From an uncultured virus (IMG/VR IMGVR_UViG_3300023236_000004) (lineage: Duplodnaviria > Heunggongvirae > Uroviricota > Caudoviricetes): DNA of 61,880 nt. This document shows, one piece after another, positions 1 through 61,880 of the stretch (position 1 is the first letter of the stretch; each line of letters begins with the position of its first letter). The notes beneath the pieces were generated by a model. The model made no database searches, was not told where the DNA came from, and worked only from the letters and a program-made list of their open reading frames with translations. The stretch is from IMG/VR virus record IMGVR_UViG_3300023236_000004; one strand, given 5' to 3'. The position numbers were made by a program, and so were the translations under genes.

Positions 1-1
1 T

Positions 2-3000
2 TTTGCAAATCCATCAAGTGCATTTGGAAGTTTGGCTAGTGCCACAGCAACATTGACAAATGGTGTTGTTACAGCAGTTACACTAGCAAGTGGCGGCAGT
101 GGATACGAGGCTAATCCTATAATTACAGTAACAGCCCCGGAGTCTGGATCAATAAAGACATTTAAGATTAAACAACGAGGAAACTACACAGTATTACCTA
201 CTAATCCTGTTTCGGTAACAGGCGGGTCGGGCTCAGGCGCAAGTTTTGAAGTATATTTACAACCAGAGTACCAAGATTACATCACAGTAAACAGATCTAG
301 CCTGGACAGAAATGCATGGAGCCGTGGCAATAGATGGGTACACATAGATGTTATAGAAAAGACAGCAGGGTATCTTGATCAAGAAGTATTATTAGATCAA
401 GCACAACGTGCCAGCAGACCAATTATTGAATTTGACGCAGATTACCAATTATATAATAGCGGAGCAGTTGCTAAGTTACCTGTCGACATTTTAGACACTA
501 CTATTACCAGAGCATTTCAACAAGTGCAAGGTGTGGTATCGGTCGACACAACAGTTTTTACTATAGGGACACTCACTCTTACAACCGGCGATAGAGTTAT
601 ATTTGCAAGTGACTTAGATGACAACGTAAGAAACAAAATTTACAATTTTACTATTGAAAAAGCAATAGACGACCCGAGTGATGTTTACAAGGCATACTTA
701 GTTGAAGCAGATGATGCAACAGTTGTAGACAACAATACTGTGCTGGTCCTGTCAGGAACCAATGGTGGTAAACAATGGTACTTCAATGGCTTCAGTTGGA
801 CTATAGCGCAAGAGAAAACTGCAAATAACCAAGAACCGTTATTTGACGTAGTTGACAGTAAAGGCATAAGTTATTCCGACGCAAGTACATTCACTGGAAC
901 AACGTTCACTGGATCTAAGATATTTTCTTATAAGCGAGGAACTGGCAGTAACGATACAGTATTGGGTTTCCCTCTCAGTTACAAAAACTTTACGAATCAA
1001 GGTGATATTGAATTTGAAAACACTTTTGATTCTCAAACATTCACTTACCTGGCAGGGACCAACAATGTTGTAACTCCACAAAAAGTGAATGCTGGTTATT
1101 TACAGAAGAACGTGTCAACTACAACATGTGCCAGAGACAACGTATGGGAAATTGCAACCAATTTTAGTAAACAATTTAAAATTTATGATTTTGTATACGA
1201 CGGCGTAACTAATTTATTCCCAATTGATAATTTGCCTGACGTTAGTACTAATTTCCCGCATATCAAAGTTTACGTCAACAACAAGATTGTAAGCGTGGGT
1301 AACTTTGCAACTACAAAAGTAGTAGATAAATTTGCAGTATTGGTTAATCCAGATCTGATTACAAAAAACGATGCAGTGTTTGTTGCTATCTTTAATAAAG
1401 ATATACCGGTCACTGCTAACGCACACTACGAAGTTCCTATTAACTTAGACATCAATACTTTGAATAAAAATCTGTCTACAGTTACACTAGGGCAAATGAG
1501 GAATCATCTAATAGAGCTGAAAAATAACAGTTTACGTGTTGTGGGTACTGTACCTGGAAGTAGTAACCTGAGAGACATTGTGTATAAAAACACATCAGGA
1601 AGTATACTTCAGCATAGTGCCCCTGCAGTGTATGCAGGACTGTTTTTAAATCACCCAACGATGGATTCGATTAACGCCATTAAATTAGCCAATAGAGAAT
1701 ACTCAAAATTCAGGAAGAATTTCTTAGAAGTTGCAGGAAAGATTGAGTTAGATTTAAACAACGTGCAGACTAGTTTTGATGCAGTGCTTCTGCAAATGCA
1801 CAGCGTTAAGAACAGTAGTTTCCCGTGGTTCCGTAGTGACATGATACCACATGGAGATGACAATAGATCATTGATTCCTACTTACACTGTTCTTGACCCA
1901 GAGATCACTGCATACGAAATCACAAGTATATTCAACGACACTATTCCGAGTAACAAATCTGTTTTAGTTTATGTGACTAGAACTGTAGATGATGTTACAA
2001 CAAAGACCTTAGTAGTAAAAGGCAGAGATTATACCTTCAATACAGATCGTGCCGCAATAACTTTCACAAGTAATTTTAGATTGTTATTTGAAGACAAGAT
2101 AGATATTGTAGAGTACAGTGATACAGACGGAAGTTTCATCCCAGAAACTCCTACAAAGATGGGAATGTATCCTAAGTTCATTCCTGAGAAGTATTTAGAC
2201 AATACACTGCGTACACCAGCAAATGTAATTCAAGGACATGATGGTAGTATTACTCCCGCCTTTAATGACTTTAGAGATGATCTGTTATTAGAACTAGAGC
2301 GTAGAATTTATAACAACGTCAAGGTTGAATATGATACTGATACTTTTAACATCATTGACTACGTGCCCGGCAAATTCAGAGACACTGACTATACTAGAGC
2401 AGAATTTACACAAGTTTTAAGCCAAGGATTTTTGGCCTGGGTAGGCACAAATAGAGTTGACTTTTCTACAAACAGTTATTTTAGTGCAAGCGATCCGTTC
2501 ACTTGGAACTACAAAGCATTTAGAGATATAGTCAATGGTGAAACTTTACCAGGAACCTGGAGAAGCATTTACAGATACTTCTACGACACTGATAGACCAC
2601 ATACGCATCCATGGGAAATGCTAGGCTTTAGCAAAAAGCCAGACTACTGGGAAACCAGATATGGAGTTTCTCCGTACACAGGCGGAAATAGCACCCTATG
2701 GAGTGATTTAAGTATAGGCTACATACACAGTGGCGATAGACAAGGTATTGATCTACGTTACCAAAGACCAAACCTAAGTGAATTTATACCAGTAGACGAT
2801 AACGGTAACTTACGTAGTCCTGAGCAAATGCTCGTCACTGATTTTGATGGTAGTCGAGCTAATATAAGTTATGCAGTTGGAGATATAGGTCCTGTTGAAC
2901 TTGCATGGAGACGCAGTAGTGAATATCCATATGCGTTAATGTTAGCGTTGGCACTAACAAAACCTGCTAGATTTTACGGACTACAAGCAGACGTACATAG

Positions 3001-6000
3001 ATACAAAAGAAATAGTTTTACTGGACAATTTGAAATCACTGACACAAGTCAGCACCTTACCCCTACCTCACTTCATGTTAACGGGTACGTAGATGCAAAC
3101 GGTGTAACACAACGCACTGCTGGGTACTTAAACTGGATAACAGATTACATAACCAACTTAGGTGCAGGTTCAGCGCCTACAGTAATACAAGAAAATTTAG
3201 CAAAACTAAATGTTCAATTGTTAAACAAAGTGGCAGGATATACCGATAAAAAATTCATTGAACTACTGGCAGAGCAGAGCAGTCCGAGTAGTATAAACAA
3301 CAGTGTTGTTATTCCCGATGACAACTATGCATTAAAGATATACAAAGGTAGCCCTATTAGGAAGATTACATATAGTGCTGTCATTGTACAAAGAACAGCC
3401 AATGGGTATACAGTAAGCGGGTATGATATAACCAGCCCATTCTTTACTATTATACCTAGCGAGCCTAACAATAACGCATATCAAGTTACTGACGGTGATG
3501 CCAGTGCTGTAATCTTTAGAGACTTTAAAAAACAAAAAATTACAATACCTTATGGTTTTGAATTTAATTCCAGTCAACAAGTTACTGATTTTTTAGTAGG
3601 CTATCAGCGATTCCTACAGAGTCAAGGATTTCTTTTTGTAGACAATGACGACTCTCTCAAGCAACAAAAAGATTTTATACTAAGTGTTAAGGAATTCTTA
3701 CATTGGACAACACAAGGATGGCGTGTTAATAATATTCTTGTGTTAAGTCCTGTGAGCGATACTTTAAAGGTATTCGAACAAACAGCAATTGTAGACGAGA
3801 TAAAAAATGCACCGTTTGGCAGTAGAGTACTTGACCTAAACTTTAAACCAATTAATAAAAACGAATTTTCGGTTTATAGAGAAGATAACTTGTTTACATT
3901 CCAATCCAACGCACAAAAGTCAGTGGGTTTTGCTGAACTAAACTTAGTACAAACAGAACACTTGTTGATATTAGATAACGTTACTGAATTCAATGATGTT
4001 ATCTACGTTCCGGAATTAGGTAATAGACAATATAGATTAAAGTTTGTTGGATACAAAACTGATTCTTGGAACGGAAGTTTAGAACTGCCAGGATTCATGT
4101 TCAGCAGTGATAGCATCGATGCGTGGGGCGGCGGAACTGATTACCTTAAAGGATCTATTGTCCAGCATAAAAATAGATACTATACAGCGTTAGAAAACAT
4201 AACCGCCGATCCTAATTTCCAAACTACGAAATGGAAGCAGTTTGACAAGGCAGAATTACAAAGCGGAATGTTGAGAAATCTTGCATCAAACGCACAACTT
4301 GGTGTTAGTTTCTACGATATAGACAATCAACCTGCTAACGAAGAAATACAATTATTCAGTGACGGTATCACTGGGTTCAGAGAAAGACAGTACTTTACTG
4401 ACTTAGGTATAGACGTTACTACCCAGTCAAAGTATTACCAAGGATTAATTACACAAAAAGGCACACCTAACTCTATTAATGCTTTAGAAGGTGGAATATT
4501 TGGCAACTTAGATTCAGATATTGACTGGTATGAAAACTGGGCTATGCGTGTAGGCGAATACGGATCATTGGATACAAATGCGTTCATTGAAACACCGTTG
4601 AGCGACACTGCAATTACTAAAAATCCTACACTTATACAGTTTACAGATAACAACAACGCCGCCCAAGAAGGAACAGTTGCAATTATAGAAAACGATATCT
4701 TTAAGATATCTGGCACTTACAACGCAAATGTATTTGTGACTGAAGACAGAACACAGTTTCCGTTACTACGTCCGTTGCCAGTGGCAGGCTTTGTAAACCT
4801 AGCAGACGTAGACACTACACTGTTTAATTTAAATAACTATGATTCATTATCTGCATCAATTGATAAAATAGGAACAGGGTACAAGATTTGGGTAGCTAAA
4901 GACTTTAACGGTAGCTGGAATGTATTCAGAGCAACTTATATAGACGGTTTGGTGTTTATACTGCGAAGCCGAGATGACGGTTCTGCAGAAGTTGTGTTTA
5001 ATGAAAATCACGGACTAGCAGTTGATGATGTAGTTGTTATTAAAAACTTTGATGATAGATTTGACGGGGCGTATAAAGTAGGCAACATCATAGACACTAC
5101 TAGGTTTAGTATTACAATAACAAGAAACTTAGAAGCATTGCAGGAAGAAGCAGTAATCAGTGGGTCGGGATTGTTGTATAGATTGTCCAGCGCCAAGATA
5201 AGCAATCCTGTTGACATACAATCAGTGATGCCAGTAAGTGGGTGGTTAGAAAATGATAAGGTATGGGTAGAAAATTTAGACAACGATGGAAATTGGGGTG
5301 TATACAATAAAACAAGCCCGTGGGTATATAACAGCAAAGCGGAGCTAGATCCTAGTAAACTATCCGGCAATGATAACTTTGGTAGAACAGTTAGTATAGA
5401 ACCTAATCTTGCTCAGTTGATGTATGTAGGTTCGCCAGGGTCAGGCGAGGGTAGAGTTAATGCATTTACCAGATCCGTTACTAATTCTTGGACAGCAAGT
5501 TTTGCTTTAAGTGCAAACAGTACAGGACTAGACAGCTTCGGATACAAAGTTGTAAATGCACAAGGATATGTTGCAGTCAGCGCACCAGACAGTTCGAGCG
5601 GAAAAGGCTATGTTTACATCTTTAAAGACGGTATCATACAACAAATATTAACTGATGCCGCAGGTAGCGCAAGTGATTTGTTTGGATCTAGTTTGGCAAT
5701 TAGTAGAGATGCAAACTATTTGTATATTGGTGCTAGTGGTGCAAATAAAGTTTTCTGTTATCAATTGAACCTGAGAACAGCAGTTGATCCAGTTCTGCTG
5801 CCAGTCGAACGATATAACCTAGTACTAGATGCTAATGTTAGTGTTGCAGTAAACGATACCATAACGTATCAAAGTCCAGGTACAACATCATCAGCAAGTG
5901 GTACAGTTGTGTTTGATAGCACCAGAGTTTTGACTAACACTAATGTTGTTATTATTACAGGAAACGTTGCGGCATTCACTGACACAGATCTTATTGCAAT

Positions 6001-9000
6001 CAATGGAGCCAACGTTGCAGCCAACATTGTATCGGACACGCAGTCTGTAGCTACAGGCACATTCAGTAACGTATCCATACTCACAAGCGATCCAACCGAA
6101 GTTTTTGTGTACTCACAACTACGTGCAGTAGAGTATGTACCAACCATCGAATACAGTGTTAGCGGCGAAACGATAACATTTGTAACACCACCAGCAACTA
6201 ACGACGTTATACAGGTATTCACCCGTGGTAGCTTCTACACAAATCTTACAACAATAACTGGAAACGCTAGTACAAACTTTGGATCAAGTCTTGCTACTAA
6301 TTCAGACGGTAGCGTACTTACTGTTGGAAGTGACACAGCAGTTGTAGGGACACAGGGCAACGACGGACTATTGTATGCGTACCATAGAACAATTACAGAG
6401 TTTACTACAGACGGTACATCGGCATCATTCACAGCCCCGGACGCTTTTGCTAACAGCTACAGAGTATTATTGAATGGTGTAGAACTGACCCAAGATCTTG
6501 ATTATTATATAATCGCACCAAGTACTGTACAGTTTCCCGATGTCCAAACAGCAGGGCTTACGCTAACAGTTGAAACCAATAACTTCGTCCAAGATCAGAT
6601 TATCTCTCCTAGTTTGACAGGAATCAACGGACAAAGATTCGGAACTGATATTCAGTTATGCGGTACTGGCTGTAATCTATACGGAAGTGCTCCTTCCTAC
6701 TTTGCAAATCAATATAGTTCGGGAGCAGTCTATAGACTGGTAAACACAGGAAGAGTTTACGGTAACGTAACAGGCACAGTGAGCAACGCCACTGTTACTT
6801 CAGGTGACAGTATTGTAATTAACGATAGGCCAGTAGAATTTACCGGAACTACTATAACAGACGTAGCCAATGACATTAATGGAACAGGTATTCCGGGAGT
6901 AACAGCAAGTAATGCATTGGTGTTTATTAGTAACGTAACGTCGGGAGAAACAGAAAGCCATTGGAGGCTACAAATTACAAGCAATGTACAAGTTGCTACA
7001 GAAAAACTTAACATTACCTCTGCAAGCACAGGTACCGGATTAACTGATCTCGGAATAGAGATCTACAAGCATACGCAAGTTGTAACCCATCCTAATCAAA
7101 TTGGAGAAAAGTTTGGTACTGCGATAGGCATTAGCCAAAGCGTTGGTAAGTTGGCAATATCTAGCGAAGGCGCAGATACTACAACCCCTACGACTTTTGA
7201 TATAGCTGACACAGTTACAATATTTGATAGTTTATCTACTACGTTTGTTAAGATAGTTAAAGATTCAGGTGCAGTTTACCTATATGATCTCATAGCTAAC
7301 CCTTACGAGTCAGAAGACAATCCATCAATATTTGCATTCAGCCAAAAACTAACTGCACCTGGCGTCGAGACAGGTGATGATTATGGTGCTGATATTGATA
7401 TTGTAAATGATATCATGGTAATTGGTGTTACTAATGATTCAGACATTACAGTAGGCGGTGGAAGTGTATACACATACTACAACGAAGGTAGTAAACCTGG
7501 ATGGGAATTGCTTAGGTACAAAGAACCAAGGGTAGCAATTGATGCAATTAATTCAGCGTTCATTTATAATAAGACATCAGAAACAATAATAAATTATTTA
7601 GATATATTAGATCCTGTCAAAGGCAAGTTACTAGGTGCTGTTGAACAGGAACTAGATTACATTGAGGAATTTGACCCAGCTTCTTATAATACAACAACAG
7701 CAAGCACCGGCATATCAAATGATTCATTTTACTGGACTACCCAACAAATTGGTAAGACATGGTGGGACACTAGTGTAGCTAACTTTATTGATTACGAGCA
7801 GAGTACACTATTGTACAGAAGTATTAATTGGGGTAGTTTGTTCCCGGGAAGTACAGTAACAATTTACGAATGGGTAGAAAGCGATGTTTTACCTAGTCAA
7901 TATGTAGGTAATGGCGGAGATGGTGTGCCTAAGAATGCAGATGACTCTGCTTACACACAATCAACTTTTGTTGATCCTGGCACTGGCATAATCGTAAGCA
8001 AGTATTATTATTGGGTAAGTGGAAAGACTAGTGTCGATCCAGTAACTGCAAACCGTCGGATCAGCACTACTCTATTAGAACAATATATAAGAAGTCCAAA
8101 GGATCAAAATATTCCTTACCTAGGATTAACTTCGCCTAGTAGTGTAAACTTGTACAACATAAATGACAAGACCACAGGCAGTGATGTTATTTTGCATTTG
8201 GACACCACGACTGTTGAGAATAACGATCAATTAATACACAACGAATTTGGATTAGTTCAGCAAGGCACTACTACAAGTGCCATCCCTCAACGTGTAATAG
8301 ACAAACTGCGAGATAGTTTACGTGGTGAAGACAGCACAGGTAGATTGGTGCCCGACATTACACTTAAACCACAAGACAGGCTAGGGATACTTTCTAGACC
8401 TAGACAAGGACTGTTCTTGGATAGATCAGCTGCCTTGGAAGTTTTTGTAAATGAAGCCAACAGGCTACTAGCACTGCACCCAGTATTGCTAACAACTACA
8501 GCAACAAGTTTGTATGTACAACAACCGTTCCCTGCTAGTTATGATGCACAAGTAGCATCATATACAGATGTAGAATATCTCGACACTACAGGTTTTGCTG
8601 ATGGGTATACAATTTTAATTCCGCAAGATAGTCGTTACGAAAACAGATGGTCATTGCTTGAGTTCAACGGCACGTCAAGAGAGTTTGATTTAATACGTAG
8701 CCAGAGTTACAAGACAGACCTGTGGTGGACACCTTCGGAATGGTATGACAGTACTTACATTGCAGGTAATGCAATAGCGCATACTGTTAATACGTATGGT
8801 GATATTCAAAAATTAGTATTGGCAAACAACGACTACATAAAAATACTAGATGATGGTGCAGGAAACTGGTCCACATATAGATACGAAACCACAGGACAGC
8901 TTTCTTTGATTGCGGCAGAAAATGCCACAGTAACTTTAAGTAGCTTATTGTACGACACCACAATAACTTTGGGCTTTGATACTGCTGTGTTTGACGCAGT

Positions 9001-12000
9001 AGCATTCGATAAGCAAGCAGGCAGCGAAATAGGAAATATTTTTGATAGTTTGTACACCCAAATTTTTATTAACAGTTTGGCTACAGATTTTAATAAGCTA
9101 TTCTTTACAATAATAAATTATGTGTTTGAAGAACAGAAAAATCCAGACTGGATATTTAAAACCAGCTTTATTGATGTATTACATAATCTTAGATCACTCG
9201 AGCAATTGCCAACCTACAGCAAAGATAATCAAGATTTTTATAAACAGTATATAGATGAAGTAAAGCCATACAGAACACAACTTAAAGAGTTTACTCCAGT
9301 TTACACAAAGACTGATACTGCAACTGGTAGTTGGACAGACTTTGACATCCCGGCACGTTGGTATGCAGAAGAAAATACATTCCGCTCACCAAACATCCAG
9401 GTTACATCTGACAGTACATATTTTACAACTGACTTGTACCAGCCATATGCAGACAACTATAAACTTAAAGTTGGTGAAATTATTGTAGGCAATATAGGAC
9501 AAAATTACACCATTGCACCAAACGTCGAAATAACAGGAGGTGGCGGATCAGGAGCCAATGCAACTGCAACAATTAGTGCCGCTGATGGAACTGTAACTAG
9601 TATTACTGTTACAAAGGCAGGATCAGGATACACTACTACACCAAACGTGGTAATTAACGGCACAGGTGAGGGTGCAACAGCGTATGCAATGTTAAACAGT
9701 GAGTTTGATAGCCAAGGTGGATACAACACTGTTAGAAGCATAGACAGCACAATTAAATTTGATAGAATAACCTACACCAGTAATGTAGCACAATGGACCG
9801 CGAATGTTGCATACGAAGATACTGTTGTAGTAAATGGCAACTTTGCAAACAGCTATGACTTGAACAGAATAGAACTTGACGGCAATGCAAATGTTGCTCC
9901 ACAAGATACTACTATTACAGATGTATTTTTCAAACCTGACGGTACTAAAATGTATATCGCAGGCGACACATCAAACAGTGTGTATGAGTACACACTAGGT
10001 ACACCATGGGAAGTTACAACGGCAAGCAACGTTGCTGTAGCTAATGTTAATGTTCAAGACACCAGTGTGCAAGGTTTGTTCTTTAGAGAAGACGGATCTC
10101 GCATGTACACTGTTGGGGATACAAGTAACAGCGTTTACGAGTACAGACTTGCTACTCCTTGGTTTGTTAATACAGCCGCTAACATCAGTGTTGTAAGCAT
10201 TAACAGCCAAGAAACAAGTGCAACTAGTGTTGAATTCAGTACAGACGGCACAAGAATGTACGTGTTAGGCACAGCAAATGACACAGTGTTTGAATATGAA
10301 CTTAGCATTCCGTGGTTAGCAAGCAGTGCAACATACAGCACACGAAGCAAGAGCGTGGCTAGCGAAGAAAATATTCCAACAGGTATGCGCTTCAGAGAAG
10401 ATGGTAAAGAACTGTTTGTAACTGGACAGCAGTATAACAAGATATGGAGTTATACACTTTCAACGGCATGGGATATCTCAACTGCTACACTTAATAATTC
10501 AGCAGACTTGAATGCAACTAATCCAACTGGCTTGTACATGAGACACGACGGTACACGCTTGTTTGTAGCAGATGACGTAGGCAACTTTGTACAACAGTAT
10601 GATTTCAACAGCAACGGAATTACACAAATAGACGGCAACTTGTATATCACAAGTGGCAACATTATATTCTACAACAACACAGCATACTTGGCTACAAACG
10701 CAAATGTAAGTTCGCAGACAGTGTTTGACTTTACACGCTTTACAGAAATTGATAGCGGTAATGTATTGCTTAGTGCCGCAGATAGAATAACCAGTTACTA
10801 TGTTCCAAGTTTTGGAAGACCAGGCAAAGACATCAATCAATTGATGTTTGGTACAAGTTATCCTGGTAATAAAATAAGTGGAGAGACGTTTACATCTAAC
10901 AGCTTTACCTTAACGAGCAATGTAATTGGATTCAACTACACAGGTCATAAGATTACTAGTGCAAACACACAACAGGTAGACTTCGTTGACCGTGGCTTTA
11001 ATCTAAATGATCCTATTAAAATTGAGGGCATGTACGAAACCTTCAATTTTGAGAACAATGCAACGTTCAGAGTAGTAAGCGTGTCACGTGATGAAATGAT
11101 GCTAAGTGGGCAACCGATCGAAAGTATTGTGACGTTGTCGTTAGGTGAAAGTATAAGTGCAAACGAAGGCGACTACATTACTCAGACTAATTCAACTGCA
11201 AACGCAAGAGTGTTGAACAACTATACTAGTGTAAAAGAAATTGCAGTTATCCAAGAAAAGCAAGGTTTCTTAGAACTTGATGCTAATGTTGTTCGCGTAA
11301 ATGGTGTTGCAACTACTGCTAATGTTATGGATGTGTTAGGTTCCGGTACTGCTAATGTTAAGATCAGTAACTTGTACATTGACGACTTACTTGACAGCAA
11401 CATTGCAAGTTTTTACACAGACACCGCACTAGGAACTAGACCAGAGGACATTAACATTGCTGGTGGTTTCTACTTAGATGCTTACAATAGTCATGCACCA
11501 GAAGAACTAGTTCCGGGTAGAATGTATGACACACTTGAAATGCGTGTGTTTACTAATACAGCGTCAAACACTGCAAGTTATGGCTTTAGAGTGTTTGAAC
11601 CAATGGACCGTGACAGAAGTTACTACCGAATAAGTGCAAACAGTACAACAACACTTACTGCTAACTTGGCTCTTGACGATGTTAACATATTTGTTGACAA
11701 CGCTGCCTTGCTACCAGATCCAGGCACTGGAGTCGGTGGTTCACCAGGTGAGGTATTCATCAACGGTGAATTGATTTACTACTACCAGAAGTATGATGAT
11801 GCTAAAATGCTCAGTGCTGATGTTTGGACAGCCAACACTGAGTTTGCAACAGATAGTTTGATTACATACAGCAGTAATGTTTTCCTAGTATTAGGAAATG
11901 TGTTTGCTAATGCTAACGCATACATCAACACATCAAACGTTAAGCAGGTATTTGCCAACACAATTTCACAGTTGCGCAGAGGAGTTGACGGCACTGGTGC

Positions 12001-12487
12001 AAACGTACACTATGCCAATGCTCGTGTAGTTGATAGCTCATTGGCACAGCAGTTACCAAACATAGCACTAGCAACAACCAACTCACTAACGGGTGAAAAG
12101 AAAGTAGCCGCAAATGTTACATGGCGTGTGTCGTTAAACAACACAATCAGTGCTAACATTGGTGATTACATAACGCAGACTGGTCCTACAGCAAATGTTA
12201 GAATACTTGAAACTGTAGCAAACGCCAATGTGGTTGCTGTAGACTTTGTTGATGGCAACCTAAGAATTGCTAATGCTAATGTTAGTATCAATGGCACTAC
12301 AACAACAGCTAATGTTTCCGCACTTAACATACTAGGTGAAGTACTTAGTACTGGTAATGTTAGTGTAACAGGCAAAACAATTAAACAGGACTACTTATGG
12401 AAGGCATACGGAACTGGTGATACACTGGATTCTAGTACCACTGAGTGGGCTGAATACATCAAAGCAGAGAGGAGTTATACTCCATGA
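2..12487 (+). CDS. Giant virion structural protein (baseplate wedge/hub-like), >4150 aa, 5'-truncated by the window
   Basis: Frame is open from base 2 (FANPSSAFGSLASATATL). It has 'ATATL..G.VT.VT...GGSGY...P.I' repeats typical of large myophage baseplate proteins, FG-GAP-like blades (FGRTVS, FGSSLAIS, FGTAIG) and a beta-propeller insert, and is followed by fibre genes. Confidence 0.8.
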   Translation, partial: FANPSSAFGSLASATATLTNGVVTAVTLASGGSGYEANPIITVTAPESGSIKTFKIKQRGNYTVLPTNPVSVTGGSGSGASFEVYLQPEYQDYITVNRSSLDRNAWSRGNRWVHIDVIEKTAGYLDQEVLLDQAQRASRPIIEFDADYQLYNSGAVAKLPVDILDTTITRAFQQVQGVVSVDTTVFTIGTLTLTTGDRVIFASDLDDNVRNKIYNFTIEKAIDDPSDVYKAYLVEADDATVVDNNTVLVLSGTNGGKQWYFNGFSWTIAQEKTANNQEPLFDVVDSKGISYSDASTFTGTTFTGSKIFSYKRGTGSNDTVLGFPLSYKNFTNQGDIEFENTFDSQTFTYLAGTNNVVTPQKVNAGYLQKNVSTTTCARDNVWEIATNFSKQFKIYDFVYDGVTNLFPIDNLPDVSTNFPHIKVYVNNKIVSVGNFATTKVVDKFAVLVNPDLITKNDAVFVAIFNKDIPVTANAHYEVPINLDINTLNKNLSTVTLGQMRNHLIELKNNSLRVVGTVPGSSNLRDIVYKNTSGSILQHSAPAVYAGLFLNHPTMDSINAIKLANREYSKFRKNFLEVAGKIELDLNNVQTSFDAVLLQMHSVKNSSFPWFRSDMIPHGDDNRSLIPTYTVLDPEITAYEITSIFNDTIPSNKSVLVYVTRTVDDVTTKTLVVKGRDYTFNTDRAAITFTSNFRLLFEDKIDIVEYSDTDGSFIPETPTKMGMYPKFIPEKYLDNTLRTPANVIQGHDGSITPAFNDFRDDLLLELERRIYNNVKVEYDTDTFNIIDYVPGKFRDTDYTRAEFTQVLSQGFLAWVGTNRVDFSTNSYFSASDPFTWNYKAFRDIVNGETLPGTWRSIYRYFYDTDRPHTHPWEMLGFSKKPDYWETRYGVSPYTGGNSTLWSDLSIGYIHSGDRQGIDLRYQRPNLSEFIPVDDNGNLRSPEQMLVTDFDGSRANISYAVGDIGPVELAWRRSSEYPYALMLALALTKPARFYGLQADVHRYKRNSFTGQFEITDTSQHLTPTSLHVNGYVDANGVTQRTAGYLNWITDYITNLGAGSAPTVIQENLAKLNVQLLNKVAGYTDKKFIELLAEQSSPSSINNSVVIPDDNYALKIYKGSPIRKITYSAVIVQRTANGYTVSGYDITSPFFTIIPSEPNNNAYQVTDGDASAVIFRDFKKQKITIPYGFEFNSSQQVTDFLVGYQRFLQSQGFLFVDNDDSLKQQKDFILSVKEFLHWTTQGWRVNNILVLSPVSDTLKVFEQTAIVDEIKNAPFGSRVLDLNFKPINKNEFSVYREDNLFTFQSNAQKSVGFAELNLVQTEHLLILDNVTEFNDVIYVPELGNRQYRLKFVGYKTDSWNGSLELPGFMFSSDSIDAWGGGTDYLKGSIVQHKNRYYTALENITADPNFQTTKWKQFDKAELQSGMLRNLASNAQLGVSFYDIDNQPANEEIQLFSDGITGFRERQYFTDLGIDVTTQSKYYQGLITQKGTPNSINALEGGIFGNLDSDIDWYENWAMRVGEYGSLDTNAFIETPLSDTAITKNPTLIQFTDNNNAAQEGTVAIIENDIFKISGTYNANVFVTEDRTQFPLLRPLPVAGFVNLADVDTTLFNLNNYDSLSASIDKIGTGYKIWVAKDFNGSWNVFRATYIDGLVFILRSRDDGSAEVVFNENHGLAVDDVVVIKNFDDRFDGAYKVGNIIDTTRFSITITRNLEALQEEAVISGSGLLYRLSSAKISNPVDIQSVMPVSGWLENDKVWVENLDNDGNWGVYNKTSPWVYNSKAELDPSKLSGNDNFGRTVSIEPNLAQLMYVGSPGSGEGRVNAFTRSVTNSWTASFALSANSTGLDSFGYKVVNAQGYVAVSAPDSSSGKGYVYIFKDGIIQQILTDAAGSASDLFGSSLAISRDANYLYIGASGANKVFCYQLNLRTAVDPVLLPVERYNLVLDANVSVAVNDTITYQSPGTTSSASGTVVFDSTRVLTNTNVVIITGNVAAFTDTDLIAINGANVAANIVSDTQSVATGTFSNVSILTSDPTEVFVYSQLRAVEYVPTIEYSVSGETITFVTPPATNDVIQVFTRGSFYTNLTTITGNASTNFGSSLATNSDGSVLTVGSDTAVVGTQGNDGLLYAYHRTITEFTTDGTSASFTAPDAFANSYRVLLNGVELTQDLDYYIIAPSTVQFPDVQTAGLTLTVETNNFVQDQIISPSLTGINGQRFGTDIQLCGTGCNLYGSAPSYFANQYSSGAVYRLVNTGRVYGNVTGTVSNATVTSGDSIVINDRPVEFTGTTITDVANDINGTGIPGVTASNALVFISNVTSGETESHWRLQITSNVQVATEKLNITSASTGTGLTDLGIEIYKHTQVVTHPNQIGEKFGTAIGISQSVGKLAISSEGADTTTPTTFDIADTVTIFDSLSTTFVKIVKDSGAVYLYDLIANPYESEDNPSIFAFSQKLTAPGVETGDDYGADIDIVNDIMVIGVTNDSDITVGGGSVYTYYNEGSKPGWELLRYKEPRVAIDAINSAFIYNKTSETIINYLDILDPVKGKLLGAVEQELDYIEEFDPASYNTTTASTGISNDSFYWTTQQIGKTWWDTSVANFIDYEQSTLLYRSINWGSLFPGSTVTIYEWVESDVLPSQYVGNGGDGVPKNADDSAYTQSTFVDPGTGIIVSKYYYWVSGKTSVDPVTANRRISTTLLEQYIRSPKDQNIPYLGLTSPSSVNLYNINDKTTGSDVILHLDTTTVENNDQLIHNEFGLVQQGTTTSAIPQRVIDKLRDSLRGEDSTGRLVPDITLKPQDRLGILSRPRQGLFLDRSAALEVFVNEANRLLALHPVLLTTTATSLYVQQPFPASYDAQVASYTDVEYLDTTGFADGYTILIPQDSRYENRWSLLEFNGTSREFDLIRSQSYKTDLWWTPSEWYDSTYIAGNAIAHTVNTYGDIQKLVLANNDYIKILDDGAGNWSTYRYETTGQLSLIAAENATVTLSSLLYDTTITLGFDTAVFDAVAFDKQAGSEIGNIFDSLYTQIFINSLATDFNKLFFTIINYVFEEQKNPDWIFKTSFIDVLHNLRSLEQLPTYSKDNQDFYKQYIDEVKPYRTQLKEFTPVYTKTDTATGSWTDFDIPARWYAEENTFRSPNIQVTSDSTYFTTDLYQPYADNYKLKVGEIIVGNIGQNYTIAPNVEITGGGGSGANATATISAADGTVTSITVTKAGSGYTTTPNVVINGTGEGATAYAMLNSEFDSQGGYNTVRSIDSTIKFDRITYTSNVAQWTANVAYEDTVVVNGNFANSYDLNRIELDGNANVAPQDTTITDVFFKPDGTKMYIAGDTSNSVYEYTLGTPWEVTTASNVAVANVNVQDTSVQGLFFREDGSRMYTVGDTSNSVYEYRLATPWFVNTAANISVVSINSQETSATSVEFSTDGTRMYVLGTANDTVFEYELSIPWLASSATYSTRSKSVASEENIPTGMRFREDGKELFVTGQQYNKIWSYTLSTAWDISTATLNNSADLNATNPTGLYMRHDGTRLFVADDVGNFVQQYDFNSNGITQIDGNLYITSGNIIFYNNTAYLATNANVSSQTVFDFTRFTEIDSGNVLLSAADRITSYYVPSFGRPGKDINQLMFGTSYPGNKISGETFTSNSFTLTSNVIGFNYTGHKITSANTQQVDFVDRGFNLNDPIKIEGMYETFNFENNATFRVVSVSRDEMMLSGQPIESIVTLSLGESISANEGDYITQTNSTANARVLNNYTSVKEIAVIQEKQGFLELDANVVRVNGVATTANVMDVLGSGTANVKISNLYIDDLLDSNIASFYTDTALGTRPEDINIAGGFYLDAYNSHAPEELVPGRMYDTLEMRVFTNTASNTASYGFRVFEPMDRDRSYYRISANSTTTLTANLALDDVNIFVDNAALLPDPGTGVGGSPGEVFINGELIYYYQKYDDAKMLSADVWTANTEFATDSLITYSSNVFLVLGNVFANANAYINTSNVKQVFANTISQLRRGVDGTGANVHYANARVVDSSLAQQLPNIALATTNSLTGEKKVAANVTWRVSLNNTISANIGDYITQTGPTANVRILETVANANVVAVDFVDGNLRIANANVSINGTTTTANVSALNILGEVLSTGNVSVTGKTIKQDYLWKAYGTGDTLDSSTTEWAEYIKAERSYTP
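9890..10610 (+). repeat. Five tandem beta-propeller blade repeats inside the giant protein
   Basis: Repeated unit 'F..DG.(K/R)MY..G...(N/D)SV(Y/F)EY.L..PW...(T/S)A': FKPDGTKMY, FREDGSRMY, FSTDGTRMY, FREDGKELF, MRHDGTRLF. Confidence 0.85.
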
Positions 12488-12498
12488 TTAAACCCCAG

Positions 12499-12505
12499 AT
12501 AAATA
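12499..12505 (+). promoter_or_regulatory. T4-type late promoter-like motif ATAAATA
   Basis: Matches the core of the T4 late consensus TATAAATA, just upstream of the ATG at 12529; the motif recurs before other genes. Confidence 0.55.
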
Positions 12506-12528
12506 CTCTAGACACGGAAGAAAATAAT

Positions 12529-13191
12529 ATGCAAACCTTACCTGAAAATTCAGAACTTGAACCAAAACCAGACGAGCACGGTGGTTTACACGTTCAAGGA
12601 CACATTAAGATTTTTGACCCAGAGTCTGGGGAAATCTTTATTAACAAGCGAAATGCTATTCACTATGAAAACATCAGTGAAGCAATCGCATACAACCTTG
12701 CAAATAAACAACAAGGTTACATTTACGAAATGCATTTTGGTAACGGAGGTACTAGTGTTGATCCAACAGGGGTCATCAACTATTTGCCAAGCAATACCAA
12801 TACCAGCAACAGTAATTTGTACAACCCAACTTTTGCTAAGATTGTAGACAACACCAGTACACTTAACACTGATCCTACACGCAACAAGATGGAAATTAGA
12901 CACACACCAGGCAAGGTATTTACAGACATAGTAGTAAGTTGCTTGCTTGATTATGGCGAACCAACAGGACAAAGCGCATTTGACAATTCAACTACCCTTG
13001 ACGACACATACACATTCGACGAGCTTGGACTTAAAGCAAGAAGCACAGATGGTACAAGTGGATTAGCAACAACAGGCAAGTTGTTAACACATGTAGTATT
13101 CCACCCTGTGCAAAAGTCACTCAACAGATTGATACAGATTGACTACACAGTTAGAATACAAACACTGACCAACTTGACAAGTCAGGGGTAA
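12529..13191 (+). CDS. Putative baseplate/tail structural protein
   Basis: ORF track starts at 12484; the ATG at 12529 follows the late motif and GGAAG. The 'GHIKIFD...INKRNAIH...FGNGG...FDELGL...LLTHVVFHPVQKSLNR.IQIDYTVRI' pattern resembles myophage baseplate proteins. Confidence 0.65.
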   Translation: MQTLPENSELEPKPDEHGGLHVQGHIKIFDPESGEIFINKRNAIHYENISEAIAYNLANKQQGYIYEMHFGNGGTSVDPTGVINYLPSNTNTSNSNLYNPTFAKIVDNTSTLNTDPTRNKMEIRHTPGKVFTDIVVSCLLDYGEPTGQSAFDNSTTLDDTYTFDELGLKARSTDGTSGLATTGKLLTHVVFHPVQKSLNRLIQIDYTVRIQTLTNLTSQG

Positions 13192-13197
13192 TAAACA

Positions 13198-14319
13198 ATG
13201 GCATATAATGTAAATAAAACAGATGGAACAACAATAGTAGTACTTGATGGTACTAAGGATACCACCAGTACTAGTATTACGCTTTTTGGACGTCTAGTTC
13301 AAAACTACGGTGATGCTACTAACGAAAATTTTGTACACATACTGGAAAACTTTGCATTAAGTACCAGTCCACCTAATCCTATTACAGGACAACTGTGGTT
13401 CGACACTAGTACCAACAACCTAAACAGTTATAATGGTACGACCTGGTTTAAAGTAGGCTCAAACATTTCAGGTAATGTAGACATAGCCGGCAACTTAACT
13501 GTTGGTGGTGGTGGCAACGTAGAAATAAAAGAAGTTGCCGGACTTGTAAACGTAACAAATACAAACAATAATGGCAATATTGCAGTATTTGCTAATGTTG
13601 CGGGCACAAGCACTAATGTTTTAAACATCCAAGGCAACACAGGACTAGCAACAGTATCTGCTAATGCTACGAGCAACATGGGTGTTACTACTAAGATATA
13701 TGTAGACAGCGTGGATGCGCAAAACAGGTATGATGCTGGTGTAGCAATGACTGCTAATGTAGCAACCATAAATGCCAATCTTGCAGTTAGAACTGACGCA
13801 GAGTCAGCACTAAGAGCAAACGTAACAGCGGCTAATGTTGAAATAGACACTACGCAGGCCAATATAGGTTCGTACCAAGCATTTTCCAACACAAGAGCAC
13901 AAACTACAAGTGCAAACTTAGGTACAGTAGTAGGGACAACTGTACCTGGTATAAATGCCAATGTTGGTGCATTCCAAACTTATGCAAACACCAGTATTAC
14001 AACAATCAACAACAACGTCACTGGTGCAAATACTAGCATCAGTACACTGAGCGGAAGACTTGACAGCGTTAACCTAGCACAAACTGCCGCACTTAGTGCA
14101 AATGTTAACCTAAAAGCAGACACAGCAGGTCCAACATTCACAGGAACTCCTGTTGCACCAACAGCAACATTTGGTGCCAATACCACACAGGTTGCCACAA
14201 CACAATATGTAATGACACGTGGTGTATTTTGGGACGGTAGTAGAAAGTTTGTAAGCACAGCAGATCCAACCGTTAGTGATGGTGCCGACGGAGACATTTG
14301 GTTTAAGTATACCCCATGA
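13198..14319 (+). CDS. Tail fibre-like protein
   Basis: N-terminal domain (MAYNVNKTDG...ENFA...P..GQLWFDT) is paralogous to 15829..17484. It also has a 'GPTFTGTPVAPTA..GANTTQVATTQYV' fibre motif and ends in 'DGDIWFKY'. Confidence 0.75.
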   Translation: MAYNVNKTDGTTIVVLDGTKDTTSTSITLFGRLVQNYGDATNENFVHILENFALSTSPPNPITGQLWFDTSTNNLNSYNGTTWFKVGSNISGNVDIAGNLTVGGGGNVEIKEVAGLVNVTNTNNNGNIAVFANVAGTSTNVLNIQGNTGLATVSANATSNMGVTTKIYVDSVDAQNRYDAGVAMTANVATINANLAVRTDAESALRANVTAANVEIDTTQANIGSYQAFSNTRAQTTSANLGTVVGTTVPGINANVGAFQTYANTSITTINNNVTGANTSISTLSGRLDSVNLAQTAALSANVNLKADTAGPTFTGTPVAPTATFGANTTQVATTQYVMTRGVFWDGSRKFVSTADPTVSDGADGDIWFKYTP

Positions 14320-15779
14320 GTACTAGGTTAACTGTTAAAGAATTTGTAGTTGATCCTTCCCCCCAAGGCCGTACTAATCTGGTATTACGAAGTGATGCTT
14401 CTTGGCCCACATTTTTAAACAACAATGCAGTATGGCGTGACTATAGTAACACGACAGTAACATATACAATTTCAAGATACTACATACCAAATACATCCGG
14501 GACACACACATTACAAGCATCATGCGATGACAGTTTTTCGTGGGCAATCACTGGCGGGACTTTTACTGGTGAACAAGTTCTAGCAGGTAGCAATCCACAA
14601 AGTACATCTTCAGACACAGTAACATTTGTTGCAGGCACACAGTATTTGCTTAGTTGGCAAGTAACTAATACCAGTGGAGCGGCCGGACTTGCCGCAACAG
14701 TGACAGCACCTGTAGGCGGAAACAATTTTAACCTTAAAGATAACTTAACTGTTACGGCGATTCCCAGTGGAAGATATCAGGCCGTCCTTCCGTATGCGGC
14801 AACTATTACAGCCCACATATGGGGTGGTGCCGGTGGAGGCGGCGGCAATGATGCTTCTGTTAGCGGTGGTGTTGGGTCACCGGGACTGTACAATACATTA
14901 ACCTTTACGACAACATCAGGTGATACACTAGAAGTAGTAGTTGGCGAAGGCGGTAAAGGCGGTCCTGGCAATCAGCCGAGAGGTCAGAGTCCTGGCGGCG
15001 CCGCCGGCGATGCTAGAACAAACATAAGCAGTAATTCTACACTATCACTCAACGGTGGCACAGGTGGAAGGTCAGGCTTTAATGGAGCATCAGGAACCGG
15101 AGGTGGCGGTGGGGGAGCCTCGGTTGTGCTTCTCAACAATACTCCTATATTAATAGCCGGAGGTGGTGGTGGAGGTGGCGGCGCAGGGTTGTTTCCAGCA
15201 ACCGACCCTAATGCATCAATTGGTAACAATGTTATAGGTGCAACACCATCAGACTATAGGGGAATGAACGGCCAAGATAAAGGTGTTCCCGATGGTGGCG
15301 GTGGTGGCGCAGGTGGTGGTGGATACCCTGGTGGCACAGGCGGTAGCGGTAACACACTTACCTTCTCTCGTCCCAGTCGCGAGGGCCCTATTCCCACTGG
15401 CAGTATTCCGGATGTGCCAGCCAACCCTGGTAAAACAGGAGGCAACTTACCAGCCAACAGTGCATCAACCGGTGTTGGTACATTGTATTACAAATCAGGA
15501 TTTGCAGGCGGAGGTGCTCGCGGGGGCGGCAACGGACAAAATGGATTGATAGTTTTAGAAATAGCACCAGTAGGCTTGTTCTCTACTAGAGTAAGTGGAA
15601 ATTGGAAACAGGTCACAGACGCCTTTGTTAAAGTAAGTGGTGCATGGAAAAGTATTAACGACGTGCAAGTAAAGGTTGACGGCACATGGAGAAAAGTAGA
15701 AGATGCTGGCCAAACGCAAGGCGCATTGGCAGCAGTAAGCGGTGAATATGGCACTGTTGTGAGAGCGTACAGTTCTTAG
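14316..15779 (+). CDS. Glycine-rich fibre/receptor-binding-like protein with PA14-like N-terminal domain
   Basis: Long GGGG tracts, N-terminal 'SCDDS...W.VTNTSGAAGLAA', and C-terminal 'V.G.W(K/R)' repeats. Confidence 0.65.
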   Translation: MSTRLTVKEFVVDPSPQGRTNLVLRSDASWPTFLNNNAVWRDYSNTTVTYTISRYYIPNTSGTHTLQASCDDSFSWAITGGTFTGEQVLAGSNPQSTSSDTVTFVAGTQYLLSWQVTNTSGAAGLAATVTAPVGGNNFNLKDNLTVTAIPSGRYQAVLPYAATITAHIWGGAGGGGGNDASVSGGVGSPGLYNTLTFTTTSGDTLEVVVGEGGKGGPGNQPRGQSPGGAAGDARTNISSNSTLSLNGGTGGRSGFNGASGTGGGGGGASVVLLNNTPILIAGGGGGGGGAGLFPATDPNASIGNNVIGATPSDYRGMNGQDKGVPDGGGGGAGGGGYPGGTGGSGNTLTFSRPSREGPIPTGSIPDVPANPGKTGGNLPANSASTGVGTLYYKSGFAGGGARGGGNGQNGLIVLEIAPVGLFSTRVSGNWKQVTDAFVKVSGAWKSINDVQVKVDGTWRKVEDAGQTQGALAAVSGEYGTVVRAYSS

Positions 15780-15799
15780 CACCACAGTTTTAAATACGC

Positions 15800-15806
15800 A
15801 TAAATA
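15800..15806 (+). promoter_or_regulatory. Late promoter-like motif ATAAATA
   Basis: Intergenic, upstream of a GAGGA RBS and the ATG at 15829. Confidence 0.6.
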
Positions 15807-15828
15807 ATAAAGTTGAGGAAAACTTAAA

Positions 15829-17484
15829 ATGGCATACAATATTACACAAACCAACGGTACAGAGCTGATATCAGGAGGCTTAGCCGATGGAACTATCGAC
15901 ACTACAACTACCAGTTTAACACTTGTTGGTAAAAACTACCCAGGATATGGCACGTTCTTAAATCAGAATGTTGTACGTATAGTAGAAAACTTTGCTAACG
16001 GATCTGCACCGACTGGCCCATTGCCAGGACAACTATGGTGGGACACCGGAACTAAGTTAATGCAAATTAACACAGCAACCACAAAAGGTGCCGCAAGTCA
16101 AGCATTTAAACCACTAGCAACAATGTCTAGCGGTGCAAGCGCACCAAATAGTCCGGTAGTTGGCGAACAGTGGTGGGATACTAGTACTCTTCAACTAAAA
16201 GTTTATAACGGAACCAGCTTTACTACAGTAGGTCCAGCGGCAACAAGCTCAACAGGTAACTCGGGTGCTATACCAGATACTATTGTTGCAGTAAGCCCTA
16301 GTGCAACTTATGTTGTTGTAAAAATTTATGTCGATAACACACTAGTTGCTATTTGGAGTAAGGAATCAGACTTTACAACAGCAGTTGCAGGTTTTGCAAC
16401 TATTAAGCCTGGATTGAACTTATCAACAGCAATTGCAAACAATGCATTCCAAGGCAACGCAAGCTCGACTTTGGGTATATTTAGAACAGGCGATAGTTCA
16501 GCTACTAGTGTTGATAACATTATACTAAACGGTGGTGTTGGAGCACAAACAATTAATGGTGCAGTATCATTAACAAACGATTCCGGCCTAACAGTTGGCG
16601 CAGGAAGCGACGGACAAATTTTAATTACATCTGATCAATTGCATGTCAAAGGACTTACAAACAACAAAGATGTAATATTCAGTTTAAACAAAGGAAGTGT
16701 TGATACTAACTTCTTTAAAGGTAATGCAACATCAGGACTTGCAGAAGTTTATGCAAATCCAACAGCCGCAAGCAGTGGATTTAGTATAGCAACCAAGAAT
16801 TATGTTGACACAAGATTAGGTGGTGGTGTTGGAACAACTACATTTACAGCAAATGTAAACCCGTCCGCAAATGTTACATATACTTTAGGTAACATAACTA
16901 ACCGTTGGAGTAATGTAATTAGCCAAACCAGCTTTACAGGCAACCTGTTTAGTGCTAATGTAGCCACTACAAGAGCTAACGTAACAGACATTTACATTGC
17001 CAATTCAGTATTCCCAACTGTGGGTAATACTGTTAACCTGGGAAGTAACGGTATGCGATTTAATACTATTTTTGGTGTTTCGCTACAAGCACAATATGCT
17101 GACTTGGCAGAGCGTTTTGCTAGTGATTCAGCATACCCAGCAGGCACAGTTGTTGCACTAGGTGGTGTAGAAGAAATTACAGCGGCGTCAGATGCATTAA
17201 GTGAAGATGTATTTGGCGTTATTAGTACAAAGGCAGCATACTTAATGAACAGTGGGGCTGGTGGTGATGCAACACATCCACCAGTTGCAGTAAACGGGCG
17301 TGTACCAGTTCGAGTAATTGGCCCAATCAAGAAAGGGCAACGATTAGTTGCCGCAGGAAACGGATTAGCTCGTGCAGGAACAAAGAGTGAAGTTACTGCA
17401 TTTAATGTGATCGGAAGATCATTAGAAAATAAATTAGATGATGGCGCAGGAGTAGTTGAGGCCATTGTGAAACTAAATAGTTAA
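15829..17484 (+). CDS. Tail fibre with C-terminal intramolecular chaperone (peptidase G2/IMC-like) domain
   Basis: C-terminal 'AQYADLAERF...GTVV..GG..EIT...FGVIST..AYLMN...PVAVNGRVPVRV.GPIKKG.RLV...IGRSLE'; two GQ/EQ-WWDT repeats near the N-terminus. Confidence 0.8.
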   Translation: MAYNITQTNGTELISGGLADGTIDTTTTSLTLVGKNYPGYGTFLNQNVVRIVENFANGSAPTGPLPGQLWWDTGTKLMQINTATTKGAASQAFKPLATMSSGASAPNSPVVGEQWWDTSTLQLKVYNGTSFTTVGPAATSSTGNSGAIPDTIVAVSPSATYVVVKIYVDNTLVAIWSKESDFTTAVAGFATIKPGLNLSTAIANNAFQGNASSTLGIFRTGDSSATSVDNIILNGGVGAQTINGAVSLTNDSGLTVGAGSDGQILITSDQLHVKGLTNNKDVIFSLNKGSVDTNFFKGNATSGLAEVYANPTAASSGFSIATKNYVDTRLGGGVGTTTFTANVNPSANVTYTLGNITNRWSNVISQTSFTGNLFSANVATTRANVTDIYIANSVFPTVGNTVNLGSNGMRFNTIFGVSLQAQYADLAERFASDSAYPAGTVVALGGVEEITAASDALSEDVFGVISTKAAYLMNSGAGGDATHPPVAVNGRVPVRVIGPIKKGQRLVAAGNGLARAGTKSEVTAFNVIGRSLENKLDDGAGVVEAIVKLNS

Positions 17485-17487
17485 ATA
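17482..17487 (+). promoter_or_regulatory. Late promoter-like motif TAAATA
   Basis: Overlaps the stop of the upstream gene and precedes an AAGGA RBS and the ATG at 17505. Confidence 0.4.
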
Positions 17488-17504
17488 GCATAAGGAAGTA
17501 GAAC

Positions 17505-18434
17505 ATGGCATACGAATCCGGTGGGATCATATCAGCAGCCGATTATAACACTCTCATTAATGGGGGAAACAAACTTAACACAACTTGGTCTGTTGGAACC
17601 GGCGATGCAGGCTACGGACAAACAGCAATAACCACTAAAAGTGCCGGTGACACAGTCAGCGCCACTGAGTGGGCTAGTGTAATCAACAAACTGAACATTG
17701 TGCGTACACATCAGACTGGTGTAGGCACAGGTGTTGTTGCGGTTGTGACAGGTGACATTGTTGCATACCAACTTGGTGTTGATGACGGCGTTGACCTAGC
17801 ATACACGAATCGTTTGGTTTTTAACGCACAAGGCTCAACCACAACAGATTCAGGTACAACACACAATCCAGTTGATGCTGACGGTATCGCAACATTTACA
17901 TTTACCCGCACAGCAACATTTGCTAGTGCAGACCAAGCACGTTACTTTTTTAACGCAGGCGGCGAACTTAATTTAGATTTAACGGCAGGTGCGAACACAG
18001 GTGGTACAGGACGTGGCGCACAAGCACTATCAATGGTAACAGCAGTTGGGGGTGTTGCAGATTTTAGAGCAACCACTAACAACGGACGTACAGGCACAGG
18101 CGAAACTGAGACCACAAACAATCTAACCATTGGTTATTATGATTTAACAACCAGTAACCAAGTAATTTCAAGAGTCGACGAGTCAGGTGCGGCATACACT
18201 CCATACACATCAGACTTCTGTCAAGTTGCTGTTAAGTCAAATGGTACACAAGGCGCAAATGGTGACGTAGGCACAATTATTACTTGGACAATAACACTTG
18301 AGGCCGCGGCTACTGGCGCTGGCGGCAGTTTCAATGACAACATTGATGTACAGTTTGTTAGTAAAGTAAACGTAACAGCACCAGAGACAGCATCAGGTTT
18401 GTCTGCTGTCTGGGGCTCAGTAACTATTGGTTAA
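17505..18434 (+). CDS. Virion structural protein (fibre/baseplate-associated)
   Basis: Thr/Gly/Ala-rich with 'I.AADYN', 'GDAGYGQ' and 'F.S...ARYFFNAGG' motifs; last gene of the structural block. Confidence 0.65.
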   Translation: MAYESGGIISAADYNTLINGGNKLNTTWSVGTGDAGYGQTAITTKSAGDTVSATEWASVINKLNIVRTHQTGVGTGVVAVVTGDIVAYQLGVDDGVDLAYTNRLVFNAQGSTTTDSGTTHNPVDADGIATFTFTRTATFASADQARYFFNAGGELNLDLTAGANTGGTGRGAQALSMVTAVGGVADFRATTNNGRTGTGETETTNNLTIGYYDLTTSNQVISRVDESGAAYTPYTSDFCQVAVKSNGTQGANGDVGTIITWTITLEAAATGAGGSFNDNIDVQFVSKVNVTAPETASGLSAVWGSVTIG

Positions 18435-18447
18435 TAGTTAATTGTAG

Positions 18448-18476
18448 TTGACAACAGAATGGATAGGCAGTATAAT
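18448..18476 (+). promoter_or_regulatory. Perfect sigma70 promoter TTGACA-N17-TATAAT heading the modification locus
   Basis: TTGACA at 18448-18453, TATAAT at 18471-18476, 17-nt spacer. Confidence 0.8.
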
Positions 18477-18495
18477 ATGCTTATCCATTCTTTTT
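18456..18495 (+). terminator. Rho-independent terminator after the structural block
   Basis: 14-bp stem AGAATGGATAGGCA / TGCTTATCCATTCT (one G-U pair), 8-nt loop GTATAATA, followed by a T run. Confidence 0.75.
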
Positions 18496-18505
18496 ATATA
18501 ATACC

Positions 18506-18820
18506 ATGACAGAATTAGACAACATAGTTGCAGAAATCAAGCAGGCCACGGACTATCAAGCCAACAGACGCACACTAAGAGAACACATTCAAACAGAGTT
18601 GCACATGACATACGGTAATGGGTTGTTTAAGATCACGCCTGACCTGATATCATTCGTGGCAACGTGGAACAGTGACGAACTGTATTTAGAAGACACATAT
18701 GAGAATCCAATCAAAGTAGACAGAACAGAATTCTTAGAATTAGCTCAACAACGATATCAAGCGGTAATGAATGACTGGCATCAACAATATAATGAACTCA
18801 GACGACTCCGCAGAGTCTAA
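18506..18820 (+). CDS. Hypothetical protein (104 aa)
   Basis: First ORF after the sigma70 promoter; overlaps the next gene. Confidence 0.65.
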   Translation: MTELDNIVAEIKQATDYQANRRTLREHIQTELHMTYGNGLFKITPDLISFVATWNSDELYLEDTYENPIKVDRTEFLELAQQRYQAVMNDWHQQYNELRRLRRV

Positions 18821-19616
18821 AGGTGTAGTATTTTTTGCTCATAACACTGTTGATGTTGACTATGTTCGTATCGCAGACCTTTCTGCACGGTTAGTAGAAC
18901 AACATCTCAACTTGCCTATCACGCTAGTAACTGACACAGAGTCACAGCCCAAGCATAATTATGACAATGTTGTGCGTGTCAACTACACAGGCAACAACTT
19001 TAGAAACGACCATATATCTAAAGAAGTAAAGCAGTGGAAGAATCACGGTCGTTATACTGCATACGAACATAGTCCATACGATAACACACTGCTGATAGAC
19101 ACAGACTACTTGGTGTTAGACGACGGTTTATTAAAGTTAATGGAACTGGACTATGATTATCGTGTTATGGAACACAGCAACAGTAGTGCAGAAACCATGC
19201 CAGCACGTATGGGGCAAGTAAGTTTGCCTTACTTGTGGGCTACTGTGGTAATGTTTAGAAAATGCCCACGCAGTGAGCTGTTCTTTAATCTAATAGGACG
19301 TATACAGCGCAACTGGGCTTATTACAGAAACCTGTTTATGGTAGACGGTACAAGTTATCGCAATGATTATTCGTTTGCTATGGCTAACACAATACTAAAT
19401 GGATATTGTTCCACGTCTAAGAACATTATTCCGTGGAAGATGTTTACTGTGGTGCAAGAAGTTGTGCGCATGGACACAAATTTAAAAGACAAGATTATTG
19501 TGCGACTCAAAGATTTAGCAATCACCATACCAAAGCACAATGTACATATTATGGACAAGAACTTTTTAGTCAGTGATGCGTTTGAAGAGTTTGTTGAGGA
19601 AATACTTGATGTTTGA
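18771..19616 (+). CDS. GT-A fold glycosyltransferase-like protein (GT8-like)
   Basis: 'SPYDNTLLIDTDY' carries a DxD motif; also 'WATVVMF' and 'RNDYSF'. The start may instead be the ATG at 18792. Confidence 0.65.
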   Translation: MTGINNIMNSDDSAESKGVVFFAHNTVDVDYVRIADLSARLVEQHLNLPITLVTDTESQPKHNYDNVVRVNYTGNNFRNDHISKEVKQWKNHGRYTAYEHSPYDNTLLIDTDYLVLDDGLLKLMELDYDYRVMEHSNSSAETMPARMGQVSLPYLWATVVMFRKCPRSELFFNLIGRIQRNWAYYRNLFMVDGTSYRNDYSFAMANTILNGYCSTSKNIIPWKMFTVVQEVVRMDTNLKDKIIVRLKDLAITIPKHNVHIMDKNFLVSDAFEEFVEEILDV

Positions 19617-20430
19617 TCACAAAGAACAGCAAGGGTTCATGACCCTGGCAATTGGTGCAGACTATTTGAAAATGGCATACTTGCAAGCACTTAGTATAAA
19701 GTTAGTAATGCCCGATGCACGATATTGTGTAGCAGTGGACCCAACTACACAAGAGTTGATTACAGACAAGCAGAGCCTGGTGTTTGATTATGTTAGAACT
19801 GTAAATGCGACTGACTGGCCTATGGAACGTGAACCAGACCTATTTTCATGTTCACCTTTTAAAGAAACAATTAAGGTAGAAGCGGATTTGTTGTTCACAC
19901 GCAATGTGGATCACTGGTGGGACGCACTTAGACTGAAACCTGTTGTGCTTGCAACGCATTGCAGGAATCTTCAGGATCAAGTGGTTGTTGACACTGGATA
20001 CAGAAAGTTCTGGGTTGACAACGACTTGCCAAACATCTATAATGGTATGATGTATTTTAGATTTACACGTGAGGCAACTGAATTTTTCCAACTTGCTCGC
20101 ACTTTGTATAAACACTATAATCATATTAGAGATAACGTGTTGATAAACTGCAGGGAAGAACGTCCTAGCACTGATGTTATATACGCACTTGCCGCTAAGA
20201 TGTATGGCGTTGAAAATTGCACAATGCCCAGTTTAGATTACTTCAACTTTGTTCATATGAAACCACACATACAAGGATGGGCAGGGTCAAGTAAATGGAC
20301 AGACACAGTTATGTGTGAAACAGACCCACCAGTAATCAGGATCAACAACATTAATCAACTTAACCCTGTACACTATCATGTAAAAGAATGGTGCACAGCA
20401 GAACTTATTGAACAGTATGAACGAGCTTGA
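19609..20430 (+). CDS. GT-A fold glycosyltransferase-like protein (GT8-like), paralog of the previous gene
   Basis: 'YLKMAYLQALSIK', 'SPFKETIKVEADLLF' (ExD variant), 'YNGMMYF', 'STDVIYA', 'FVHMK'; GAGGA RBS before the ATG at 19609. Confidence 0.65.
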   Translation: MFDHKEQQGFMTLAIGADYLKMAYLQALSIKLVMPDARYCVAVDPTTQELITDKQSLVFDYVRTVNATDWPMEREPDLFSCSPFKETIKVEADLLFTRNVDHWWDALRLKPVVLATHCRNLQDQVVVDTGYRKFWVDNDLPNIYNGMMYFRFTREATEFFQLARTLYKHYNHIRDNVLINCREERPSTDVIYALAAKMYGVENCTMPSLDYFNFVHMKPHIQGWAGSSKWTDTVMCETDPPVIRINNINQLNPVHYHVKEWCTAELIEQYERA

Positions 20431-20776
20431 AAAGTTTTTAGCAGAAGTTAATGCACTGGTTGGTACTCCTAAAGAAATAGTAAAGGAGTACAGAGTATAC
20501 CATGATCTCAATGGAGAGATTGTAGGCCAGTCAATGACTGAGCCGCACCTTGAAGGTGATTATATTGTTGTCGAACAAGACGAATACGAAAACATGCACA
20601 AGTACGCACGAGTAAAAGATGGTGAACTAAAAGTAAAAGTGTTCAACCCAGGATATAAAAGACAATTGGTACACGGTGAAGGTGATTTTCAAGTAGTAAA
20701 GAACCACGCAGGCTTATTGTTAGAGCAAGATGAAACCCACAACAACACAGAATATTATGGATACACAGATTATTGA
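20417..20776 (+). CDS. Hypothetical protein
   Basis: Translationally coupled ORF within the operon. Confidence 0.6.
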   Translation: MNELEKFLAEVNALVGTPKEIVKEYRVYHDLNGEIVGQSMTEPHLEGDYIVVEQDEYENMHKYARVKDGELKVKVFNPGYKRQLVHGEGDFQVVKNHAGLLLEQDETHNNTEYYGYTDY

Positions 20777-21686
20777 CATAGCAGACTTGGATTGCATCTA
20801 TCTAAGTTATGACGAACCAAAGAAGGAAGAGTTCTGGATACAAATACAGAACATGGTACCTTGGGCGGATCGTGTTGACGGAGTAGAAGGGTCAGATGCC
20901 GCACACAAAGCCGCAGCCGCTCTGAGCAACACAGAATGGTTTGTGCTGATCGATGGTGATAACTTACCTGATCCTGACTTCTTTAACCTACAGTTGGAAA
21001 TAGAACCTGCGTTCGAAGGTGGCGCATTCCGTTGGAAAGCTAAGAACACGATCAATGGACTACGTTACGGCAACGGCGGACTAAGTGTTTGGTCACGTAC
21101 ATTTGTTAACAACATGCAAACACACGAAGCCAGTGATGGCAGTGACGACACAGCAGTGGAGTTTTGTTTTGATCCCAAGTACATAGCAATGCACAACTGC
21201 TACAGTACAACATACCCAAACGGCACACCCAAGCAAGCATGGCGAGCAGGATTTAGAGAAGGTGTAAAGATGTGTTTGGATCGTGGTGCAAAGCCAACAC
21301 TGGTAGAGTTTGAAAAGAAAGTAAACAATCGCAACTATGATCATTTGTGTATTTGGCAAAGTGTAGGCATGGATGTTGAGAATGGTGTGTGGGCAATGTA
21401 TGGCGCACGACTTGGTACTTACATGACCATGTTAGAAGACTGGCCTTACAAGCGTGTACAAGACTTTGCTGAATTAGAAAAGTTATGGGAGTCAGTTAAA
21501 GACAACGACCCAATGGAGCATAACGCAAATTTAGAAACAGCACTCACAAAACGGCTAGGTTTACCTATTGTTACACTAGATGCACAACAGAGCAAGTTTT
21601 TCAAACATCATTATGGTGCTACACTACGCAATGCTGAGGTAATGACCACAGAGATAAGTGTTATTAGGAAACAGGAAGGCTGGTAA
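20757..21686 (+). CDS. Glycosyltransferase-like protein (GT-A, DGD motif)
   Basis: 'DCIYLSYDEP', 'AAHKAAA...TEWFVLIDGDN', 'NGLRYGNGG', 'AWRAGFREGVKM'. Confidence 0.65.
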   Translation: MDTQIIDIADLDCIYLSYDEPKKEEFWIQIQNMVPWADRVDGVEGSDAAHKAAAALSNTEWFVLIDGDNLPDPDFFNLQLEIEPAFEGGAFRWKAKNTINGLRYGNGGLSVWSRTFVNNMQTHEASDGSDDTAVEFCFDPKYIAMHNCYSTTYPNGTPKQAWRAGFREGVKMCLDRGAKPTLVEFEKKVNNRNYDHLCIWQSVGMDVENGVWAMYGARLGTYMTMLEDWPYKRVQDFAELEKLWESVKDNDPMEHNANLETALTKRLGLPIVTLDAQQSKFFKHHYGATLRNAEVMTTEISVIRKQEGW

Positions 21687-23071
21687 TGGCTAAATCAGTT
21701 TTTATGAATAGCGCAGAACAGATGCGTGACAAACTTGGAAACGGAATGTGCCTTGCCAAATGGCAACAGGTAAGTCTGCACTTGCCTACAGGGTTGAACA
21801 ACAGTTGTTATCATCCGCCACTGCACCAAATAGATGCCGCTGAACTAAAAGATAATCCTAGCGCACTGCACAATACCAAGCACAAAAAAGAACAACGCAA
21901 AATAATGATCAAGCAGGAACGTCCAAACGAATGTAGTTATTGTTGGACACAAGAAGACATGGGTAACCTTAGTGATAGACATTATCGCTCAGGCGAGCCT
22001 TGGGCCGCAGAACACTTTGACCGTATAATGGAGAGCACTGGCGATGAAGATGAAATACCGAGTTATGTGGAAGTCAATTTTAACAACGCTTGTAATCTTA
22101 AGTGTAGTTACTGTAGCCCTCAGTTTAGCAGTACTTGGGCTGACGAAATAAAAAGATTTGGCGCATACCCAACCAGCAAACCACACAATGCCCCGGAACA
22201 CTTTGCAGGCAGACGTAGACCTATCCCTGCTCGCGAAGAGAATCCGTATGTGGAAGCATTTTGGAAATGGTGGCCCGAACTGTATCCTAAACTAAAACAC
22301 TTTAGGATGACTGGCGGCGAACCACTTATGGATCGTAACACATTCAAAGTGTTTGATTATGTGTTGGCGTTTCCCAAGCCTGATCTGCACATAGATGTTA
22401 CCAGTAACTTTAGTGTAGATGAAAAGTTGTGGATCCAATACTTAAATTATGTAGAAAAACTATGTAACAGCAACATAGAACACTTTATGCAGTATGTTAG
22501 TATTGATACTGGCATAGCAGAACATGCACATTATATCAGATACGGTGCAGACTATCAGAAGATTATAAAGCGGTGTGACAGTTTCCTTACTCAGATTCCG
22601 TACCGAAATAGTTTAACGTTTATTATAACAATGAATAATCTAAACATATTAGGTTTACAGGATCTATTGCAAGAAATATTGCGTTTACGAGCAACTCAGA
22701 GTCATACATACCAACGTGTTTGGTTTGACACTCCCATACTGCGCCAGCCAACTTGGCAAAGTTTGCAGATACTCCCGCCTGTGTATGCAGACAGGTTAGC
22801 GGGCATTATAGAGTGGATGGAATTACATCGCGAAACAGAAGAAAACATGTATGTTGGATTTAAAGATTATGAAATAGCACGTATGCACAGAGTTCTAGAT
22901 TGGATGCGCGAAGGTAGCAAATTAACACCAGAGTATGTTATAATGCAACGTGCAGACTTTTATAGATTTTTTAACGAGCAAGACAAACGTAGTAAGACTA
23001 ACTTTTTAGCAACGTTCCCACAAATGAAAGAGTTTTGGGAAGAATGCAGGTACCACGCACACAATGAATAA
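21686..23071 (+). CDS. Radical SAM enzyme 1 with N-terminal Twitch/SPASM-like domain
   Basis: CNLKCSYC motif, TGGEP, and N-terminal C..KW...CYH...CSYC. Confidence 0.9.
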   Translation: MAKSVFMNSAEQMRDKLGNGMCLAKWQQVSLHLPTGLNNSCYHPPLHQIDAAELKDNPSALHNTKHKKEQRKIMIKQERPNECSYCWTQEDMGNLSDRHYRSGEPWAAEHFDRIMESTGDEDEIPSYVEVNFNNACNLKCSYCSPQFSSTWADEIKRFGAYPTSKPHNAPEHFAGRRRPIPAREENPYVEAFWKWWPELYPKLKHFRMTGGEPLMDRNTFKVFDYVLAFPKPDLHIDVTSNFSVDEKLWIQYLNYVEKLCNSNIEHFMQYVSIDTGIAEHAHYIRYGADYQKIIKRCDSFLTQIPYRNSLTFIITMNNLNILGLQDLLQEILRLRATQSHTYQRVWFDTPILRQPTWQSLQILPPVYADRLAGIIEWMELHRETEENMYVGFKDYEIARMHRVLDWMREGSKLTPEYVIMQRADFYRFFNEQDKRSKTNFLATFPQMKEFWEECRYHAHNE

Positions 23072-24326
23072 AATATTTCCTATAAAAACAGAAACTGCTT
23101 GCCGTCTGAAATGGGGATGGAGCACCATATATCTCAGTTTAGGCGAAACAGCAAGTTGTCATCGTTGCAACCGACATGAATTTGATTTAGATACATTTGA
23201 TTTTCATAATACAGAAGAGAAAGTTAAATCAAGGGAAATGATGCTAGAAGGCAAGTGGCCTGGCCAAGGATGCGAATACTGCAGAGACATAGAACAAGCA
23301 GGAGGCGAGAGCGATAGAACAACAAATCTGGCAATGCCCGGCGTCCCAACTCCCCCTGAACTCAAGGACAATCCGATAGCAACCAGTGTGACACCTACAG
23401 TGTTGGAAGTTTATTTCAGCAACTTGTGTAATCAAAAATGTCTATACTGTTCAGAACTTTTCAGCTCTATGTGGGCAGAAGAAAACTTCAAGCATGTCGG
23501 GCAATACACAAGTCAAAAGTGGAGTTATTCGAGACATGGCGTAATTTTTAAGAATGCAAATAGCTTCGATGCCAACAAGCAAAAGGTATACGATTGGTTA
23601 AAGAACGAAGGGCATAATTTAAGCCAGTTTAACTTTTTAGGTGGAGAACCTTTATTTCAAAAAGAATTTATAGAATGTTTGGATATATTTGATCAATACC
23701 CCAGTCCGAAACTTACACTACAAATTTTTACCAATCTTAGTGTTAAGAAAGATAGATTAGTTGAAATTATAAGTAAAGTAGAGAAATTAATAGCAAAAAG
23801 AAAAATAGGTGGGTTTCAAGTTACAGCAAGTTTGGACAATTGGGGGCCGGAAGCCGAGTATGTTAGATTTCCGTTAGATTTAAAACAATGGGAAGAAAAC
23901 TTTTTGTACATATTGTCTAAGAAGTATATTAACTTAGTTATTAACTCAACACTTACTCCAATGACTATAAAAACTTATCCTATATTACTTGAAAAAGTTA
24001 GGGAATGGTCTAAGGTTAGAAAGATTTACTTGTATCAAAACTCTGTAAATGATCCTACTAATCAAAGAATAGACATATTCGGAAACATATTCGAAGAAGA
24101 CTTTCAAAAGGCATTGGCATTAAAGCCTGTTGACACAGAGGAAGAACAGCTTAGTAAAGACTACTTAGATGGATTAAGAAAGCAAAGCAACAGCAAAGAA
24201 CCGAATGTCAAGGAAATAACAAGTTTGTTTCACTTTTTAAATGATATTGATTTGAGAAGAAACATAAATTGGAGGAAAACCTTTCCTTGGCTAGTTGCCG
24301 AATTTGGAAAATATAATTTAAAATGA
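23064..24326 (+). CDS. Radical SAM enzyme 2 with N-terminal Twitch/SPASM-like domain
   Basis: CNQKCLYC, LGGEP, and N-terminal CRLKW...CHRC...CEYC. Confidence 0.9.
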   Translation: MNKIFPIKTETACRLKWGWSTIYLSLGETASCHRCNRHEFDLDTFDFHNTEEKVKSREMMLEGKWPGQGCEYCRDIEQAGGESDRTTNLAMPGVPTPPELKDNPIATSVTPTVLEVYFSNLCNQKCLYCSELFSSMWAEENFKHVGQYTSQKWSYSRHGVIFKNANSFDANKQKVYDWLKNEGHNLSQFNFLGGEPLFQKEFIECLDIFDQYPSPKLTLQIFTNLSVKKDRLVEIISKVEKLIAKRKIGGFQVTASLDNWGPEAEYVRFPLDLKQWEENFLYILSKKYINLVINSTLTPMTIKTYPILLEKVREWSKVRKIYLYQNSVNDPTNQRIDIFGNIFEEDFQKALALKPVDTEEEQLSKDYLDGLRKQSNSKEPNVKEITSLFHFLNDIDLRRNINWRKTFPWLVAEFGKYNLK

Positions 24327-25666
24327 ATGATTTAGAATTTAAACAACAAATATTAGACACAAAGTCAGCGAGCTTTTGTGGAGCAAAATGGTATAACGCT
24401 ACTATATGGCTTGGTAGTGGCATGAGTACCAGTTGTCATCATCCACCAGCACACAAAGTTGATATTGAAGAAGTTAAGCGTAATCCCAAAGCAATACACA
24501 ACACGCCCGAAAAGAAGCAAGACAGGGCGCAGATGCAGGCAGGAGAACGTCCGCCAGGTTGTGAGTACTGCTGGAAGATTGAAGATATCAAACGTGATAA
24601 CATTTCTGACCGTGTGTATAAAAGTAAAATATATACTATAAAGGAATTAGACGATGCATATCAATCAGATGCAACAGGAGACGTGGACTTACGAACTTTG
24701 GAAATCAGTTTCGATAGGACTTGTCAATTTGCTTGCAGTTATTGCAACCCTGCTTTTAGTAGTACATGGGTTAAGGATATCAAATCAAACGGAAGTTATA
24801 CTGGGCTTGTTTCTGACGGGCGTAATCATTTTACCCATGCTCATGACAGTGCGCAGTTGTACAAATTCGGCGAGGAAAATCCTTATGTTGAGGCGTTCTT
24901 CAAGTGGTGGGAATCAGACCTACACCGAACGCTAGACGAACTACGCATTACAGGTGGCGAACCACTAATGAGTGGCTACACCTGGAAACTTATAGACTGG
25001 TTTAAACAAAACAAAGGCAAGAGTAAAACACGCTTGGCGATTAACAGTAACTTAGGTAAGGATATAGATGTAGATAGATTGTTCGACAGTGTAGACCAAC
25101 CTATAGACCTATATACTAGCAACGAAAGTTGGGATAAACAAGCAGAGTATATACGTGACGGCCTGGAATGGGAACTGTGGTGTGATAACATAAACAAAGT
25201 ACTAAAAGTACATAGAAATAAATTGCGTGGGTTACATGTAATGTGTACAATTAATGCATTGTGTTTGGAAAGTCTGACTGCCTTTTTAGATTTATTAGTT
25301 GGATGGAAATCAAAACACGGTAAACATGCTGTAAGTTTTACACTTAATATCTTACGCTTCCCTAGTTTCCAAAGTCCGTTGGTGTTCCCTGAAGAAATTA
25401 GAATTAAACACAAAGAACGTTTACGCACATGGTTGGATTATCAAACGGCACGACCAATTGGGCAGTTGTTGCATGAACATGAGATTAACCACATCATACG
25501 ATTAATTGATTACTTGGATGTAGTAGAAACACCACATTCAGACACATTCGACATGCCCAAACTACACAACGACTTTAAACAGTTTCACGAACAGTATGAC
25601 AAACGCAGAGGAAAGAACTTGACAGAGACTTTTCCAGAACTAGCAGATTGGTACAATGGACTCTAA
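24323..25666 (+). CDS. Radical SAM enzyme 3 with N-terminal Twitch/SPASM-like domain
   Basis: CQFACSYC, TGGEP, and N-terminal CGAKW...CHHP...CEYC; closest paralog of enzyme 1. Confidence 0.9.
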   Translation: MNDLEFKQQILDTKSASFCGAKWYNATIWLGSGMSTSCHHPPAHKVDIEEVKRNPKAIHNTPEKKQDRAQMQAGERPPGCEYCWKIEDIKRDNISDRVYKSKIYTIKELDDAYQSDATGDVDLRTLEISFDRTCQFACSYCNPAFSSTWVKDIKSNGSYTGLVSDGRNHFTHAHDSAQLYKFGEENPYVEAFFKWWESDLHRTLDELRITGGEPLMSGYTWKLIDWFKQNKGKSKTRLAINSNLGKDIDVDRLFDSVDQPIDLYTSNESWDKQAEYIRDGLEWELWCDNINKVLKVHRNKLRGLHVMCTINALCLESLTAFLDLLVGWKSKHGKHAVSFTLNILRFPSFQSPLVFPEEIRIKHKERLRTWLDYQTARPIGQLLHEHEINHIIRLIDYLDVVETPHSDTFDMPKLHNDFKQFHEQYDKRRGKNLTETFPELADWYNGL

Positions 25667-26984
25667 AAAATTTTACAACAAAGGCTACGACTACATGAGT
25701 CGCAAGCCGTACTTTGCAGAACTAGAAGACTTGACTGAGAAACAAACAGACTTGTTAATGGACAGCAAAACGTTTTGCATGTTGCCCTGGATGCACATGC
25801 ATGCATTTCCAGATGGCAGAGCATATCCTTGTTGTCTAAGTGATTATTGGCATCCTGTAGGTGACTTACGCAAGCATACTATGGAAGAGGTATGGAATCA
25901 AGACGATTACAAAACAATGCGTACAAATATGCTTGCAGGTAAAGAGTGTAAAGAATGTACCAAGTGTTACGAGCAAGAACAACACGGTGCATTTAGTATG
26001 CGCAACGATTCAAACAGAAACTACGGTCATCACATAGCAGAAGCAGAGCAGACTAATGCAGATGGTTCTGTAGATGATTTTAAAATACGCTACTGGGACG
26101 TTAGGTTCAGTAACCTGTGTAACTTTAGCTGTAGAAGTTGTGGTCCTATCTTTAGCAGTAATTGGTATAATGACCATGTAAAACTGTATAATCGTAAGCC
26201 AGATGTACTGGGTAGGGACATGGCACGAGTAGAGTATACTGCGGGCAACGAAGACAGTATGTTGGAACAAATGGAACAGCATATTCCACATTTAGAGCAG
26301 GTGTATTTTGCAGGTGGCGAACCACTTATAATGAAAGAACATTATTATCTATTAGACAAACTAATAGAGTACGGTAAGACAGATGTGCGAATACAGTACA
26401 ATACAAACTTTAGCGAAATGCGTTATAAAAACAAACATGTATTCGATTACTGGCAACATTTTACGAATGTTAGTGTTGGCGCCAGTTTAGATGCTAGTGG
26501 TGCTAGAGCAGAGCTTATGCGCAAAGGCACAGATTGGAAACAAACAGTTGAGAACAGACAACGCATGTTAAAAGAAGTACCGCATGTGGACTTTTATGTA
26601 AGCGCAACCGTGAGTGCAATGAACGTGCTACACGTGCCAGACTTTCACAAAGAGTGGGTAGAGTTAGGGCTAATTGAAGCAAAAGACTGGAATATTAATA
26701 TATGTCAGTCACCAGACTGGTACAGACCAGATATATTTACAACGGAATTTAAAAAGAATGTTATAACGCCCAAGTACAAAGAACATATTGCATGGTTAGA
26801 CCCGCAGGACAGTTTACGTCGTGCCATTAATGGCTATGAGAGTGTGTTGAGTTTATTACAAGGACAAGATAACAACAAGCAGTGGCCTGAGTTTGAGCAA
26901 CAAATTGCAAAATTAGATGTTATAAGAAACGAAAACTTCTGGGACACATTCCCTGAGTACAAGGAACTAAATGGAACTTCCTAA
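25656..26984 (+). CDS. Radical SAM enzyme 4 with N-terminal Twitch/SPASM-like domain
   Basis: CNFSCRSC, AGGEP, and N-terminal CMLPW...PCC...CTKC. Confidence 0.9.
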   Translation: MDSKKFYNKGYDYMSRKPYFAELEDLTEKQTDLLMDSKTFCMLPWMHMHAFPDGRAYPCCLSDYWHPVGDLRKHTMEEVWNQDDYKTMRTNMLAGKECKECTKCYEQEQHGAFSMRNDSNRNYGHHIAEAEQTNADGSVDDFKIRYWDVRFSNLCNFSCRSCGPIFSSNWYNDHVKLYNRKPDVLGRDMARVEYTAGNEDSMLEQMEQHIPHLEQVYFAGGEPLIMKEHYYLLDKLIEYGKTDVRIQYNTNFSEMRYKNKHVFDYWQHFTNVSVGASLDASGARAELMRKGTDWKQTVENRQRMLKEVPHVDFYVSATVSAMNVLHVPDFHKEWVELGLIEAKDWNINICQSPDWYRPDIFTTEFKKNVITPKYKEHIAWLDPQDSLRRAINGYESVLSLLQGQDNNKQWPEFEQQIAKLDVIRNENFWDTFPEYKELNGTS

Positions 26985-28176
26985 AACAATATGCATGCTA
27001 CCTTGGATTAGCATAGAAGCTAGTCCAATTGGATCCGCAAGACCTTGCTGTTTGGCAATAGACGAAATAACAGATGAGTCAGGCGAAAAGTATGACTTAA
27101 ACAAAGACAATTTGCAGACAATATACAACAGCAAGTACATGCAAGACTTACGGCAACAATTTAGAAATGGTGAGAAACCAGAGACCTGCACACGCTGTTG
27201 GCAAGAAGAAGCCGCAGGCCGTGCAAGCAAACGCATACACAGTAGGATCCGACTAAAAGAGTTTGTTGACAAAGTAGACTATGCTAACGACAAACCAGAC
27301 CAATTATGGTTTGTGGATTTAAAGCTGGGGAACATTTGTAACCTAAAGTGTCGTATATGCGGAAGTTGGAGCAGTAGTAAATGGGCACAAGAAGAAATAG
27401 ATTATATACCCGAATTGAAGAACAAAAAGAGCCACTTGGCATACAAGTTCTTGCAACAAGGACAATGGCCAAGAAAGACACAAGCCTTCTGGGACAACCT
27501 ACGTGAACTACTACCCAACATCAAGTATCTAGAATTCACTGGCGGTGAGCCATTTATGATCAAAGAACACTTTGAATTGCTACAGTATGCAGTAGATCAA
27601 GGCTACGCCAAAGACATTGACATACACTACAACACAAACGGTACACAATGGCCAGATGCGTATGAGTTATGGAGTCACTTTAAACGTGTGGATATTGCAT
27701 TCAGTATCGACAACGTAGGCAAGCGTTTTGAATACGAACGCTACGGTGCTAAGTGGAACGAAGTAGAAGACAACATAAGACGTTTTCATAAACTGCGTGA
27801 TCGCAACATAAGAAAAATTACCACACAAGTGTGCATGACCATTAACGCACAAAATGTTTATTACTTAGAAGAACTATGCGAGTGGGTAAACACACAAACG
27901 TTCAATGATCATTACTTTAACATGTTACACGATCCTAAGCACATGTGTATTGATGGATTGACACCAGTAGCAAAACGTATTGTGGTGGAGAAGTTACTTA
28001 ACGGTAAATTCATGCCCAAACATAAAGCAGAAATCATGCGCATTGTAAAATTTATCGAAAATGGTGCAGGAACTGACGGCGAAGAGTTTGTGTTTAAGAT
28101 GCAACAAACTGATAGATATCGTAAAGAAAGTTTTTCAGACACACACCCGGAAATAGCAAAGGCAATGGGGTACTAA
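26971..28176 (+). CDS. Radical SAM enzyme 5 with N-terminal Twitch/SPASM-like domain
   Basis: CNLKCRIC, TGGEP, and N-terminal CMLPW...PCC...CTRC. Confidence 0.9.
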   Translation: MELPKTICMLPWISIEASPIGSARPCCLAIDEITDESGEKYDLNKDNLQTIYNSKYMQDLRQQFRNGEKPETCTRCWQEEAAGRASKRIHSRIRLKEFVDKVDYANDKPDQLWFVDLKLGNICNLKCRICGSWSSSKWAQEEIDYIPELKNKKSHLAYKFLQQGQWPRKTQAFWDNLRELLPNIKYLEFTGGEPFMIKEHFELLQYAVDQGYAKDIDIHYNTNGTQWPDAYELWSHFKRVDIAFSIDNVGKRFEYERYGAKWNEVEDNIRRFHKLRDRNIRKITTQVCMTINAQNVYYLEELCEWVNTQTFNDHYFNMLHDPKHMCIDGLTPVAKRIVVEKLLNGKFMPKHKAEIMRIVKFIENGAGTDGEEFVFKMQQTDRYRKESFSDTHPEIAKAMGY

Positions 28177-28183
28177 CAAGACT

Positions 28184-29452
28184 ATGGAATTAAAGAAAAT
28201 AATAGATAGTAAATCATACAGAAAATTTAAAGGGGCGGATTGGCCTCAGTATGACGATTTTATTAATGACAACTATAGTGTTTCTCCTACCATTGACAAT
28301 GAATTAAGTAATTTTGTTGGCGTAATGGAGGAACATTATAAAGATATAGCATCTAAGTCAACCGAAGAGTTGTCAACATCAATTCAAACACGCCAGGATC
28401 AAGTTTTTTATAACAAATCATATACTGGAACAAACAGGTGCAGGGAACCATGGGAAACAATGGGAGTCAATGAAAACGGGAATGTTTTTTTATGTGCTTG
28501 CTCAAGTTGGATTCCTATTTTCTTAGGCACAGTATTGGATTCAAAAAACATTTACGAAATATTAAATTGCAACCAAGCAAAGAAAATTAGATTCGAGATT
28601 CTTAAAGATAGATATTACTACTGCAATTCTAGTATATGTACGTTTTTCCAGTCTGCTAACCCAGCATCGCACAAAAAAACGTACACTGATAAAGATCAAA
28701 TACCTTTAGAGTTAGACGATCAAGATGATTCAAATCTTTGTGTTACACAAATACCAAAAAATTTAGTTTTTGATTTTGATATTAGCTGTAATTTTAAGTG
28801 TCCGAGTTGTAGAGTAGAATATCAAAATTACAACAATGATCTCATTATAAGACCAATTAATGATACGATATCTGAAAAGATTAAAAAATTGATAATTGAC
28901 GAAATCAAGGACCAACCTATAATTATCAGATGGGCTGGCGGCGAGCCATTTATAAGTGACGTTTATTTAGAACTGCTTGACTACATAATAGATAGTGGTA
29001 AAACAAACATACAGAATATTATACACACAAATGGCAGTGTCCTTATTGCAAAGAAAGACTTAGTGTTGAAGTTACTTCCTTATATCTCAGAGTTACGTAT
29101 AAGTTTTGATGCAGGCTGTGAGCAAACCTATAAACTAACACGAGTTGGCGGACAGTGGGACAACCTATTAAAAAATGTAAAATTTGTTAAAGATCTAATA
29201 GAAGAAAATAATTTTAAAACAAAGTTATCTGCTGACTTTGTAGTACAAAAGAGTAATTATAAAGATCTACCTCTATTTGCTAACCTGTGTAGAGAGTTTG
29301 GATTGTCGATGAATATACAAAAAATGTGGAATTGGGATACCTGGGACAAAGAAGTTTTTTATGACATGAATGTATATGATAGCAAACATTATTTGTACGA
29401 CGATTTAAAAGAATATTTTAAGTTAGCTAATTTACCAATGGCCGAAAATTGA
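28184..29452 (+). CDS. Radical SAM enzyme 6 (divergent subfamily, AT-rich gene)
   Basis: CNFKCPSC, AGGEP, and upstream CREPW...CAC...CNSSIC; lacks the SSxW motif of the other six. Confidence 0.88.
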   Translation: MELKKIIDSKSYRKFKGADWPQYDDFINDNYSVSPTIDNELSNFVGVMEEHYKDIASKSTEELSTSIQTRQDQVFYNKSYTGTNRCREPWETMGVNENGNVFLCACSSWIPIFLGTVLDSKNIYEILNCNQAKKIRFEILKDRYYYCNSSICTFFQSANPASHKKTYTDKDQIPLELDDQDDSNLCVTQIPKNLVFDFDISCNFKCPSCRVEYQNYNNDLIIRPINDTISEKIKKLIIDEIKDQPIIIRWAGGEPFISDVYLELLDYIIDSGKTNIQNIIHTNGSVLIAKKDLVLKLLPYISELRISFDAGCEQTYKLTRVGGQWDNLLKNVKFVKDLIEENNFKTKLSADFVVQKSNYKDLPLFANLCREFGLSMNIQKMWNWDTWDKEVFYDMNVYDSKHYLYDDLKEYFKLANLPMAEN

Positions 29453-30735
29453 AATCAAAAACATTATGCATGGCACCGTGGACACACACGTATCTGAGTC
29501 CACAGACAGAAAGACGTTTATGTTGTGCATCACGTGAACCAGCACAAAACTTTGAACAGTACATAGATACAAAAGCAGGTACTGGTACTTATATACCTAT
29601 TACATTAGAACAGCATTGGAATAGTGAACACATGCGTAGTGTGCGCAAGCGCATGATGGCAGGAGAAACGTTACCAGAGTGTGAAGTGTGCAATGACAAG
29701 TTATTAAACACTGACGTTTACCGCTCATATTTTAACAGTTTATTTGGGCATAAGTACTTACACGCAGTAGAAACAACTGACGAAACAGGTTACACCTCCA
29801 TGGAGCCAATCTCCTGGGATTATCGATTCAGTAACCTATGTAACTTCAAATGCCGTATGTGCGGCGACATGCTGTCCAGTGCATGGGAAACTGAGCAAAA
29901 ACAGCATGACATGGTCAATTGGCACGATCCAAAAAACAGTTGGATGCGCCCCGAGGTCAAGAATCAGATTGAACATTTCCAAAGTACTCAAGTTGAACAA
30001 GAGTTTGCACAAGCGGTAGAGGACCACCGTGTCGAGGAAGTCTATTGGGTAGGCGGTGAACCTCTCATGTACGAGCAACACTGGAAGTACATGCAGAGAA
30101 TAATTGAACTGGGAGATGGAAAAAATGTTTATGCAAGGTACAACACTAATCTTAGTAGGATCACTTATCGCGGTTGCGATCTTTACAGTGATATTTTACC
30201 TGGGCTTCGCGACTGGCAAATATGCGCAAGCATTGACGGTACAGGCACAATTGGAGAGTATGTCAGAACAGGTCTTGACTATCCGGAGTGGCTTGAAAAT
30301 TTTAAACGAGGAGTTAGTACAGCTACTCATAGAAGACAAATGAGAATAGACTTCACGCTTACCTTACCGGGTATGTTTGAAGTCGTTCCAATAATCAAAC
30401 TAGCACGTGAGCTTAATGTAGATATCTTGGCTAAAGTTGTTTTCAGCTTTAGCCCGGATATTGCGTTGAGTCCACTAGCACTACCAAAATCTATTTTACA
30501 TAAATGGGTGGACGAACTGTTGCCGGACACACATGGTGCAATGCATGATGTACTACAGCAACTTAAATCACGTCCTACGTTTGACGAACAATGGCCAAAT
30601 GAATACAAACAAGGACTTGCAAAAGGCAAGGCTCGTGTGTTACAATTAGAAAGTATTAGAACGCAATCAACTACAATGGATGAAATATTGTCCAAGAGAC
30701 CAGACGTATATGAGTGGTGGAATCAAATCAGTTAA
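29449..30735 (+). CDS. Radical SAM enzyme 7 with N-terminal Twitch/SPASM-like domain
   Basis: CNFKCRMC, VGGEP, and N-terminal CMAPW...LCC...CEVC; TTG start overlaps the upstream stop. Confidence 0.9.
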   Translation: MKSKTLCMAPWTHTYLSPQTERRLCCASREPAQNFEQYIDTKAGTGTYIPITLEQHWNSEHMRSVRKRMMAGETLPECEVCNDKLLNTDVYRSYFNSLFGHKYLHAVETTDETGYTSMEPISWDYRFSNLCNFKCRMCGDMLSSAWETEQKQHDMVNWHDPKNSWMRPEVKNQIEHFQSTQVEQEFAQAVEDHRVEEVYWVGGEPLMYEQHWKYMQRIIELGDGKNVYARYNTNLSRITYRGCDLYSDILPGLRDWQICASIDGTGTIGEYVRTGLDYPEWLENFKRGVSTATHRRQMRIDFTLTLPGMFEVVPIIKLARELNVDILAKVVFSFSPDIALSPLALPKSILHKWVDELLPDTHGAMHDVLQQLKSRPTFDEQWPNEYKQGLAKGKARVLQLESIRTQSTTMDEILSKRPDVYEWWNQIS

Positions 30736-31858
30736 GGTAGTACTACGTAATCCTTTAGACAAAAAAGATCAGTTAGACTACACAATAGAATTAACAGATA
30801 CCCAATTGGCGCAGGACTGGGCGAGTGCATTGCAGGTAGAATTACGAAGCAACAGACTATTAGAAAAAAATTATTGCTTTATGGGCTTCCCCCATTCGCC
30901 GCGCAACTTGCCCTATCTGTGTCGCGAAATAAATGATTCGATATACCGTATTAATATTTTTAATCGCACAGGTATTTGGCAGCAAGCGGGACTTAAACCT
31001 TACATAATAGAAGATTACTTTACGCCAGACACTGTCCGATTCGGTGATGAATATCCTGTTGGCTATGATAGTGACAACTTGGGCCTTGGGGTCAAGCATG
31101 GTGCAATGAATAGACTACATAACTACTTCGAAGTACTGCAAGGCACTGTAGAAAATCTAAGTCCTTATTACAAACATGCAGATTTTGAAACCAAATACGC
31201 TATTAGGCAACTAAACAACTTATGTCACGAATCAGAAACGCTTATTCTAAGTCAACGTAAACAAGCAACAGTGCCAGACTGGGTACGTCCTAGTCAGATT
31301 ACAACATTCTTGCAAGCATTACGTTTTGAGCTAACGGACGAGCATAGGAAAGATTTTATTGCAAACGGATACGACAGAGAGTTTGGTGGAGTATACATGC
31401 ACTGGACACAAATTGGCAAAACACTGATGGAAGTGTTTAGGGATGAGCATGCACCAGAATTAACTGACACGGTATGTGAAGCAATTACTCATTTACAATA
31501 CTACTCGGGAGAGTTTGATGTAGAGTGGGGTAAAACAATACGCTATGTTGATGGTTACGAGTGGCACAATAAAGAAATTGATGACTTTACTAATTGGTTA
31601 GAACTTAACGGCATGGACCCAACTGATCCACAGTTAAGTTTAGGGCATGCAAAAATTGGACAAGTATTGCTGACAGAAAGTTTTGGACAATGTCATCCCC
31701 AAGCAATACTACAACATCTTAGCAATCACTTAGACATTTACCGTATAGAAGTTGGAGACGTGAGTAATACGTTTGATTATTGTTGGGGTGACCATAACTA
31801 CAAACAAACGCAAATAGACATGATGAGGCCAGGGTATGAACATAGTAGCAGGGGGTGA
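30710..31858 (+). CDS. Hypothetical protein in the modification operon
   Basis: Long coupled ORF with His motifs 'NRLHNYFE' and 'LNNLCHE'; no family recognised. Confidence 0.7.
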   Translation: MSGGIKSVKVVLRNPLDKKDQLDYTIELTDTQLAQDWASALQVELRSNRLLEKNYCFMGFPHSPRNLPYLCREINDSIYRINIFNRTGIWQQAGLKPYIIEDYFTPDTVRFGDEYPVGYDSDNLGLGVKHGAMNRLHNYFEVLQGTVENLSPYYKHADFETKYAIRQLNNLCHESETLILSQRKQATVPDWVRPSQITTFLQALRFELTDEHRKDFIANGYDREFGGVYMHWTQIGKTLMEVFRDEHAPELTDTVCEAITHLQYYSGEFDVEWGKTIRYVDGYEWHNKEIDDFTNWLELNGMDPTDPQLSLGHAKIGQVLLTESFGQCHPQAILQHLSNHLDIYRIEVGDVSNTFDYCWGDHNYKQTQIDMMRPGYEHSSRG

Positions 31859-32648
31859 TAGTTTCGTATACGGTAGTGAATTAAAAGACTGCATACGTGC
31901 GCATAGTCACAGCACATTTCCTGCATTGTTGGCACATGATATTAAACAAACATATAGATGCACAGCCTGGCCCGGTATAGGCAACGATGCTATTGCACGT
32001 AGAGTGATTGATGAAGTTTATGTATACCGCATGCACGGCACTCAGGTCCGTGATTTATTTGTTATTGTAAACTGGACATTCCCTGGCAGGTATGAATTTA
32101 GATTCAACTACGACACAGGGCAACGCACAGGTAATTGGTACGCTATTACTCCGCACACCGCAGATATCAAATTAGAAAATCCTATAGCAAGAATGCAAAG
32201 CGAGCACATTGCTAGAGCTACGCAAAAAGGTATGGCAGGTTTTGCTGAAACTTTCTACAAACATGTAGGTGGGGATTACTGGGACACATACCAATCGTTA
32301 AAAGAAATAGTGTATCTGCAAAACTACTTAATTGCAAACGGAATAAAGTACATGTTCACATGTGCAGATAACAGTATCTTGTGCAATAAATTGATACATG
32401 ACGCTAGTAACAGATCAATGAAGATGTGTGATGATAACATCAACATGCTAGTCAAGGAGATCAAAGATCGACAACAAAACTGGTTTTGGTTTCCGGATGG
32501 TGAAACAGGCCCAAGAGGTTTTTACCAGTGGGCAATGGAAAATAAATACCCTAGTGGAGAAACACATCCACTAGAAGAAGCGCACGATGCCGCTTATCAA
32601 CTTATGAAGGACAAGTTCAATGAACTGGTTAAAGAACCTTTGGAATAG
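31836..32648 (+). CDS. SGNH/GDSL-like hydrolase or acyltransferase
   Basis: N-terminal GDSF, 'PGIGND.I' and C-terminal 'HPLEEAH'. Confidence 0.75.
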   Translation: MNIVAGGDSFVYGSELKDCIRAHSHSTFPALLAHDIKQTYRCTAWPGIGNDAIARRVIDEVYVYRMHGTQVRDLFVIVNWTFPGRYEFRFNYDTGQRTGNWYAITPHTADIKLENPIARMQSEHIARATQKGMAGFAETFYKHVGGDYWDTYQSLKEIVYLQNYLIANGIKYMFTCADNSILCNKLIHDASNRSMKMCDDNINMLVKEIKDRQQNWFWFPDGETGPRGFYQWAMENKYPSGETHPLEEAHDAAYQLMKDKFNELVKEPLE

Positions 32649-32721
32649 AATCATCCTAGAAATACGCTATCGTAAAAAGCTCAAAGAACTTAAAAAACGA
32701 GATCCTTTTATTTACAAATGA
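32620..32721 (+). CDS. 33-aa peptide MNWLKNLWNRIILEIRYRKKLKELKKRDPFIYK (below the ORF-track cutoff); DltX/SxtK-like FIY motif
   Basis: ATG at 32620 preceded by AAGGA. It fills the gap between two SGNH genes, and its TGA overlaps the next start (ATGA, 32718-32721). Confidence 0.75.
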   Translation: MNWLKNLWNRIILEIRYRKKLKELKKRDPFIYK

Positions 32722-33353
32722 TTTTAACAATAGGCGACAGTTTTACCTACGGTGCAGAACTTGACAATCGTGAACAAGACGCATGGCCGTATCTATTGGG
32801 AAGAGAATTAGACTTTGGAGTTTACAACCTTGCTGTACCTGGGGGTAGTAACGATAGGATGTTTAGGGTTACTATTGACCGGGTTGTACAAAATAATTAT
32901 GAACTAGTAATATGCGCTTGGACTGAACCGTCAAGACTTGATTTAATGTTCGGAGGAAAAGAGCTACAAATAACCAGTGCTAGTTATCATCACCACACTA
33001 GGTTCCCGTGGATTAAACAGTATTATGCAGAACACTATGATGTAGCACACGCAACACAAACTTGGTTAGCAAAGGTATTAGCACTACAAGATCTTTTAAA
33101 ACAGCGTAGACAAAAGTATGTGTTTGTTAGTATGGACGGGCACTGGGACGACTACCACTATAAGAATATTGGTTTACAGCATATGGCTGATGCAGTAGAC
33201 AAAGAACACTACTTGGGTTGGCCTCATGAGGGATTCACGCATTGGCAGGATGGTTGTCCGTTAGGCCCAAATGGACATCCATTGGAACTTGGACATCAAC
33301 GAATAGCAGATAAAATTTATGAACATATTAGGAATAAGCAGTGGTTTTCATGA
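32718..33353 (+). CDS. SGNH/GDSL-like hydrolase or acyltransferase
   Basis: GDSFTYG, 'NLAVPGGSND' and C-terminal 'GHPLELGH'. Confidence 0.8.
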   Translation: MILTIGDSFTYGAELDNREQDAWPYLLGRELDFGVYNLAVPGGSNDRMFRVTIDRVVQNNYELVICAWTEPSRLDLMFGGKELQITSASYHHHTRFPWIKQYYAEHYDVAHATQTWLAKVLALQDLLKQRRQKYVFVSMDGHWDDYHYKNIGLQHMADAVDKEHYLGWPHEGFTHWQDGCPLGPNGHPLELGHQRIADKIYEHIRNKQWFS

Positions 33354-34812
33354 CGCTGGTGCTAGTGTAATAAACACAGCAGGCGACATACTGTTTGCTA
33401 GTCATAGCGAACGCTACAGCAAACAAAAACACGATCCCAATCTATGCGAGGGGATTGTGCAAGAAGCAATGAGCCACGGTATTGATCATATTGCATACTA
33501 TGAGCGTCCTTGGTTGAAACAAATACGCAGACTCATATCAGGTGAAGGATTCAACTGGACGCAAACCAGTGTTGATAAATTGATATTCGATCAAATCGGA
33601 CGTCCTGTTGATGTTCCTGTTAGCACACATAATCATCATTTAAGCCATGCTGCCGCTGGATTTCAAACATCTCCGTTTGAACGTGCAACAGTTGTTGTAG
33701 TAGACGCTATAGGTGAGTTGGATTGTATTACCATATGGGGCGCTGAATACAAGAATGGTCGTGCAGTGTACAAGAAACTTTGGACCAGACGTTACCCACA
33801 CAGTATCGGGTTGATGTACTCGGCCGCAACTGCACACATAGGACTACGCCCAATGGACGAAGAGTATATTCTAATGGGAATGGCCGCTTATGCCGACAAA
33901 GAAAAAGTACGACATTATTCTAATCAGTTGTCTCACAAACTTGTAGCAGACTTTACTAATATAAAATTAAAACATAATTTACACACAGGCTTTGACGGTG
34001 TGTTGAGCAACGAACTGTCGGTTATTAGCGATGCAGACATGGCTGGTAGTATACAAGCAGTTACAGAAACATTGCTTAACAGTGTTATGTGGAATGCGGC
34101 AAACTTTCATTGGAGTAAAAATTTAGTATTCATGGGAGGTGTTGCACTTAACTGTTTAGCCAATAGACTTTTAGGTAGTTGCTTTGACAATTTTTGGATT
34201 ATGCCAAACCCAGGTGATGCTGGTAGTAGTTTAGGAGCCGCGGCACTAGTGCATGGTGGCAGACTAAATTGGCAACATCCTTATCTTGGTCACAACATAC
34301 CTGGTGAGTATCCTGTAAAGGCACTGGTAAAAGAATTAGCCAAGAATAAAATAGCAGGTGTAGCAAGTGGCAGAGCAGAGTTTGGTCCTAGAGCATTGGG
34401 TAACAGAAGTTTACTAGCGGACCCACGTGGCAAAGAAATAAAGGATCGTGTAAATGAAATTAAACGTAGACAACACTTTAGGCCATTTGCTCCTGCTATA
34501 CTGGCAGAGCATGTGCATGACTATTTTGAAATGCCCAAAGGTTGGCAACGTAGTGATTACATGCAAGTGGTAGCACGGTGTACAAGTGACAAGTTTCCTG
34601 CTATACTACATGCTGACGGAACAAGTAGAGTACAAACAGTACCTGCAGATAGCGGCAGTGGATTTAGAAAACTGTTAGAAGCATGGTATAAGAAAACAGG
34701 TTGCCCGATGTTGCTTAATACAAGTTTAAACATCAGGGGCGAACCGATGGTAAACGATCGTGCAGATGCTGATCGTTTCGAAACTGAATATGGAGTTCGA
34801 GTACTATCATGA
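33319..34812 (+). CDS. Carbamoyltransferase, NodU/CmcH/TobZ family
   Basis: 'FHDAGA', 'ERYSKQKHD', 'HHLSHAA', 'VVDAIGE', 'GGVALNC', 'PGDAG', 'EFGPRALGNRSLLADPR', 'FRPFAP', 'HADGTSRVQTV', 'LLNTSLN'. Confidence 0.95.
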   Translation: MNILGISSGFHDAGASVINTAGDILFASHSERYSKQKHDPNLCEGIVQEAMSHGIDHIAYYERPWLKQIRRLISGEGFNWTQTSVDKLIFDQIGRPVDVPVSTHNHHLSHAAAGFQTSPFERATVVVVDAIGELDCITIWGAEYKNGRAVYKKLWTRRYPHSIGLMYSAATAHIGLRPMDEEYILMGMAAYADKEKVRHYSNQLSHKLVADFTNIKLKHNLHTGFDGVLSNELSVISDADMAGSIQAVTETLLNSVMWNAANFHWSKNLVFMGGVALNCLANRLLGSCFDNFWIMPNPGDAGSSLGAAALVHGGRLNWQHPYLGHNIPGEYPVKALVKELAKNKIAGVASGRAEFGPRALGNRSLLADPRGKEIKDRVNEIKRRQHFRPFAPAILAEHVHDYFEMPKGWQRSDYMQVVARCTSDKFPAILHADGTSRVQTVPADSGSGFRKLLEAWYKKTGCPMLLNTSLNIRGEPMVNDRADADRFETEYGVRVLS

Positions 34813-35465
34813 AAAATTTAGTTGTAGTCGGTGACAGTTTCTGTGCTAGTAAAGGTTGGCCCCAGGAACTAGCACAATTACTAAATTTAAATTTAGTTGT
34901 TGCAGGGTATAGCGGACACCCATGGTGGGCTTATCGACATTTCTTGAATCAAAAATATATTAAAGATATGTTGGCAACAGAAACCGATGCCCTTGTTTTT
35001 GTTCACAGTTTCGCAGAAAGAATCCCGTTCGATTGCCCTAACTATGAAATAGCAAACATCAATAAATTTGATCCTACTCCTAAAACAGAAGTAGGACTAG
35101 CAGTGAAACTGTATTACAAGTATTTAGAAAATGCACCTTTTGCAGAATGGGCACAGCAGAAATGGTTTGAAGAAATCAATAAAGAATATTCTAACATCAA
35201 AACTGTCCATTTACATGGTTTTCCTAGTTCGTTGCCATTTCGAAACCTACTAGGTGGTGTACAAGTACTTCCAGACTTAACATCGATTAGTATTGCAGAA
35301 ATATACAAGGACACAGCACATCCTAACACATTGCATCAAGACACCAGACTAAATCATTTTAGTAAAGAGAATAATTCTGTCATTGCGACCCAATTATGCA
35401 AGCTAATTACAGATTATTCTCCAGGCGACCACGAATTCAACTTGGATCATTTTCAACTAAATTAG
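34809..35465 (+). CDS. SGNH/GDSL-like protein
   Basis: 'VVGDSFC' and C-terminal 'D.RLNHFS'. Confidence 0.65.
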   Translation: MKNLVVVGDSFCASKGWPQELAQLLNLNLVVAGYSGHPWWAYRHFLNQKYIKDMLATETDALVFVHSFAERIPFDCPNYEIANINKFDPTPKTEVGLAVKLYYKYLENAPFAEWAQQKWFEEINKEYSNIKTVHLHGFPSSLPFRNLLGGVQVLPDLTSISIAEIYKDTAHPNTLHQDTRLNHFSKENNSVIATQLCKLITDYSPGDHEFNLDHFQLN

Positions 35466-35475
35466 AAAGAATAGC

Positions 35476-35940
35476 ATGAAAATATTAATATGCGGATTAC
35501 CCGGAAGCGGTAAAACTACACTAGCAGAACCATTTGCCAAACTAATTGGAGCAGTGCATATCAACGCTGACGCTATTAGAAAAGAATACGACGACTGGGA
35601 CTTTTCCCCAGAAGGGCGTATGCGACAAGCACTACGCATGAAGTATCTGGCAGACGGTATTGTCAAGGCAGGTAAGATCTGTATAGCAGATTTTATTGCA
35701 CCCACAAAACAAGCAAGAGCAGGGTTTGGTGCAGACTATACTATCTGGATGGACACAATTAAAGAAGGTAGGTTTGAAGATACAAACAAAATGTTTGAGC
35801 CTTTAGAACGTGATGAATATGACTACCATGTTGCGGAATGGTTTGAAAATACGCACCAAGAACTTTTGCAGATTGTAAGCAAGTACTTGTGGCCTTTTAT
35901 CAATGATAAGAAGATAAAGATAAACGTACATGATATCTAA
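35476..35940 (+). CDS. Adenylylsulfate (APS) kinase-like P-loop kinase
   Basis: GLPGSGKTT Walker A, 'NADAIR', 'DFSPEGRMRQ', 'FIAP', 'FEP'. Confidence 0.8.
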   Translation: MKILICGLPGSGKTTLAEPFAKLIGAVHINADAIRKEYDDWDFSPEGRMRQALRMKYLADGIVKAGKICIADFIAPTKQARAGFGADYTIWMDTIKEGRFEDTNKMFEPLERDEYDYHVAEWFENTHQELLQIVSKYLWPFINDKKIKINVHDI

Positions 35941-36136
35941 ACGTAGACACTTAGCAAAAGCAATTACATGGCGAATAATTGCTAGTACTGTAACAGCACT
36001 GATTGCATGGTGGTTTGGTTTACCTGCCAAGGCAGTAGGATTGGTATTTGCGGCAGACTTGGTAATTAAATTTATATTATACTATGCACACGAACGTGTA
36101 TGGTACAACCACATAAAATATGGAGTAACAAAATAA
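35930..36136 (+). CDS. Small membrane protein, DUF2061-like
   Basis: 'RHLAKAITWRIIA...KFILYYAHERVW' signature. Confidence 0.8.
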   Translation: MISKRRHLAKAITWRIIASTVTALIAWWFGLPAKAVGLVFAADLVIKFILYYAHERVWYNHIKYGVTK

Positions 36137-36549
36137 TGGCATTTGATAATCAGAAACCAACTACAGAAATGTTGGGTCGTTGGCAACCTTGGCACGACGG
36201 ACACACTGCACTGTTTAAAAAAGCACTGCTGGAGTCAGGACAAGTATGTATTATGGTACGTGATGTTGGAGGCATTGTGGGTGAAGACGCAGGTGGTGGA
36301 CGAACGGGCGCACAAACTGATAATCCATTTAACTTCGGCACAGTAAAAAACAACATCACTCAAGGACTGTTTGCCGCAGGCTTTACGTATGGTGAGGAAT
36401 ACATTATAACGCAAGTACCTAATATTGTTGACATCAGTTATGGTAGAGGTGTTGGATACACATTTACAGAACATGATCTTGGCAACGATATACATCAGAT
36501 TAGTGCTACACAAATTAGAGAACAGTTACGAGCAGAAGGTAAACTTTGA
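36136..36549 (+). CDS. HxGH-family nucleotidyltransferase (cytidylyltransferase-like)
   Basis: 'GRWQPWHDGH', 'NPF', 'YGRGVGY', 'ISATQIR'; the ATG at 36136 overlaps the upstream TAA. Confidence 0.8.
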   Translation: MAFDNQKPTTEMLGRWQPWHDGHTALFKKALLESGQVCIMVRDVGGIVGEDAGGGRTGAQTDNPFNFGTVKNNITQGLFAAGFTYGEEYIITQVPNIVDISYGRGVGYTFTEHDLGNDIHQISATQIREQLRAEGKL

Positions 36550-37007
36550 AACAGAAGCACATAAAAGCATACATGAAAACTGCGCATGCATTTGCGGAGT
36601 GTAGTACAGCACGTAGACTACAAGTAGGCGCTATTGTCGTAAAAGACAATAGGATCATTAGCATTGGCTATAATGGAATGCCTAGTGGTTGGGATAACAA
36701 TTGCGAAATTGAAGTTGAAAATGAACACCTAAAGAAATATCCCAATCCACATCAGCATCATGTGATAGAGCTTAAAAGTAAACCAGAAGTACTTCATGCT
36801 GAAATGAACGCACTAATGAAGTTGGCAAGGTCTACTGAAAGTGGTAATGGTGCTACAATGTTTATTACACACAGTCCTTGTTTGGACTGCGCAAAAGGCA
36901 TGCATCAAGCAGGTATTAAAGAAGTTTACTACGAGCAAGAATATCGCGATGACAGCGGTATTAAGTTTTTGACAAAATCTGGGATTCAACTTCAGCTATT
37001 GTCTTGA
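36546..37007 (+). CDS. dCMP deaminase
   Basis: 'S.ARRLQVGAIVVKD.RIISIGYNG', HAEMNA, and the SPCLDC zinc motif. Confidence 0.92.
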   Translation: MKQKHIKAYMKTAHAFAECSTARRLQVGAIVVKDNRIISIGYNGMPSGWDNNCEIEVENEHLKKYPNPHQHHVIELKSKPEVLHAEMNALMKLARSTESGNGATMFITHSPCLDCAKGMHQAGIKEVYYEQEYRDDSGIKFLTKSGIQLQLLS

Positions 37008-38220
37008 GAGACTCTTCATAGCTCGTAGCATTTTGTCTTATTTCTAATATCTGATCTCTCCCGATCGGTGGCAGAGGAACACCTATGTCTGGCTTAGTCC
37101 AATCAATCAATTTATCATTTACTTTTTCAAAATTGGATGCAAGTTCGGCCCAGGCTTTATCTAAAAAGTCTGTGCTGTAAAATAAATTATAATTGTGTTC
37201 CAGCACTTCTGTCATGTCCTGTAACATGTCCTCTAACTCACCCAATGATTTCTTGCATATACTTTTTATAATATTACTTACGGCTTCTAAACGCTGTACA
37301 GGATCAGTAATAGCATCATAACTTTCGTCCCACCAACGACCGAATGTTCTAAATCCGTAACTACGGAAATAATCTAAATTGTTTGCGCAACCAACAAGTA
37401 CAAACGGTTGTTTAGCAACAATAGGTTTGAATATTTTTTCAGTTAAGTGTGTACGATCGTCCCAGAACATAGTCTCAGTTACTACATGTAAGAAACTTGA
37501 CATTAATTCTGGTAATGGTCCTATACTTTGACTTCCATTGGGGATGTCTGCTTCGGAACTGTCGATACGCAATGAGCGCGGCAAACTGTTTACTTTTGCT
37601 ACAACTTGGTTAATATATTCACGGCTAAAGAGAAACTTTTTATTATTGTTAACTAATGCATCACGGCATGTTTCGTTGTGTACTGGGCAGTTGTGACTAT
37701 AACTAACATACCCTTGATCGATGACATCAGCTAATTCTGCTACTAGCAGACTTCTATAAACACGCATGTTGCCAGTAATTCTATTAAAACAAACAAACTT
37801 CTTTTGCAGTTTTCTTTTTGATGGATCAGTAATGTTAACATTATATCTATAACCTCTATACCAATCACTTGCACAAAACGCATGGAAGAAGTAATTAACA
37901 TCTACCGCATTGTAATGTTTAAGTATCTTTTCTTTCTCCTCACTATGTCTTTCTGTGCTTAGCAAAATCATTGGTCTGAATTCACCTTGTAAATCTCTAT
38001 GGACATCGTTAATGTAATTAAATAAAGGTGTGTTATAAAACAAGTCAAGAGGTTCTTGATCATAAATTACAACCATTGGTCCATTGTCGTTACCTCCTAT
38101 TATTTCAACATTTTCTGGTTGAGTTGATCCAAAAGGATGTAGGTACATTAGGGAACATTCTGTTATAATACTTTTAGCTAAATTTAAGATGTTCTCATTA
38201 TGACTATATATATTATACAT
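36961..38220 (-). CDS. Glycosyltransferase-like protein (GT-B; C-terminus resembles GT10-type 'TEK' domain)
   Basis: 'SFLHVVTET...HLTEKIFKPIVAKQPFVLVG...GFRTF...WDESYD...LEHNY'. Confidence 0.6.
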   Translation of the reverse strand: MYNIYSHNENILNLAKSIITECSLMYLHPFGSTQPENVEIIGGNDNGPMVVIYDQEPLDLFYNTPLFNYINDVHRDLQGEFRPMILLSTERHSEEKEKILKHYNAVDVNYFFHAFCASDWYRGYRYNVNITDPSKRKLQKKFVCFNRITGNMRVYRSLLVAELADVIDQGYVSYSHNCPVHNETCRDALVNNNKKFLFSREYINQVVAKVNSLPRSLRIDSSEADIPNGSQSIGPLPELMSSFLHVVTETMFWDDRTHLTEKIFKPIVAKQPFVLVGCANNLDYFRSYGFRTFGRWWDESYDAITDPVQRLEAVSNIIKSICKKSLGELEDMLQDMTEVLEHNYNLFYSTDFLDKAWAELASNFEKVNDKLIDWTKPDIGVPLPPIGRDQILEIRQNATSYEESLKTIAEVESQILSKT

Positions 38221-40096
38221 GTTTGATGTTTTTTATTACGGGCCAAAGCCCAACTTATTTGAATTTGAGAAACCTGCTAGTAGTCTTAGGGATGCGGCAG
38301 ATCAAAGTCGTACACGCTTCTACTGGTATATTTATGGGGGCAATGATTACTCAAATTTTAATTTTAATTTTGTACCTGTGCCGTGGGAAGCAGATCATGT
38401 ACACAGTTTCAGTACGCAATGGCAACGCACAGGCGGAGCATACCTGGCCAGTCCACTTACAGCACATAACGAAGAATACAACTTCCACACCAGTGAAATA
38501 AAACGCATACAAGATAAGACAAACTGGATCACGCCCAAAGAGGTTGATGATACAGACTTTGATTACAGTTGGCATCCTGACGATCTAGAACCAGAATACG
38601 AATACCATTTCCCTACACAGTGGCAACGACAAGGTGGACCTGTGTATCGCGGCACTGCTGGTATTAAGTTTATGAGTAGCCAAAAAGTTAAGACCAACAG
38701 TACGCAAATATTCTACATGGACTTTATGAATGAACAGAGTAAAGATCAACTGGAAAGTTTGCGTGAACAACACCCTACAATAAAAAGCACACGTTACGTG
38801 GATAGTCACTTGAATGTGTTTAAACGTATCATAAACTTAGCCACAACAGAGTATGTGTGGGTTATCAGCAGTCTGTGTGATTACAGCACGTTTGATTTTA
38901 GTTGGCACCCGGACCAAGCACAACGTAACATGATACATGTGTTTCCTAGTGGCAATAATCGTCGTGGTGATACATTCTATATTCGTGTAGAGAGCATCCG
39001 ACAACAATTGTATGAACTAGAACTGCTGGACTGGTTTAATGTGATTAACTATTGCGATGACCAAACTGTGAGATGGTTTCCAATACCAACAGTTGTGTAT
39101 GATCATGATAATCTAATAGAAGAAGTTAAAAATCACGATTTTAAATTTCCCTATACACTGTTTACCAATCAAAAATACCTAAACATGAATTACCATTTTT
39201 GTTTGTGGCATGCCAAGGATCGTGTAGCCAAACGTGTTAGCCTAAGTGGTGCATCAAGTTTAGTACCCAAGGATGTGAAGGTAGATTTAAAAACACAAAT
39301 GTATGACTACCCGTATGTAATAGAGACCAAAGGTGAATATCATGTGCTGGAACAGAATCTTGATATTGTGTACATCAGCAACGGTGAGCCTGACGAACGC
39401 AAGTATTACAACCATTTAACTTACTGTACCTCAGATGAACTGCGTTATGCATTTGATGTTGCCGCGTCAGGTAATAGGCTTACTACAAGTCCTAGAGTAA
39501 AATGGGTGCGTGGTGTTAACGGTAGAACAGCCGCATACCAGGAAGCGGCCAGGCAAAGTACTACACCGTGGTTCTTTGCAGTGTTTGCTAAACTAGAAAT
39601 TAGTCCAGCATTTAATTTTAACTGGCGCCCGGACTATTGGCAAGAGCCTAAGCATTATATTTTTAATAGTGTTAATCCTGTAAACGGGCTGGAGTATGGA
39701 CACCAAGGCATGATTGCCTACAACAAACGTTTGGTATTAGAAAACAACGATCCCGGGATTGACTTTACACTGAGCCAACCACACGAGTCAGTACCACTAC
39801 AGTCAGGCGTAGCACACTTTAACCAAAGTCCTTGGATGACGTGGCGTACAGCATTTAGAGAAGTGCTTAAACTAAAACTGTTTATGGATACAGAGCCCAC
39901 ACTAGAAACAGAGCATAGACTTAAGGTTTGGACCACAGTAGCACATGGCCAACATGCTGAGTGGTGCATTAATGGGGCTAACGATGCTGTGATCTATTAC
40001 AAGAGTGTCGGGGGTAATTATAACAAACTCATGTTAAGTTTTGATTGGGACTGGCTACAACAATACTTTACGAGCCTCTATAAAACTCGTATATAG
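38219..40096 (+). CDS. Multi-repeat glycosyltransferase-like protein, paralogous to 20757..21686
   Basis: Repeated 'S/ATT..FW......DYS.F.F.W.P...H.F' units; C-terminal domain 'DIVYISNGEP...NPVNGLEYGH...WRTAFREVLKL'. Confidence 0.65.
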   Translation: MFDVFYYGPKPNLFEFEKPASSLRDAADQSRTRFYWYIYGGNDYSNFNFNFVPVPWEADHVHSFSTQWQRTGGAYLASPLTAHNEEYNFHTSEIKRIQDKTNWITPKEVDDTDFDYSWHPDDLEPEYEYHFPTQWQRQGGPVYRGTAGIKFMSSQKVKTNSTQIFYMDFMNEQSKDQLESLREQHPTIKSTRYVDSHLNVFKRIINLATTEYVWVISSLCDYSTFDFSWHPDQAQRNMIHVFPSGNNRRGDTFYIRVESIRQQLYELELLDWFNVINYCDDQTVRWFPIPTVVYDHDNLIEEVKNHDFKFPYTLFTNQKYLNMNYHFCLWHAKDRVAKRVSLSGASSLVPKDVKVDLKTQMYDYPYVIETKGEYHVLEQNLDIVYISNGEPDERKYYNHLTYCTSDELRYAFDVAASGNRLTTSPRVKWVRGVNGRTAAYQEAARQSTTPWFFAVFAKLEISPAFNFNWRPDYWQEPKHYIFNSVNPVNGLEYGHQGMIAYNKRLVLENNDPGIDFTLSQPHESVPLQSGVAHFNQSPWMTWRTAFREVLKLKLFMDTEPTLETEHRLKVWTTVAHGQHAEWCINGANDAVIYYKSVGGNYNKLMLSFDWDWLQQYFTSLYKTRI

Positions 40097-41183
40097 TGTC
40101 TACTATACGTTCTACCTCTATGTCAGTGAGTTCAGGGTATATAGGTAGACTTAAACAGTGTTTTGTGAACCGTTCAGTGCTTAAAAACACATTATTTGAC
40201 GCCGCTAGGCCCGTTGGTAGATCATATAGTCCTTGTGTATAGTGAACCTTAGTATCTATGTGGCTGTTGGATAGATAATCTATTAGATCGTGCCTATCTC
40301 GTGAAGGGTATGTTCGAATAACAAATTTGCTCCAGGCATGCTCTGTGAACTCAGTACTGGGCATTGGCACAATTATTTCCTCTGGCATGTTTTCTATCCA
40401 AAAATGGGCAATGTCAGACCTACGCTTCTGCCATGAATCAAAGTGCTGTAGTTTAACTAACATTTGGGCACAGTCTGCTTCACTCATTTTACTATTGGTG
40501 CCCCAATAGCCATGGTCACTGGCTTTACCATTGTCACGTAAATTAAGTACGTGGTACGCAATGTCTTCGTCATCAGTCAACACCATGCCACCGGATCCGT
40601 AACTGTTAAAGTTCTTTGTGGGGTCAAAACTTAATACACTCACAGCACCCATTTTGCCACTGGGTATGTCTTTGTAACTAGCACCAAAACTCTGTGCGGC
40701 ATCTTCAAGTACAGCAACATCCTGGTTAAAGAATTCTGTATGCATTCTAAAACGATCGTAGTCCACAGTGTTGCCAAAAAGATTAACCAGCACAATAACA
40801 TCTGTTGTATGATCAACTCGTGCATTGTAACTGTCTAAATCTATTATTCCGTGATCATCAATGTCGCAAAAATCAATAAAATTATTATTTTGGTTAACAG
40901 CATTTAGTGTGGCCGGAAAACTAAGTGTGGGTAACAGTATATGGCTGTTTTGACTATCCGTTAATGCTTTGGTAGCAAAGGATAGTCCCTGTGTGCCACT
41001 GTTAACTGCAATAGCATGCCTACGGTTGCATCTGAGTGCTATTTCTCTTTCAAACTTTTCTGTATAGTTGCCATCAAGCACTTGCCCACTAGCGTACACT
41101 TGATCAGTAACGTCCAGTAATTCATCTTTAATATCTTGGTACTGTCGCCTGATGCCAAAGAAAGGAATATGGTCAGTAGCCAT
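40068..41183 (-). CDS. DegT/DnrJ/EryC1/StrS family PLP-dependent sugar aminotransferase
   Basis: 'VNSGT', 'EDAAQSFGA', 'SFDPTKN' (PLP lysine), 'GSGGMVLTDD', 'LSLPIYPEL'. Confidence 0.93.
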   Translation of the reverse strand: MATDHIPFFGIRRQYQDIKDELLDVTDQVYASGQVLDGNYTEKFEREIALRCNRRHAIAVNSGTQGLSFATKALTDSQNSHILLPTLSFPATLNAVNQNNNFIDFCDIDDHGIIDLDSYNARVDHTTDVIVLVNLFGNTVDYDRFRMHTEFFNQDVAVLEDAAQSFGASYKDIPSGKMGAVSVLSFDPTKNFNSYGSGGMVLTDDEDIAYHVLNLRDNGKASDHGYWGTNSKMSEADCAQMLVKLQHFDSWQKRRSDIAHFWIENMPEEIIVPMPSTEFTEHAWSKFVIRTYPSRDRHDLIDYLSNSHIDTKVHYTQGLYDLPTGLAASNNVFLSTERFTKHCLSLPIYPELTDIEVERIVDTIYEFYRGS

Positions 41184-42156
41184 ATATTTGACTGCGCCAG
41201 TACTTGCTGGTCTGGAACCAACTTAGGTAACGAGTGAAACCTTCGTTAGCGTCAATCTTGGGATCGTACTCAAAATCTTGCCTAGCACGGTCAATGCTTA
41301 ATCTTCCACGGCTAGGGAAATTCATATCCCTGTCCTCTACTTTGATTGTGCCTGATCCTGCAAGTTTGGTCATTAGTTCAGCGGCTTCTAGTAGTGTTAG
41401 TGTGTGTTGATTACTGCGTGTTAAGTTGTAAATCTTATTAGCGGAAGAAGTGCTGACTGCGGCTTGCGCAATGCCCATAGCTGTGTCGTCTACGTGCGTA
41501 AAATCTAGTCGTTCGTTTGCTCCACGTACAAGTAAATCACCTCCTTTAAGCGCAGAAATGGCAAACTTACTGGCTACACGATCATTGACATCACGTTCTC
41601 CGTAGACAGCACTTGGTCTTATTATAACATACTCTAGACCGTGACGTCTATAGTAATCTTCAACTAATTTCTCACCAGCATATTTCATAATGGCGTACTG
41701 CCCATGTGGTGAGCACACAGCATCCTCGGTCACATCATCTGCAAAGTTACCGTATACCATGCTAGAGCTTATGTAAACAAAACGTTTTACTTGGTACCTT
41801 ACTGCTGACTCCAACAGATGTATAAGCCCAGTTATCATTGTTCTACTGGCTTCTATTGGGTTATCATTTACAACCTTTTGTCTTGGAAAACTAGCAAGAT
41901 GGATAACCACATCCGATCCATCCATGGCTACTCCGTTGGCAGTGTATGGACTTACGATATCTGCCTGCCAACTTTTATACCCTGACGCTGTTTCTCTTGA
42001 TTCTTTAAGATACGCAAGTTCTGCTTCGGGTATAAAACCGTAACTGGTGTGTGAGTCTGCACCATGCACAGTGTGTCCTTGCTCGGATAGGATCCTAACA
42101 ACATTGTGTCCTATAAAACCACAACTACCTGTAACTGATATGTTTTTTGTCTGCAT
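41173..42156 (-). CDS. NAD-dependent NDP-sugar epimerase/dehydratase
   Basis: TGSCGFIG, HLAS, SSSMVYG, YAIMK (YxxxK), 'DFTHVDD'. Confidence 0.92.
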   Translation of the reverse strand: MQTKNISVTGSCGFIGHNVVRILSEQGHTVHGADSHTSYGFIPEAELAYLKESRETASGYKSWQADIVSPYTANGVAMDGSDVVIHLASFPRQKVVNDNPIEASRTMITGLIHLLESAVRYQVKRFVYISSSMVYGNFADDVTEDAVCSPHGQYAIMKYAGEKLVEDYYRRHGLEYVIIRPSAVYGERDVNDRVASKFAISALKGGDLLVRGANERLDFTHVDDTAMGIAQAAVSTSSANKIYNLTRSNQHTLTLLEAAELMTKLAGSGTIKVEDRDMNFPSRGRLSIDRARQDFEYDPKIDANEGFTRYLSWFQTSKYWRSQIYGY

Positions 42157-42403
42157 ATTTTAATAAGAAATAAGTTTCTGCTTCTGGTGATTTGAATTCG
42201 CCATACACCACAACTGTGAAACCTAGATGGGGTGAATCACTTGGTCGACAATAGAATACGCGATCAACAACATTATCCTTAACCCACCGACCTTTTTCTG
42301 TGTCCATGAACTCACCTAGTGGAAAAGACGCATATAGATATGGGTCTTCTACATCACCCATTGTGAGACAGTGTATTAGTTTGTGGTTAGGGTTGGTTGT
42401 CAC
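42125..42403 (-). CDS. Hypothetical protein
   Basis: Fills the space between thyA and the epimerase gene; GTG start abuts the thyA stop. Confidence 0.65.
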   Translation of the reverse strand: MTTNPNHKLIHCLTMGDVEDPYLYASFPLGEFMDTEKGRWVKDNVVDRVFYCRPSDSPHLGFTVVVYGEFKSPEAETYFLLKYADKKHISYR

Positions 42404-43294
42404 TTAAACCGCCATTGGAGCCTTGATTGCTGGATGGCTTTCGTAGCCAATTAGTTTAACATCATCCATGGTAAAATTGTTTATATCTTTTACGTCTGGG
42501 TTAAGTTGTAGTGTTGGAGCAGTTAACGGTTCACGCTTCAACTGTTCATGCACTTGTGGCACATGGTCCAAGTAAATGTGTGCGTCACCTAGTGTATGCA
42601 CAAAGTTACCTGGTTTTAGACCACATACTTGTGCAATCATACAGGTTAGCAAACTATAACTGGCAATGTTAAAAGGTACACCCAAGAACATGTCACAACT
42701 ACGTTGATACATCTGACAACTCAGCTCACCATCAACAACATAGAACTGCGCAAACGCATGACAAGGAGGAAGAGCCATTTGATCAATCTCACCTGGATTC
42801 CAAGCACTTAGTATATGCCTTCTACTGGTTGGATCCTGCTTGATACCTTCGATAAGATTTGCCAGTTGATCCACTGAGTTTTTTGCTTGGGTGTATTCAA
42901 TACCTTTGAAGTTTTTCTTCTCTAGGCTAACTGGTGTGCGCCAGTCCCGCCATTGTACTCCGTATACTCTACCAAGGTCACCATCAAACTTTGCGTTGGG
43001 TTGCCAGTAGTCTGCTTCCGCATTAGCAGTCCATATGGTTTTCTTGTCTGTGTCACGTGTACCATGCAGTATTTCTGCTAGTCTACGTTCGTCACTAGAC
43101 CCTTCGATAAACCATAACAGTTCCGACACAACACTACGCCATGCTAGTTTCTTTGTGGTTACTGCTGGAAAACACTCACGTAAATTGTAGCGTTGTTGCA
43201 TGCCAAACACACTTATTGTTCCTGTGCCTGTCCTGTCCTTTTTCCTAACGCCGCTGTCGAGTACTTGTTCTAGTGCAGTTAAGTATGTTTTCAT
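42404..43294 (-). CDS. thyA: Thymidylate synthase
   Basis: 'DRTGTGT', 'TTKKL', 'ELLWF', 'SRR..SAWN', 'ALPPCH', '[17 protein letters not shown]', 'GDAHIY'. Confidence 0.97.
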
Positions 43295-43519
43295 ATGTAG
43301 TCAAGTGGCTTTTTTTGGATTGTTGGGAACGAATCAATATAATCAACATTATACGATGTTGGTACTTTAACGATAAATTTATTACTGCTATAACCTAGAT
43401 CAGCAGGCATCAAATCTTCGAACAGTGTTGTGTGATGTGTTTTCCCCACATTGCTTATTGGTTGCTTTATCTATGAACTCTTTTACTAGTTCGTCCATGC
43501 TTGCATATATTTTTGACAT
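43291..43519 (-). pseudogene. Small gene of about 75 codons interrupted by an apparent +1 frameshift (or two tiny overlapping ORFs)
   Basis: The ATG at 43519 overlaps the DHFR stop and that frame ends at 43400. The +1 frame is open from about 43470 to the TGA at 43291, which overlaps the thyA start. Confidence 0.45.
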
Positions 43520-44034
43520 TATTTGTTCTCCTTCAGATTGTTGTTCTTGTATGTACAAAAGTTTAACATACCTGACAGGCTAGGTCTACTACTTCTAATA
43601 GTCATTGAATCCATAAACCTGTTTATGCTTAGATTGACTTCAGTATAGAAACCTGACCCTTTGCGATGTGTAACATACGCCCAGTCAATAATATCCAAGC
43701 AGTCCATTATAATGCCAGGCCCGCCAAGTATGAAGATCTTTTTGTCTGGGTTTGATGTACTCATTTCCACCAAACGTTGTTTGTAGTTTTTGTGGAATCG
43801 GTTTACTCTAAAGTGCTTTGCATGCAATGGGCTAGAACTGATAACACAATTTTCTCGGTCCGGCATAGGTTTGGGCATTTTAGGATCGTCCCAGGTGTTG
43901 CGACCCATTACTACTATATGCCCTAATGTGTGCTCACGAAACCAAGCCATGTCTTCTGGGTCATGATCCCAAGGCAAACTGCCTTTATGACCAAATCCAC
44001 CCAATTGGTCAATACTAAAAATTGTGTATATCAT
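43519..44034 (-). CDS. folA: Dihydrofolate reductase
   Basis: 'G..GSLPW', 'EDMAWFREHT', 'VVMGRNTW', 'PMPDRENCVIS', 'FILGG'; adjacent to thyA. Confidence 0.92.
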   Translation of the reverse strand: MIYTIFSIDQLGGFGHKGSLPWDHDPEDMAWFREHTLGHIVVMGRNTWDDPKMPKPMPDRENCVISSSPLHAKHFRVNRFHKNYKQRLVEMSTSNPDKKIFILGGPGIIMDCLDIIDWAYVTHRKGSGFYTEVNLSINRFMDSMTIRSSRPSLSGMLNFCTYKNNNLKENK

Positions 44035-44366
44035 AAGTCTTTTAGAATTTTATCTGTAACAGGTTGAACAGTCTTTGACAGTTGCGGTACGCTAATGAAA
44101 AAGTCTACGTCATTTATAATGTCATCCATTTCGTCTAGACGTCTTTGTATTTCAACTTCTAAACTCTGTGGATCTTCGCCATCATTTAATAGTTCTTTTA
44201 CATAGATGTTTACACTCGTGCCATCCTTTAGGTTAACACTGATACTATCGAGCACCTGGATAGGAACTTCATCTTTCTCTGTACCTTTAAGGATGGCTTC
44301 CCATTGTGCTTTCTTACTAAGATTAAGCCGTTTGCTTCTTCTTTGCTTTTTTGGTTGTTCCGCCAC
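44031..44366 (-). CDS. Hypothetical protein
   Basis: Coupled ORF with GTG start after GAGG. Confidence 0.65.
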   Translation of the reverse strand: MAEQPKKQRRSKRLNLSKKAQWEAILKGTEKDEVPIQVLDSISVNLKDGTSVNIYVKELLNDGEDPQSLEVEIQRRLDEMDDIINDVDFFISVPQLSKTVQPVTDKILKDL

Positions 44367-44988
44367 GTTTTGCCCCTTTAGCTACACCTGCTTCTGCTTT
44401 TAGTCTCTTTGCTTCTGCAAGCATACCCTTTGCATCTGCTTCCATTCTTTCTGCTTGGGATATCTTTCCTGCATTGATATCGTCATCAGTGAGTGCGCCT
44501 GCAATTAATGCTTCTGCACTGGTGTTGCCTTGAGCTTCACGTGATCTAGTTTCGCCTACTTCGATTGCTTGAGCTTTTCGCGGAGCACCGCTCATGCCTT
44601 TGCTTGATTCAATGTCTGCAAGTCTGTCAACTGCGCTTTGACCTTTGGCCATTTCATCAAGTAAGTCGTTTAGTTCGTCTAACCGTACACTTGAGTTGCT
44701 GGTTGGTGTAACAAGGATTTGGTTAGTAGGAACCTTCTTTAAGAATCCTTGTGAGTGCAATGTGTGTAGACAGTTGGTACCGTCACCCATTATGGTCCTA
44801 AACAACACTTCATTTAGTTCTGTGGTATTTTGTCCTGGTGCACCTTCCAATGCTGCCATTACTTCATCATGCACTAGTCTTGGTAACAGATCACTATAAA
44901 CTACAAGTGCCATGTGATCCAAATCTGGTATGCGTCTAAAAATAATAACACACTTTTTATCATTGTGTTTACCGACGTGTTTAATCAT
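44323..44988 (-). CDS. Hypothetical protein with basic C-terminal tail
   Basis: 221-aa ORF with an AGGAG RBS. Confidence 0.7.
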   Translation of the reverse strand: MIKHVGKHNDKKCVIIFRRIPDLDHMALVVYSDLLPRLVHDEVMAALEGAPGQNTTELNEVLFRTIMGDGTNCLHTLHSQGFLKKVPTNQILVTPTSNSSVRLDELNDLLDEMAKGQSAVDRLADIESSKGMSGAPRKAQAIEVGETRSREAQGNTSAEALIAGALTDDDINAGKISQAERMEADAKGMLAEAKRLKAEAGVAKGAKRGGTTKKAKKKQTA

Positions 44989-45238
44989 CTTTCTTCTCCT
45001 TAGTTAGTGCTGTTTCTGCCTGCGGTTCTGCAGACTGCTGGATAGCACCTGATTCTTGTAAGAATTGAACCAGTTTGTTATACACTGCTCCAACTTCTGT
45101 CATTTCTTCTGCACGGATAGCACCACGCTCTGTGGTTGCCCTGATCAAGTTCATCATTAAAACTAAATCCTGCAATGATAGACTCACGCCTTGCGGTGGT
45201 GTCTTTTCATCATCGGGTGCTGTTTTTGTTTCTGCCAT
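44981..45238 (-). CDS. Hypothetical protein
   Basis: GGAGG RBS before the ATG at 45238; late motif upstream. Confidence 0.7.
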   Translation of the reverse strand: MAETKTAPDDEKTPPQGVSLSLQDLVLMMNLIRATTERGAIRAEEMTEVGAVYNKLVQFLQESGAIQQSAEPQAETALTKEKKDD

Positions 45239-45264
45239 GTTTTCCTCCAATCAATTTGTTAATA

Positions 45265-45270
45265 TATTTA
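45265..45270 (-). promoter_or_regulatory. Late promoter-like motif TAAATA
   Basis: Intergenic, upstream of a GGAGG RBS. Confidence 0.5.
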
Positions 45271-45295
45271 ACTGTGTAACAAAAACCAAAAATTT

Positions 45296-45643
45296 TTATA
45301 GGCGATCAGGTTTGCTTATTTGATCTTTACACATAGCAAACATGGTTGCTTCACTGGGCAATTCAAAAGCGCCACACGCATACATGTGTATTCCGGCTTT
45401 CCAGTTCTTAACTAAAGTGCTGTGTGGTGTACCATTTTCCATAGTATGGGTATTGTCGTTAGTATAGATATCACCAAACCAAAAACGACCTTCTAGATTT
45501 TCCCAAATCCAATCTGTGAATTCTTTATGTGTTTGATGCACATAAAGGTCAAACATCACTTGGGTAAAGTGTGGCGGACAAGTTCCTTCAATCAGTCTAG
45601 TACCGTGTACGTTTAATGGATTGGGGTCGCCATCACGTAACAT
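45296..45643 (-). CDS. Hypothetical protein
   Basis: 115-aa ORF overlapping its upstream neighbour. Confidence 0.65.
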   Translation of the reverse strand: MLRDGDPNPLNVHGTRLIEGTCPPHFTQVMFDLYVHQTHKEFTDWIWENLEGRFWFGDIYTNDNTHTMENGTPHSTLVKNWKAGIHMYACGAFELPSEATMFAMCKDQISKPDRL

Positions 45644-45920
45644 CTTTTGACTCTGCCTTACCGCCTGTGATTATCTGAAACTTATGGTCACCAGCACCAA
45701 TACTGCTGTCTGGACGTACCAGTTTGTCTTCTAATATGTCTTGCGCCTGTGTTACAAAAGTACTCAGCATGTCTGTGTTACTAGTGATCTGTGCTATTTC
45801 ACACGCACGAGCCATGTCGTCTAGTGCGTCTTGCATTTTTAGTAAACGCTCTTCAAGTTCGTATATAATGATCTTGACTTTCTTAGTTGCTTTTAGTGTT
45901 TTAAAATCTGTTAGTTCCAT
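45633..45920 (-). CDS. Hypothetical protein
   Basis: AGGAG RBS; helical composition. Confidence 0.65.
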   Translation of the reverse strand: MELTDFKTLKATKKVKIIIYELEERLLKMQDALDDMARACEIAQITSNTDMLSTFVTQAQDILEDKLVRPDSSIGAGDHKFQIITGGKAESKDVT

Positions 45921-45929
45921 GGTTGCTCC

Positions 45930-46511
45930 TTAGAAATTAATCAACGCTACACTTTGTTCATGAGTATAAACTATTTTCCAACCTTGGTCAACAAGATATG
46001 GTACAGCAGTACCACCTTTACCTGTCCAAGTGTTACCACGTTTAAATGTATCATCTAGTTGTATAACACAACGATCTTGTGCTTTTTTAACACATAGTTG
46101 AGCCTGTAACAGGTGTGCATGTTGACTGTTTGTGTTGTTCATAACAACACCTAGTTCTTGGTAACGTTTTATTTGTCCTTCTACCCACCAAGGCAAGTTG
46201 TCGGGATCATATATGTAATCAAAGTTGTCAAGATAAGCATAGCATATCTTTTCATCTAAGCGATTACGCAAGAACTCTTCACCTGTTAGGCAGTAAGCAT
46301 GACAGTTGTCAATACGGTCACTGTACTGTTTCATTACCTTGTATGCTTCAGAATCAAAGTCTACTGAATAGTGTGTGAACTGAGTACATCCAACCACAAG
46401 ACCAGCAAAGAAGTCGGTTGACCCTTCTCCTCTGCCTGCTCCTATTTCTACTATTGCGCCTTCTAGTTGATCAATGTACTTGAGTATAAACTGATGTGCC
46501 CTGGCCCCCAT
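45930..46511 (-). CDS. Class I SAM-dependent methyltransferase-like protein
   Basis: 'IVEIGAGRGEGST' motif I, 'YSVD', 'YLDNFD', 'QLDDT'; probable ATG at 46511 overlaps the upstream TGA. Confidence 0.7.
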   Translation of the reverse strand: MGARAHQFILKYIDQLEGAIVEIGAGRGEGSTDFFAGLVVGCTQFTHYSVDFDSEAYKVMKQYSDRIDNCHAYCLTGEEFLRNRLDEKICYAYLDNFDYIYDPDNLPWWVEGQIKRYQELGVVMNNTNSQHAHLLQAQLCVKKAQDRCVIQLDDTFKRGNTWTGKGGTAVPYLVDQGWKIVYTHEQSVALINF

Positions 46512-47782
46512 CAACGACCCTTCTTCATTTCTTCTTTCTCGTAATGGGCCCAAATGCCGAATGGTGGTTCACATGTTTCGTTGCCTTTGATAACCCAAAC
46601 AGTTTCGCAATAGTCCGGATCACCCCACGAACCAAATGGATATCCATCTGTAAACATTATGAAACGTTTGGGTTCGATACCTTCTTCTTTCATAAAGTCC
46701 CAGTTGCACTCAAAGTCAGTACCGCCACCACCTGCTAGTTCATAGTCTAGTATGTCTTCGATGTTGTCTGATGTGTATGTTTTAACATTGTACACGCCAG
46801 TATCAAAGCACCATATGGTAATACGGTATTCCTCAAACGATTCCATAATGCTTTTTACTTCACTTAGGAATGCTTTGGAATCTTCATCCAGTATACTTCC
46901 AGACTGGTCAAGTGCAATACACACATCAATCATTTCGCCTGGCTTCATGCCTGGAAGTATACCATCAAAGTGCCAACCACGTCTGTTAACTCGGGCAAAA
47001 CTGTAGTCGTCTTTGTACACAGATTGAATCTGCTGACTGATCAGTTCACGCCAATCAATAACAGGAGCAGTTAAGTCTTTAATAAGACGTCTTACACCTG
47101 ATGGTAAGTTACCCGACCCTGCAGACTGTGCGGCTGATAATACAGCACCACGTATTTCATCTTTGATCTGTTTGGCTTCTTCTGCACTAATCCTAGGACG
47201 ACCGTTACCATCTTGATCATCGTCACCTGCGCCACCACCTTCACCTTCTTCTTCGAGGTGCTCGTCCAACAATTGATCAGCTAGGCTTTCTATATCAATC
47301 TTGTCGGCATTGTCGAACAAGTACTCGTACACTTCTTCGTATGCCCAGCCTCTAAACTTTGGGTCATGAAGTATTGGTACTACGTTAATTTTTTCACCAA
47401 TTCTTTGATCGATAAGGTCTTGGTTAACGCAATAGTCTGCGGCAATGTTACTGAGTTTAGCGTTACGATCATCTTTACGTCCCAAGTGATCATACACTAC
47501 GTGTAGCACTTCGTGTCCTGCTAGGAACTCACACTGTCGTAATGGTAACTTGTCAATAAACTCGGAGTTGTAGTAGAACTTCCTGCCATCCGTGGCGGCA
47601 GTAGGACACCACGCATCAGCATTAACTAAATCCATACGTGATGTAAGTTGTCCAAAGAAAGGTGCTTTCAGCAACAGTCCAATTCGTGCAGTTACCAGTT
47701 TTTCTCTTGCCCTGGCATCTATTGCAGGATCAGTTTCAGTTACTACACTGTCCTGCTTATTAATAACTGTTGAATCACTCAT
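46511..47782 (-). CDS. Metallopeptidase-like (HExxH) plus VWA domain protein (DUF2201-like)
   Basis: 'TAATDG', HEVLH, MIDAS 'DQSGS', 'GGGGTDF', 'FTDGY'; AGGAG RBS before the ATG at 47782. Confidence 0.9.
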   Translation of the reverse strand: MSDSTVINKQDSVVTETDPAIDARAREKLVTARIGLLLKAPFFGQLTSRMDLVNADAWCPTAATDGRKFYYNSEFIDKLPLRQCEFLAGHEVLHVVYDHLGRKDDRNAKLSNIAADYCVNQDLIDQRIGEKINVVPILHDPKFRGWAYEEVYEYLFDNADKIDIESLADQLLDEHLEEEGEGGGAGDDDQDGNGRPRISAEEAKQIKDEIRGAVLSAAQSAGSGNLPSGVRRLIKDLTAPVIDWRELISQQIQSVYKDDYSFARVNRRGWHFDGILPGMKPGEMIDVCIALDQSGSILDEDSKAFLSEVKSIMESFEEYRITIWCFDTGVYNVKTYTSDNIEDILDYELAGGGGTDFECNWDFMKEEGIEPKRFIMFTDGYPFGSWGDPDYCETVWVIKGNETCEPPFGIWAHYEKEEMKKGR

Positions 47783-47798
47783 GTTCGCTCCTTGTAAA

Positions 47799-48902
47799 TT
47801 ACTTATTAGAACTTGCCGCGGCAATTACATACTTGCCATACTTCTTGTGAAAATTATCAAAGCTAGGCATCTTGCCAGGTACCATTGGAAGATTGTATGT
47901 AGTAAGAGCAACACGAGCACCCATAACACATACTTCGGTGGTAAAGTTCTCCATCATAAATTTTAAGAAGTTATCGGCCTGCTTGTGGAAAGCTGGGAGA
48001 CTATCCTTGTTCTTTTCCAAGAAGTCCTGCAACTCGTAACACATACTAGTCGTTAGAGCATACATGGCGCTGATCTCTTTGGATTCCATCTTTGTAGTTT
48101 TGCCACTTAATATATCTTCTGGCTTAGGTAATGACCCAGCAATTTTGCGGTGCGCCATAAACTTACCACTGACGCCTTCACCAACACTACCACAAACTAG
48201 ATCACTAAGTTCACCGTCAGTAATATCTGCGTCTTTGCAGAAATCTGACACAAACACCCATGATCGCGGAGTAGCAAAACTACGACTCGACGAACGTGGT
48301 TCGAAATCAAACAGGTCTTGTTTAGCAAAACTCAAGTAACCAACAACATCCTGGTGTACTTTATTTTTAACTGCCCAAGTTTGCCAAGTTTGAAAATCAG
48401 CTTTAACTTCTAAGTGAACGAAGCGGTTGGCCAGCGGTGTCGGCATACGATATGTAACACCTTTGTCGCTGTCGCGGTTACCAGCGGCTACGATAACCAC
48501 GTTCTCAGGAAGAGAGTATTTACCAACACGCCTGTTCAGGATAAGCTGATAAGCCGCCGCTTGTACCGCCGGAGTAGCGGAATTCATTTCGTCTAAGAAC
48601 AAGACGATAACTGGGTATTCTGCGGCTAGTTCTTCGTCTGGTAATTCAATTGGTGGAGCCCAATCCATTTTCTCAGCTTCTTTATTGAAGAACGGAATAC
48701 CTCTAATATCAGTTGGATCCATTTGACCAAGTCTAAGATCAATCATGTATCCGTTTAGATCATCTGTAATTTGGGAGATGATATCACTTTTGCCTACTCC
48801 CGGAGGCCCCCATAAAAACACAGGTCTTTTAAGATTAAAGCACCGTTGTATTCTAGCACGGGCTTCTTCTACATTTACTGTTCTTGTTTCGCTAACTGCC
48901 AT
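47799..48902 (-). CDS. MoxR-like AAA+ ATPase
   Basis: GPPGVGKS, LFLDEMN, AAGN, LANRFVH, TPRSW; paired with the VWA gene. Confidence 0.92.
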   Translation of the reverse strand: MAVSETRTVNVEEARARIQRCFNLKRPVFLWGPPGVGKSDIISQITDDLNGYMIDLRLGQMDPTDIRGIPFFNKEAEKMDWAPPIELPDEELAAEYPVIVLFLDEMNSATPAVQAAAYQLILNRRVGKYSLPENVVIVAAGNRDSDKGVTYRMPTPLANRFVHLEVKADFQTWQTWAVKNKVHQDVVGYLSFAKQDLFDFEPRSSSRSFATPRSWVFVSDFCKDADITDGELSDLVCGSVGEGVSGKFMAHRKIAGSLPKPEDILSGKTTKMESKEISAMYALTTSMCYELQDFLEKNKDSLPAFHKQADNFLKFMMENFTTEVCVMGARVALTTYNLPMVPGKMPSFDNFHKKYGKYVIAAASSNK

Positions 48903-48934
48903 TTATGCTCTCCTTTATCAACTTATCAAATACT

Positions 48935-48963
48935 ATTATAAGCTCTTTCTGGCCAAATGTCAA
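48935..48963 (-). promoter_or_regulatory. Perfect sigma70 promoter TTGACA-N17-TATAAT for the AAA/VWA genes
   Basis: Minus strand: TTGACA 48963-48958, TATAAT 48940-48935, then an AAGGAG RBS. Confidence 0.85.
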
Positions 48964-48992
48964 TCAGTTTATTTGGCGGTGTAAGTTGTTAA

Positions 48993-49355
48993 TTATAAAG
49001 AAAGATTATCTAAGTATTGTTGCAGATTGTCAGCATGGAGTTTCAGCATCACAGTTTCGTCCTCGCCTGTAAGCCAAACAGAACTTAGATTTTCTATGTA
49101 GTAACAACAGGATAGCAGACGACTCATTTGTATGAGTGTGCGATTTTTGAGTTTTTCTGGAAGTTTTACTTGATATACTGGAAACTCTACGCCTCTGAGG
49201 TATTTGAAACCGTCTTTGCTTAGGCGTAATTTATTTTGGTCGGTATGGTTCCAAAACCATTTACGGAGCCAATGGTCTAGGTTGGAGTACTTACCTCCGC
49301 CCTTTTCTAAGAAAAGTTTTGCGTAATCTAATTGACTAAGGAAAGACTTGCTCAC
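48993..49355 (-). CDS. Hypothetical protein
   Basis: 120-aa ORF overlapping the upstream gene. Confidence 0.65.
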   Translation of the reverse strand: MSKSFLSQLDYAKLFLEKGGGKYSNLDHWLRKWFWNHTDQNKLRLSKDGFKYLRGVEFPVYQVKLPEKLKNRTLIQMSRLLSCCYYIENLSSVWLTGEDETVMLKLHADNLQQYLDNLSL

Positions 49356-49623
49356 CTTGCTTCATCAGTACAACTGTGAATTGGTCTGTTTTAAACAGCG
49401 CATTGAGTTTTTTACAAAGGTTAATCGCATGCCCACTATTACTAAAACTTACCTTTTTGTACTTAGGTCCTGGGTAATGTAATAGTATGTTGTGACTTTT
49501 TAGATTGATTGGACGGTCATCATAAAAGACTGCCCAAATTCCATCACTACTTAGAACTTGATCGCTTTTATAATTTGTCTTGTTAACATGCTCTAACAAG
49601 ACCGTCGGCTTTGGTCTGGACAT
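49336..49623 (-). CDS. Hypothetical protein
   Basis: 'MSRPKPTVLL...YPGPKYKKVSFSN.GHA'; AAGGA RBS and late motif upstream. Confidence 0.7.
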   Translation of the reverse strand: MSRPKPTVLLEHVNKTNYKSDQVLSSDGIWAVFYDDRPINLKSHNILLHYPGPKYKKVSFSNSGHAINLCKKLNALFKTDQFTVVLMKQGEQVFP

Positions 49624-49643
49624 CTCTATTTCCTTGAATACAG

Positions 49644-49650
49644 TATTTAT
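49644..49650 (-). promoter_or_regulatory. Late promoter-like motif ATAAATA
   Basis: Intergenic, upstream of the start at 49623. Confidence 0.6.
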
Positions 49651-49674
49651 GACTAAAAAGTGGGTATATAATCA

Positions 49675-49887
49675 TTAAAATCCACCTCCGTCTACACTTA
49701 TTGAATTTACAGGCTCAGACGCAGATGTTGTTTCCTGTGTCTCAGCAAGATTAGCTAACAGCACATAGACATCACTATGTAAATTACGTGCTTCTTGTGC
49801 TGTTAGTGCCAATTGTTTACTACCGGTCTGGTTCATTAAATTAACTTTATCGTTAAACTGTTTGATTGCTAAACTGATCTTTTGCAT
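49675..49887 (-). CDS. Hypothetical protein
   Basis: 70 aa ending in DGGGF; start overlaps the upstream stop. Confidence 0.65.
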   Translation of the reverse strand: MQKISLAIKQFNDKVNLMNQTGSKQLALTAQEARNLHSDVYVLLANLAETQETTSASEPVNSISVDGGGF

Positions 49888-50261
49888 TAACTTGCGTCTC
49901 CGTCGTTATAATAATATTGATCAAAAAGCCAAAAGTTACCACCAAAACCTAATACACATGCCGCCTCTATGTTCATCTCAAGCGCCATCCATGAATTTTG
50001 TTCTGCGTTAATTATAATTGCAATCGTGTTGTCTGGGTAATTGTCTTTGATGTTTGCGCCCTGCCAAAAAACTTCGTAGCCTTGATCTTCTGCTATCGTT
50101 AGTACACTTTGGCTAGCGTAGCATTCTACTGGCTTACTTCTCAATACAGATTCTTCACTGTCGTCGCTTAGTTCCTGTGCAAATATTTCTGCCCCGATTG
50201 TGATTGCTCCTGTTGTAACTACACCCAGGATAAAACCTTGTGCAAATTTTTTAATTATCAT
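49887..50261 (-). CDS. Putative exported or membrane-anchored protein
   Basis: Hydrophobic N-terminus and two Cys residues ('KPVEC', 'ACVLG'). Confidence 0.65.
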   Translation of the reverse strand: MIIKKFAQGFILGVVTTGAITIGAEIFAQELSDDSEESVLRSKPVECYASQSVLTIAEDQGYEVFWQGANIKDNYPDNTIAIIINAEQNSWMALEMNIEAACVLGFGGNFWLFDQYYYNDGDAS

Positions 50262-50722
50262 AATTGTTTCAACTTTTCTAACATGTCTTGTTCTGTTTTA
50301 AATGGGCCACGGTATTCATACCTTTTGATAACTATGGTTTTGGGACAAAATACTTTTGACCATTTGTTGCTTGACTTAATTAAGTACCATCCTGCACAAT
50401 AATGACTTCGACTTTTTGGTAACTTGGTATAGATAGCAACTTTGTGTTTTATATCGTATACTTCATTATATGTCCGACTGGTAGCAGGAAAACCATGAAC
50501 TTCTTTTTGATTTTCCTTGGCACCTGATTGGTCATTAGGTGCAAATCGTATGTTGTATTTGGACTTTATATTTTTTACGTTAGAATATGTTTCTCTTCGG
50601 TCGTCGTGTACATACACAAAGCCGCCGTTTTCTACTGCTTGTATAGTAGCAATCTGGTTACCAGATTGCTCTACCACCCAATATTTGTTTTTGATTATAG
50701 TTCTTGCTACTAGGTCATTCAT
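50258..50722 (-). CDS. Hypothetical protein
   Basis: 154-aa coupled ORF containing 'CAGWY...FCPK...GPFKT'. Confidence 0.7.
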   Translation of the reverse strand: MNDLVARTIIKNKYWVVEQSGNQIATIQAVENGGFVYVHDDRRETYSNVKNIKSKYNIRFAPNDQSGAKENQKEVHGFPATSRTYNEVYDIKHKVAIYTKLPKSRSHYCAGWYLIKSSNKWSKVFCPKTIVIKRYEYRGPFKTEQDMLEKLKQL

Positions 50723-51111
50723 AACGTTAGTTCTTCCTGGATATACCTTTTTAATTCGTGATCCCCTACATCCTCTGGTATTTCTTGTTTATAGAATAGT
50801 CTATAACTGTCACTGCCGTACTTGCCAATGCCATATAGTGCAGTGGCATCTTCTCCGTCCCAGTTTTCAAACTGCTCACTCATGCGACACAGTCTTTTTA
50901 ACCGTACATGTTTCATTCCAAGTGGTGCAATTACTTGTTCAATCTCTTGTGGCGATGCCTGCAATAACTTATCATGCGTTGGCCATTTAGCAAAAAACTC
51001 AGGCAGTACACGTTTAACCTGTTTACGATTTGTACAGTTTAAACATATAACACCAACCATGTGTTGCCACACGTTGTATACCTGCTGTTGGACCATCAAT
51101 TGATCAATCAT
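50719..51111 (-). CDS. HhH-GPD DNA glycosylase, MBD4-like
   Basis: 'LN.T', 'PLG...R', 'LYGIGKYGSDSYRLF' and 'DHEL..Y' follow the MBD4 glycosylase domain pattern. Confidence 0.85.
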   Translation of the reverse strand: MIDQLMVQQQVYNVWQHMVGVICLNCTNRKQVKRVLPEFFAKWPTHDKLLQASPQEIEQVIAPLGMKHVRLKRLCRMSEQFENWDGEDATALYGIGKYGSDSYRLFYKQEIPEDVGDHELKRYIQEELTL

Positions 51112-52097
51112 TGTGGATTCTCTGCTCCTAAAAACTCTGCATACTGTTGACTGTGTTCACTGAGCTTAACCAGATCATATTTGCCACAAAACTTTAAAAA
51201 CTGTGCGCCTACCATTGGTCGTTTTCTAGTAACACTGCCTTCTGTAATAGTAGTTGCAATTTGTTGTTTTACTTCTTCGGGTTGTGCAGTGAGATCAACC
51301 AATATCCTGTTGCGTTCATAATCATCTAATACTCTGTGTTCTTCACCATTATGGTCTGTCCAACGCTGTAGCATTAGATTGTTCCAATTAAAGCCTTTTG
51401 CATTTCGGTCAGCATAGGCTTCAAGCAATCCAATTTTGTTTTTTGTACCTTTTTTACGCACTCCCGGATACGCACTAAACACATTATCTGTGCTATCACC
51501 ACGCATACACTTTTCAAACAAGATCCACTCTGGATCAGGTATTTGCTTGGCCTCTTTGGTCTTCTTGTCCATTACCAACTTACCTCTCTTGTCGAATATA
51601 CCTTCCAGTGTGTGTAGCTCGTCTGCAACACCATTGTATTGCTTTACGTTGTTTGCTAACAGTTGATGGAAGTCTGTGTCACTACTTACAATAACATGCT
51701 CGTCATCTGGGTGTGCTTGTACCCAACCTGCAATTAAATCATCTGCTTCTAAGTTACTGTGACGCATCACAGTGCAATTTGTCTTTTCATCTAGGAAAGT
51801 TTTTAATGAATCAAATGCTTCCCAAAACAGTGTATCTTCTTCTGCTTGTGCTTCGGTTAGTGCTTGCCTTGCAACTGCTCTATTCTTTTTATAAGGTTCA
51901 TAAAAGTCTTTGCGCCAACTACGCCCTTCTAAACAGAACACAACATGGTCTGCTTTATGGTCACGCCACGCCTTGTTTACACTTGATAGTGTAACGTGTA
52001 CAGCAAAACCAAGTTTATCCCAGGTGTCGCTTTGACGGTGTGCGCTGTGTCGGGCGCGAAAGAATGTGTTTGCTGTGTCTACAATAAGATATTTCAT
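51108..52097 (-). CDS. rnh: T4 RNase H-like 5'-3' exonuclease (FEN family)
   Basis: 'LIVD..N', 'SWRKD.Y..YKKNR', 'EADDLIA', 'SSDTDF.QL', 'GDSTDNV'. Confidence 0.9.
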   Translation of the reverse strand: MKYLIVDTANTFFRARHSAHRQSDTWDKLGFAVHVTLSSVNKAWRDHKADHVVFCLEGRSWRKDFYEPYKKNRAVARQALTEAQAEEDTLFWEAFDSLKTFLDEKTNCTVMRHSNLEADDLIAGWVQAHPDDEHVIVSSDTDFHQLLANNVKQYNGVADELHTLEGIFDKRGKLVMDKKTKEAKQIPDPEWILFEKCMRGDSTDNVFSAYPGVRKKGTKNKIGLLEAYADRNAKGFNWNNLMLQRWTDHNGEEHRVLDDYERNRILVDLTAQPEEVKQQIATTITEGSVTRKRPMVGAQFLKFCGKYDLVKLSEHSQQYAEFLGAENPQ

Positions 52098-52103
52098 TTA
52101 ATA

Positions 52104-52132
52104 ATAGTAGCATATTACAGAAGCTTAGTCAA
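52104..52132 (-). promoter_or_regulatory. sigma70 promoter TTGACT-N17-TACTAT (extended -10), probably giving a leaderless mRNA
   Basis: -35 at 52132-52127, TGn then -10 at 52109-52104; the start A at 52097 is 7 nt downstream and there is no RBS. Confidence 0.65.
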
Positions 52133-52804
52133 GTAAGGTAACAGGAATTCTGCCCATTTACGATGACCATCTGCTCTGTAGTGGTAACTTGGAAGTGCTG
52201 TAAGTCCTTGATTCTTTAAATAGTTGTAGTATGTCATGTCTGGGTTGTATGGCTCTATAAAACAATCTTCCCAATCTTCTCGATCTTGCAATGGGATGTG
52301 TCGAAAGTTACTGAAACTGTTGAAAAACAAATGCGGTATTTCTTGTTCTTGTAGTTCTTTGTGGAACTGCCAAATCTTTTCATGTTCTTGTTGTTCGCAC
52401 ATGATCCAGTCTATGTTAGCAATATAAAACTTGTATTTTTCCTTTACTAATTCAGGCCAGTCTTCTCCTACGCCACCTGCATTAATTTGCCAATAAGTGT
52501 TATGGTGCAACCATTCTTGCCTTTCATGTGTACTCCATCCTATAATAACAGCATTAGGTTTACCACCTGCAATGTATGCTCTAGTGGTACGTAGTATACG
52601 ATCGTTACTGCTGGCGGCTTCTGCACCACAGTGCAGTATAGCAAATAATTCGTTTGCTATTAAACAACCATAACTGACCTTTTCGTTCTCGGGATGAGGT
52701 ATACGTCCAAGATTATAGTAAAAAGGATCATCTTCTGCAAAACAATAATCGTTAACTGCTTCAGCTCCCGCACTATGGCTGTCACCATTTACATACAGTA
52801 TCAT
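52115..52804 (-). CDS. SGNH/GDSL-like protein (fourth copy)
   Basis: 'YVNGDSHSAG', 'SSNDRILR', 'IIGWS...R.E' and C-terminal 'HYRADGH..WA'. Confidence 0.75.
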   Translation of the reverse strand: MILYVNGDSHSAGAEAVNDYCFAEDDPFYYNLGRIPHPENEKVSYGCLIANELFAILHCGAEAASSNDRILRTTRAYIAGGKPNAVIIGWSTHERQEWLHHNTYWQINAGGVGEDWPELVKEKYKFYIANIDWIMCEQQEHEKIWQFHKELQEQEIPHLFFNSFSNFRHIPLQDREDWEDCFIEPYNPDMTYYNYLKNQGLTALPSYHYRADGHRKWAEFLLPYLTKLL

Positions 52805-53181
52805 GAAACTTCAGTTCTGCCTTCGCCTAGGTCATTCTGCGTATTTTGTCTTGCACGGCCTTCTGTCTGATCTTGATTAGCCTCCCACTGTTCGTAGTTT
52901 TCTGCTAGAACATTTTTACATACTGCATGGAACCAACGATCGACTATAACAGCGTCAGTATCTTCTTTTTTCTGTTGGTAGCCTGCTTTAACTAATTTTG
53001 CCACAAAGTGATCATTCCAATCAAGTTCAAACGCACCATTGCCTGGATCATCTGGGTCAACTTCTACTGTTAACACATTTACCCATGGTTCTTTCTTTTC
53101 TGATGCTATTTCTTTATCAGTCTTCTTGGCTTTGGGTGCTTCTTTCTTTTGTGGTTTTTTCTTCTTGAACATGTCAAACAT
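52801..53181 (-). CDS. Hypothetical protein
   Basis: 'EPWVNVL...GAFELDWN..FV..L..AGY...IVDRWF..VC'. Confidence 0.7.
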   Translation of the reverse strand: MFDMFKKKKPQKKEAPKAKKTDKEIASEKKEPWVNVLTVEVDPDDPGNGAFELDWNDHFVAKLVKAGYQQKKEDTDAVIVDRWFHAVCKNVLAENYEQWEANQDQTEGRARQNTQNDLGEGRTEVS

Positions 53182-53384
53182 TAATGTCTCCCTGGGTATT
53201 TTTCAATTTCTTGTTTCCATTCTGGATTAAACTTGCTATCATACTGTATATCATTGGTAGATTGTACTGTTCTGTGAGTGCTAATTTTATTTGCCAAAGC
53301 ACAGACTGACCATGTACATTTATCATCGATTGGTTTCTTGCAGATGACACATGTGTTACTCATTGATTTCCTTTTAATTTCCAA
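53181..53384 (-). CDS. Small Cys-containing hypothetical protein
   Basis: CVIC...C...C; coupled to its neighbours. Confidence 0.5.
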   Translation of the reverse strand: MEIKRKSMSNTCVICKKPIDDKCTWSVCALANKISTHRTVQSTNDIQYDSKFNPEWKQEIEKYPGRH

Positions 53385-53626
53385 ATTATAAATTCGTTAG
53401 CTGACACCCAATACGTGCTAGTTGTCTTGTCGTTTCCTCTATAGTTGTATAAGGAAACAGTTCCTTTGTAGGCTTTTTTTAAAAATATTATTCGATTACT
53501 AAGATAGCATCGCTTGGGGATTAAGCAAAACTTTGGGACCCAGTGCTTGCACTGTCTGAATCCACTGACGTGACCGAAACTTTTAAATAATAGGCCGGGG
53601 TTTATAGGCAACTCTATGTCCCCCAC
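53360..53626 (-). CDS. Hypothetical protein
   Basis: 'KF..IPKRCYLSNR.IFLKKAYKG...YW...EFIIWKLKG'. Confidence 0.55.
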   Translation of the reverse strand: MGDIELPINPGLLFKSFGHVSGFRQCKHWVPKFCLIPKRCYLSNRIIFLKKAYKGTVSLYNYRGNDKTTSTYWVSANEFIIWKLKGNQ

Positions 53627-54465
53627 TCATTCTTGAACAACGGAACTTGGAGTCGATCTGAATAACGTAAACCATTTCGCATAGCCAGGTTGGCTACTGC
53701 TTTATTATTTAACCTGTACGTATGTTCGTCGCCACCAACTGGCATCAAGTATACATGACCGTCAAAGCCTGCTAATCTGTATTCTTTTACTGCTTCTAAT
53801 GCTTCTTCTGCATCCTGCTCGTTCGCAATAACAAACTTCAAGTAGGTGTAACCAAAGTGACTATACTCTGCTACAACATCAGGGCAAATAGCATCTTCCT
53901 TCTTTTCACCCGAACAACTTAGTTTAGCACTTACGCTAAACGTTAATGCACTAGAACTTCTGCGACTGGTCCAATCACTTAGGAAATACCTAAAGTCCTC
54001 ATGCAATGGTTGCGTGCCATTTGTTTCTATTGTTATTTCCTTTAGTTTCTGCATCCTGGGTTGATTCAACAAGTCAGGATACTCACGTTGCCAACCCAGT
54101 AATGGTTCGCCACCTGTAATAACCAAGTGTTCTTCACGCCACTCTTTAAAAGGCAGTGTATCCACGATCATGTCTGCCAGCTCGTCGTTTTCGTATGTAG
54201 GACTCAAGTGCCTAAACTTGGGATGCCAACTAGCATAACTGTCACATCCTGTTTTTACCAGTGGTAAGTCACCATAGGTTTTGTATTTGAATTTATCGTT
54301 CAGCTCAATAATAGCGTCCACTTCTGTTGTCTTTTCGCCTCTAGGCATACCAAAACCAGCACATTGGAAGTTGCAACCAAATGTACGCAGGAATACACTG
54401 GGCACACCCATGTAACGGCCTTCTCCCTGCACTGAGTAAAACAGTTCGCTTATTTTAAGTTTCAT
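53614..54465 (-). CDS. queE: 7-carboxy-7-deazaguanine synthase (QueE-like radical SAM)
   Basis: 'ISELFYSVQGEG...G.PSVFLRTFGCN', 'CDS', 'VITGGEP', 'IETNGT', 'LKFVI', 'YLMP', 'RYSDRLQ'; near queD and folE. Confidence 0.9.
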   Translation of the reverse strand: MKLKISELFYSVQGEGRYMGVPSVFLRTFGCNFQCAGFGMPRGEKTTEVDAIIELNDKFKYKTYGDLPLVKTGCDSYASWHPKFRHLSPTYENDELADMIVDTLPFKEWREEHLVITGGEPLLGWQREYPDLLNQPRMQKLKEITIETNGTQPLHEDFRYFLSDWTSRRSSSALTFSVSAKLSCSGEKKEDAICPDVVAEYSHFGYTYLKFVIANEQDAEEALEAVKEYRLAGFDGHVYLMPVGGDEHTYRLNNKAVANLAMRNGLRYSDRLQVPLFKNEWGT

Positions 54466-54809
54466 TAATGATTTCTCTTTCCGTCAAATATACAATTGAA
54501 TATCAAGTTCATGTCACCAGTGTTTGTGACTCTGTGGAATGCACCGTCTGGAATCAATACGTAATCACCTTGGCCAACAGTAAATGGTTCACTGTCTTCG
54601 TCCCCAACAATCATCTCTCCCCAGCCTTGTACAAATACATATACTTCTTCTTGACCGGGGTGCCTGTGTCCGTTAGTGCGTTGTCCTCTGTATAACTTTG
54701 TAGAACTTAATACAAGATTATTTAGAGTTTTATTATCTTTAAGCAAATAAACATCAGTATCCTTAACCACGTCACCGCCAATGTCATGCCAACTATATTT
54801 CAAGCTCAT
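54465..54809 (-). CDS. Cupin domain protein
   Basis: 'GHRHPGQEEVY.FVQG.G' and 'IPDGAFHRV.N' cupin motifs. Confidence 0.88.
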   Translation of the reverse strand: MSLKYSWHDIGGDVVKDTDVYLLKDNKTLNNLVLSSTKLYRGQRTNGHRHPGQEEVYVFVQGWGEMIVGDEDSEPFTVGQGDYVLIPDGAFHRVTNTGDMNLIFNCIFDGKRNH

Positions 54810-55306
54810 TCAAACAGGTCCTCGTTCCATTCTCTGTGTCCTTCACGCCAAGCCATGTTGCTTTGTGTCTCACGTATCTCGACTCGGTAACACCAAAGTC
54901 TGTCTGCTTCTGCTTGACCCCACATGTCTGGGATATACACACCATTAACATATTTGTACAGTTGGTCTGCTAGTCCTTCACAACCAAGTCTTGGTAGTAT
55001 GGTTATTTTAGCCATCTTCTTTGCTTGCAGTTGCTTGTACATTTCTAGTTCTGGATCATCTTCAGCAACCAGTAGCGTATGATCAAACTGATCTTGTAGT
55101 ACACCTTTTAGTTCTTTTAATCCACCGTAGTCTGCTACCCAGTTTCTAACGTCTAAGTCATCCGTTCCGAAAAAGAAACGCATTGTAAACGCATAGCCGT
55201 GTATCAGATTACAGTGACTGTCAGCTCTCCATTGCCTGTATGCACAAGGAAACTGATCTACATATTCTTTTGTACTCACGTACTTGTATTGTCTTGGGTT
55301 GTTCAT
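54806..55306 (-). CDS. queD: 6-carboxytetrahydropterin synthase (QueD/PTPS)
   Basis: 'SHCNLIHGY', 'DYGGLK', 'FDHTLL', 'GCEGLA', 'VEIRET'. Confidence 0.88.
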   Translation of the reverse strand: MNNPRQYKYVSTKEYVDQFPCAYRQWRADSHCNLIHGYAFTMRFFFGTDDLDVRNWVADYGGLKELKGVLQDQFDHTLLVAEDDPELEMYKQLQAKKMAKITILPRLGCEGLADQLYKYVNGVYIPDMWGQAEADRLWCYRVEIRETQSNMAWREGHREWNEDLFE

Positions 55307-55339
55307 TGTGTTTATCCTATATTAAAAGTTATTATAACA

Positions 55340-55393
55340 TAGGCTTGCAGAATTTGTATACCGGGTTGAATGCCAGAAAAGGCCGGTTGCAAC
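55340..55393 (-). ncRNA. Candidate structured 5' leader (cis-regulatory RNA) of queD
   Basis: GC-rich non-coding stretch with nested pairings UUGCA/UGCAA, ACCGG/CCGGU and GCC/GGC, directly after an ATAAATA motif. Confidence 0.4.
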
Positions 55394-55923
55394 TATTTAT
55401 TGAAGTTAATATATACACTTTGTCTTAGGAAATGTAGTGGTACCCAAAATTTCATACCATGCATAATTTCTGTGCTGTCTAATAGATAAAATGCTTTGTT
55501 GTACTCTAGTATGCTGTATATAAACTGCCGCTCATCTTCGCTCCAAAATTGTGTACCTGTAAATGGATCTGCTGTTATTGCAACAATAAGAACATTGTTA
55601 ACACTGTCAGCATCGTCTGTGTGCAGATTGTTTTCATAATATGAATAATCTTGCCAACATGAGCAGGCTGAAATACAAGCGTTTTTTCCAAAATACGTGC
55701 GCAGTTTATCTGTAACTAGGTTAAGAATATTTGTCGGCAAGATGACTTCTTGTACTTCTCTTCTGGTTTCACCACTGGTGTTAAATTTTTCACACAGAGC
55801 ATCCGAAATAGCTTGATATTCTGTTCTCGAAGGGGTGAACAAATTGAATACTTGAGCAAAATAACCCAAGGTTTCGTTATCAAAAAATTGTTTTATTTCT
55901 CCACCATACGGGCTAAGTTCCAT
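55393..55923 (-). CDS. 2OG-Fe(II) oxygenase-like protein
   Basis: HxD ('LHTDD'), 'GTQF', distal His ('MHGM') and RxS ('RQSVY'). Confidence 0.65.
   Translation of the reverse strand: MELSPYGGEIKQFFDNETLGYFAQVFNLFTPSRTEYQAISDALCEKFNTSGETRREVQEVILPTNILNLVTDKLRTYFGKNACISACSCWQDYSYYENNLHTDDADSVNNVLIVAITADPFTGTQFWSEDERQFIYSILEYNKAFYLLDSTEIMHGMKFWVPLHFLRQSVYINFNK
55394..55400 (-). promoter_or_regulatory. Late promoter-like motif ATAAATA upstream of the queD leader
   Basis: Overlaps the end of the 55393..55923 ORF. Confidence 0.55.
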
Positions 55924-56460
55924 CTATTTGTCAAATACAAATGAGCTTGATTTACTGTGCTGTTCCCACCAAACTTCCCAAGGAAATTCAATCCAAACAT
56001 CCTCGACACTTTTATCTATTTGTTCGCCATAGTAGTCAATGTTGTACATAAATTTACTTGACTCGTTATCAATCAACATAGCAAATTTAACACTGTTATT
56101 GAACAAGTAACGCCAATGCCTTGGGTTGGAAAAACTAGTTTGCCAGTCACGACATATATGGTCCAGTGTTGCACCAGTATCGTTTATATCGTCTACTACT
56201 AGTACATGCTTGCCAGTATGTGCTAAACCCGCTAAATGATGTTTGCTTTCATTTTCTTCGCCAGGCTGAAGGTCACGTAGTTTTACTTTGAGTGTTTCTA
56301 ATGGTACATCAAAGTATTGACTGATCATGTTTGCTGGAACCAAACCACCACGTGTTAATCCGACTACAATGTCTGGACGCCACATGGATTGGTCCATCTG
56401 CCGGCACATATTATATACGTGCTGTTCCACAGTAGAATTGGTAAGTCTCTTCTTTATCAT
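55924..56460 (-). CDS. Type I phosphoribosyltransferase (purine/xanthine-guanine PRT-like)
   Basis: 'VGLTRGGLVPA', PRPP-binding 'VLVVDDINDTGAT', 'WIEFPWE'. Confidence 0.92.
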   Translation of the reverse strand: MIKKRLTNSTVEQHVYNMCRQMDQSMWRPDIVVGLTRGGLVPANMISQYFDVPLETLKVKLRDLQPGEENESKHHLAGLAHTGKHVLVVDDINDTGATLDHICRDWQTSFSNPRHWRYLFNNSVKFAMLIDNESSKFMYNIDYYGEQIDKSVEDVWIEFPWEVWWEQHSKSSSFVFDK

Positions 56461-56466
56461 GTTAGC

Positions 56467-56495
56467 ATTATAACATCAAGTTTATAATAAATCAA
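56467..56495 (-). promoter_or_regulatory. sigma70 promoter TTGATT-N17-TATAAT (extended -10), probably giving a leaderless mRNA
   Basis: -35 at 56495-56490, -10 at 56472-56467, ATG at 56460 is 7 nt downstream with no RBS. Confidence 0.65.
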
Positions 56496-56670
56496 ATAAT
56501 TCCAAAAGGGAAACCACACACACCACAGTTGCAAGAATTATAACAGTCCAGTTAACCGTATCTTCAACCGTCGGTTTCACGACTTCCCCCAAACTTCTCA
56601 ATGCAGGTCCACCACTTTTCTTCAATCCATGCATCTCGTTTTTGTTTGTTATCAATGGTTTCAATTTCAT
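56482..56670 (-). CDS. Possible small single-TM protein (true start uncertain)
   Basis: Hydrophobic 'WTVIILATVVCVVSLL' fills the gap; the 5' half overlaps the upstream gene. Confidence 0.3.
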   Translation of the reverse strand: MKLKPLITNKNEMHGLKKSGGPALRSLGEVVKPTVEDTVNWTVIILATVVCVVSLLELFDLL

Positions 56671-57190
56671 TTAGTATTTCAATTGCGTACTCACGAGGGA
56701 AACCTTCCTGTTCTGGCGGGAATGTATTCAACACACCATTGTATCCAATTTTATGATAAAGTTTAAGTAACTTATCAAATCTGGTTATCTGCTCGTAGCA
56801 GACGGCTCTCCTACTTTGTTTATTGTAGCCAGACTGTGTCTTGATAAACTTACCATCTTGGTAGTGTGATTGTTTAAGTACACCATATGCTGTTAGGCAT
56901 TCCTGAAGCAGAATATCTGCAATTATCTCTGGGCTGGGATCCTTTGCCCATTCATTTACTACTCTTATGACCAACGATCGACCCCAGTCTTCCGCTTTTT
57001 GCTGGTCTCCTGGTGTTTGTGCATTGGGAAACGAAAAGTTTATACTGGTTGGGTCAAGTCCTTGACTAAGTTGTCTTCCAATATCCAAAGCCAAATAAGC
57101 TGTTGCTTTACAGTACCCAACTGGATCGCTTTCTTGGGCTTGTGCTACTGATGTTGTTGATACCAACAACATTGCTAATATCCACTTCAT
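56564..57190 (-). CDS. Secreted protein with signal peptide
   Basis: MKWILAMLLVSTTSVAQA signal, AGGAG RBS and two Cys pairs. Confidence 0.75.
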   Translation of the reverse strand: MKWILAMLLVSTTSVAQAQESDPVGYCKATAYLALDIGRQLSQGLDPTSINFSFPNAQTPGDQQKAEDWGRSLVIRVVNEWAKDPSPEIIADILLQECLTAYGVLKQSHYQDGKFIKTQSGYNKQSRRAVCYEQITRFDKLLKLYHKIGYNGVLNTFPPEQEGFPREYAIEILNEIETIDNKQKRDAWIEEKWWTCIEKFGGSRETDG

Positions 57191-57249
57191 GTGGTTCTCC
57201 TAAATGTTATTTGTGCTACTGTGCCTCCTTTGAAACTTTATTGCTATTG

Positions 57250-57256
57250 TATTTAC
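57250..57256 (-). promoter_or_regulatory. Late promoter-like motif GTAAATA
   Basis: Intergenic, upstream of the start at 57190. Confidence 0.4.
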
Positions 57257-57260
57257 TCGT

Positions 57261-59693
57261 TTAAAAAGCTAGATTTAGTTTTAATTGTGCTTGATAGAAT
57301 CCTAATGTGTTGTTGTAAGCACCTAATGTGTAGTTTATGTTGCGGAAACTGTTAACGTAACTTACACTCGAATATGTGGCAAACTGATTTTCAATTTCAA
57401 AGTTGAATGTATCGTAGTGTACAACGCCTTGTGAATCAATTGTGCTAGGTAAACGCACATCTATACCGCCTTTGACAACATAGGGCATACTACCCACAGC
57501 TAGTCGTAAACCGTCATTTCTCCAGCTGATTTCGCCCCAAACACTGTCTATTGGGGTTACATTTGTTACTAACCCACCATCAAAGTCGGTAGTTGTGTGC
57601 ATGTTGCCTATGTTAAACATAAACTTGTCTTTTACGTGGGTCACTACAGTTTCTATTGTTTCGGAACTGTTTATTGTACCCCACATACCGCTCATGTGGA
57701 ACCAAGGGTTGCGATCTGCTAGTGTAGTGTACTGTCCTTGCAAGTACCAGCCTTTGGCAAGTTTGATATCTCTCAGCCCCATGGTGAAGTTACCAGACTC
57801 ATCAGTTGGACTGTAGTTCAACATACCATCGCTGTACACATGCTCGAAGTTATAGTCCATTCTGGTTATGCTGTCTATTAGAGCTACATCATACCAATTG
57901 TTCTGTATGTCCGGAGTATGCATACTGTTGATGTTGATGTCAAATCCTCTGCCAGTACTGTCTACTGCTGTAACGTTATCAAAACTGCCAAAGTTTACAC
58001 CAGCGATCTCACCGTTAATGGCCCGTGTCCCTTCACGTCCGTCTAGTGGCATGCGCAGTTCGCCCACGGGCAACAGTGCCTGATCTATATCAATTACACC
58101 TAGTCCGTGTACATCAGGATCGAATCCTGCAAAGTCTGTGAATGCTGTACCTGCTAGTATTTGTGCGGCTACTTCATCTGTAACATATGGCCATACTTGC
58201 TGAATCAGTGCTATGCTGGCTGCCGCTGTGGTACCTCCTGCATCACCTAGCCTACTGGTATACACTGCATTGCTTCCGTCGTTCAGTGTTACAGCAGTAA
58301 CCAACAGTTTATCTCCGTTAGGTCCAGTTAAGAATCTAACAGTGTTGAACAAGCCAGTAGCATTAGACTCATTTGCTCTAGCGTCTGACACAAAATCATC
58401 AAAAATTTCTTCAAAACTTTGCACATACTTGCCTTCGGCTGTTTGCAGTAAGACTCTGGTGCTGTCACCTGTGCTGTTCTGTGCGCTTAATAATATGTCA
58501 GTCAACCCATCATCATTGACATCTCTTAACTGCGAATTATAATCTCCGTTGGTAACATTATCCCAACCTACTCGCACATCGTCAGTCACGTCAACAAAGT
58601 TACCGCCACCGTTGTTTTGTAAAAATTGTACTTCAGTTCTGTTTACACCATCGTTTGGATTTGTGCTAACGCTAACAACCACAACATCAAGTGAACCGTC
58701 GTTGTTAAAGTCGAAAGGTAATGCTCTGATATCATGACTACGTTCTACACCTACAGCAAACAAAGAATCAAAGTCACTGGACTCAAATATGGGGTTGGGC
58801 AGTTTTGCTAGTTCAGTGAATGTTCCAGTGTTAGCACCAGTCTGTGTAAAACTAAACAGTCTAGAATCTTCAATTTCCCTAGTTGCTTTATCTGGCAAAG
58901 TGGTATTAAATGAACTGTCTACAAATACAAACGTTGTGGAACCATCACCTAGAAAATCTCCTGCGGCTAGTCCGCTCATACCAAAGTGATCTGTAGTTAT
59001 CTGTGTCATTGTACCAGATACATCGCCTAACATCACAACTGGATTACCGTACCCTCCTAGTATAACATCATCTAATCCGTCACCATTTATATCGTGTACC
59101 TCAACATCATGTGTCCAAAGGTTAGTAGCATAATCATCTCTGCCAAAACTACTGGTACCACTGTTGGTAAACACAACAGTATCTCCAAGGAAATCCATAT
59201 CAGTTGAATGCCCAACAACCATGTCAGTGTTGTTATCACCGTTGAAGTCACCAAATGCGATTCCTGGCTCGGCACCTATTATTTGATTTTCTGTTCCTGT
59301 GAACCAACTGCTGGTTTGGTTTTCAAGTTGGTCGCTACCGTTCCAACCAAATACACTAATTTGACTGTTCTGCCAGGCGGCATTTTTAGCTGTTTGATCG
59401 GGTGCAGTTACAAGGTTAGTATCACTCTGGCTCATACGTCCAGCAATGACAATTTCTTCTTTGTTGTCATTGTTTAGGTCTTGTACAAATATGTCCTGCA
59501 CAGGGGCAGTTGTGCTACCACTAACAAATAGATTGTAACTGCCTGCTTTTACTGGTGCAACAAAATTGGTGTTGCTAGAAGCCGAAAGTGTTGGGCTGGA
59601 TATTGTGGGTCTAACGTTTGGACCTCCGCCCCCGCCTCCGCCACCACAGGCTACAATAGATAAAGACAACGCACAAACAAAAAAGTACTTCAT
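57261..59693 (-). CDS. Outer-membrane lipoprotein with FG-GAP/VCBS calcium-binding repeats and a beta-barrel-like C-terminus
   Basis: Lipobox 'SIVAC' followed by poly-G; D-x-N-x-D-G repeats (DLNNDN, DFNGDN, DINGDG, DFLGDG, DFNNDG, DVNDDG); terminal Phe. Confidence 0.8.
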   Translation of the reverse strand: MKYFFVCALSLSIVACGGGGGGGGPNVRPTISSPTLSASSNTNFVAPVKAGSYNLFVSGSTTAPVQDIFVQDLNNDNKEEIVIAGRMSQSDTNLVTAPDQTAKNAAWQNSQISVFGWNGSDQLENQTSSWFTGTENQIIGAEPGIAFGDFNGDNNTDMVVGHSTDMDFLGDTVVFTNSGTSSFGRDDYATNLWTHDVEVHDINGDGLDDVILGGYGNPVVMLGDVSGTMTQITTDHFGMSGLAAGDFLGDGSTTFVFVDSSFNTTLPDKATREIEDSRLFSFTQTGANTGTFTELAKLPNPIFESSDFDSLFAVGVERSHDIRALPFDFNNDGSLDVVVVSVSTNPNDGVNRTEVQFLQNNGGGNFVDVTDDVRVGWDNVTNGDYNSQLRDVNDDGLTDILLSAQNSTGDSTRVLLQTAEGKYVQSFEEIFDDFVSDARANESNATGLFNTVRFLTGPNGDKLLVTAVTLNDGSNAVYTSRLGDAGGTTAAASIALIQQVWPYVTDEVAAQILAGTAFTDFAGFDPDVHGLGVIDIDQALLPVGELRMPLDGREGTRAINGEIAGVNFGSFDNVTAVDSTGRGFDININSMHTPDIQNNWYDVALIDSITRMDYNFEHVYSDGMLNYSPTDESGNFTMGLRDIKLAKGWYLQGQYTTLADRNPWFHMSGMWGTINSSETIETVVTHVKDKFMFNIGNMHTTTDFDGGLVTNVTPIDSVWGEISWRNDGLRLAVGSMPYVVKGGIDVRLPSTIDSQGVVHYDTFNFEIENQFATYSSVSYVNSFRNINYTLGAYNNTLGFYQAQLKLNLAF

Positions 59694-59726
59694 GATCACA
59701 CCATTAAGTGTTGAAAAGAAGTACTT

Positions 59727-59755
59727 ATTATATACTCAGTTAATGATTTTGTCAA
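59727..59755 (-). promoter_or_regulatory. Perfect sigma70 promoter TTGACA-N17-TATAAT for the lipoprotein gene
   Basis: -35 at 59755-59750, -10 at 59732-59727. Confidence 0.85.
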
Positions 59756-59760
59756 TCATT

Positions 59761-60444
59761 TTATCTTGGCGAAAACTCCTGTTGCAGTTTGATGTTGTCA
59801 AAGAACTCTTTCTTTGTGCCCGGATCATCTTTGAAAGATCCACGTAATACAGTAGTTTGCGTAAGACTACTATGTGCCATAATGCCTCTATTTTCACAAC
59901 ACCCGTGTGTTGCTTGGATGTAAACACCCAAATGCTTTGCGTCGGTTGCGTTACCAATCTCACGTGCAATGTCGTTTGCAAGTTCTTCTTGCAACGTACC
60001 ACGTCTAGCACACCACTGTGCAATACGGGTATACTTGCTTAGGCCAATAAGTTTGTCTGCGGCAATAATACCAATATAGGCTATGCCTGTAACAGGCTGA
60101 TGGTGATGTGAACACATGCTCTTTAGTTCGCTACGTACTACTAGCATACCGTCATAACGATCATCTGAATCATTTGGGAATGCTGTTGCCGGAGGCATTG
60201 GATCATACCGCCCTGCCATAAGTTCATGTATATACATCTTAGCAAGACGCTTTGCTGTGCCTTTGCTGTTGGGATCATTTGCTTGGTCAATAACCAAACT
60301 ATCCAACACACCCGAAAACTTACCAGTAAGTTCATCCACCAGCTGATCCAGATCTCCTTCTTGAATATGCTCACTGATGTTATCGCCTGCCCAGTAGCGT
60401 TTGCCTGCTTGTTCAATTCTGTCTTTAATAGTTTTGCTAATCAT
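59761..60444 (-). CDS. folE: GTP cyclohydrolase I
   Basis: 'T.KRLAKMY..E', 'SMCSHHHQP', 'IGLSKY.RI', 'LQEEL', 'ATHGC...RG', 'T...G.F......EF'. Probable start is the ATG at 60444. Confidence 0.95.
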   Translation of the reverse strand: MISKTIKDRIEQAGKRYWAGDNISEHIQEGDLDQLVDELTGKFSGVLDSLVIDQANDPNSKGTAKRLAKMYIHELMAGRYDPMPPATAFPNDSDDRYDGMLVVRSELKSMCSHHHQPVTGIAYIGIIAADKLIGLSKYTRIAQWCARRGTLQEELANDIAREIGNATDAKHLGVYIQATHGCCENRGIMAHSSLTQTTVLRGSFKDDPGTKKEFFDNIKLQQEFSPR

Positions 60445-61015
60445 GTATTTCAATCTCTCTTAGGTCTGGATATTGATGATATTTAGACTGTTCTTCCAGT
60501 ACTGATAATTTTTCTAATCCTAGCACAGCATCTTCAATTGCTGGTTTGTAATGATACCCTACCCTAAATGATCTCTGTTGCTCCCATGGACTAATGTTCA
60601 AGTCCCGACCGTCATATCTCATTTGCGATAGCTGATCATAAGTTTCTACATCATCTACTAGTATAGCACCACCGTGTCCTATATGTAAAGGCTTTCCGTA
60701 ACCAAAACTTAAACACTGCATTTGTCCTGCTTGATACATGCCACGCTCTACTTTACGTGCGCTATCCCAAATATCCGTGCCATAAAATCGATACTCGCCT
60801 GTCCATTTCTCTGGAACCAACTCATATTCGATACCAAGTTTGTGCATCAACATGGGTATGCTCAGGTATGTGTAACAGGTAAACTGTACACGTTTAACCT
60901 GTTTTAATCTAAAGCAAAGTTCCAGTGCATGTGTACAACAATCGGTCATTACTGCATACGGAGCACCTGTGTATTCTGCAAGTGCTTGTTCAAATTCAAA
61001 TATTTTGTCAAACAT
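60437..61015 (-). CDS. Short DegT-family PLP-dependent aminotransferase-like protein (about 192 aa)
   Basis: 'FEQALAEYTGAPYAV..DCCTHAL', 'WDSA', 'CLSFGYGKPL.IG.GGAIL', 'RYDGR'; the ATG at 61015 overlaps the galE stop. Confidence 0.8.
   Translation of the reverse strand: MFDKIFEFEQALAEYTGAPYAVMTDCCTHALELCFRLKQVKRVQFTCYTYLSIPMLMHKLGIEYELVPEKWTGEYRFYGTDIWDSARKVERGMYQAGQMQCLSFGYGKPLHIGHGGAILVDDVETYDQLSQMRYDGRDLNISPWEQQRSFRVGYHYKPAIEDAVLGLEKLSVLEEQSKYHQYPDLREIEIHD
60480..60485 (-). promoter_or_regulatory. Late promoter-like motif TAAATA upstream of folE, inside the preceding gene
   Basis: CTAAATA about 36 nt upstream of the folE start. Confidence 0.3.
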
Positions 61016-61878
61016 TAGTGTTTTGTAAGGCTGTTTAGATACCAATGATGTGCAGTAGATACAACGTCTTCCAAGTTACTGTATTCAGGAACCCAGTTAA
61101 GTATTTCTTTTGCACGAGTAGCATCAGCAATCAATTGAGCAGGATCTCCGGCTCTTCGTTCGCTAACAGTAAACTTTGGTAAACCGTATTTTTCTTTTAC
61201 GAAGTTTACAATTTCCCAATTGCTAATACCTGTATTGGTACCAAGGTTAAAAATATGACAAGCAGGATCTGGTCTTGCTGTCTCCAAGTATTCAGCACCA
61301 CAAACGTGTGCTTGTGCAATGTCTTGTACATGCACATAATCCCTAATACAACTGCCGTCTGGTGTTGGATAGTCATCGCCGTTGAGTGTAAACTGTTGAT
61401 TCAACATACTGGCCTCTAGCACCCTAGCAACGATGTGCGTAGCACCTAGTTCTTGACCAAGGTCAAATGCGTCAGGCTCAGCACCAGCGGCATTAAAATA
61501 TCTAAAACAAATACTAGCAATACCGTACGCTCTAGCATAATCTTTCAGAATAACTTCTGTTAGGTACTTTGTATTACCATACGGACTTATTGGATCTAAC
61601 CTTGCTGTTTCTGGAATAGGAACAGTGTCGGGCTCGCCATAAACACTTGCACTTGAGCTAAACATTATGGTAGGCTTAACAGGCAAGTCACGTAGACTAT
61701 TCAGCATGTGTATTGTTTTGGCAATGTTGTTATCGTAGTACTCACCGGGATCAGTAACACTTGGACCAACCAGACTGGTACCTGCACAATGCACAATGTA
61801 GTCTGGTTCGTAATCTTTAATTAGATCTATTGATCCAGGACTAGCAAAGTCATCATGTCTAAAGTGCTTGATGCCTTT
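61015..61878 (-). CDS. galE: UDP-glucose 4-epimerase, N-terminus beyond the window
   Basis: Frame is open to the window end. 'HCAG.SLVGPSV.DP..YY.NN', 'FSSSASVYG', 'YGNTK', 'RYFNAAGA', 'DGSCIRDYVHV.D', 'RRAGDP'. Confidence 0.92.
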   Translation of the reverse strand, partial: KGIKHFRHDDFASPGSIDLIKDYEPDYIVHCAGTSLVGPSVTDPGEYYDNNIAKTIHMLNSLRDLPVKPTIMFSSSASVYGEPDTVPIPETARLDPISPYGNTKYLTEVILKDYARAYGIASICFRYFNAAGAEPDAFDLGQELGATHIVARVLEASMLNQQFTLNGDDYPTPDGSCIRDYVHVQDIAQAHVCGAEYLETARPDPACHIFNLGTNTGISNWEIVNFVKEKYGLPKFTVSERRAGDPAQLIADATRAKEILNWVPEYSNLEDVVSTAHHWYLNSLTKH

Positions 61879-61880
61879 TA

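Follow-up and report, generated by a model that had tools for sequence, protein, structure and literature searches.

What would a tailed phage do with seven consecutive genes for radical SAM enzymes, and on what kind of substrate would the encoded proteins act? The question is raised by the window analysed here, a stretch of 61,880 nucleotides from IMG/VR record IMGVR_UViG_3300023236_000004, which represents a 221-kb fragment of an uncultured, T4-like jumbo phage.

The radical SAM gene array

The original prediction of seven tandem radical SAM genes with an N-terminal twitch-type auxiliary domain is borne out by SPASM matches ahead of the radical SAM core and by the scores obtained with NF033640 (NCBIfam N_Twi_rSAM, twitch domain-containing radical SAM protein). 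An open reading frame check recovered the seven tandem plus-strand ORFs at exactly the predicted coordinates, 21686-30735. The genes are as follows, with the whole-protein HMM scores for NF033640, the curated cut-off of which is 170 bits:

R1, 21686-23071, plus strand: 461 aa, N-terminal-twitch radical SAM protein, core subfamily; 306 bits
R2, 23064-24326, plus strand: 420 aa, N-terminal-twitch radical SAM protein, accessory, varies among relatives; 218 bits
R3, 24323-25666, plus strand: 447 aa, N-terminal-twitch radical SAM protein, core subfamily; 295 bits
R4, 25656-26984, plus strand: 442 aa, N-terminal-twitch radical SAM protein, core; 410 bits
R5, 26971-28176, plus strand: 401 aa, N-terminal-twitch radical SAM protein, core; 357 bits
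R6, 28184-29452, plus strand: 422 aa, divergent twitch/SPASM-type radical SAM protein, accessory; 92 bits
R7, 29449-30735, plus strand: 428 aa, N-terminal-twitch radical SAM protein, core; 300 bits

Five of the six junctions are overlaps of 4 to 14 nt, and the remaining one is a 7-nt gap. As predicted, all seven proteins contain CxxxCxxC and GGEP, and CxxxCxxC is present in all 13 copies encoded in the record; in R1, it takes the form CNLKCSYC, at residue 136. Read from the sequence, CxxxCxxC in each array protein is the motif for the SAM-cleaving [4Fe-4S] cluster. An SSxW motif after it occurs, again as predicted, in six of the seven, R6 being the exception. At the C-terminus, R2 and R4 show the D..R...(F/W)..TFP-like motif clearly, R1, R3 and R5 have an approximate version, and R6 and R7 lack it, so that the earlier statement that most of the proteins end in it is generous. 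In R4, the twitch cysteines assigned from invariant columns are C41, C59, C101 and C104, with the spacing C-x17-C-x41-C-x2-C, and the SAM cluster motif is C155/C159/C162. Across the 13 paralogues of the record, C41, C59, C155, C159, C162 and G220-G221-E222 (the GGE motif; R4 numbering) are invariant, and C101 and C104 nearly so. Every array protein has this set of four conserved cysteines in its N-terminal twitch domain, and the set is predicted to hold one auxiliary [4Fe-4S] cluster.

Family membership and domain order

Six of the seven array genes exceed the NF033640 cut-off, with scores for R1-R5 and R7 in the range of 218-410 bits (E-values 1.8e-64 to 1.4e-122), which speaks against chance matches. 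R6 falls under the cut-off (E 3.8e-26), with NF033640 still its top family; on these profile scores, R6 is a divergent relative of the family members. All seven alignments begin within model positions 1-4, and the members identified here, 6 of 7 in the array and 12 of 13 in the record, match across nearly the full model. Pfam SPASM precedes Radical_SAM, covering residues 41-104 in R4, 8-77 in R5, 86-148 in R6 (which has an N-terminal extension of 80 residues) and 7-82 in R7; the first three of these matches pass the gathering score, and that in R7 narrowly misses it (20.1 versus 21.5 bits). Pfam Radical_SAM is found at E<=0.01 in six of the seven proteins, reaching the gathering score in R1, R4, R5 and R6 (residues 202-340 of the latter) and remaining under it in R2 and R7, with R3 going undetected.

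Because six genes pass the NF033640 cut-off, the twitch-first layout is one that has already been catalogued. Thus, the predicted N-terminal position of the twitch domain stands, but the reversed order is not new, given that twitch domain followed by radical SAM core is the very architecture that defines NF033640. What this bioinformatic subfamily definition omits is the high copy number, the fixed set of five subfamilies and the phage setting. The literature search found no paper that names NF033640 or characterises any member, and because no member has a known reaction, the chemistry is guessed by analogy.

Matches of the array genes to other NCBIfam models are all far under the respective cut-offs. 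A full SPASM domain is characterised by a seven-to-eight-cysteine motif for two auxiliary clusters; this assignment was rejected because just four auxiliary cysteine columns are conserved in the 13 paralogues, and the SPASM domain model TIGR04085 (rSAM_more_4Fe4S) gives R4 17 bits against a cut-off of 27. The viperin family (NF038283) was rejected as well, with 16.6-44.1 bits among the six genes that match at all and a cut-off of 180.

Neighbouring genes

The array lies within an island located directly behind baseplate and tail-fibre genes, including one for a 4719-aa protein. The remaining island features are listed below; counts out of 62 refer to a survey of 62 related loci in which an orthologue was defined by at least 40% identity.

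18448-18476, plus strand: candidate sigma-70-type promoter match from a consensus scan, TTGACA-17-TATAAT, 12 of 12 hexamer positions
18456-18491, plus strand: terminator-like hairpin, 14-bp stem and T tail, overlapping the promoter match
18506-18820, plus strand: first island gene, conserved 104-aa protein of no known family; 34 of 62 loci
18771-19616, plus strand: GT8-like glycosyltransferase paralogue A5, 281 aa, invariant D110-x-D112
19573-20430, plus strand: GT8-like glycosyltransferase A6, 285 aa; 34 of 62 loci
20730-21686, plus strand: conserved 318-aa protein, end overlapping the R1 start codon; 40 of 62 loci
30680-31858, plus strand: conserved 392-aa protein, AF2 pLDDT 83, pTM 0.82; 32 of 62 loci
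31836-32648, plus strand: first SGNH/DUF6071-like protein, DUF6071 E 0.0028, below cut-off
32718-33353, plus strand: second SGNH/DUF6071-like protein, DUF6071 E 1.9e-9, GDSL matches
33319-34812, plus strand: NodU/CmcH-type carbamoyltransferase, Carbam_trans_C E 5e-52, Carbam_trans_N E 8e-36; 39 of 62 loci
34809-35465, plus strand: 218-aa protein with N-terminal GDSF motif, SGNH-like by eye, variable; 4 loci (tblastn)
35476-35940, plus strand: small P-loop kinase resembling APS kinase, APS_kinase Pfam E 1.8e-9; 30 of 62 loci
35930-36136, plus strand: 68-aa hydrophobic ORF overlapping the kinase gene; 12 loci

The promoter match and the hairpin sit in the 71-nt gap that precedes the island, and the product of the first island gene has no Pfam match at E<5. 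A comparison of the A5 family profile with A6 (hhalign) gives a probability of 99% (E 7.5e-18), and the A6 family profile matches glycogenin-1, a GT8 enzyme, with E 2.4e-7 over profile positions 4-111 (about 108 positions). A5 has no direct Pfam or PDB match, and because neither A5 nor A6 matches Pfam directly, the GT8 relationship is distant. Given this sequence relationship and the DxD-type motif of A5, both proteins are classed as GT8-like, with predicted glycosyltransferase activity. The 318-aa protein is possibly a GT-A-type transferase, a lead only: its nearest ESM Atlas cluster is automatically named 'Glycosyltransferase 2-like', it has no Pfam, NCBIfam or PDB profile match, and it is unrelated to A6. 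The 392-aa protein has a confidently predicted fold but no clear known relative and no supported function: there is no Foldseek match at E<=0.001, and the best VIA Z of 8.2, with mostly cyclophilin-like barrels in the top rows, is within the noise range. The carbamoyltransferase scores 134 bits with the NodU model, below the equivalog cut-off, the 218-aa protein matches no HMM, and the kinase is far under the cut-offs of the NCBIfam APS kinase models. Genes that would define an acceptor, such as those of Wzx/Wzy type or for an oligosaccharyltransferase, were not found in the island. Elsewhere, the phage encodes a UDP-glucose dehydrogenase, a phosphomannomutase, a GDP-mannose-dehydratase-like enzyme, a cytidylyltransferase and a sugar aminotransferase.

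The proposed association with glycosyltransferases thus holds for the two GT8-like genes upstream, along with the carbamoyltransferase and SGNH-like genes downstream, but the third candidate, the 318-aa protein, is unsupported. These sugar-handling neighbours are kept with the array across related loci, and the far lower scores with other NCBIfam models give no sign of clustering with characterised cofactor-biosynthesis or activating enzymes, so that neither of the two outcomes which the original prediction took as speaking against it was observed. From this context we infer a glycan or nucleotide-sugar substrate, and glycan or sugar tailoring is the most likely, albeit unproven, reading.

The genes up to 13 kb downstream, which include a dCMP deaminase, a thymidylate synthase, a small kinase and a nucleotidyltransferase-like gene, would also fit a nucleotide or phage-DNA substrate, that is, a hypermodification pathway or viperin-like nucleotide chemistry. 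By both fold and sequence, viperin is one of the best matches, with weak hits to the viperin model extending to E 1.4e-11 (R6), but these hits amount to 16-44 bits against the cut-off of 180. Furthermore, the thymidylate synthase is canonical (374 bits versus a cut-off of 327) rather than a hydroxymethylase. Within the 10-kb flanks that limit these counts, the deaminase accompanies the array in 14 of the 62 loci, less often than the sugar-type genes do, and no locus has the thymidylate synthase; DNA-modification genes are missing from the bacterial contexts examined. A nucleotide or DNA substrate therefore appears very improbable.

Related viral and bacterial loci

Orthologues of R1, R3, R4 and R7 were detected in 43, 47, 55 and 44 of the 62 related loci, respectively, and those of R2 and R6 in 4 and 3. 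Of the related viral loci, 37 have all five core genes, and every one of these keeps the order R1-R3-R4-R5-R7; two of the 37 have an extra R5 copy. Natural R4-R5 fusions account for 49 of 62 longer homologues, each with two CxxxCxxC motifs and with R5 behind R4. A chromosomal array in one Bacteriovoracaceae genome, adjoining the L21, L27 and obg genes, contains best matches to R1 (48%), R3 (53-54%), R4 (41%), R5 (37%) and R7 (45%). The arrays of relatives also include B12-binding and twitch-less radical SAM genes. Sel1 repeats are fused to one homologue, from Elusimicrobiota, and TPR repeats are present in the long homologue P0167.

The array paralogues are 20-34% identical pairwise, which indicates that they are not recent duplicates. 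Each represents an old subfamily whose orthologues extend to distant phages and to the chromosomes of Bdellovibrionota, so the view of the array as a set duplicated and diversified within the phage is not upheld. Conversely, the Fe-S investment is even larger than originally claimed: the 221-kb record contains 13 NF033640 matches, 12 of them over the cut-off, and encodes its own ErpA Fe-S carrier (146 bits versus a cut-off of 117), and a gene for an FNR-like reductase adjoins paralogue X4. Two near-complete relatives, of 354 kb and 338 kb, have 11 and 8 matches over the cut-off, respectively.

Glycosyltransferase or sugar-nucleotide genes are located within about 6-10 kb in 8 of 18 bacterial loci, a raw count without a chance baseline. 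For example, one Crocinitomicaceae locus combines a carbamoyltransferase, a GT1, three such radical SAM genes, a sulfotransferase and a GDSL protein, and another contains a UGDH, an epimerase, a GT1 and a Wzt-type exporter. The other 10 loci have no nearby glycosyltransferase, among them three multi-copy Bdellovibrionota arrays out of the four examined, in which none occurs within the 17-21 kb fetched: L081, with eight radical SAM genes beside L21, L27 and obg; L080, with four beside fur/zrgA and an ABC transporter; and L113, with four to five beside prkA. These three chromosomal loci, where orthologues of R1, R3, R4, R5 and R7 are found together, suggest that the core five could form a self-contained pathway to a non-glycan small molecule, cofactor or lipid, the island glycosyltransferases being a lineage-specific addition or serving another product. 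The position of locus L154 next to menaquinone genes, and the B12-binding and twitch-less radical SAM genes in relatives' arrays, reminiscent of natural-product clusters, are compatible with such a pathway. Nevertheless, it is rather unlikely: in the phages, the GT8-like pair, SGNH-like genes and the carbamoyltransferase consistently border the array, R4-like genes that occur as single copies in bacteria are often part of clear polysaccharide loci, two further loci from the same Oligoflexia genome have GT2, DegT and RmlC-like neighbours, and an enzyme that would build a small-molecule scaffold was not found.

Comparison with characterised enzymes

A functional analogy to sugar tailoring is provided by BtrN, the 2-deoxy-scyllo-inosamine dehydrogenase of butirosin biosynthesis (PDB 4m7t, 4m7s), which likewise has one four-cysteine auxiliary domain, acts on a sugar-like substrate and belongs to a pathway with aminotransferases and glycosyltransferases. 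The cysteine spacing of the BtrN twitch domain, C-x17-C-x44-C-x2-C, is close to that of R4. With the paralogue profile, the twitch segment alone aligns to BtrN (profile positions 5-83, E 0.0011-0.0022). In BtrN, however, the twitch domain is C-terminal, after a short core, whereas it is N-terminal in the array proteins, which are also longer by about 150 residues and, in the AF2 model, have a helical C-terminal region. Assignment to BtrN-type twitch dehydrogenases was rejected on account of the reversed domain order and the lack of full-length similarity.

The top structural neighbour of the R4 model (AF2 pLDDT 78) is BlsE (Z 12.4, rmsd 3.3 over 211 residues), followed by MoaA (11.7), CteB (11.4), anSME (11.3) and SkfB (11.2); these scores are tied within about 1 Z unit and therefore show membership in the SPASM/twitch branch only, so that the fold comparison fails to separate sugar-, nucleotide- and peptide-acting enzymes. 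DesII has the highest query TM-score, 0.37, among the Foldseek rows listed. BlsE and DesII act on a nucleoside-sugar or TDP-sugar and are 14-18% identical in sequence to the array enzyme.

By sequence, the closest solved relatives are peptide maturases (PDB 8vpo, E 7.9e-16; SkfB, E 1.2e-12; also CteB and SuiB), which raises the possibility of a protein or peptide substrate, such as a tail fibre, another virion protein or a ribosomal peptide, undergoing cross-linking, epimerisation or a similar modification, as with SPASM/twitch RiPP maturases. The auxiliary domains of SPASM/twitch peptide maturases are C-terminal, and most of these enzymes have an N-terminal peptide-recognition domain. Although the maturases, anSME included, belong to the same radical SAM branch, the alignments are confined to the shared core. 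The location of the island right behind the baseplate and tail-fibre genes would suit a virion protein substrate, as would the inclusion in GT8 of the protein-glycosylating glycogenin and the nature of the Sel1 and TPR repeats as protein-binding modules; a perfect sigma-70-type promoter match and a hairpin, however, separate the fibre genes from the island. Pfam and NCBIfam models revealed no RRE-type domain in the array proteins, nor were a precursor peptide, a leader peptidase or an exporter seen, and within the tightly packed array itself there is no intergenic room for a small precursor. On balance, a peptide substrate is distinctly unlikely.

A possible parallel in the same direction is the cultured jumbo phage vB_AerVM_332-Vera of Aeromonas, which is reported to have eight radical SAM superfamily genes in a large structural cluster with tail-fibre genes, an arrangement called highly unusual by the authors (PMC12390700). 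That phage is phiKZ-like (Chimallinviridae), whereas the one analysed here is T4-like, and a tblastn search of the phage collection with R4 and R5 did not recover vB_AerVM_332-Vera.

Predicted function

The seven genes form the principal block of this conserved enzyme island. Returning to glycan or sugar tailoring, the chances are about even that the paralogues modify one phage-made, sugar-bearing molecule. Hydrogen-atom abstraction by each paralogue would take place at a different position of this molecule or on a different intermediate. The two GT8-like transferases would assemble the molecule, with further decoration contributed by the carbamoyltransferase, the SGNH-like proteins and the kinase, and its final target may be the virion, the host envelope or a free metabolite. 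By analogy with the sugar-acting BtrN, the auxiliary cluster might act as an electron acceptor or substrate anchor. R1, R3, R4, R5 and R7 would constitute one fixed multi-step set in which R4 and R5 cooperate, with R2 and R6 as swappable extras, and the phage ErpA and the FNR-like reductase may help to load and reduce the radical SAM enzymes.

A more far-reaching version, speculative and on the whole doubtful, is that the core five represent a fixed radical pathway of ancient origin, common to jumbo phages and predatory Bdellovibrionota, in which the R4-R5 pair takes part in a novel series of C-H functionalisations on a sugar- or cyclitol-like scaffold, yielding a heavily edited, carbamoylated glycan or pseudo-oligosaccharide. 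This product, perhaps also sulfated or phosphorylated, might be displayed or released by the phage during infection, with the phage's own Fe-S carrier and reductase allowing the pathway to run in oxic saline water. Should this be the case, these phages and bacteria would perform C-H functionalisations unlike any characterised route.

Features of the array proteins

The interval 21686–30735 contains, by ORF calling, seven plus-strand ORFs of 401–461 aa each, denoted R1 to R7, which overlap by 4–14 nt at five of the six junctions:

21686–23071, + strand: R1, radical SAM ORF
23064–24326, + strand: R2, radical SAM ORF
24323–25666, + strand: R3, radical SAM ORF
25656–26984, + strand: R4, radical SAM ORF
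26971–28176, + strand: R5, radical SAM ORF
28184–29452, + strand: R6, radical SAM ORF, accessory
29449–30735, + strand: R7, radical SAM ORF

As originally noted, all seven proteins contain the CxxxCxxC and GGEP motifs, and SSxW follows in six of them; the C-terminal D..R...F/W..TFP motif, noted in most of the set, is found in five, in a clear or an approximate form. The placement of the Cys-rich domain before the SAM core is borne out by R4–R7, where the SPASM-type Pfam match precedes the Radical_SAM match. This twitch-first layout had been regarded as unusual, but it is already catalogued as the NCBIfam family NF033640 (N_Twi_rSAM, “twitch domain-containing radical SAM protein”), which aligns from model positions 1–4 with each of the seven proteins and scores 218–410 bits for six of them versus the cut-off of 170; the remaining protein, R6, scores 92 bits, under the cut-off. 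Every other family matched by R1–R7, among them MoaA, QueE, viperin, peptide maturases and heme d1 enzymes, scores far below its own cut-off.

The AF2 model of R4 (pLDDT 78, pTM 0.80) shows about equal similarity to BlsE (Z 12.4), MoaA (11.7), CteB (11.4), anSME (11.3) and SkfB (11.2), and a Foldseek search started with this model identifies viperin, SkfB, anSME, MoaA, BlsE and DesII. By its predicted structure, the family thus belongs to the SPASM/twitch branch; the fold comparison fails to separate substrate classes and is silent on the substrate.

Genome and copy number

The window corresponds to the minus strand of positions 123437–185316 in the full viral record (G000; 221,342 bp, estimated to be 63% complete), and runs labelled salt lake metagenome contain this stretch almost verbatim. 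Because a T4-type portal protein (gp20), a major capsid protein (gp23), a gp5-like baseplate hub domain and a family B DNA polymerase are all encoded in the record, it represents a T4-like jumbo phage. It contains 13 matches to NF033640, 12 of them above the cut-off and six located outside the array. Of two near-complete relatives, one of 354 kb (98% complete) encodes 11 proteins above the cut-off and one of 338 kb (97%) encodes 8; a distant relative, represented by an 85-kb fragment, has 11 inside about 17 kb.

Pairwise identity among the 13 paralogues is only 20–34%. Invariant in all of them (R4 numbering) are C41, C59, C155, C159, C162, G220-G221-E222, N251, S277 and R289, with C101 and C104 nearly invariant; together the cysteines give one auxiliary four-cysteine site with the spacing C-x17-C-x41-C-x2-C. 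The twitch region of BtrN, the sugar-acting radical SAM enzyme of butirosin biosynthesis, aligns with the four-cysteine segment of the paralogue profile with an E-value of about 1e-3. Relatives of one array member number more than 6,400 in aquatic metagenomes at E<=1e-10. Among cultured phages, a megablast search with the array yields no match, and tblastn identifies four records with R4 and seven with R5, at 22–28% identity and lacking functional annotation.

A fixed core set with natural fusions

Searching viral contigs with R4 as the query identified 62 related loci, many of them cut by contig ends, whose ORFs were scored with an HMM built on the 13 paralogues. Paralogous genes are found in 61 of these loci, one to ten per locus with a median of five. 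Using identity of at least 40% and coverage of at least 50% as the definition of orthology, R1 is present in 43 of the 62 loci, R3 in 47, R4 in 55, R5 in 46 and R7 in 44; R2 is detected in only four and R6 in only three. The order R1-R3-R4-R5-R7 is retained in all 37 loci that possess the five core orthologues, two of which contain a second copy of R5. Among the genes inserted into related arrays are two further radical SAM families, one twitch-less (9 loci) and one B12-binding (8 loci), along with DUF6071/GDSL proteins and a carbamoyltransferase.

A separate set of 62 long R4 homologues (775–2210 aa) includes 49 R4-R5 fusions, each with two CxxxCxxC motifs and at least 45% identity in each half; some of these are encoded on contigs of 205–327 kb. 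The R4 and R5 genes of the window share 14 nt, and their orthologues are adjacent in a bacterial array as well. Taken together, the fusions, the overlap and the adjacency argue, at the sequence level, that at least R4 and R5 would work together. A prediction of the R4–R5 complex scored 0.00 and gave no verdict. Other domains also occur among the long homologues: TPR repeats in one and a methyltransferase domain of the FkbM type in a second.

Age of the paralogues

A FastTree tree was built from 88 hand-chosen rows, comprising the 13 paralogues and members of 6 viral and 21 bacterial loci, the latter found with an R4-type query. In this tree, R1, R2, R3, R4, R5 and R7 form separate clades, each including orthologues from distant phages and from Bdellovibrionota contigs, and the clade of R1, R2 and R3 has 100% local support; R6 and four of the paralogues outside the array (X1 and X3–X5) have long branches, so their placement is unreliable. 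A Bacteriovoracaceae contig (L081) carries eight such genes adjoining those for L21, L27, obg and rsfS, and its array is therefore chromosomal. The best matches of this array to the phage proteins (R1, 48%; R3, 53–54%; R4, 41%; R5, 37%; R7, 45%) are all well above the identity between paralogues, and three Bdellovibrionota genomes contain 8, 8 and 5 NF033640 matches over the cut-off. Thus, the set is old and common to phages and bacteria, and a recent duplication within the phage does not explain it.

Protein modification is a less likely rival explanation for these enzymes. A search for precursor-like small ORFs in the gaps of the L081 array detects only ribosomal protein genes and one further ORF, at L081:12478–12909, which judged by eye encodes a secreted, Cys-rich, Sel1-like protein. 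An Elusimicrobiota homologue (L078:9224–11230) is fused to N-terminal Sel1 repeats, which match a Sel1 repeat protein of solved structure with an E-value of 6e-47. Phage-type arrays with 46–52% identity to R4 are also found in Legionellales, Porticoccaceae and Haliscomenobacter MAG bins (L073–L076), one of which (L075) has the phage gene order together with DUF6071 and a carbamoyltransferase; these are probably phage contigs within bacterial bins.

Neighbouring genes

The array lies downstream of baseplate and fibre genes, and a 71-nt gap divides the two blocks. Within this gap, a perfect TTGACA-17-TATAAT match and a hairpin with a 14-bp stem and a T tail overlap at 18448–18491. Perfect 12/12 sigma-70 consensus matches number two in 20 kb, the other one, at 20015–20043, falling within the second GT8-like gene. 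For the T4 late-promoter consensus TATAAATA, the whole window has no match versus 4.8 expected. Contigs from four RNA libraries cover 22–30 of the 30 bins of 17000–36900 at a likeness of at least 85%, which does not by itself demonstrate transcription. Marine RNA-library contigs match R6 almost exactly at 28143–29492 (1350 nt with 5 differences; 557 nt with 1); the other RNA-contig cover comes mostly from relatives about 90% alike. In the preceding block, after the baseplate hub genes, a single ORF of 4719 aa (G000 172830–186989; window 2–12487, 4161 aa in the window) matches FG-GAP and beta-propeller domains and probably encodes a giant fibre protein or an adhesin.

Genes around the array, with the number of the 62 related viral loci in which they are conserved

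104-aa protein: conserved with the array in 34 loci
18771–19616: GT8-like paralogue, 28 loci
19573–20430: GT8-like protein, 34 loci
20730–21686: 318-aa protein, 40 loci
30680–31858: 392-aa protein, 32 loci
Downstream of the array: NodU/CmcH-type carbamoyltransferase, 39 loci
Downstream of the array: small APS-kinase-like P-loop kinase, 30 loci
Downstream of the array: two SGNH/DUF6071-like genes, conserved with the array
Downstream of the array: third protein with a GDSF motif
35930–36136: 68-aa hydrophobic ORF, the sole unassigned small ORF here
Further downstream: dCMP deaminase
Further downstream: sugar aminotransferase (DegT/PseC-like)
Further downstream: NAD-dependent sugar dehydratase/epimerase
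Further downstream: canonical thymidylate synthase

The three glycosyltransferase candidates (18771–19616, 19573–20430 and 20730–21686) have no Pfam match even at E<5. The family profile of 19573–20430 matches glycogenin-1 (GT8) with an E-value of 2.4e-7, and the family of 18771–19616 is its paralogue (hhalign probability 99%, E 7.5e-18) and contains a D-x-D motif that is invariant. For the 318-aa protein, the sole lead is the automatic label “Glycosyltransferase 2-like” of the nearest Atlas cluster, and a PDB profile search detects nothing under E 0.6. The 392-aa protein yields a confident model (pLDDT 83) that lacks a Foldseek match at E<=0.001 and a usable match in the ESM Atlas; its best candidate structural relative (VIA Z 8.2) is in the noise range and was rejected.

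Clustered at 35476–36549 are the APS-kinase-like kinase, the 68-aa ORF that overlaps it and a small protein resembling HxGH-type nucleotidyltransferases; this group and a SulP permease encoded elsewhere in the record hint at metabolism of sulfate or another activated group. Nucleotide or DNA chemistry is a further, improbable rival explanation for the array.

Bacterial loci

A Pfam scan of 18 bacterial loci of 12–21 kb each, in three batches, reveals glycosyltransferase or sugar-nucleotide genes near the homologues in eight (6/11, 0/3 and 2/4), a proximity that is only suggestive of a glycan link. The proteins scanned were 121 of 131 (ten of locus L129 left out), 50 of 73, and 46 of 53 (L129 and short ORFs left out), with L129 outside all of these scans. 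Two are unmistakably loci of the polysaccharide type: a carbamoyltransferase, GT1, three radical SAM proteins, a sulfotransferase and a GDSL protein are encoded in one, and UGDH, an epimerase, GT1 and a Wzt-type ABC exporter in the second. The other ten contain housekeeping or unrelated genes. Bdellovibrionota arrays without nearby glycosyltransferases keep alive the rival explanation of a non-glycan small-molecule pathway.

Possible support genes elsewhere in the record

An ErpA-type Fe-S insertion protein is encoded at G000 68683–69015 (L004:14683–15015; 146 bits versus the cut-off of 117), and an FNR-like flavoprotein/reductase, a cytochrome c and a Cu/Zn superoxide dismutase at 59065–59796, 66477–66917 and 67926–68507, respectively; the FNR-like gene adjoins the paralogue X4, and the cytochrome c gene adjoins X5. 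These predicted functions would fit a virus that matures and reduces many oxygen-sensitive enzymes. Also encoded in this record are homologues of the curli-secretion proteins CsgF and CsgG (G000 15337–16707), a CHASE2 adenylate/guanylate cyclase (19625–21715), the SulP sulfate permease, which has a STAS domain (33983–35545), and a Thoeris inhibitor of the Tad3 type (49528–50034).

Predicted function and implications

The best-supported explanation is that the array and its neighbours form a phage-borne island for building and tailoring sugars that includes a five-enzyme, twitch-first radical SAM set. The five core enzymes, together with swappable extras of the R2 and R6 type, would act one after another on a single sugar-bearing molecule by radical chemistry. 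The sequences themselves establish which family the enzymes belong to, their cofactor motifs, the gene order and age of the set, the R4-R5 fusions, and the presence of the GT8-like pair and the carbamoyltransferase. We infer that the substrate is a sugar, and likewise infer the type of chemistry, the final target and any part played by ErpA or the FNR-like protein.

Sugar-acting radical SAM enzymes are few and come mostly from antibiotic pathways. A literature search identified no paper on the NF033640 family, twitch-first enzymes or such radical SAM arrays. One report describes a cultured Aeromonas jumbo phage (332-Vera) with eight radical SAM genes in its structural cluster, called highly unusual (PMC12390700). 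The present analysis contributes the count of 13 in one genome, the finding that a bacterial chromosome carries an orthologous array of the five subfamilies, the fusions of R4 with R5, the link to GT8 and the phage ErpA. A large family, catalogued and apparently untested, here forms a fixed set of five enzymes, some of them naturally fused in relatives, and the virus may supply its own means of Fe-S enzyme maturation and reduction, through ErpA and the FNR-like reductase. Solving the chemistry would assign a function to thousands of unannotated phage and bacterial genes and could reveal new modifications of sugars or metabolites that bear on phage–host recognition.

Follow-up and report, generated by a model that had tools for sequence, protein, structure and literature searches.

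The question raised by this locus is whether a 33-codon reading frame, lying between two SGNH-like genes just ahead of a carbamoyltransferase (CT) gene, is a real gene and, if so, whether its product takes part in carbamoyl transfer. The window, that is, the whole 61,880-nucleotide stretch of DNA analysed, comes from an uncultured virus of the Caudoviricetes (IMG/VR record IMGVR_UViG_3300023236_000004). The frame is located on the plus strand at 32620-32721 and has the sequence and signals given in the original prediction: AAGGA is found 8 nt 5' of its ATG, and its stop codon forms an ATGA with the start codon of the 211-aa gene that follows (32718-33353), whereas at the other end its 5' part overlaps by 29 nt the 3' end of a 270-aa gene (31836-32648). 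Its size alone is uninformative, since 114 ORFs of at least 25 aa were counted in 9 kb. The frame had also been described as uncalled, which holds for this window and not for its homologues, called "hypothetical protein" in JGI data.

The 33-aa ORF is a genuine gene under purifying selection. Its relatives comprise at least 6313 clusters, a family without a name and without a Pfam entry. Comparison of 117 distinct 60-nt cores from 137 loci revealed 30941, 17009, and 68402 differences at codon positions 1, 2, and 3, respectively, and the differing codon pairs were synonymous in 57993 cases and non-synonymous in 21849. In the same 117 cores, the invariant D, P, F, and Y were encoded by every synonymous codon available, and the other two frames contained stops in 103 and 100 cores. 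The conserved unit is the C-terminal stretch of about 18 to 20 residues, which form a basic amphipathic helix and finish in D-P-[F/H/Y]-I-Y-(K/R); in this phage the end reads D28-P29-F30-I31-Y32 followed by K33. In an alignment of 39 sequences, the N-terminal third was variable and D, P, F, and Y were invariant. Across 161 distinct contexts the Tyr was present in all 161, while the preceding aromatic position was occupied by F, H, or Y. Hydrophobic residues recur at -19, -15, -11, and -8 amid K, R, and E, a pattern that would fit a docking helix, and no transmembrane stretch was found in the peptide, which agrees with its earlier description as basic, amphipathic and without a membrane helix.

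The gene at 33319-34812 (plus strand) encodes, as predicted, a NodU-type carbamoyltransferase, matching Pfam Carbam_trans_N (8e-36), Carbam_trans_C (5e-52), and phrog_1601 (5e-95). Its PDB matches were NovN, GdmN, and TobZ (9s2t, 7vzq, 3ven; E 2e-54 to 1e-37), placing it among the class III O-carbamoyltransferases with Kae1-like and YrdC-like domains; it belongs to the NodU/TobZ class and not to that of HypF. Residues H106, H107, and H110 and the NPGD block were invariant in 13 phage CTs. The search proposed earlier, for short PFIY-ending ORFs beside phage carbamoyltransferases, returned a same-strand DPF[IV]Y ORF upstream of the CT in 57 of 63 viral loci retrieved through their CT. Of the other six, three have no upstream DNA, which leaves 57 of 60 informative loci with the peptide, and three (L020, L040, and L063) are without it. 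Conversely, starting from the peptide, 78 of 80 loci had a CT no more than 3 kb downstream. In 35 of these 78 the next gene was not the CT, the gap being about 510-655 nt in 27 loci, a length matching a single SGNH gene, and 1232-1631 nt in 8. The linkage is therefore near-absolute in both directions, within one TobZ/NodU-type clade, and the peptide is a dedicated partner of that clade of class III carbamoyltransferases.

Between the peptide and the CT, the plus-strand gene at 32718-33353 encodes a soluble SGNH-fold protein of the DUF6071 type (1.9e-9), also matching Lipase_GDSL_2. Its AF2 model (pLDDT 92.7) gave 77 Foldseek matches at E<=1e-3, among which the leading entries listed were mostly GDSL-family esterases and the thioesterase TesA, with PatB (8tlb) at rank 29. 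In its family, Ser8 (27/27), Asn45 (27/27), and His187 (24/27) are conserved, and Asp at the third position before the His was absent from the 27 sequences. The gene directly upstream of the peptide (31836-32648, plus strand), whose product begins GGDSF and matches DUF6071 at 0.0028, forms one BLAST cluster with 32718-33353 and is its soluble SGNH-like paralog. A more distant paralog, at 52115-52804 on the minus strand and 17 kb from the CT, falls in the same DUF6071-like family (hhalign 98.9%, E 1e-17, 205 columns; profile E 4.6e-24). Of the four SGNH genes originally listed these three stood, and the fourth is doubtful: the 218-aa product of 34809-35465 (plus strand), coupled to the CT stop and belonging to a small cluster from 4 loci, begins VVGDSF and gave 74% in hhalign over 71 N-terminal columns, yet it had no Pfam match and was missed by the family profile at E<=0.01. 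Judged from its sequence, it is possibly a divergent SGNH-like protein. The phage SGNH proteins begin at the GDS block, without an N-terminal membrane anchor.

A related gene set is present in bacteria. Among bacterial CT loci, 46 of 79 carried an ORF matching the DUF5989 profile, and Pfam confirmed DUF5989 in 10 of 12 such ORFs tested. These SxtK/DUF5989 proteins have one transmembrane helix and tails reading APFIYT[ILV]F or APFVYTLF, which fit FxYxxF, and SxtK is often the last gene of its own operon. In one bacterial class, DUF5989 loci had the CT in 30/30 cases and SxtJ in 29/30, and a GDSL/AlgX-like SGNH neighbour was found at 22 of 48 bacterial SxtK loci, in line with the earlier statement that such peptides occur beside CT and GDSL genes. 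This gene set is the sxtI-sxtJ-sxtK-sxtL arrangement (CT, SxtJ PF19588, SxtK/DUF5989 PF19451, and GDSL, respectively), originally recognised in saxitoxin clusters and now seen widely in the surface-glycan loci of bacteria. The phage CT is homologous to that of the module, with 30-47% identity; both systems have a CT-adjacent microprotein with a C-terminal P-F-I-Y core, and in both an SGNH/GDSL gene is present in about half of the loci. They differ in that the phage peptide has no transmembrane helix and ends in Y-(K/R), whereas SxtK has a helix and ends in YT[ILV]F; the phage set lacks SxtJ; and an N-terminal TM-like segment, absent from the phage SGNH proteins, was detected in 18 of 18 bacterial SGNH neighbours. 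Neither an MBOAT, which the original prediction had also reported missing, nor SxtJ or DUF5989 was matched in the 221-kb phage record (63% complete). The functions of SxtJ and SxtK are given as unknown in PMC2885083 and in the table of PMC2679770. A set of CT, FIY-tail and SGNH protein recurs, soluble in phages and membrane-bound with SxtJ and SxtK in bacteria; the phage set resembles the four-gene module stripped of its membrane parts, and the small components of that module have gone unexplained since the saxitoxin cluster was described.

By analogy, the phage arm may be a membrane-free counterpart of SxtK, and a carbamoyl relay from CT to Tyr to SGNH Ser and on to a sugar or glycan is the leading though tentative reading, at slightly less than even odds. 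The CT would make carbamoyl-AMP from carbamoyl phosphate and ATP; the flexible C-terminal arm would bring its invariant Tyr to the Kae1-like site, where the hydroxyl would take the carbamoyl group; and the Ser of a soluble SGNH protein would then take over the resulting aryl carbamate, as DltD/PatB take acyl-Tyr from DltX/PatA, and deliver the group to a sugar or glycan produced by the sugar-tailoring island around it. The SGNH paralogs may, as originally proposed, each set a different position. The architecture motivates the relay well, because the phage keeps CT, tail and SGNH protein without membrane segments and has a bacterial counterpart in sxtI-J-K-L. The premise taken from DltX and PatA is borne out by PMC12148441, in which an FXYXXF acyl-Tyr shuttle feeds an SGNH Ser. 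DltX/DltB/DltD and PatA/PatB share with the phage arm the C-terminal F-I-Y core (FIYANF in the NgPatA peptide) with its invariant Tyr, a motif found on a microprotein of its own or as an extension of an enzyme, and an SGNH partner encoded alongside. In those systems the donor is an MBOAT and the group moved by the proven Tyr motif is an acyl, whereas the phage donor would be a soluble ATP-dependent carbamoyltransferase and the group carbamoyl; the phage parts are all cytoplasmic, and the tail lacks the final xxF. A second likeness is to HypF, a class II enzyme which carbamoylates the C-terminal Cys of HypE (PMC9633730 and PMC12130793): there too an enzyme built of YrdC-like and Kae1-like domains uses carbamoyl-AMP to carbamoylate the final residue of a flexible tail at the C-terminus. 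In HypE, a 300-aa enzyme, the group lands on the Cys thiol of a PRIC motif and is then dehydrated to thiocyanate by HypE itself; in the phage it would go to the hydroxyl of a Tyr, on a peptide of 33 aa.

Several observations count against the relay. Only about one phage locus in two (26/57 and 38/80) had SGNH genes within 3-5 kb of the peptide, and among ten long phage records without an adjacent one, seven encoded an SGNH protein elsewhere and three had none at all; at such loci a distant SGNH protein or another enzyme would have to take the group. Three CT loci do without the peptide, as noted above. None of six phage peptides matched DUF5989 at E<=10, hhalign aligned only PFIY (4 columns, 27% probability), and an N-terminal sub-profile barely enriched the phage peptides (6 of them in the first 45 of 2949), so that common descent with SxtK is no more than a possibility. 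The phage motif also stops short of the xxF of FxYxxF. Furthermore, the GDSL protein SxtL has been proposed to remove carbamoyl groups rather than add them (PMC2885083).

Unlikely, yet the strongest of the alternatives, is a non-covalent accessory role. Bound to the CT, the arm would switch the enzyme on, supply the missing part of its acceptor site or keep neighbouring sugar enzymes attached to it, with the carbamoyl group going straight from CT to sugar and the SGNH proteins acting as ordinary esterases or as decarbamoylases, the role proposed for SxtL. The amphipathic helix suits docking, the adjacent SGNH gene is facultative, and direct transfer is the known class III mode: TobZ and GdmN pass the group straight to small molecules (PMC9633730), so that a soluble CT has no evident need for a shuttle. 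The arm is also modular. It occurs either free or on the C-terminus of an upstream enzyme, in each case ending at the CT start: 38 of 74 GatZ-like loci were classed as fusions to these 330-aa enzymes, with four further fusions cut by the contig start, and dehydrogenase, HAD and other enzymes also bore it (13 of 98 long matches read). A recruiting tag would explain such diversity, and an arm on aldolase-like or dehydrogenase enzymes fits no obvious relay step. Against this, there is no cargo to tether in those free peptides that have just an acidic disordered linker on the N-terminal side; the Tyr is never Phe, although F, H and Y all occur at the neighbouring position, which points to the hydroxyl; and the identical FIY core of SxtK fits the proven acyl-Tyr motif.

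That the peptide is instead a substrate or scaffold, its C-terminal Tyr(-Lys) modified by radical SAM/twitch enzymes and the CT to yield a modified peptide or a released small molecule, as in RiPPs, appears improbable. Conservation is confined to the C-terminus, and radical SAM paralogs precede the peptide in 80 of 80 close loci; here about seven span 21686-30735, the last (29449-30735, plus strand) having Radical_SAM and SPASM matches and an N-terminal SPASM/twitch-like domain. A 392-aa protein follows (30680-31858, plus strand; 79 of 80 close loci), its model (pLDDT 81) having no Foldseek match and a middling to weak VIA Z of 7-9 to cyclophilins. It may form a cyclophilin-like barrel with a helical insert, a fold that binds X-Pro peptides; its link to the peptide is one of position only. 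Only 42 of the 64 phage loci in the wider set had radical SAM genes 5 kb away or less, and none of this type was present among 117 neighbours scanned at bacterial SxtK/CT loci. Seven paralogs would suit sugar tailoring better, and the arm also occurs fused to the 330-aa enzymes.

Less probable again is a cis-acting leader, whose last 18 or so residues would act as nascent chain in the ribosome tunnel and tune termination-reinitiation at the overlapping start. The peptide is constantly upstream on the same strand, an ATGA joins its stop to the following start in 120 of 161 contexts, and only its end is conserved whatever precedes it, whole enzymes included. The sequence is nevertheless kept in 36 of 161 contexts without overlap, the next gene is often not the CT, helical periodicity is superfluous for tunnel arrest, and SxtK, a membrane protein often last in its operon, has the same core. 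A chance ORF in the overlap of two real genes, short and overlapping the upstream gene as many such ORFs do, is refuted by the relatives, the codon usage and interrupted alternative frames that mark purifying selection, and the linkage to the CT at 57/63 and 78/80 loci.

The 33-amino-acid ORF at 32620-32721 (+) encodes a real microprotein. It reads exactly as in the original prediction, with AAGGA 8 nt before its ATG, a 29-nt overlap with the preceding gene and an ATGA common to its stop codon and the next start. Its conservation in related phages, on which that prediction depended, was examined in 72 viral loci retrieved with the class III carbamoyltransferase (CT; TobZ/NodU/NovN type) at 33319-34812 (+) as bait. 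A close CT is present in 63 of them, at 48-72% identity and counting L001, the contig of the window itself. In 57 of these 63 loci, six-frame scanning revealed a same-strand ORF ending in DPF[IV]Y; among the six misses, three have no upstream DNA and three (L020, L040, and L063) are truly without the peptide. Candidate starts in relatives are preceded by an RBS-like AGGAG or AAGGA at matching spacing. A selection test on 117 distinct 60-nt cores from 137 loci gave 30941, 17009, and 68402 differences at codon positions 1, 2, and 3, respectively, with 57993 synonymous versus 21849 non-synonymous codon differences. The residues D, P, F, and Y were invariant across the cores, with all their codons in use, and stops were present in the other two frames of 103 and 100 of the 117 cores.

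The peptide is abundant and unnamed. Among 8000 candidates scored, 6313 proteins (clusters at 90% identity) matched its profile at E ≤ 0.01, which is a lower bound; most of the 120 matches listed are 33 aa long, all lack a Pfam domain, and the only annotation among them is "hypothetical protein." Searches of the peptides against PHROGs and NCBIfam gave no match, and in the ESM Atlas only unnamed clusters of 33-37 aa were retrieved. Against the GenBank phage collection, tblastn of the peptide gave no match and blastn of 31836-35465 a single short match of 182 bp. The 221-kb record contains one copy. The peptide region is also covered by contigs of four metatranscriptome libraries, which come from relatives (likeness of at least 85% per contig, mostly below 95%; X18 record 17, for example, corresponds to 32561-32734 with 6 differences); this cover consists of contigs, and the libraries may contain DNA.

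Genomic context analyses revealed that the peptide is strictly paired with one clade of CTs. The window's CT contains the domains Carbam_trans_N (8e-36; Kae1-like N-domain) and Carbam_trans_C (5e-52; YrdC-like C-domain) and is related to NovN, GdmN, and TobZ (PDB 9s2t, 7vzq, and 3ven). Three histidines (H106, H107, and H110) are invariant in 13 phage CTs and probably correspond to the conserved His cluster of the metal site of TobZ and GdmN. The peptide lies beside the CT in 57 of 60 informative CT loci. In the reverse test, with 80 viral loci fetched by the peptide alone from 411 confirmed matches, a CT was found within 3 kb downstream in 78, and one exception is cut 514 nt past the peptide. 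The CT start lies -3 to +21 nt from the peptide in 41 loci and 161-216 nt from it in 2; in 27 the gap is about 510-655 nt, which corresponds to one SGNH gene and is the situation in the window, and in 8 it is 1.2-1.6 kb. The same scan of nine loci with distant viral CTs (41-46% identity; L064-L072) gave no ORF ending in the motif, and five of them (L064, L065, L068, L070, and L072) had none under a looser motif either. In the CT tree, the phage clade (47 with the tail and 3 without) was separated from the bacterial clade; since the tree was built with FastTree and midpoint rooting and the distant CTs of L064-L072 were left out, it gives no bacterial branch of origin for the phage clade. The closest "bacterial" CT (47% identity), on a contig of a Gammaproteobacteria MAG (L074), was placed inside the phage clade beside L043, in a locus with two matches to the phage SGNH profile and no tail ORF; this contig may be viral DNA binned into the MAG. 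Predictions of a complex between CT and peptide gave run scores of 0.36, 0.00, and 0.18 against a mark of 0.32, which are evidence neither for nor against it.

Alignment of 39 peptide sequences revealed no variation at D28, P29, F30, and Y32 and very little at I31, E14, K19, and K26, conservation being confined to about the last 18 residues. The N-terminal part is of two kinds, either basic and amphipathic (MNWLKNLW...) or long, acidic and of low complexity (L043-L050, L054, L055, and L059). Hydrophobic positions at -19, -15, -11, and -8 amid K, R, and E form the pattern of an amphipathic helix and, as anticipated, the peptide has no transmembrane helix, since direct reading revealed charges along its whole length and hydrophobic runs of at most about 4 residues. 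In the wider family, H or Y can replace F (DPHIY, DPYIY). The Tyr was invariant in 161 contexts, with the endings YK (121), YR (33), and Y (4), and the ATGA overlap of the peptide stop with the next start was found in 120 of them.

The tail is modular and tolerates tethering to other proteins. A search among longer proteins gave 98 matches, 64 of which are GatZ/KbaZ-aldolase-like proteins of 345-369 aa. Of 13 sequences read, three are of the GatZ/KbaZ type and end in ...KKRLEELRKRDPFIYR; in the others, the tail is attached to a UDP-glucose-dehydrogenase-like protein, a HAD phosphatase, proteins related to the 419-aa ORF of the window, or other proteins. When 74 loci were fetched with one GatZ-like protein, the tail was fused in 38 (4 more fusions are cut at the contig start) and was a free peptide in about 22; 10 loci were scored as having no tail, and the two of these that were read (L273 and L290) have the variant DPHIY. 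The tail stop overlaps the CT start in most fused loci, the exceptions being four without a CT match and one with the CT about 380 nt downstream. The occurrence of the tail before the CT in fused and free loci alike indicates that it is functional both as a separate peptide and when tethered, with its position ahead of the CT retained. The fusions to aldolase-like enzymes also suggest that the tail could be a docking tag as much as a carrier, and the invariance of the Tyr next to a variable neighbor favors a role for its hydroxyl.

The peptide gene of the window has an SGNH gene on either side. Four such genes had been claimed; those at 31836-32648, 32718-33353, and 52115-52804 (-) are clear, and the ORF at 34809 is doubtful. 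Pfam analysis of the phage SGNH family assigned DUF6071 to 16 and Lipase_GDSL_2 to 8 of 27 members. Ser8 and Asn45 (oxyanion) are present in 27 of 27 and His187 (block V) in 24; in the same alignment (A5), 17 sequences have GDS and 10 have GCS as block I, and the position three residues before the catalytic His, where the Asp of the triad is expected, shows no conserved Asp. The predicted structure of the 32718-33353 product (pLDDT 92.7) resembled GDSL esterases, with PatB at rank 29. The phage proteins begin with the GDS block and have no anchor. Across phages, the peptide has flanking SGNH genes in 26 of 57 and 38 of 80 loci, and 7 of 10 long records without an adjacent one have one elsewhere, these records being only 25-72% complete. 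In L051, a 290-aa member of the phage SGNH cluster (2933-3802) ends in ...AELQARDPFHYETRK, a tail-like motif on an SGNH-like protein itself, and the free peptide is also present in that locus.

Retrieval with the phage CT alignment gave 79 bacterial loci at 30-47% identity. An ORF matching a DUF5989 (SxtK; PF19451) profile built here was found in 46 of them. Pfam DUF5989 was detected in 10 of 12 tested ORFs (6e-27 to 4e-5); nine of these exceed the cut-off of 27 bits, and the ORF at L098:5319-5468, with 23.9 bits, is below it. These ORFs, of about 50 aa, have an amphipathic start, an RKK box, one hydrophobic helix of about 20 residues and the end APFIYT[ILV]F, which fits the FXYXXF "acyl shuttle" motif of DltX and MBOAT C-termini. 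SxtJ (PF19588) adjoins: four of four tested ORFs matched it at E 4e-45 to 0.003, and the scores of three exceeded the cut-off of 24.4 bits. DUF5989 was detected above cut-off in 54 of 301 sampled genomes of one class, and the best 30 DUF5989 loci showed a CT within 1.5 kb in 30 and SxtJ in 29. GDSL/AlgX-like SGNH genes occurred in 22 of 48 SxtK loci versus 4 of 31 non-SxtK loci, an uneven comparison because Pfam was run only near SxtK and the others were screened only with the phage-derived profile. All 18 bacterial SGNH neighbors examined have an N-terminal TM-like segment (Kyte-Doolittle window); the bacterial proteins are extended at the N-terminus by 90-150 residues, and G[DN]S lies within the first 18 residues in only 3 of 79 loci. 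CT, SxtJ, SxtK and GDSL genes together correspond to the sxtI-J-K-L arrangement. In PMC2679770 and PMC2885083, SxtJ and SxtK are listed as of unknown function and SxtL is described as a GDSL relative proposed to decarbamoylate.

Further features were observed in bacterial loci. Directly after the CT of a Planctomycetota MAG, L127:5820-6161 is an acidic ORF of 114 aa with no TM stretch and no Pfam match that ends in ...DDDDVSPFVYVMF and may represent a bacterial version of the tail protein that is soluble. MBOAT-type genes lie inside two CT loci: the fragment L115:142-624, which ends in ...PAPFIYFQF and matches MBOAT weakly (E 0.18), and L123:6832-7947 (-), which matches it at 5e-23 and is beside an ORF (7940-9016) weakly matching the phage SGNH profile (E 1.2e-4). 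Most bacterial SxtJ homologues end in ...[NK]QF or ...KPF (e.g., L093:3461-3838), a second conserved C-terminal aromatic motif of the module. Genes for the small and large chains of carbamoyl-phosphate synthase are right beside SxtK at L113:3262-4392 and L152:6821-8014, which fits a local supply of CT substrate.

The phage peptide is a membrane-free variant of the SxtK/DltX kind of tyrosine-tailed microprotein, although homology to SxtK was not demonstrated by sequence comparison. None of six phage peptides matched Pfam DUF5989 at E ≤ 10, against E-values of 6e-27 to 4e-13 for bacterial neighbors, nor did the window's own 221-kb record contain a match; hhalign aligned only PFIY (4 columns, 27%), and the likeness of the N-terminal sub-profile to SxtK was weak. 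The bacterial member has a TM helix between the RKK box and the C-terminal motif, whereas the phage peptide has none; a NodU/TobZ-type CT next door is common to both (78 of 80 phage and 30 of 30 bacterial loci). SxtJ gave no match at E ≤ 1 in the phage record, which is 63% complete. Compared with the FXYXXF of DltX, the phage peptide has F-I-Y with the invariant Tyr, but the last three positions are absent and the first F may be H or Y. An SGNH partner is encoded alongside in phages as in the acyl-tyrosine shuttles (DltX/DltB/DltD and PatA/PatB), while their MBOAT donor is missing: PF03062 had no match in the phage record, with controls positive in 4 genomes, in agreement with the predicted lack of an MBOAT. 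Among the papers listed from the literature searched, a set outside which most subscription journals lie, none links SxtK or DUF5989 to the shuttle motif.

The trio of CT, FIY tail and SGNH protein recurs, membrane-bound with SxtJ in bacteria and soluble in phages. A relay of the carbamoyl group from the CT to the peptide Tyr, an SGNH Ser and a sugar had been predicted, and our analysis supports it in part, strongly so for the architecture, the chemistry being something that we infer. The CT would put carbamoyl on the peptide Tyr, which would in turn hand it to the SGNH Ser. Such a relay is plausible in view of two precedents. In PMC12148441, the FXYXXF Tyr carries an acyl group to the SGNH Ser, with FIYANF in the NgPatA peptide, and according to PMC9633730 and PMC12130793, HypF, which has the same two-domain design as the CT, carbamoylates the tail of HypE at its C-terminal Cys. 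The usual acceptors of class III CTs are small molecules, to which transfer is direct (PMC9633730), and the missing xxF and the facultative SGNH adjacency are points against the relay that call for caution. Tentatively, and on balance with more doubt than confidence, the phages may possess a soluble, protein-borne carbamoyl carrier, in which a class III CT would attach O-carbamoyl to the invariant C-terminal Tyr of an arm, either free or tethered to an enzyme, and SGNH paralogs would move it from there to different positions of a phage-made glycan; extended to bacteria, the same idea would make SxtJ, SxtK and the anchored GDSL protein a carbamoyl shuttle across the membrane. If true, this would be a non-acyl, MBOAT-free sibling of Dlt and Pat with roles for sxtJ, sxtK, and sxtL, and a carbamoyl-bearing Tyr would extend the acyl-tyrosine shuttle principle beyond acyl groups, to another class of donor enzyme and to a system without membrane parts. 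It would also offer a concrete role for SxtJ, for SxtK and for the phage microprotein, whose very abundant family (at least 6313 clusters at 90% identity) has neither a name nor a model. As the phage proteins are soluble, reconstitution with three small proteins would be far easier than with membrane systems. On the SGNH side, decarbamoylation rather than transfer has a proponent in print, as SxtL is proposed to be a hydrolase in PMC2885083.

DNA nearly identical to that of the record containing the window (IMG/VR; 221,342 bp, 63% complete by CheckV) is present in 15 metagenome runs from salt lakes, a possible source of the record. Genes at 21.7-42 kb of the window form a sugar-tailoring island, comprising about seven radical SAM proteins with an N-terminal SPASM/twitch-like domain, a 392-aa protein, the CT, a 218-aa ORF, two SGNH-like genes either side of the 33-aa ORF, a P-loop kinase-like protein, a dCMP deaminase, a DegT aminotransferase and an NAD epimerase/dehydratase. 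The radical SAM genes are seven tandem paralogs of about 400-460 aa (21686-30735); Radical_SAM was detected at or near Pfam thresholds in five, four of which have the SPASM/twitch-like domain, and the paralog at 24323-25666 had no Pfam match. The last paralog was found in 80 of 80 peptide-anchored loci, and the 392-aa protein (30680-31858) is directly 5' of the SGNH/peptide block in 79 of 80 close loci. This protein had no Pfam, PHROG, PDB sequence or Foldseek match; the structure predicted for it by AF2 (pLDDT 81) is similar to a cyclophilin-like barrel into which a helical segment is inserted (VIA Z 7-9, in the middling, common range). A RiPP-like role of the peptide is possible given that radical SAM genes and the cyclophilin-like-barrel protein precede it in the closest phages, but the bacterial loci have neither of these genes. 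A cis-acting leader would fit the position of the peptide and its conservation at the C-terminus only, but not its amphipathic periodicity or the parallel with SxtK.

Two other features were observed around the island. A family beginning MFDVFY.G.KPN..., represented in the window at 38219-40096 and without a Pfam match, lies 3' of the CT in 55 of 64 phage loci, often immediately after it, and exceeds 1660 aa, reaching the locus end (e.g., L005:6494-11473). The island itself is located behind a giant ORF of more than 4161 aa (2-12487), open at the window start, which has matches to an FG-GAP repeat and beta-propeller-like domains.
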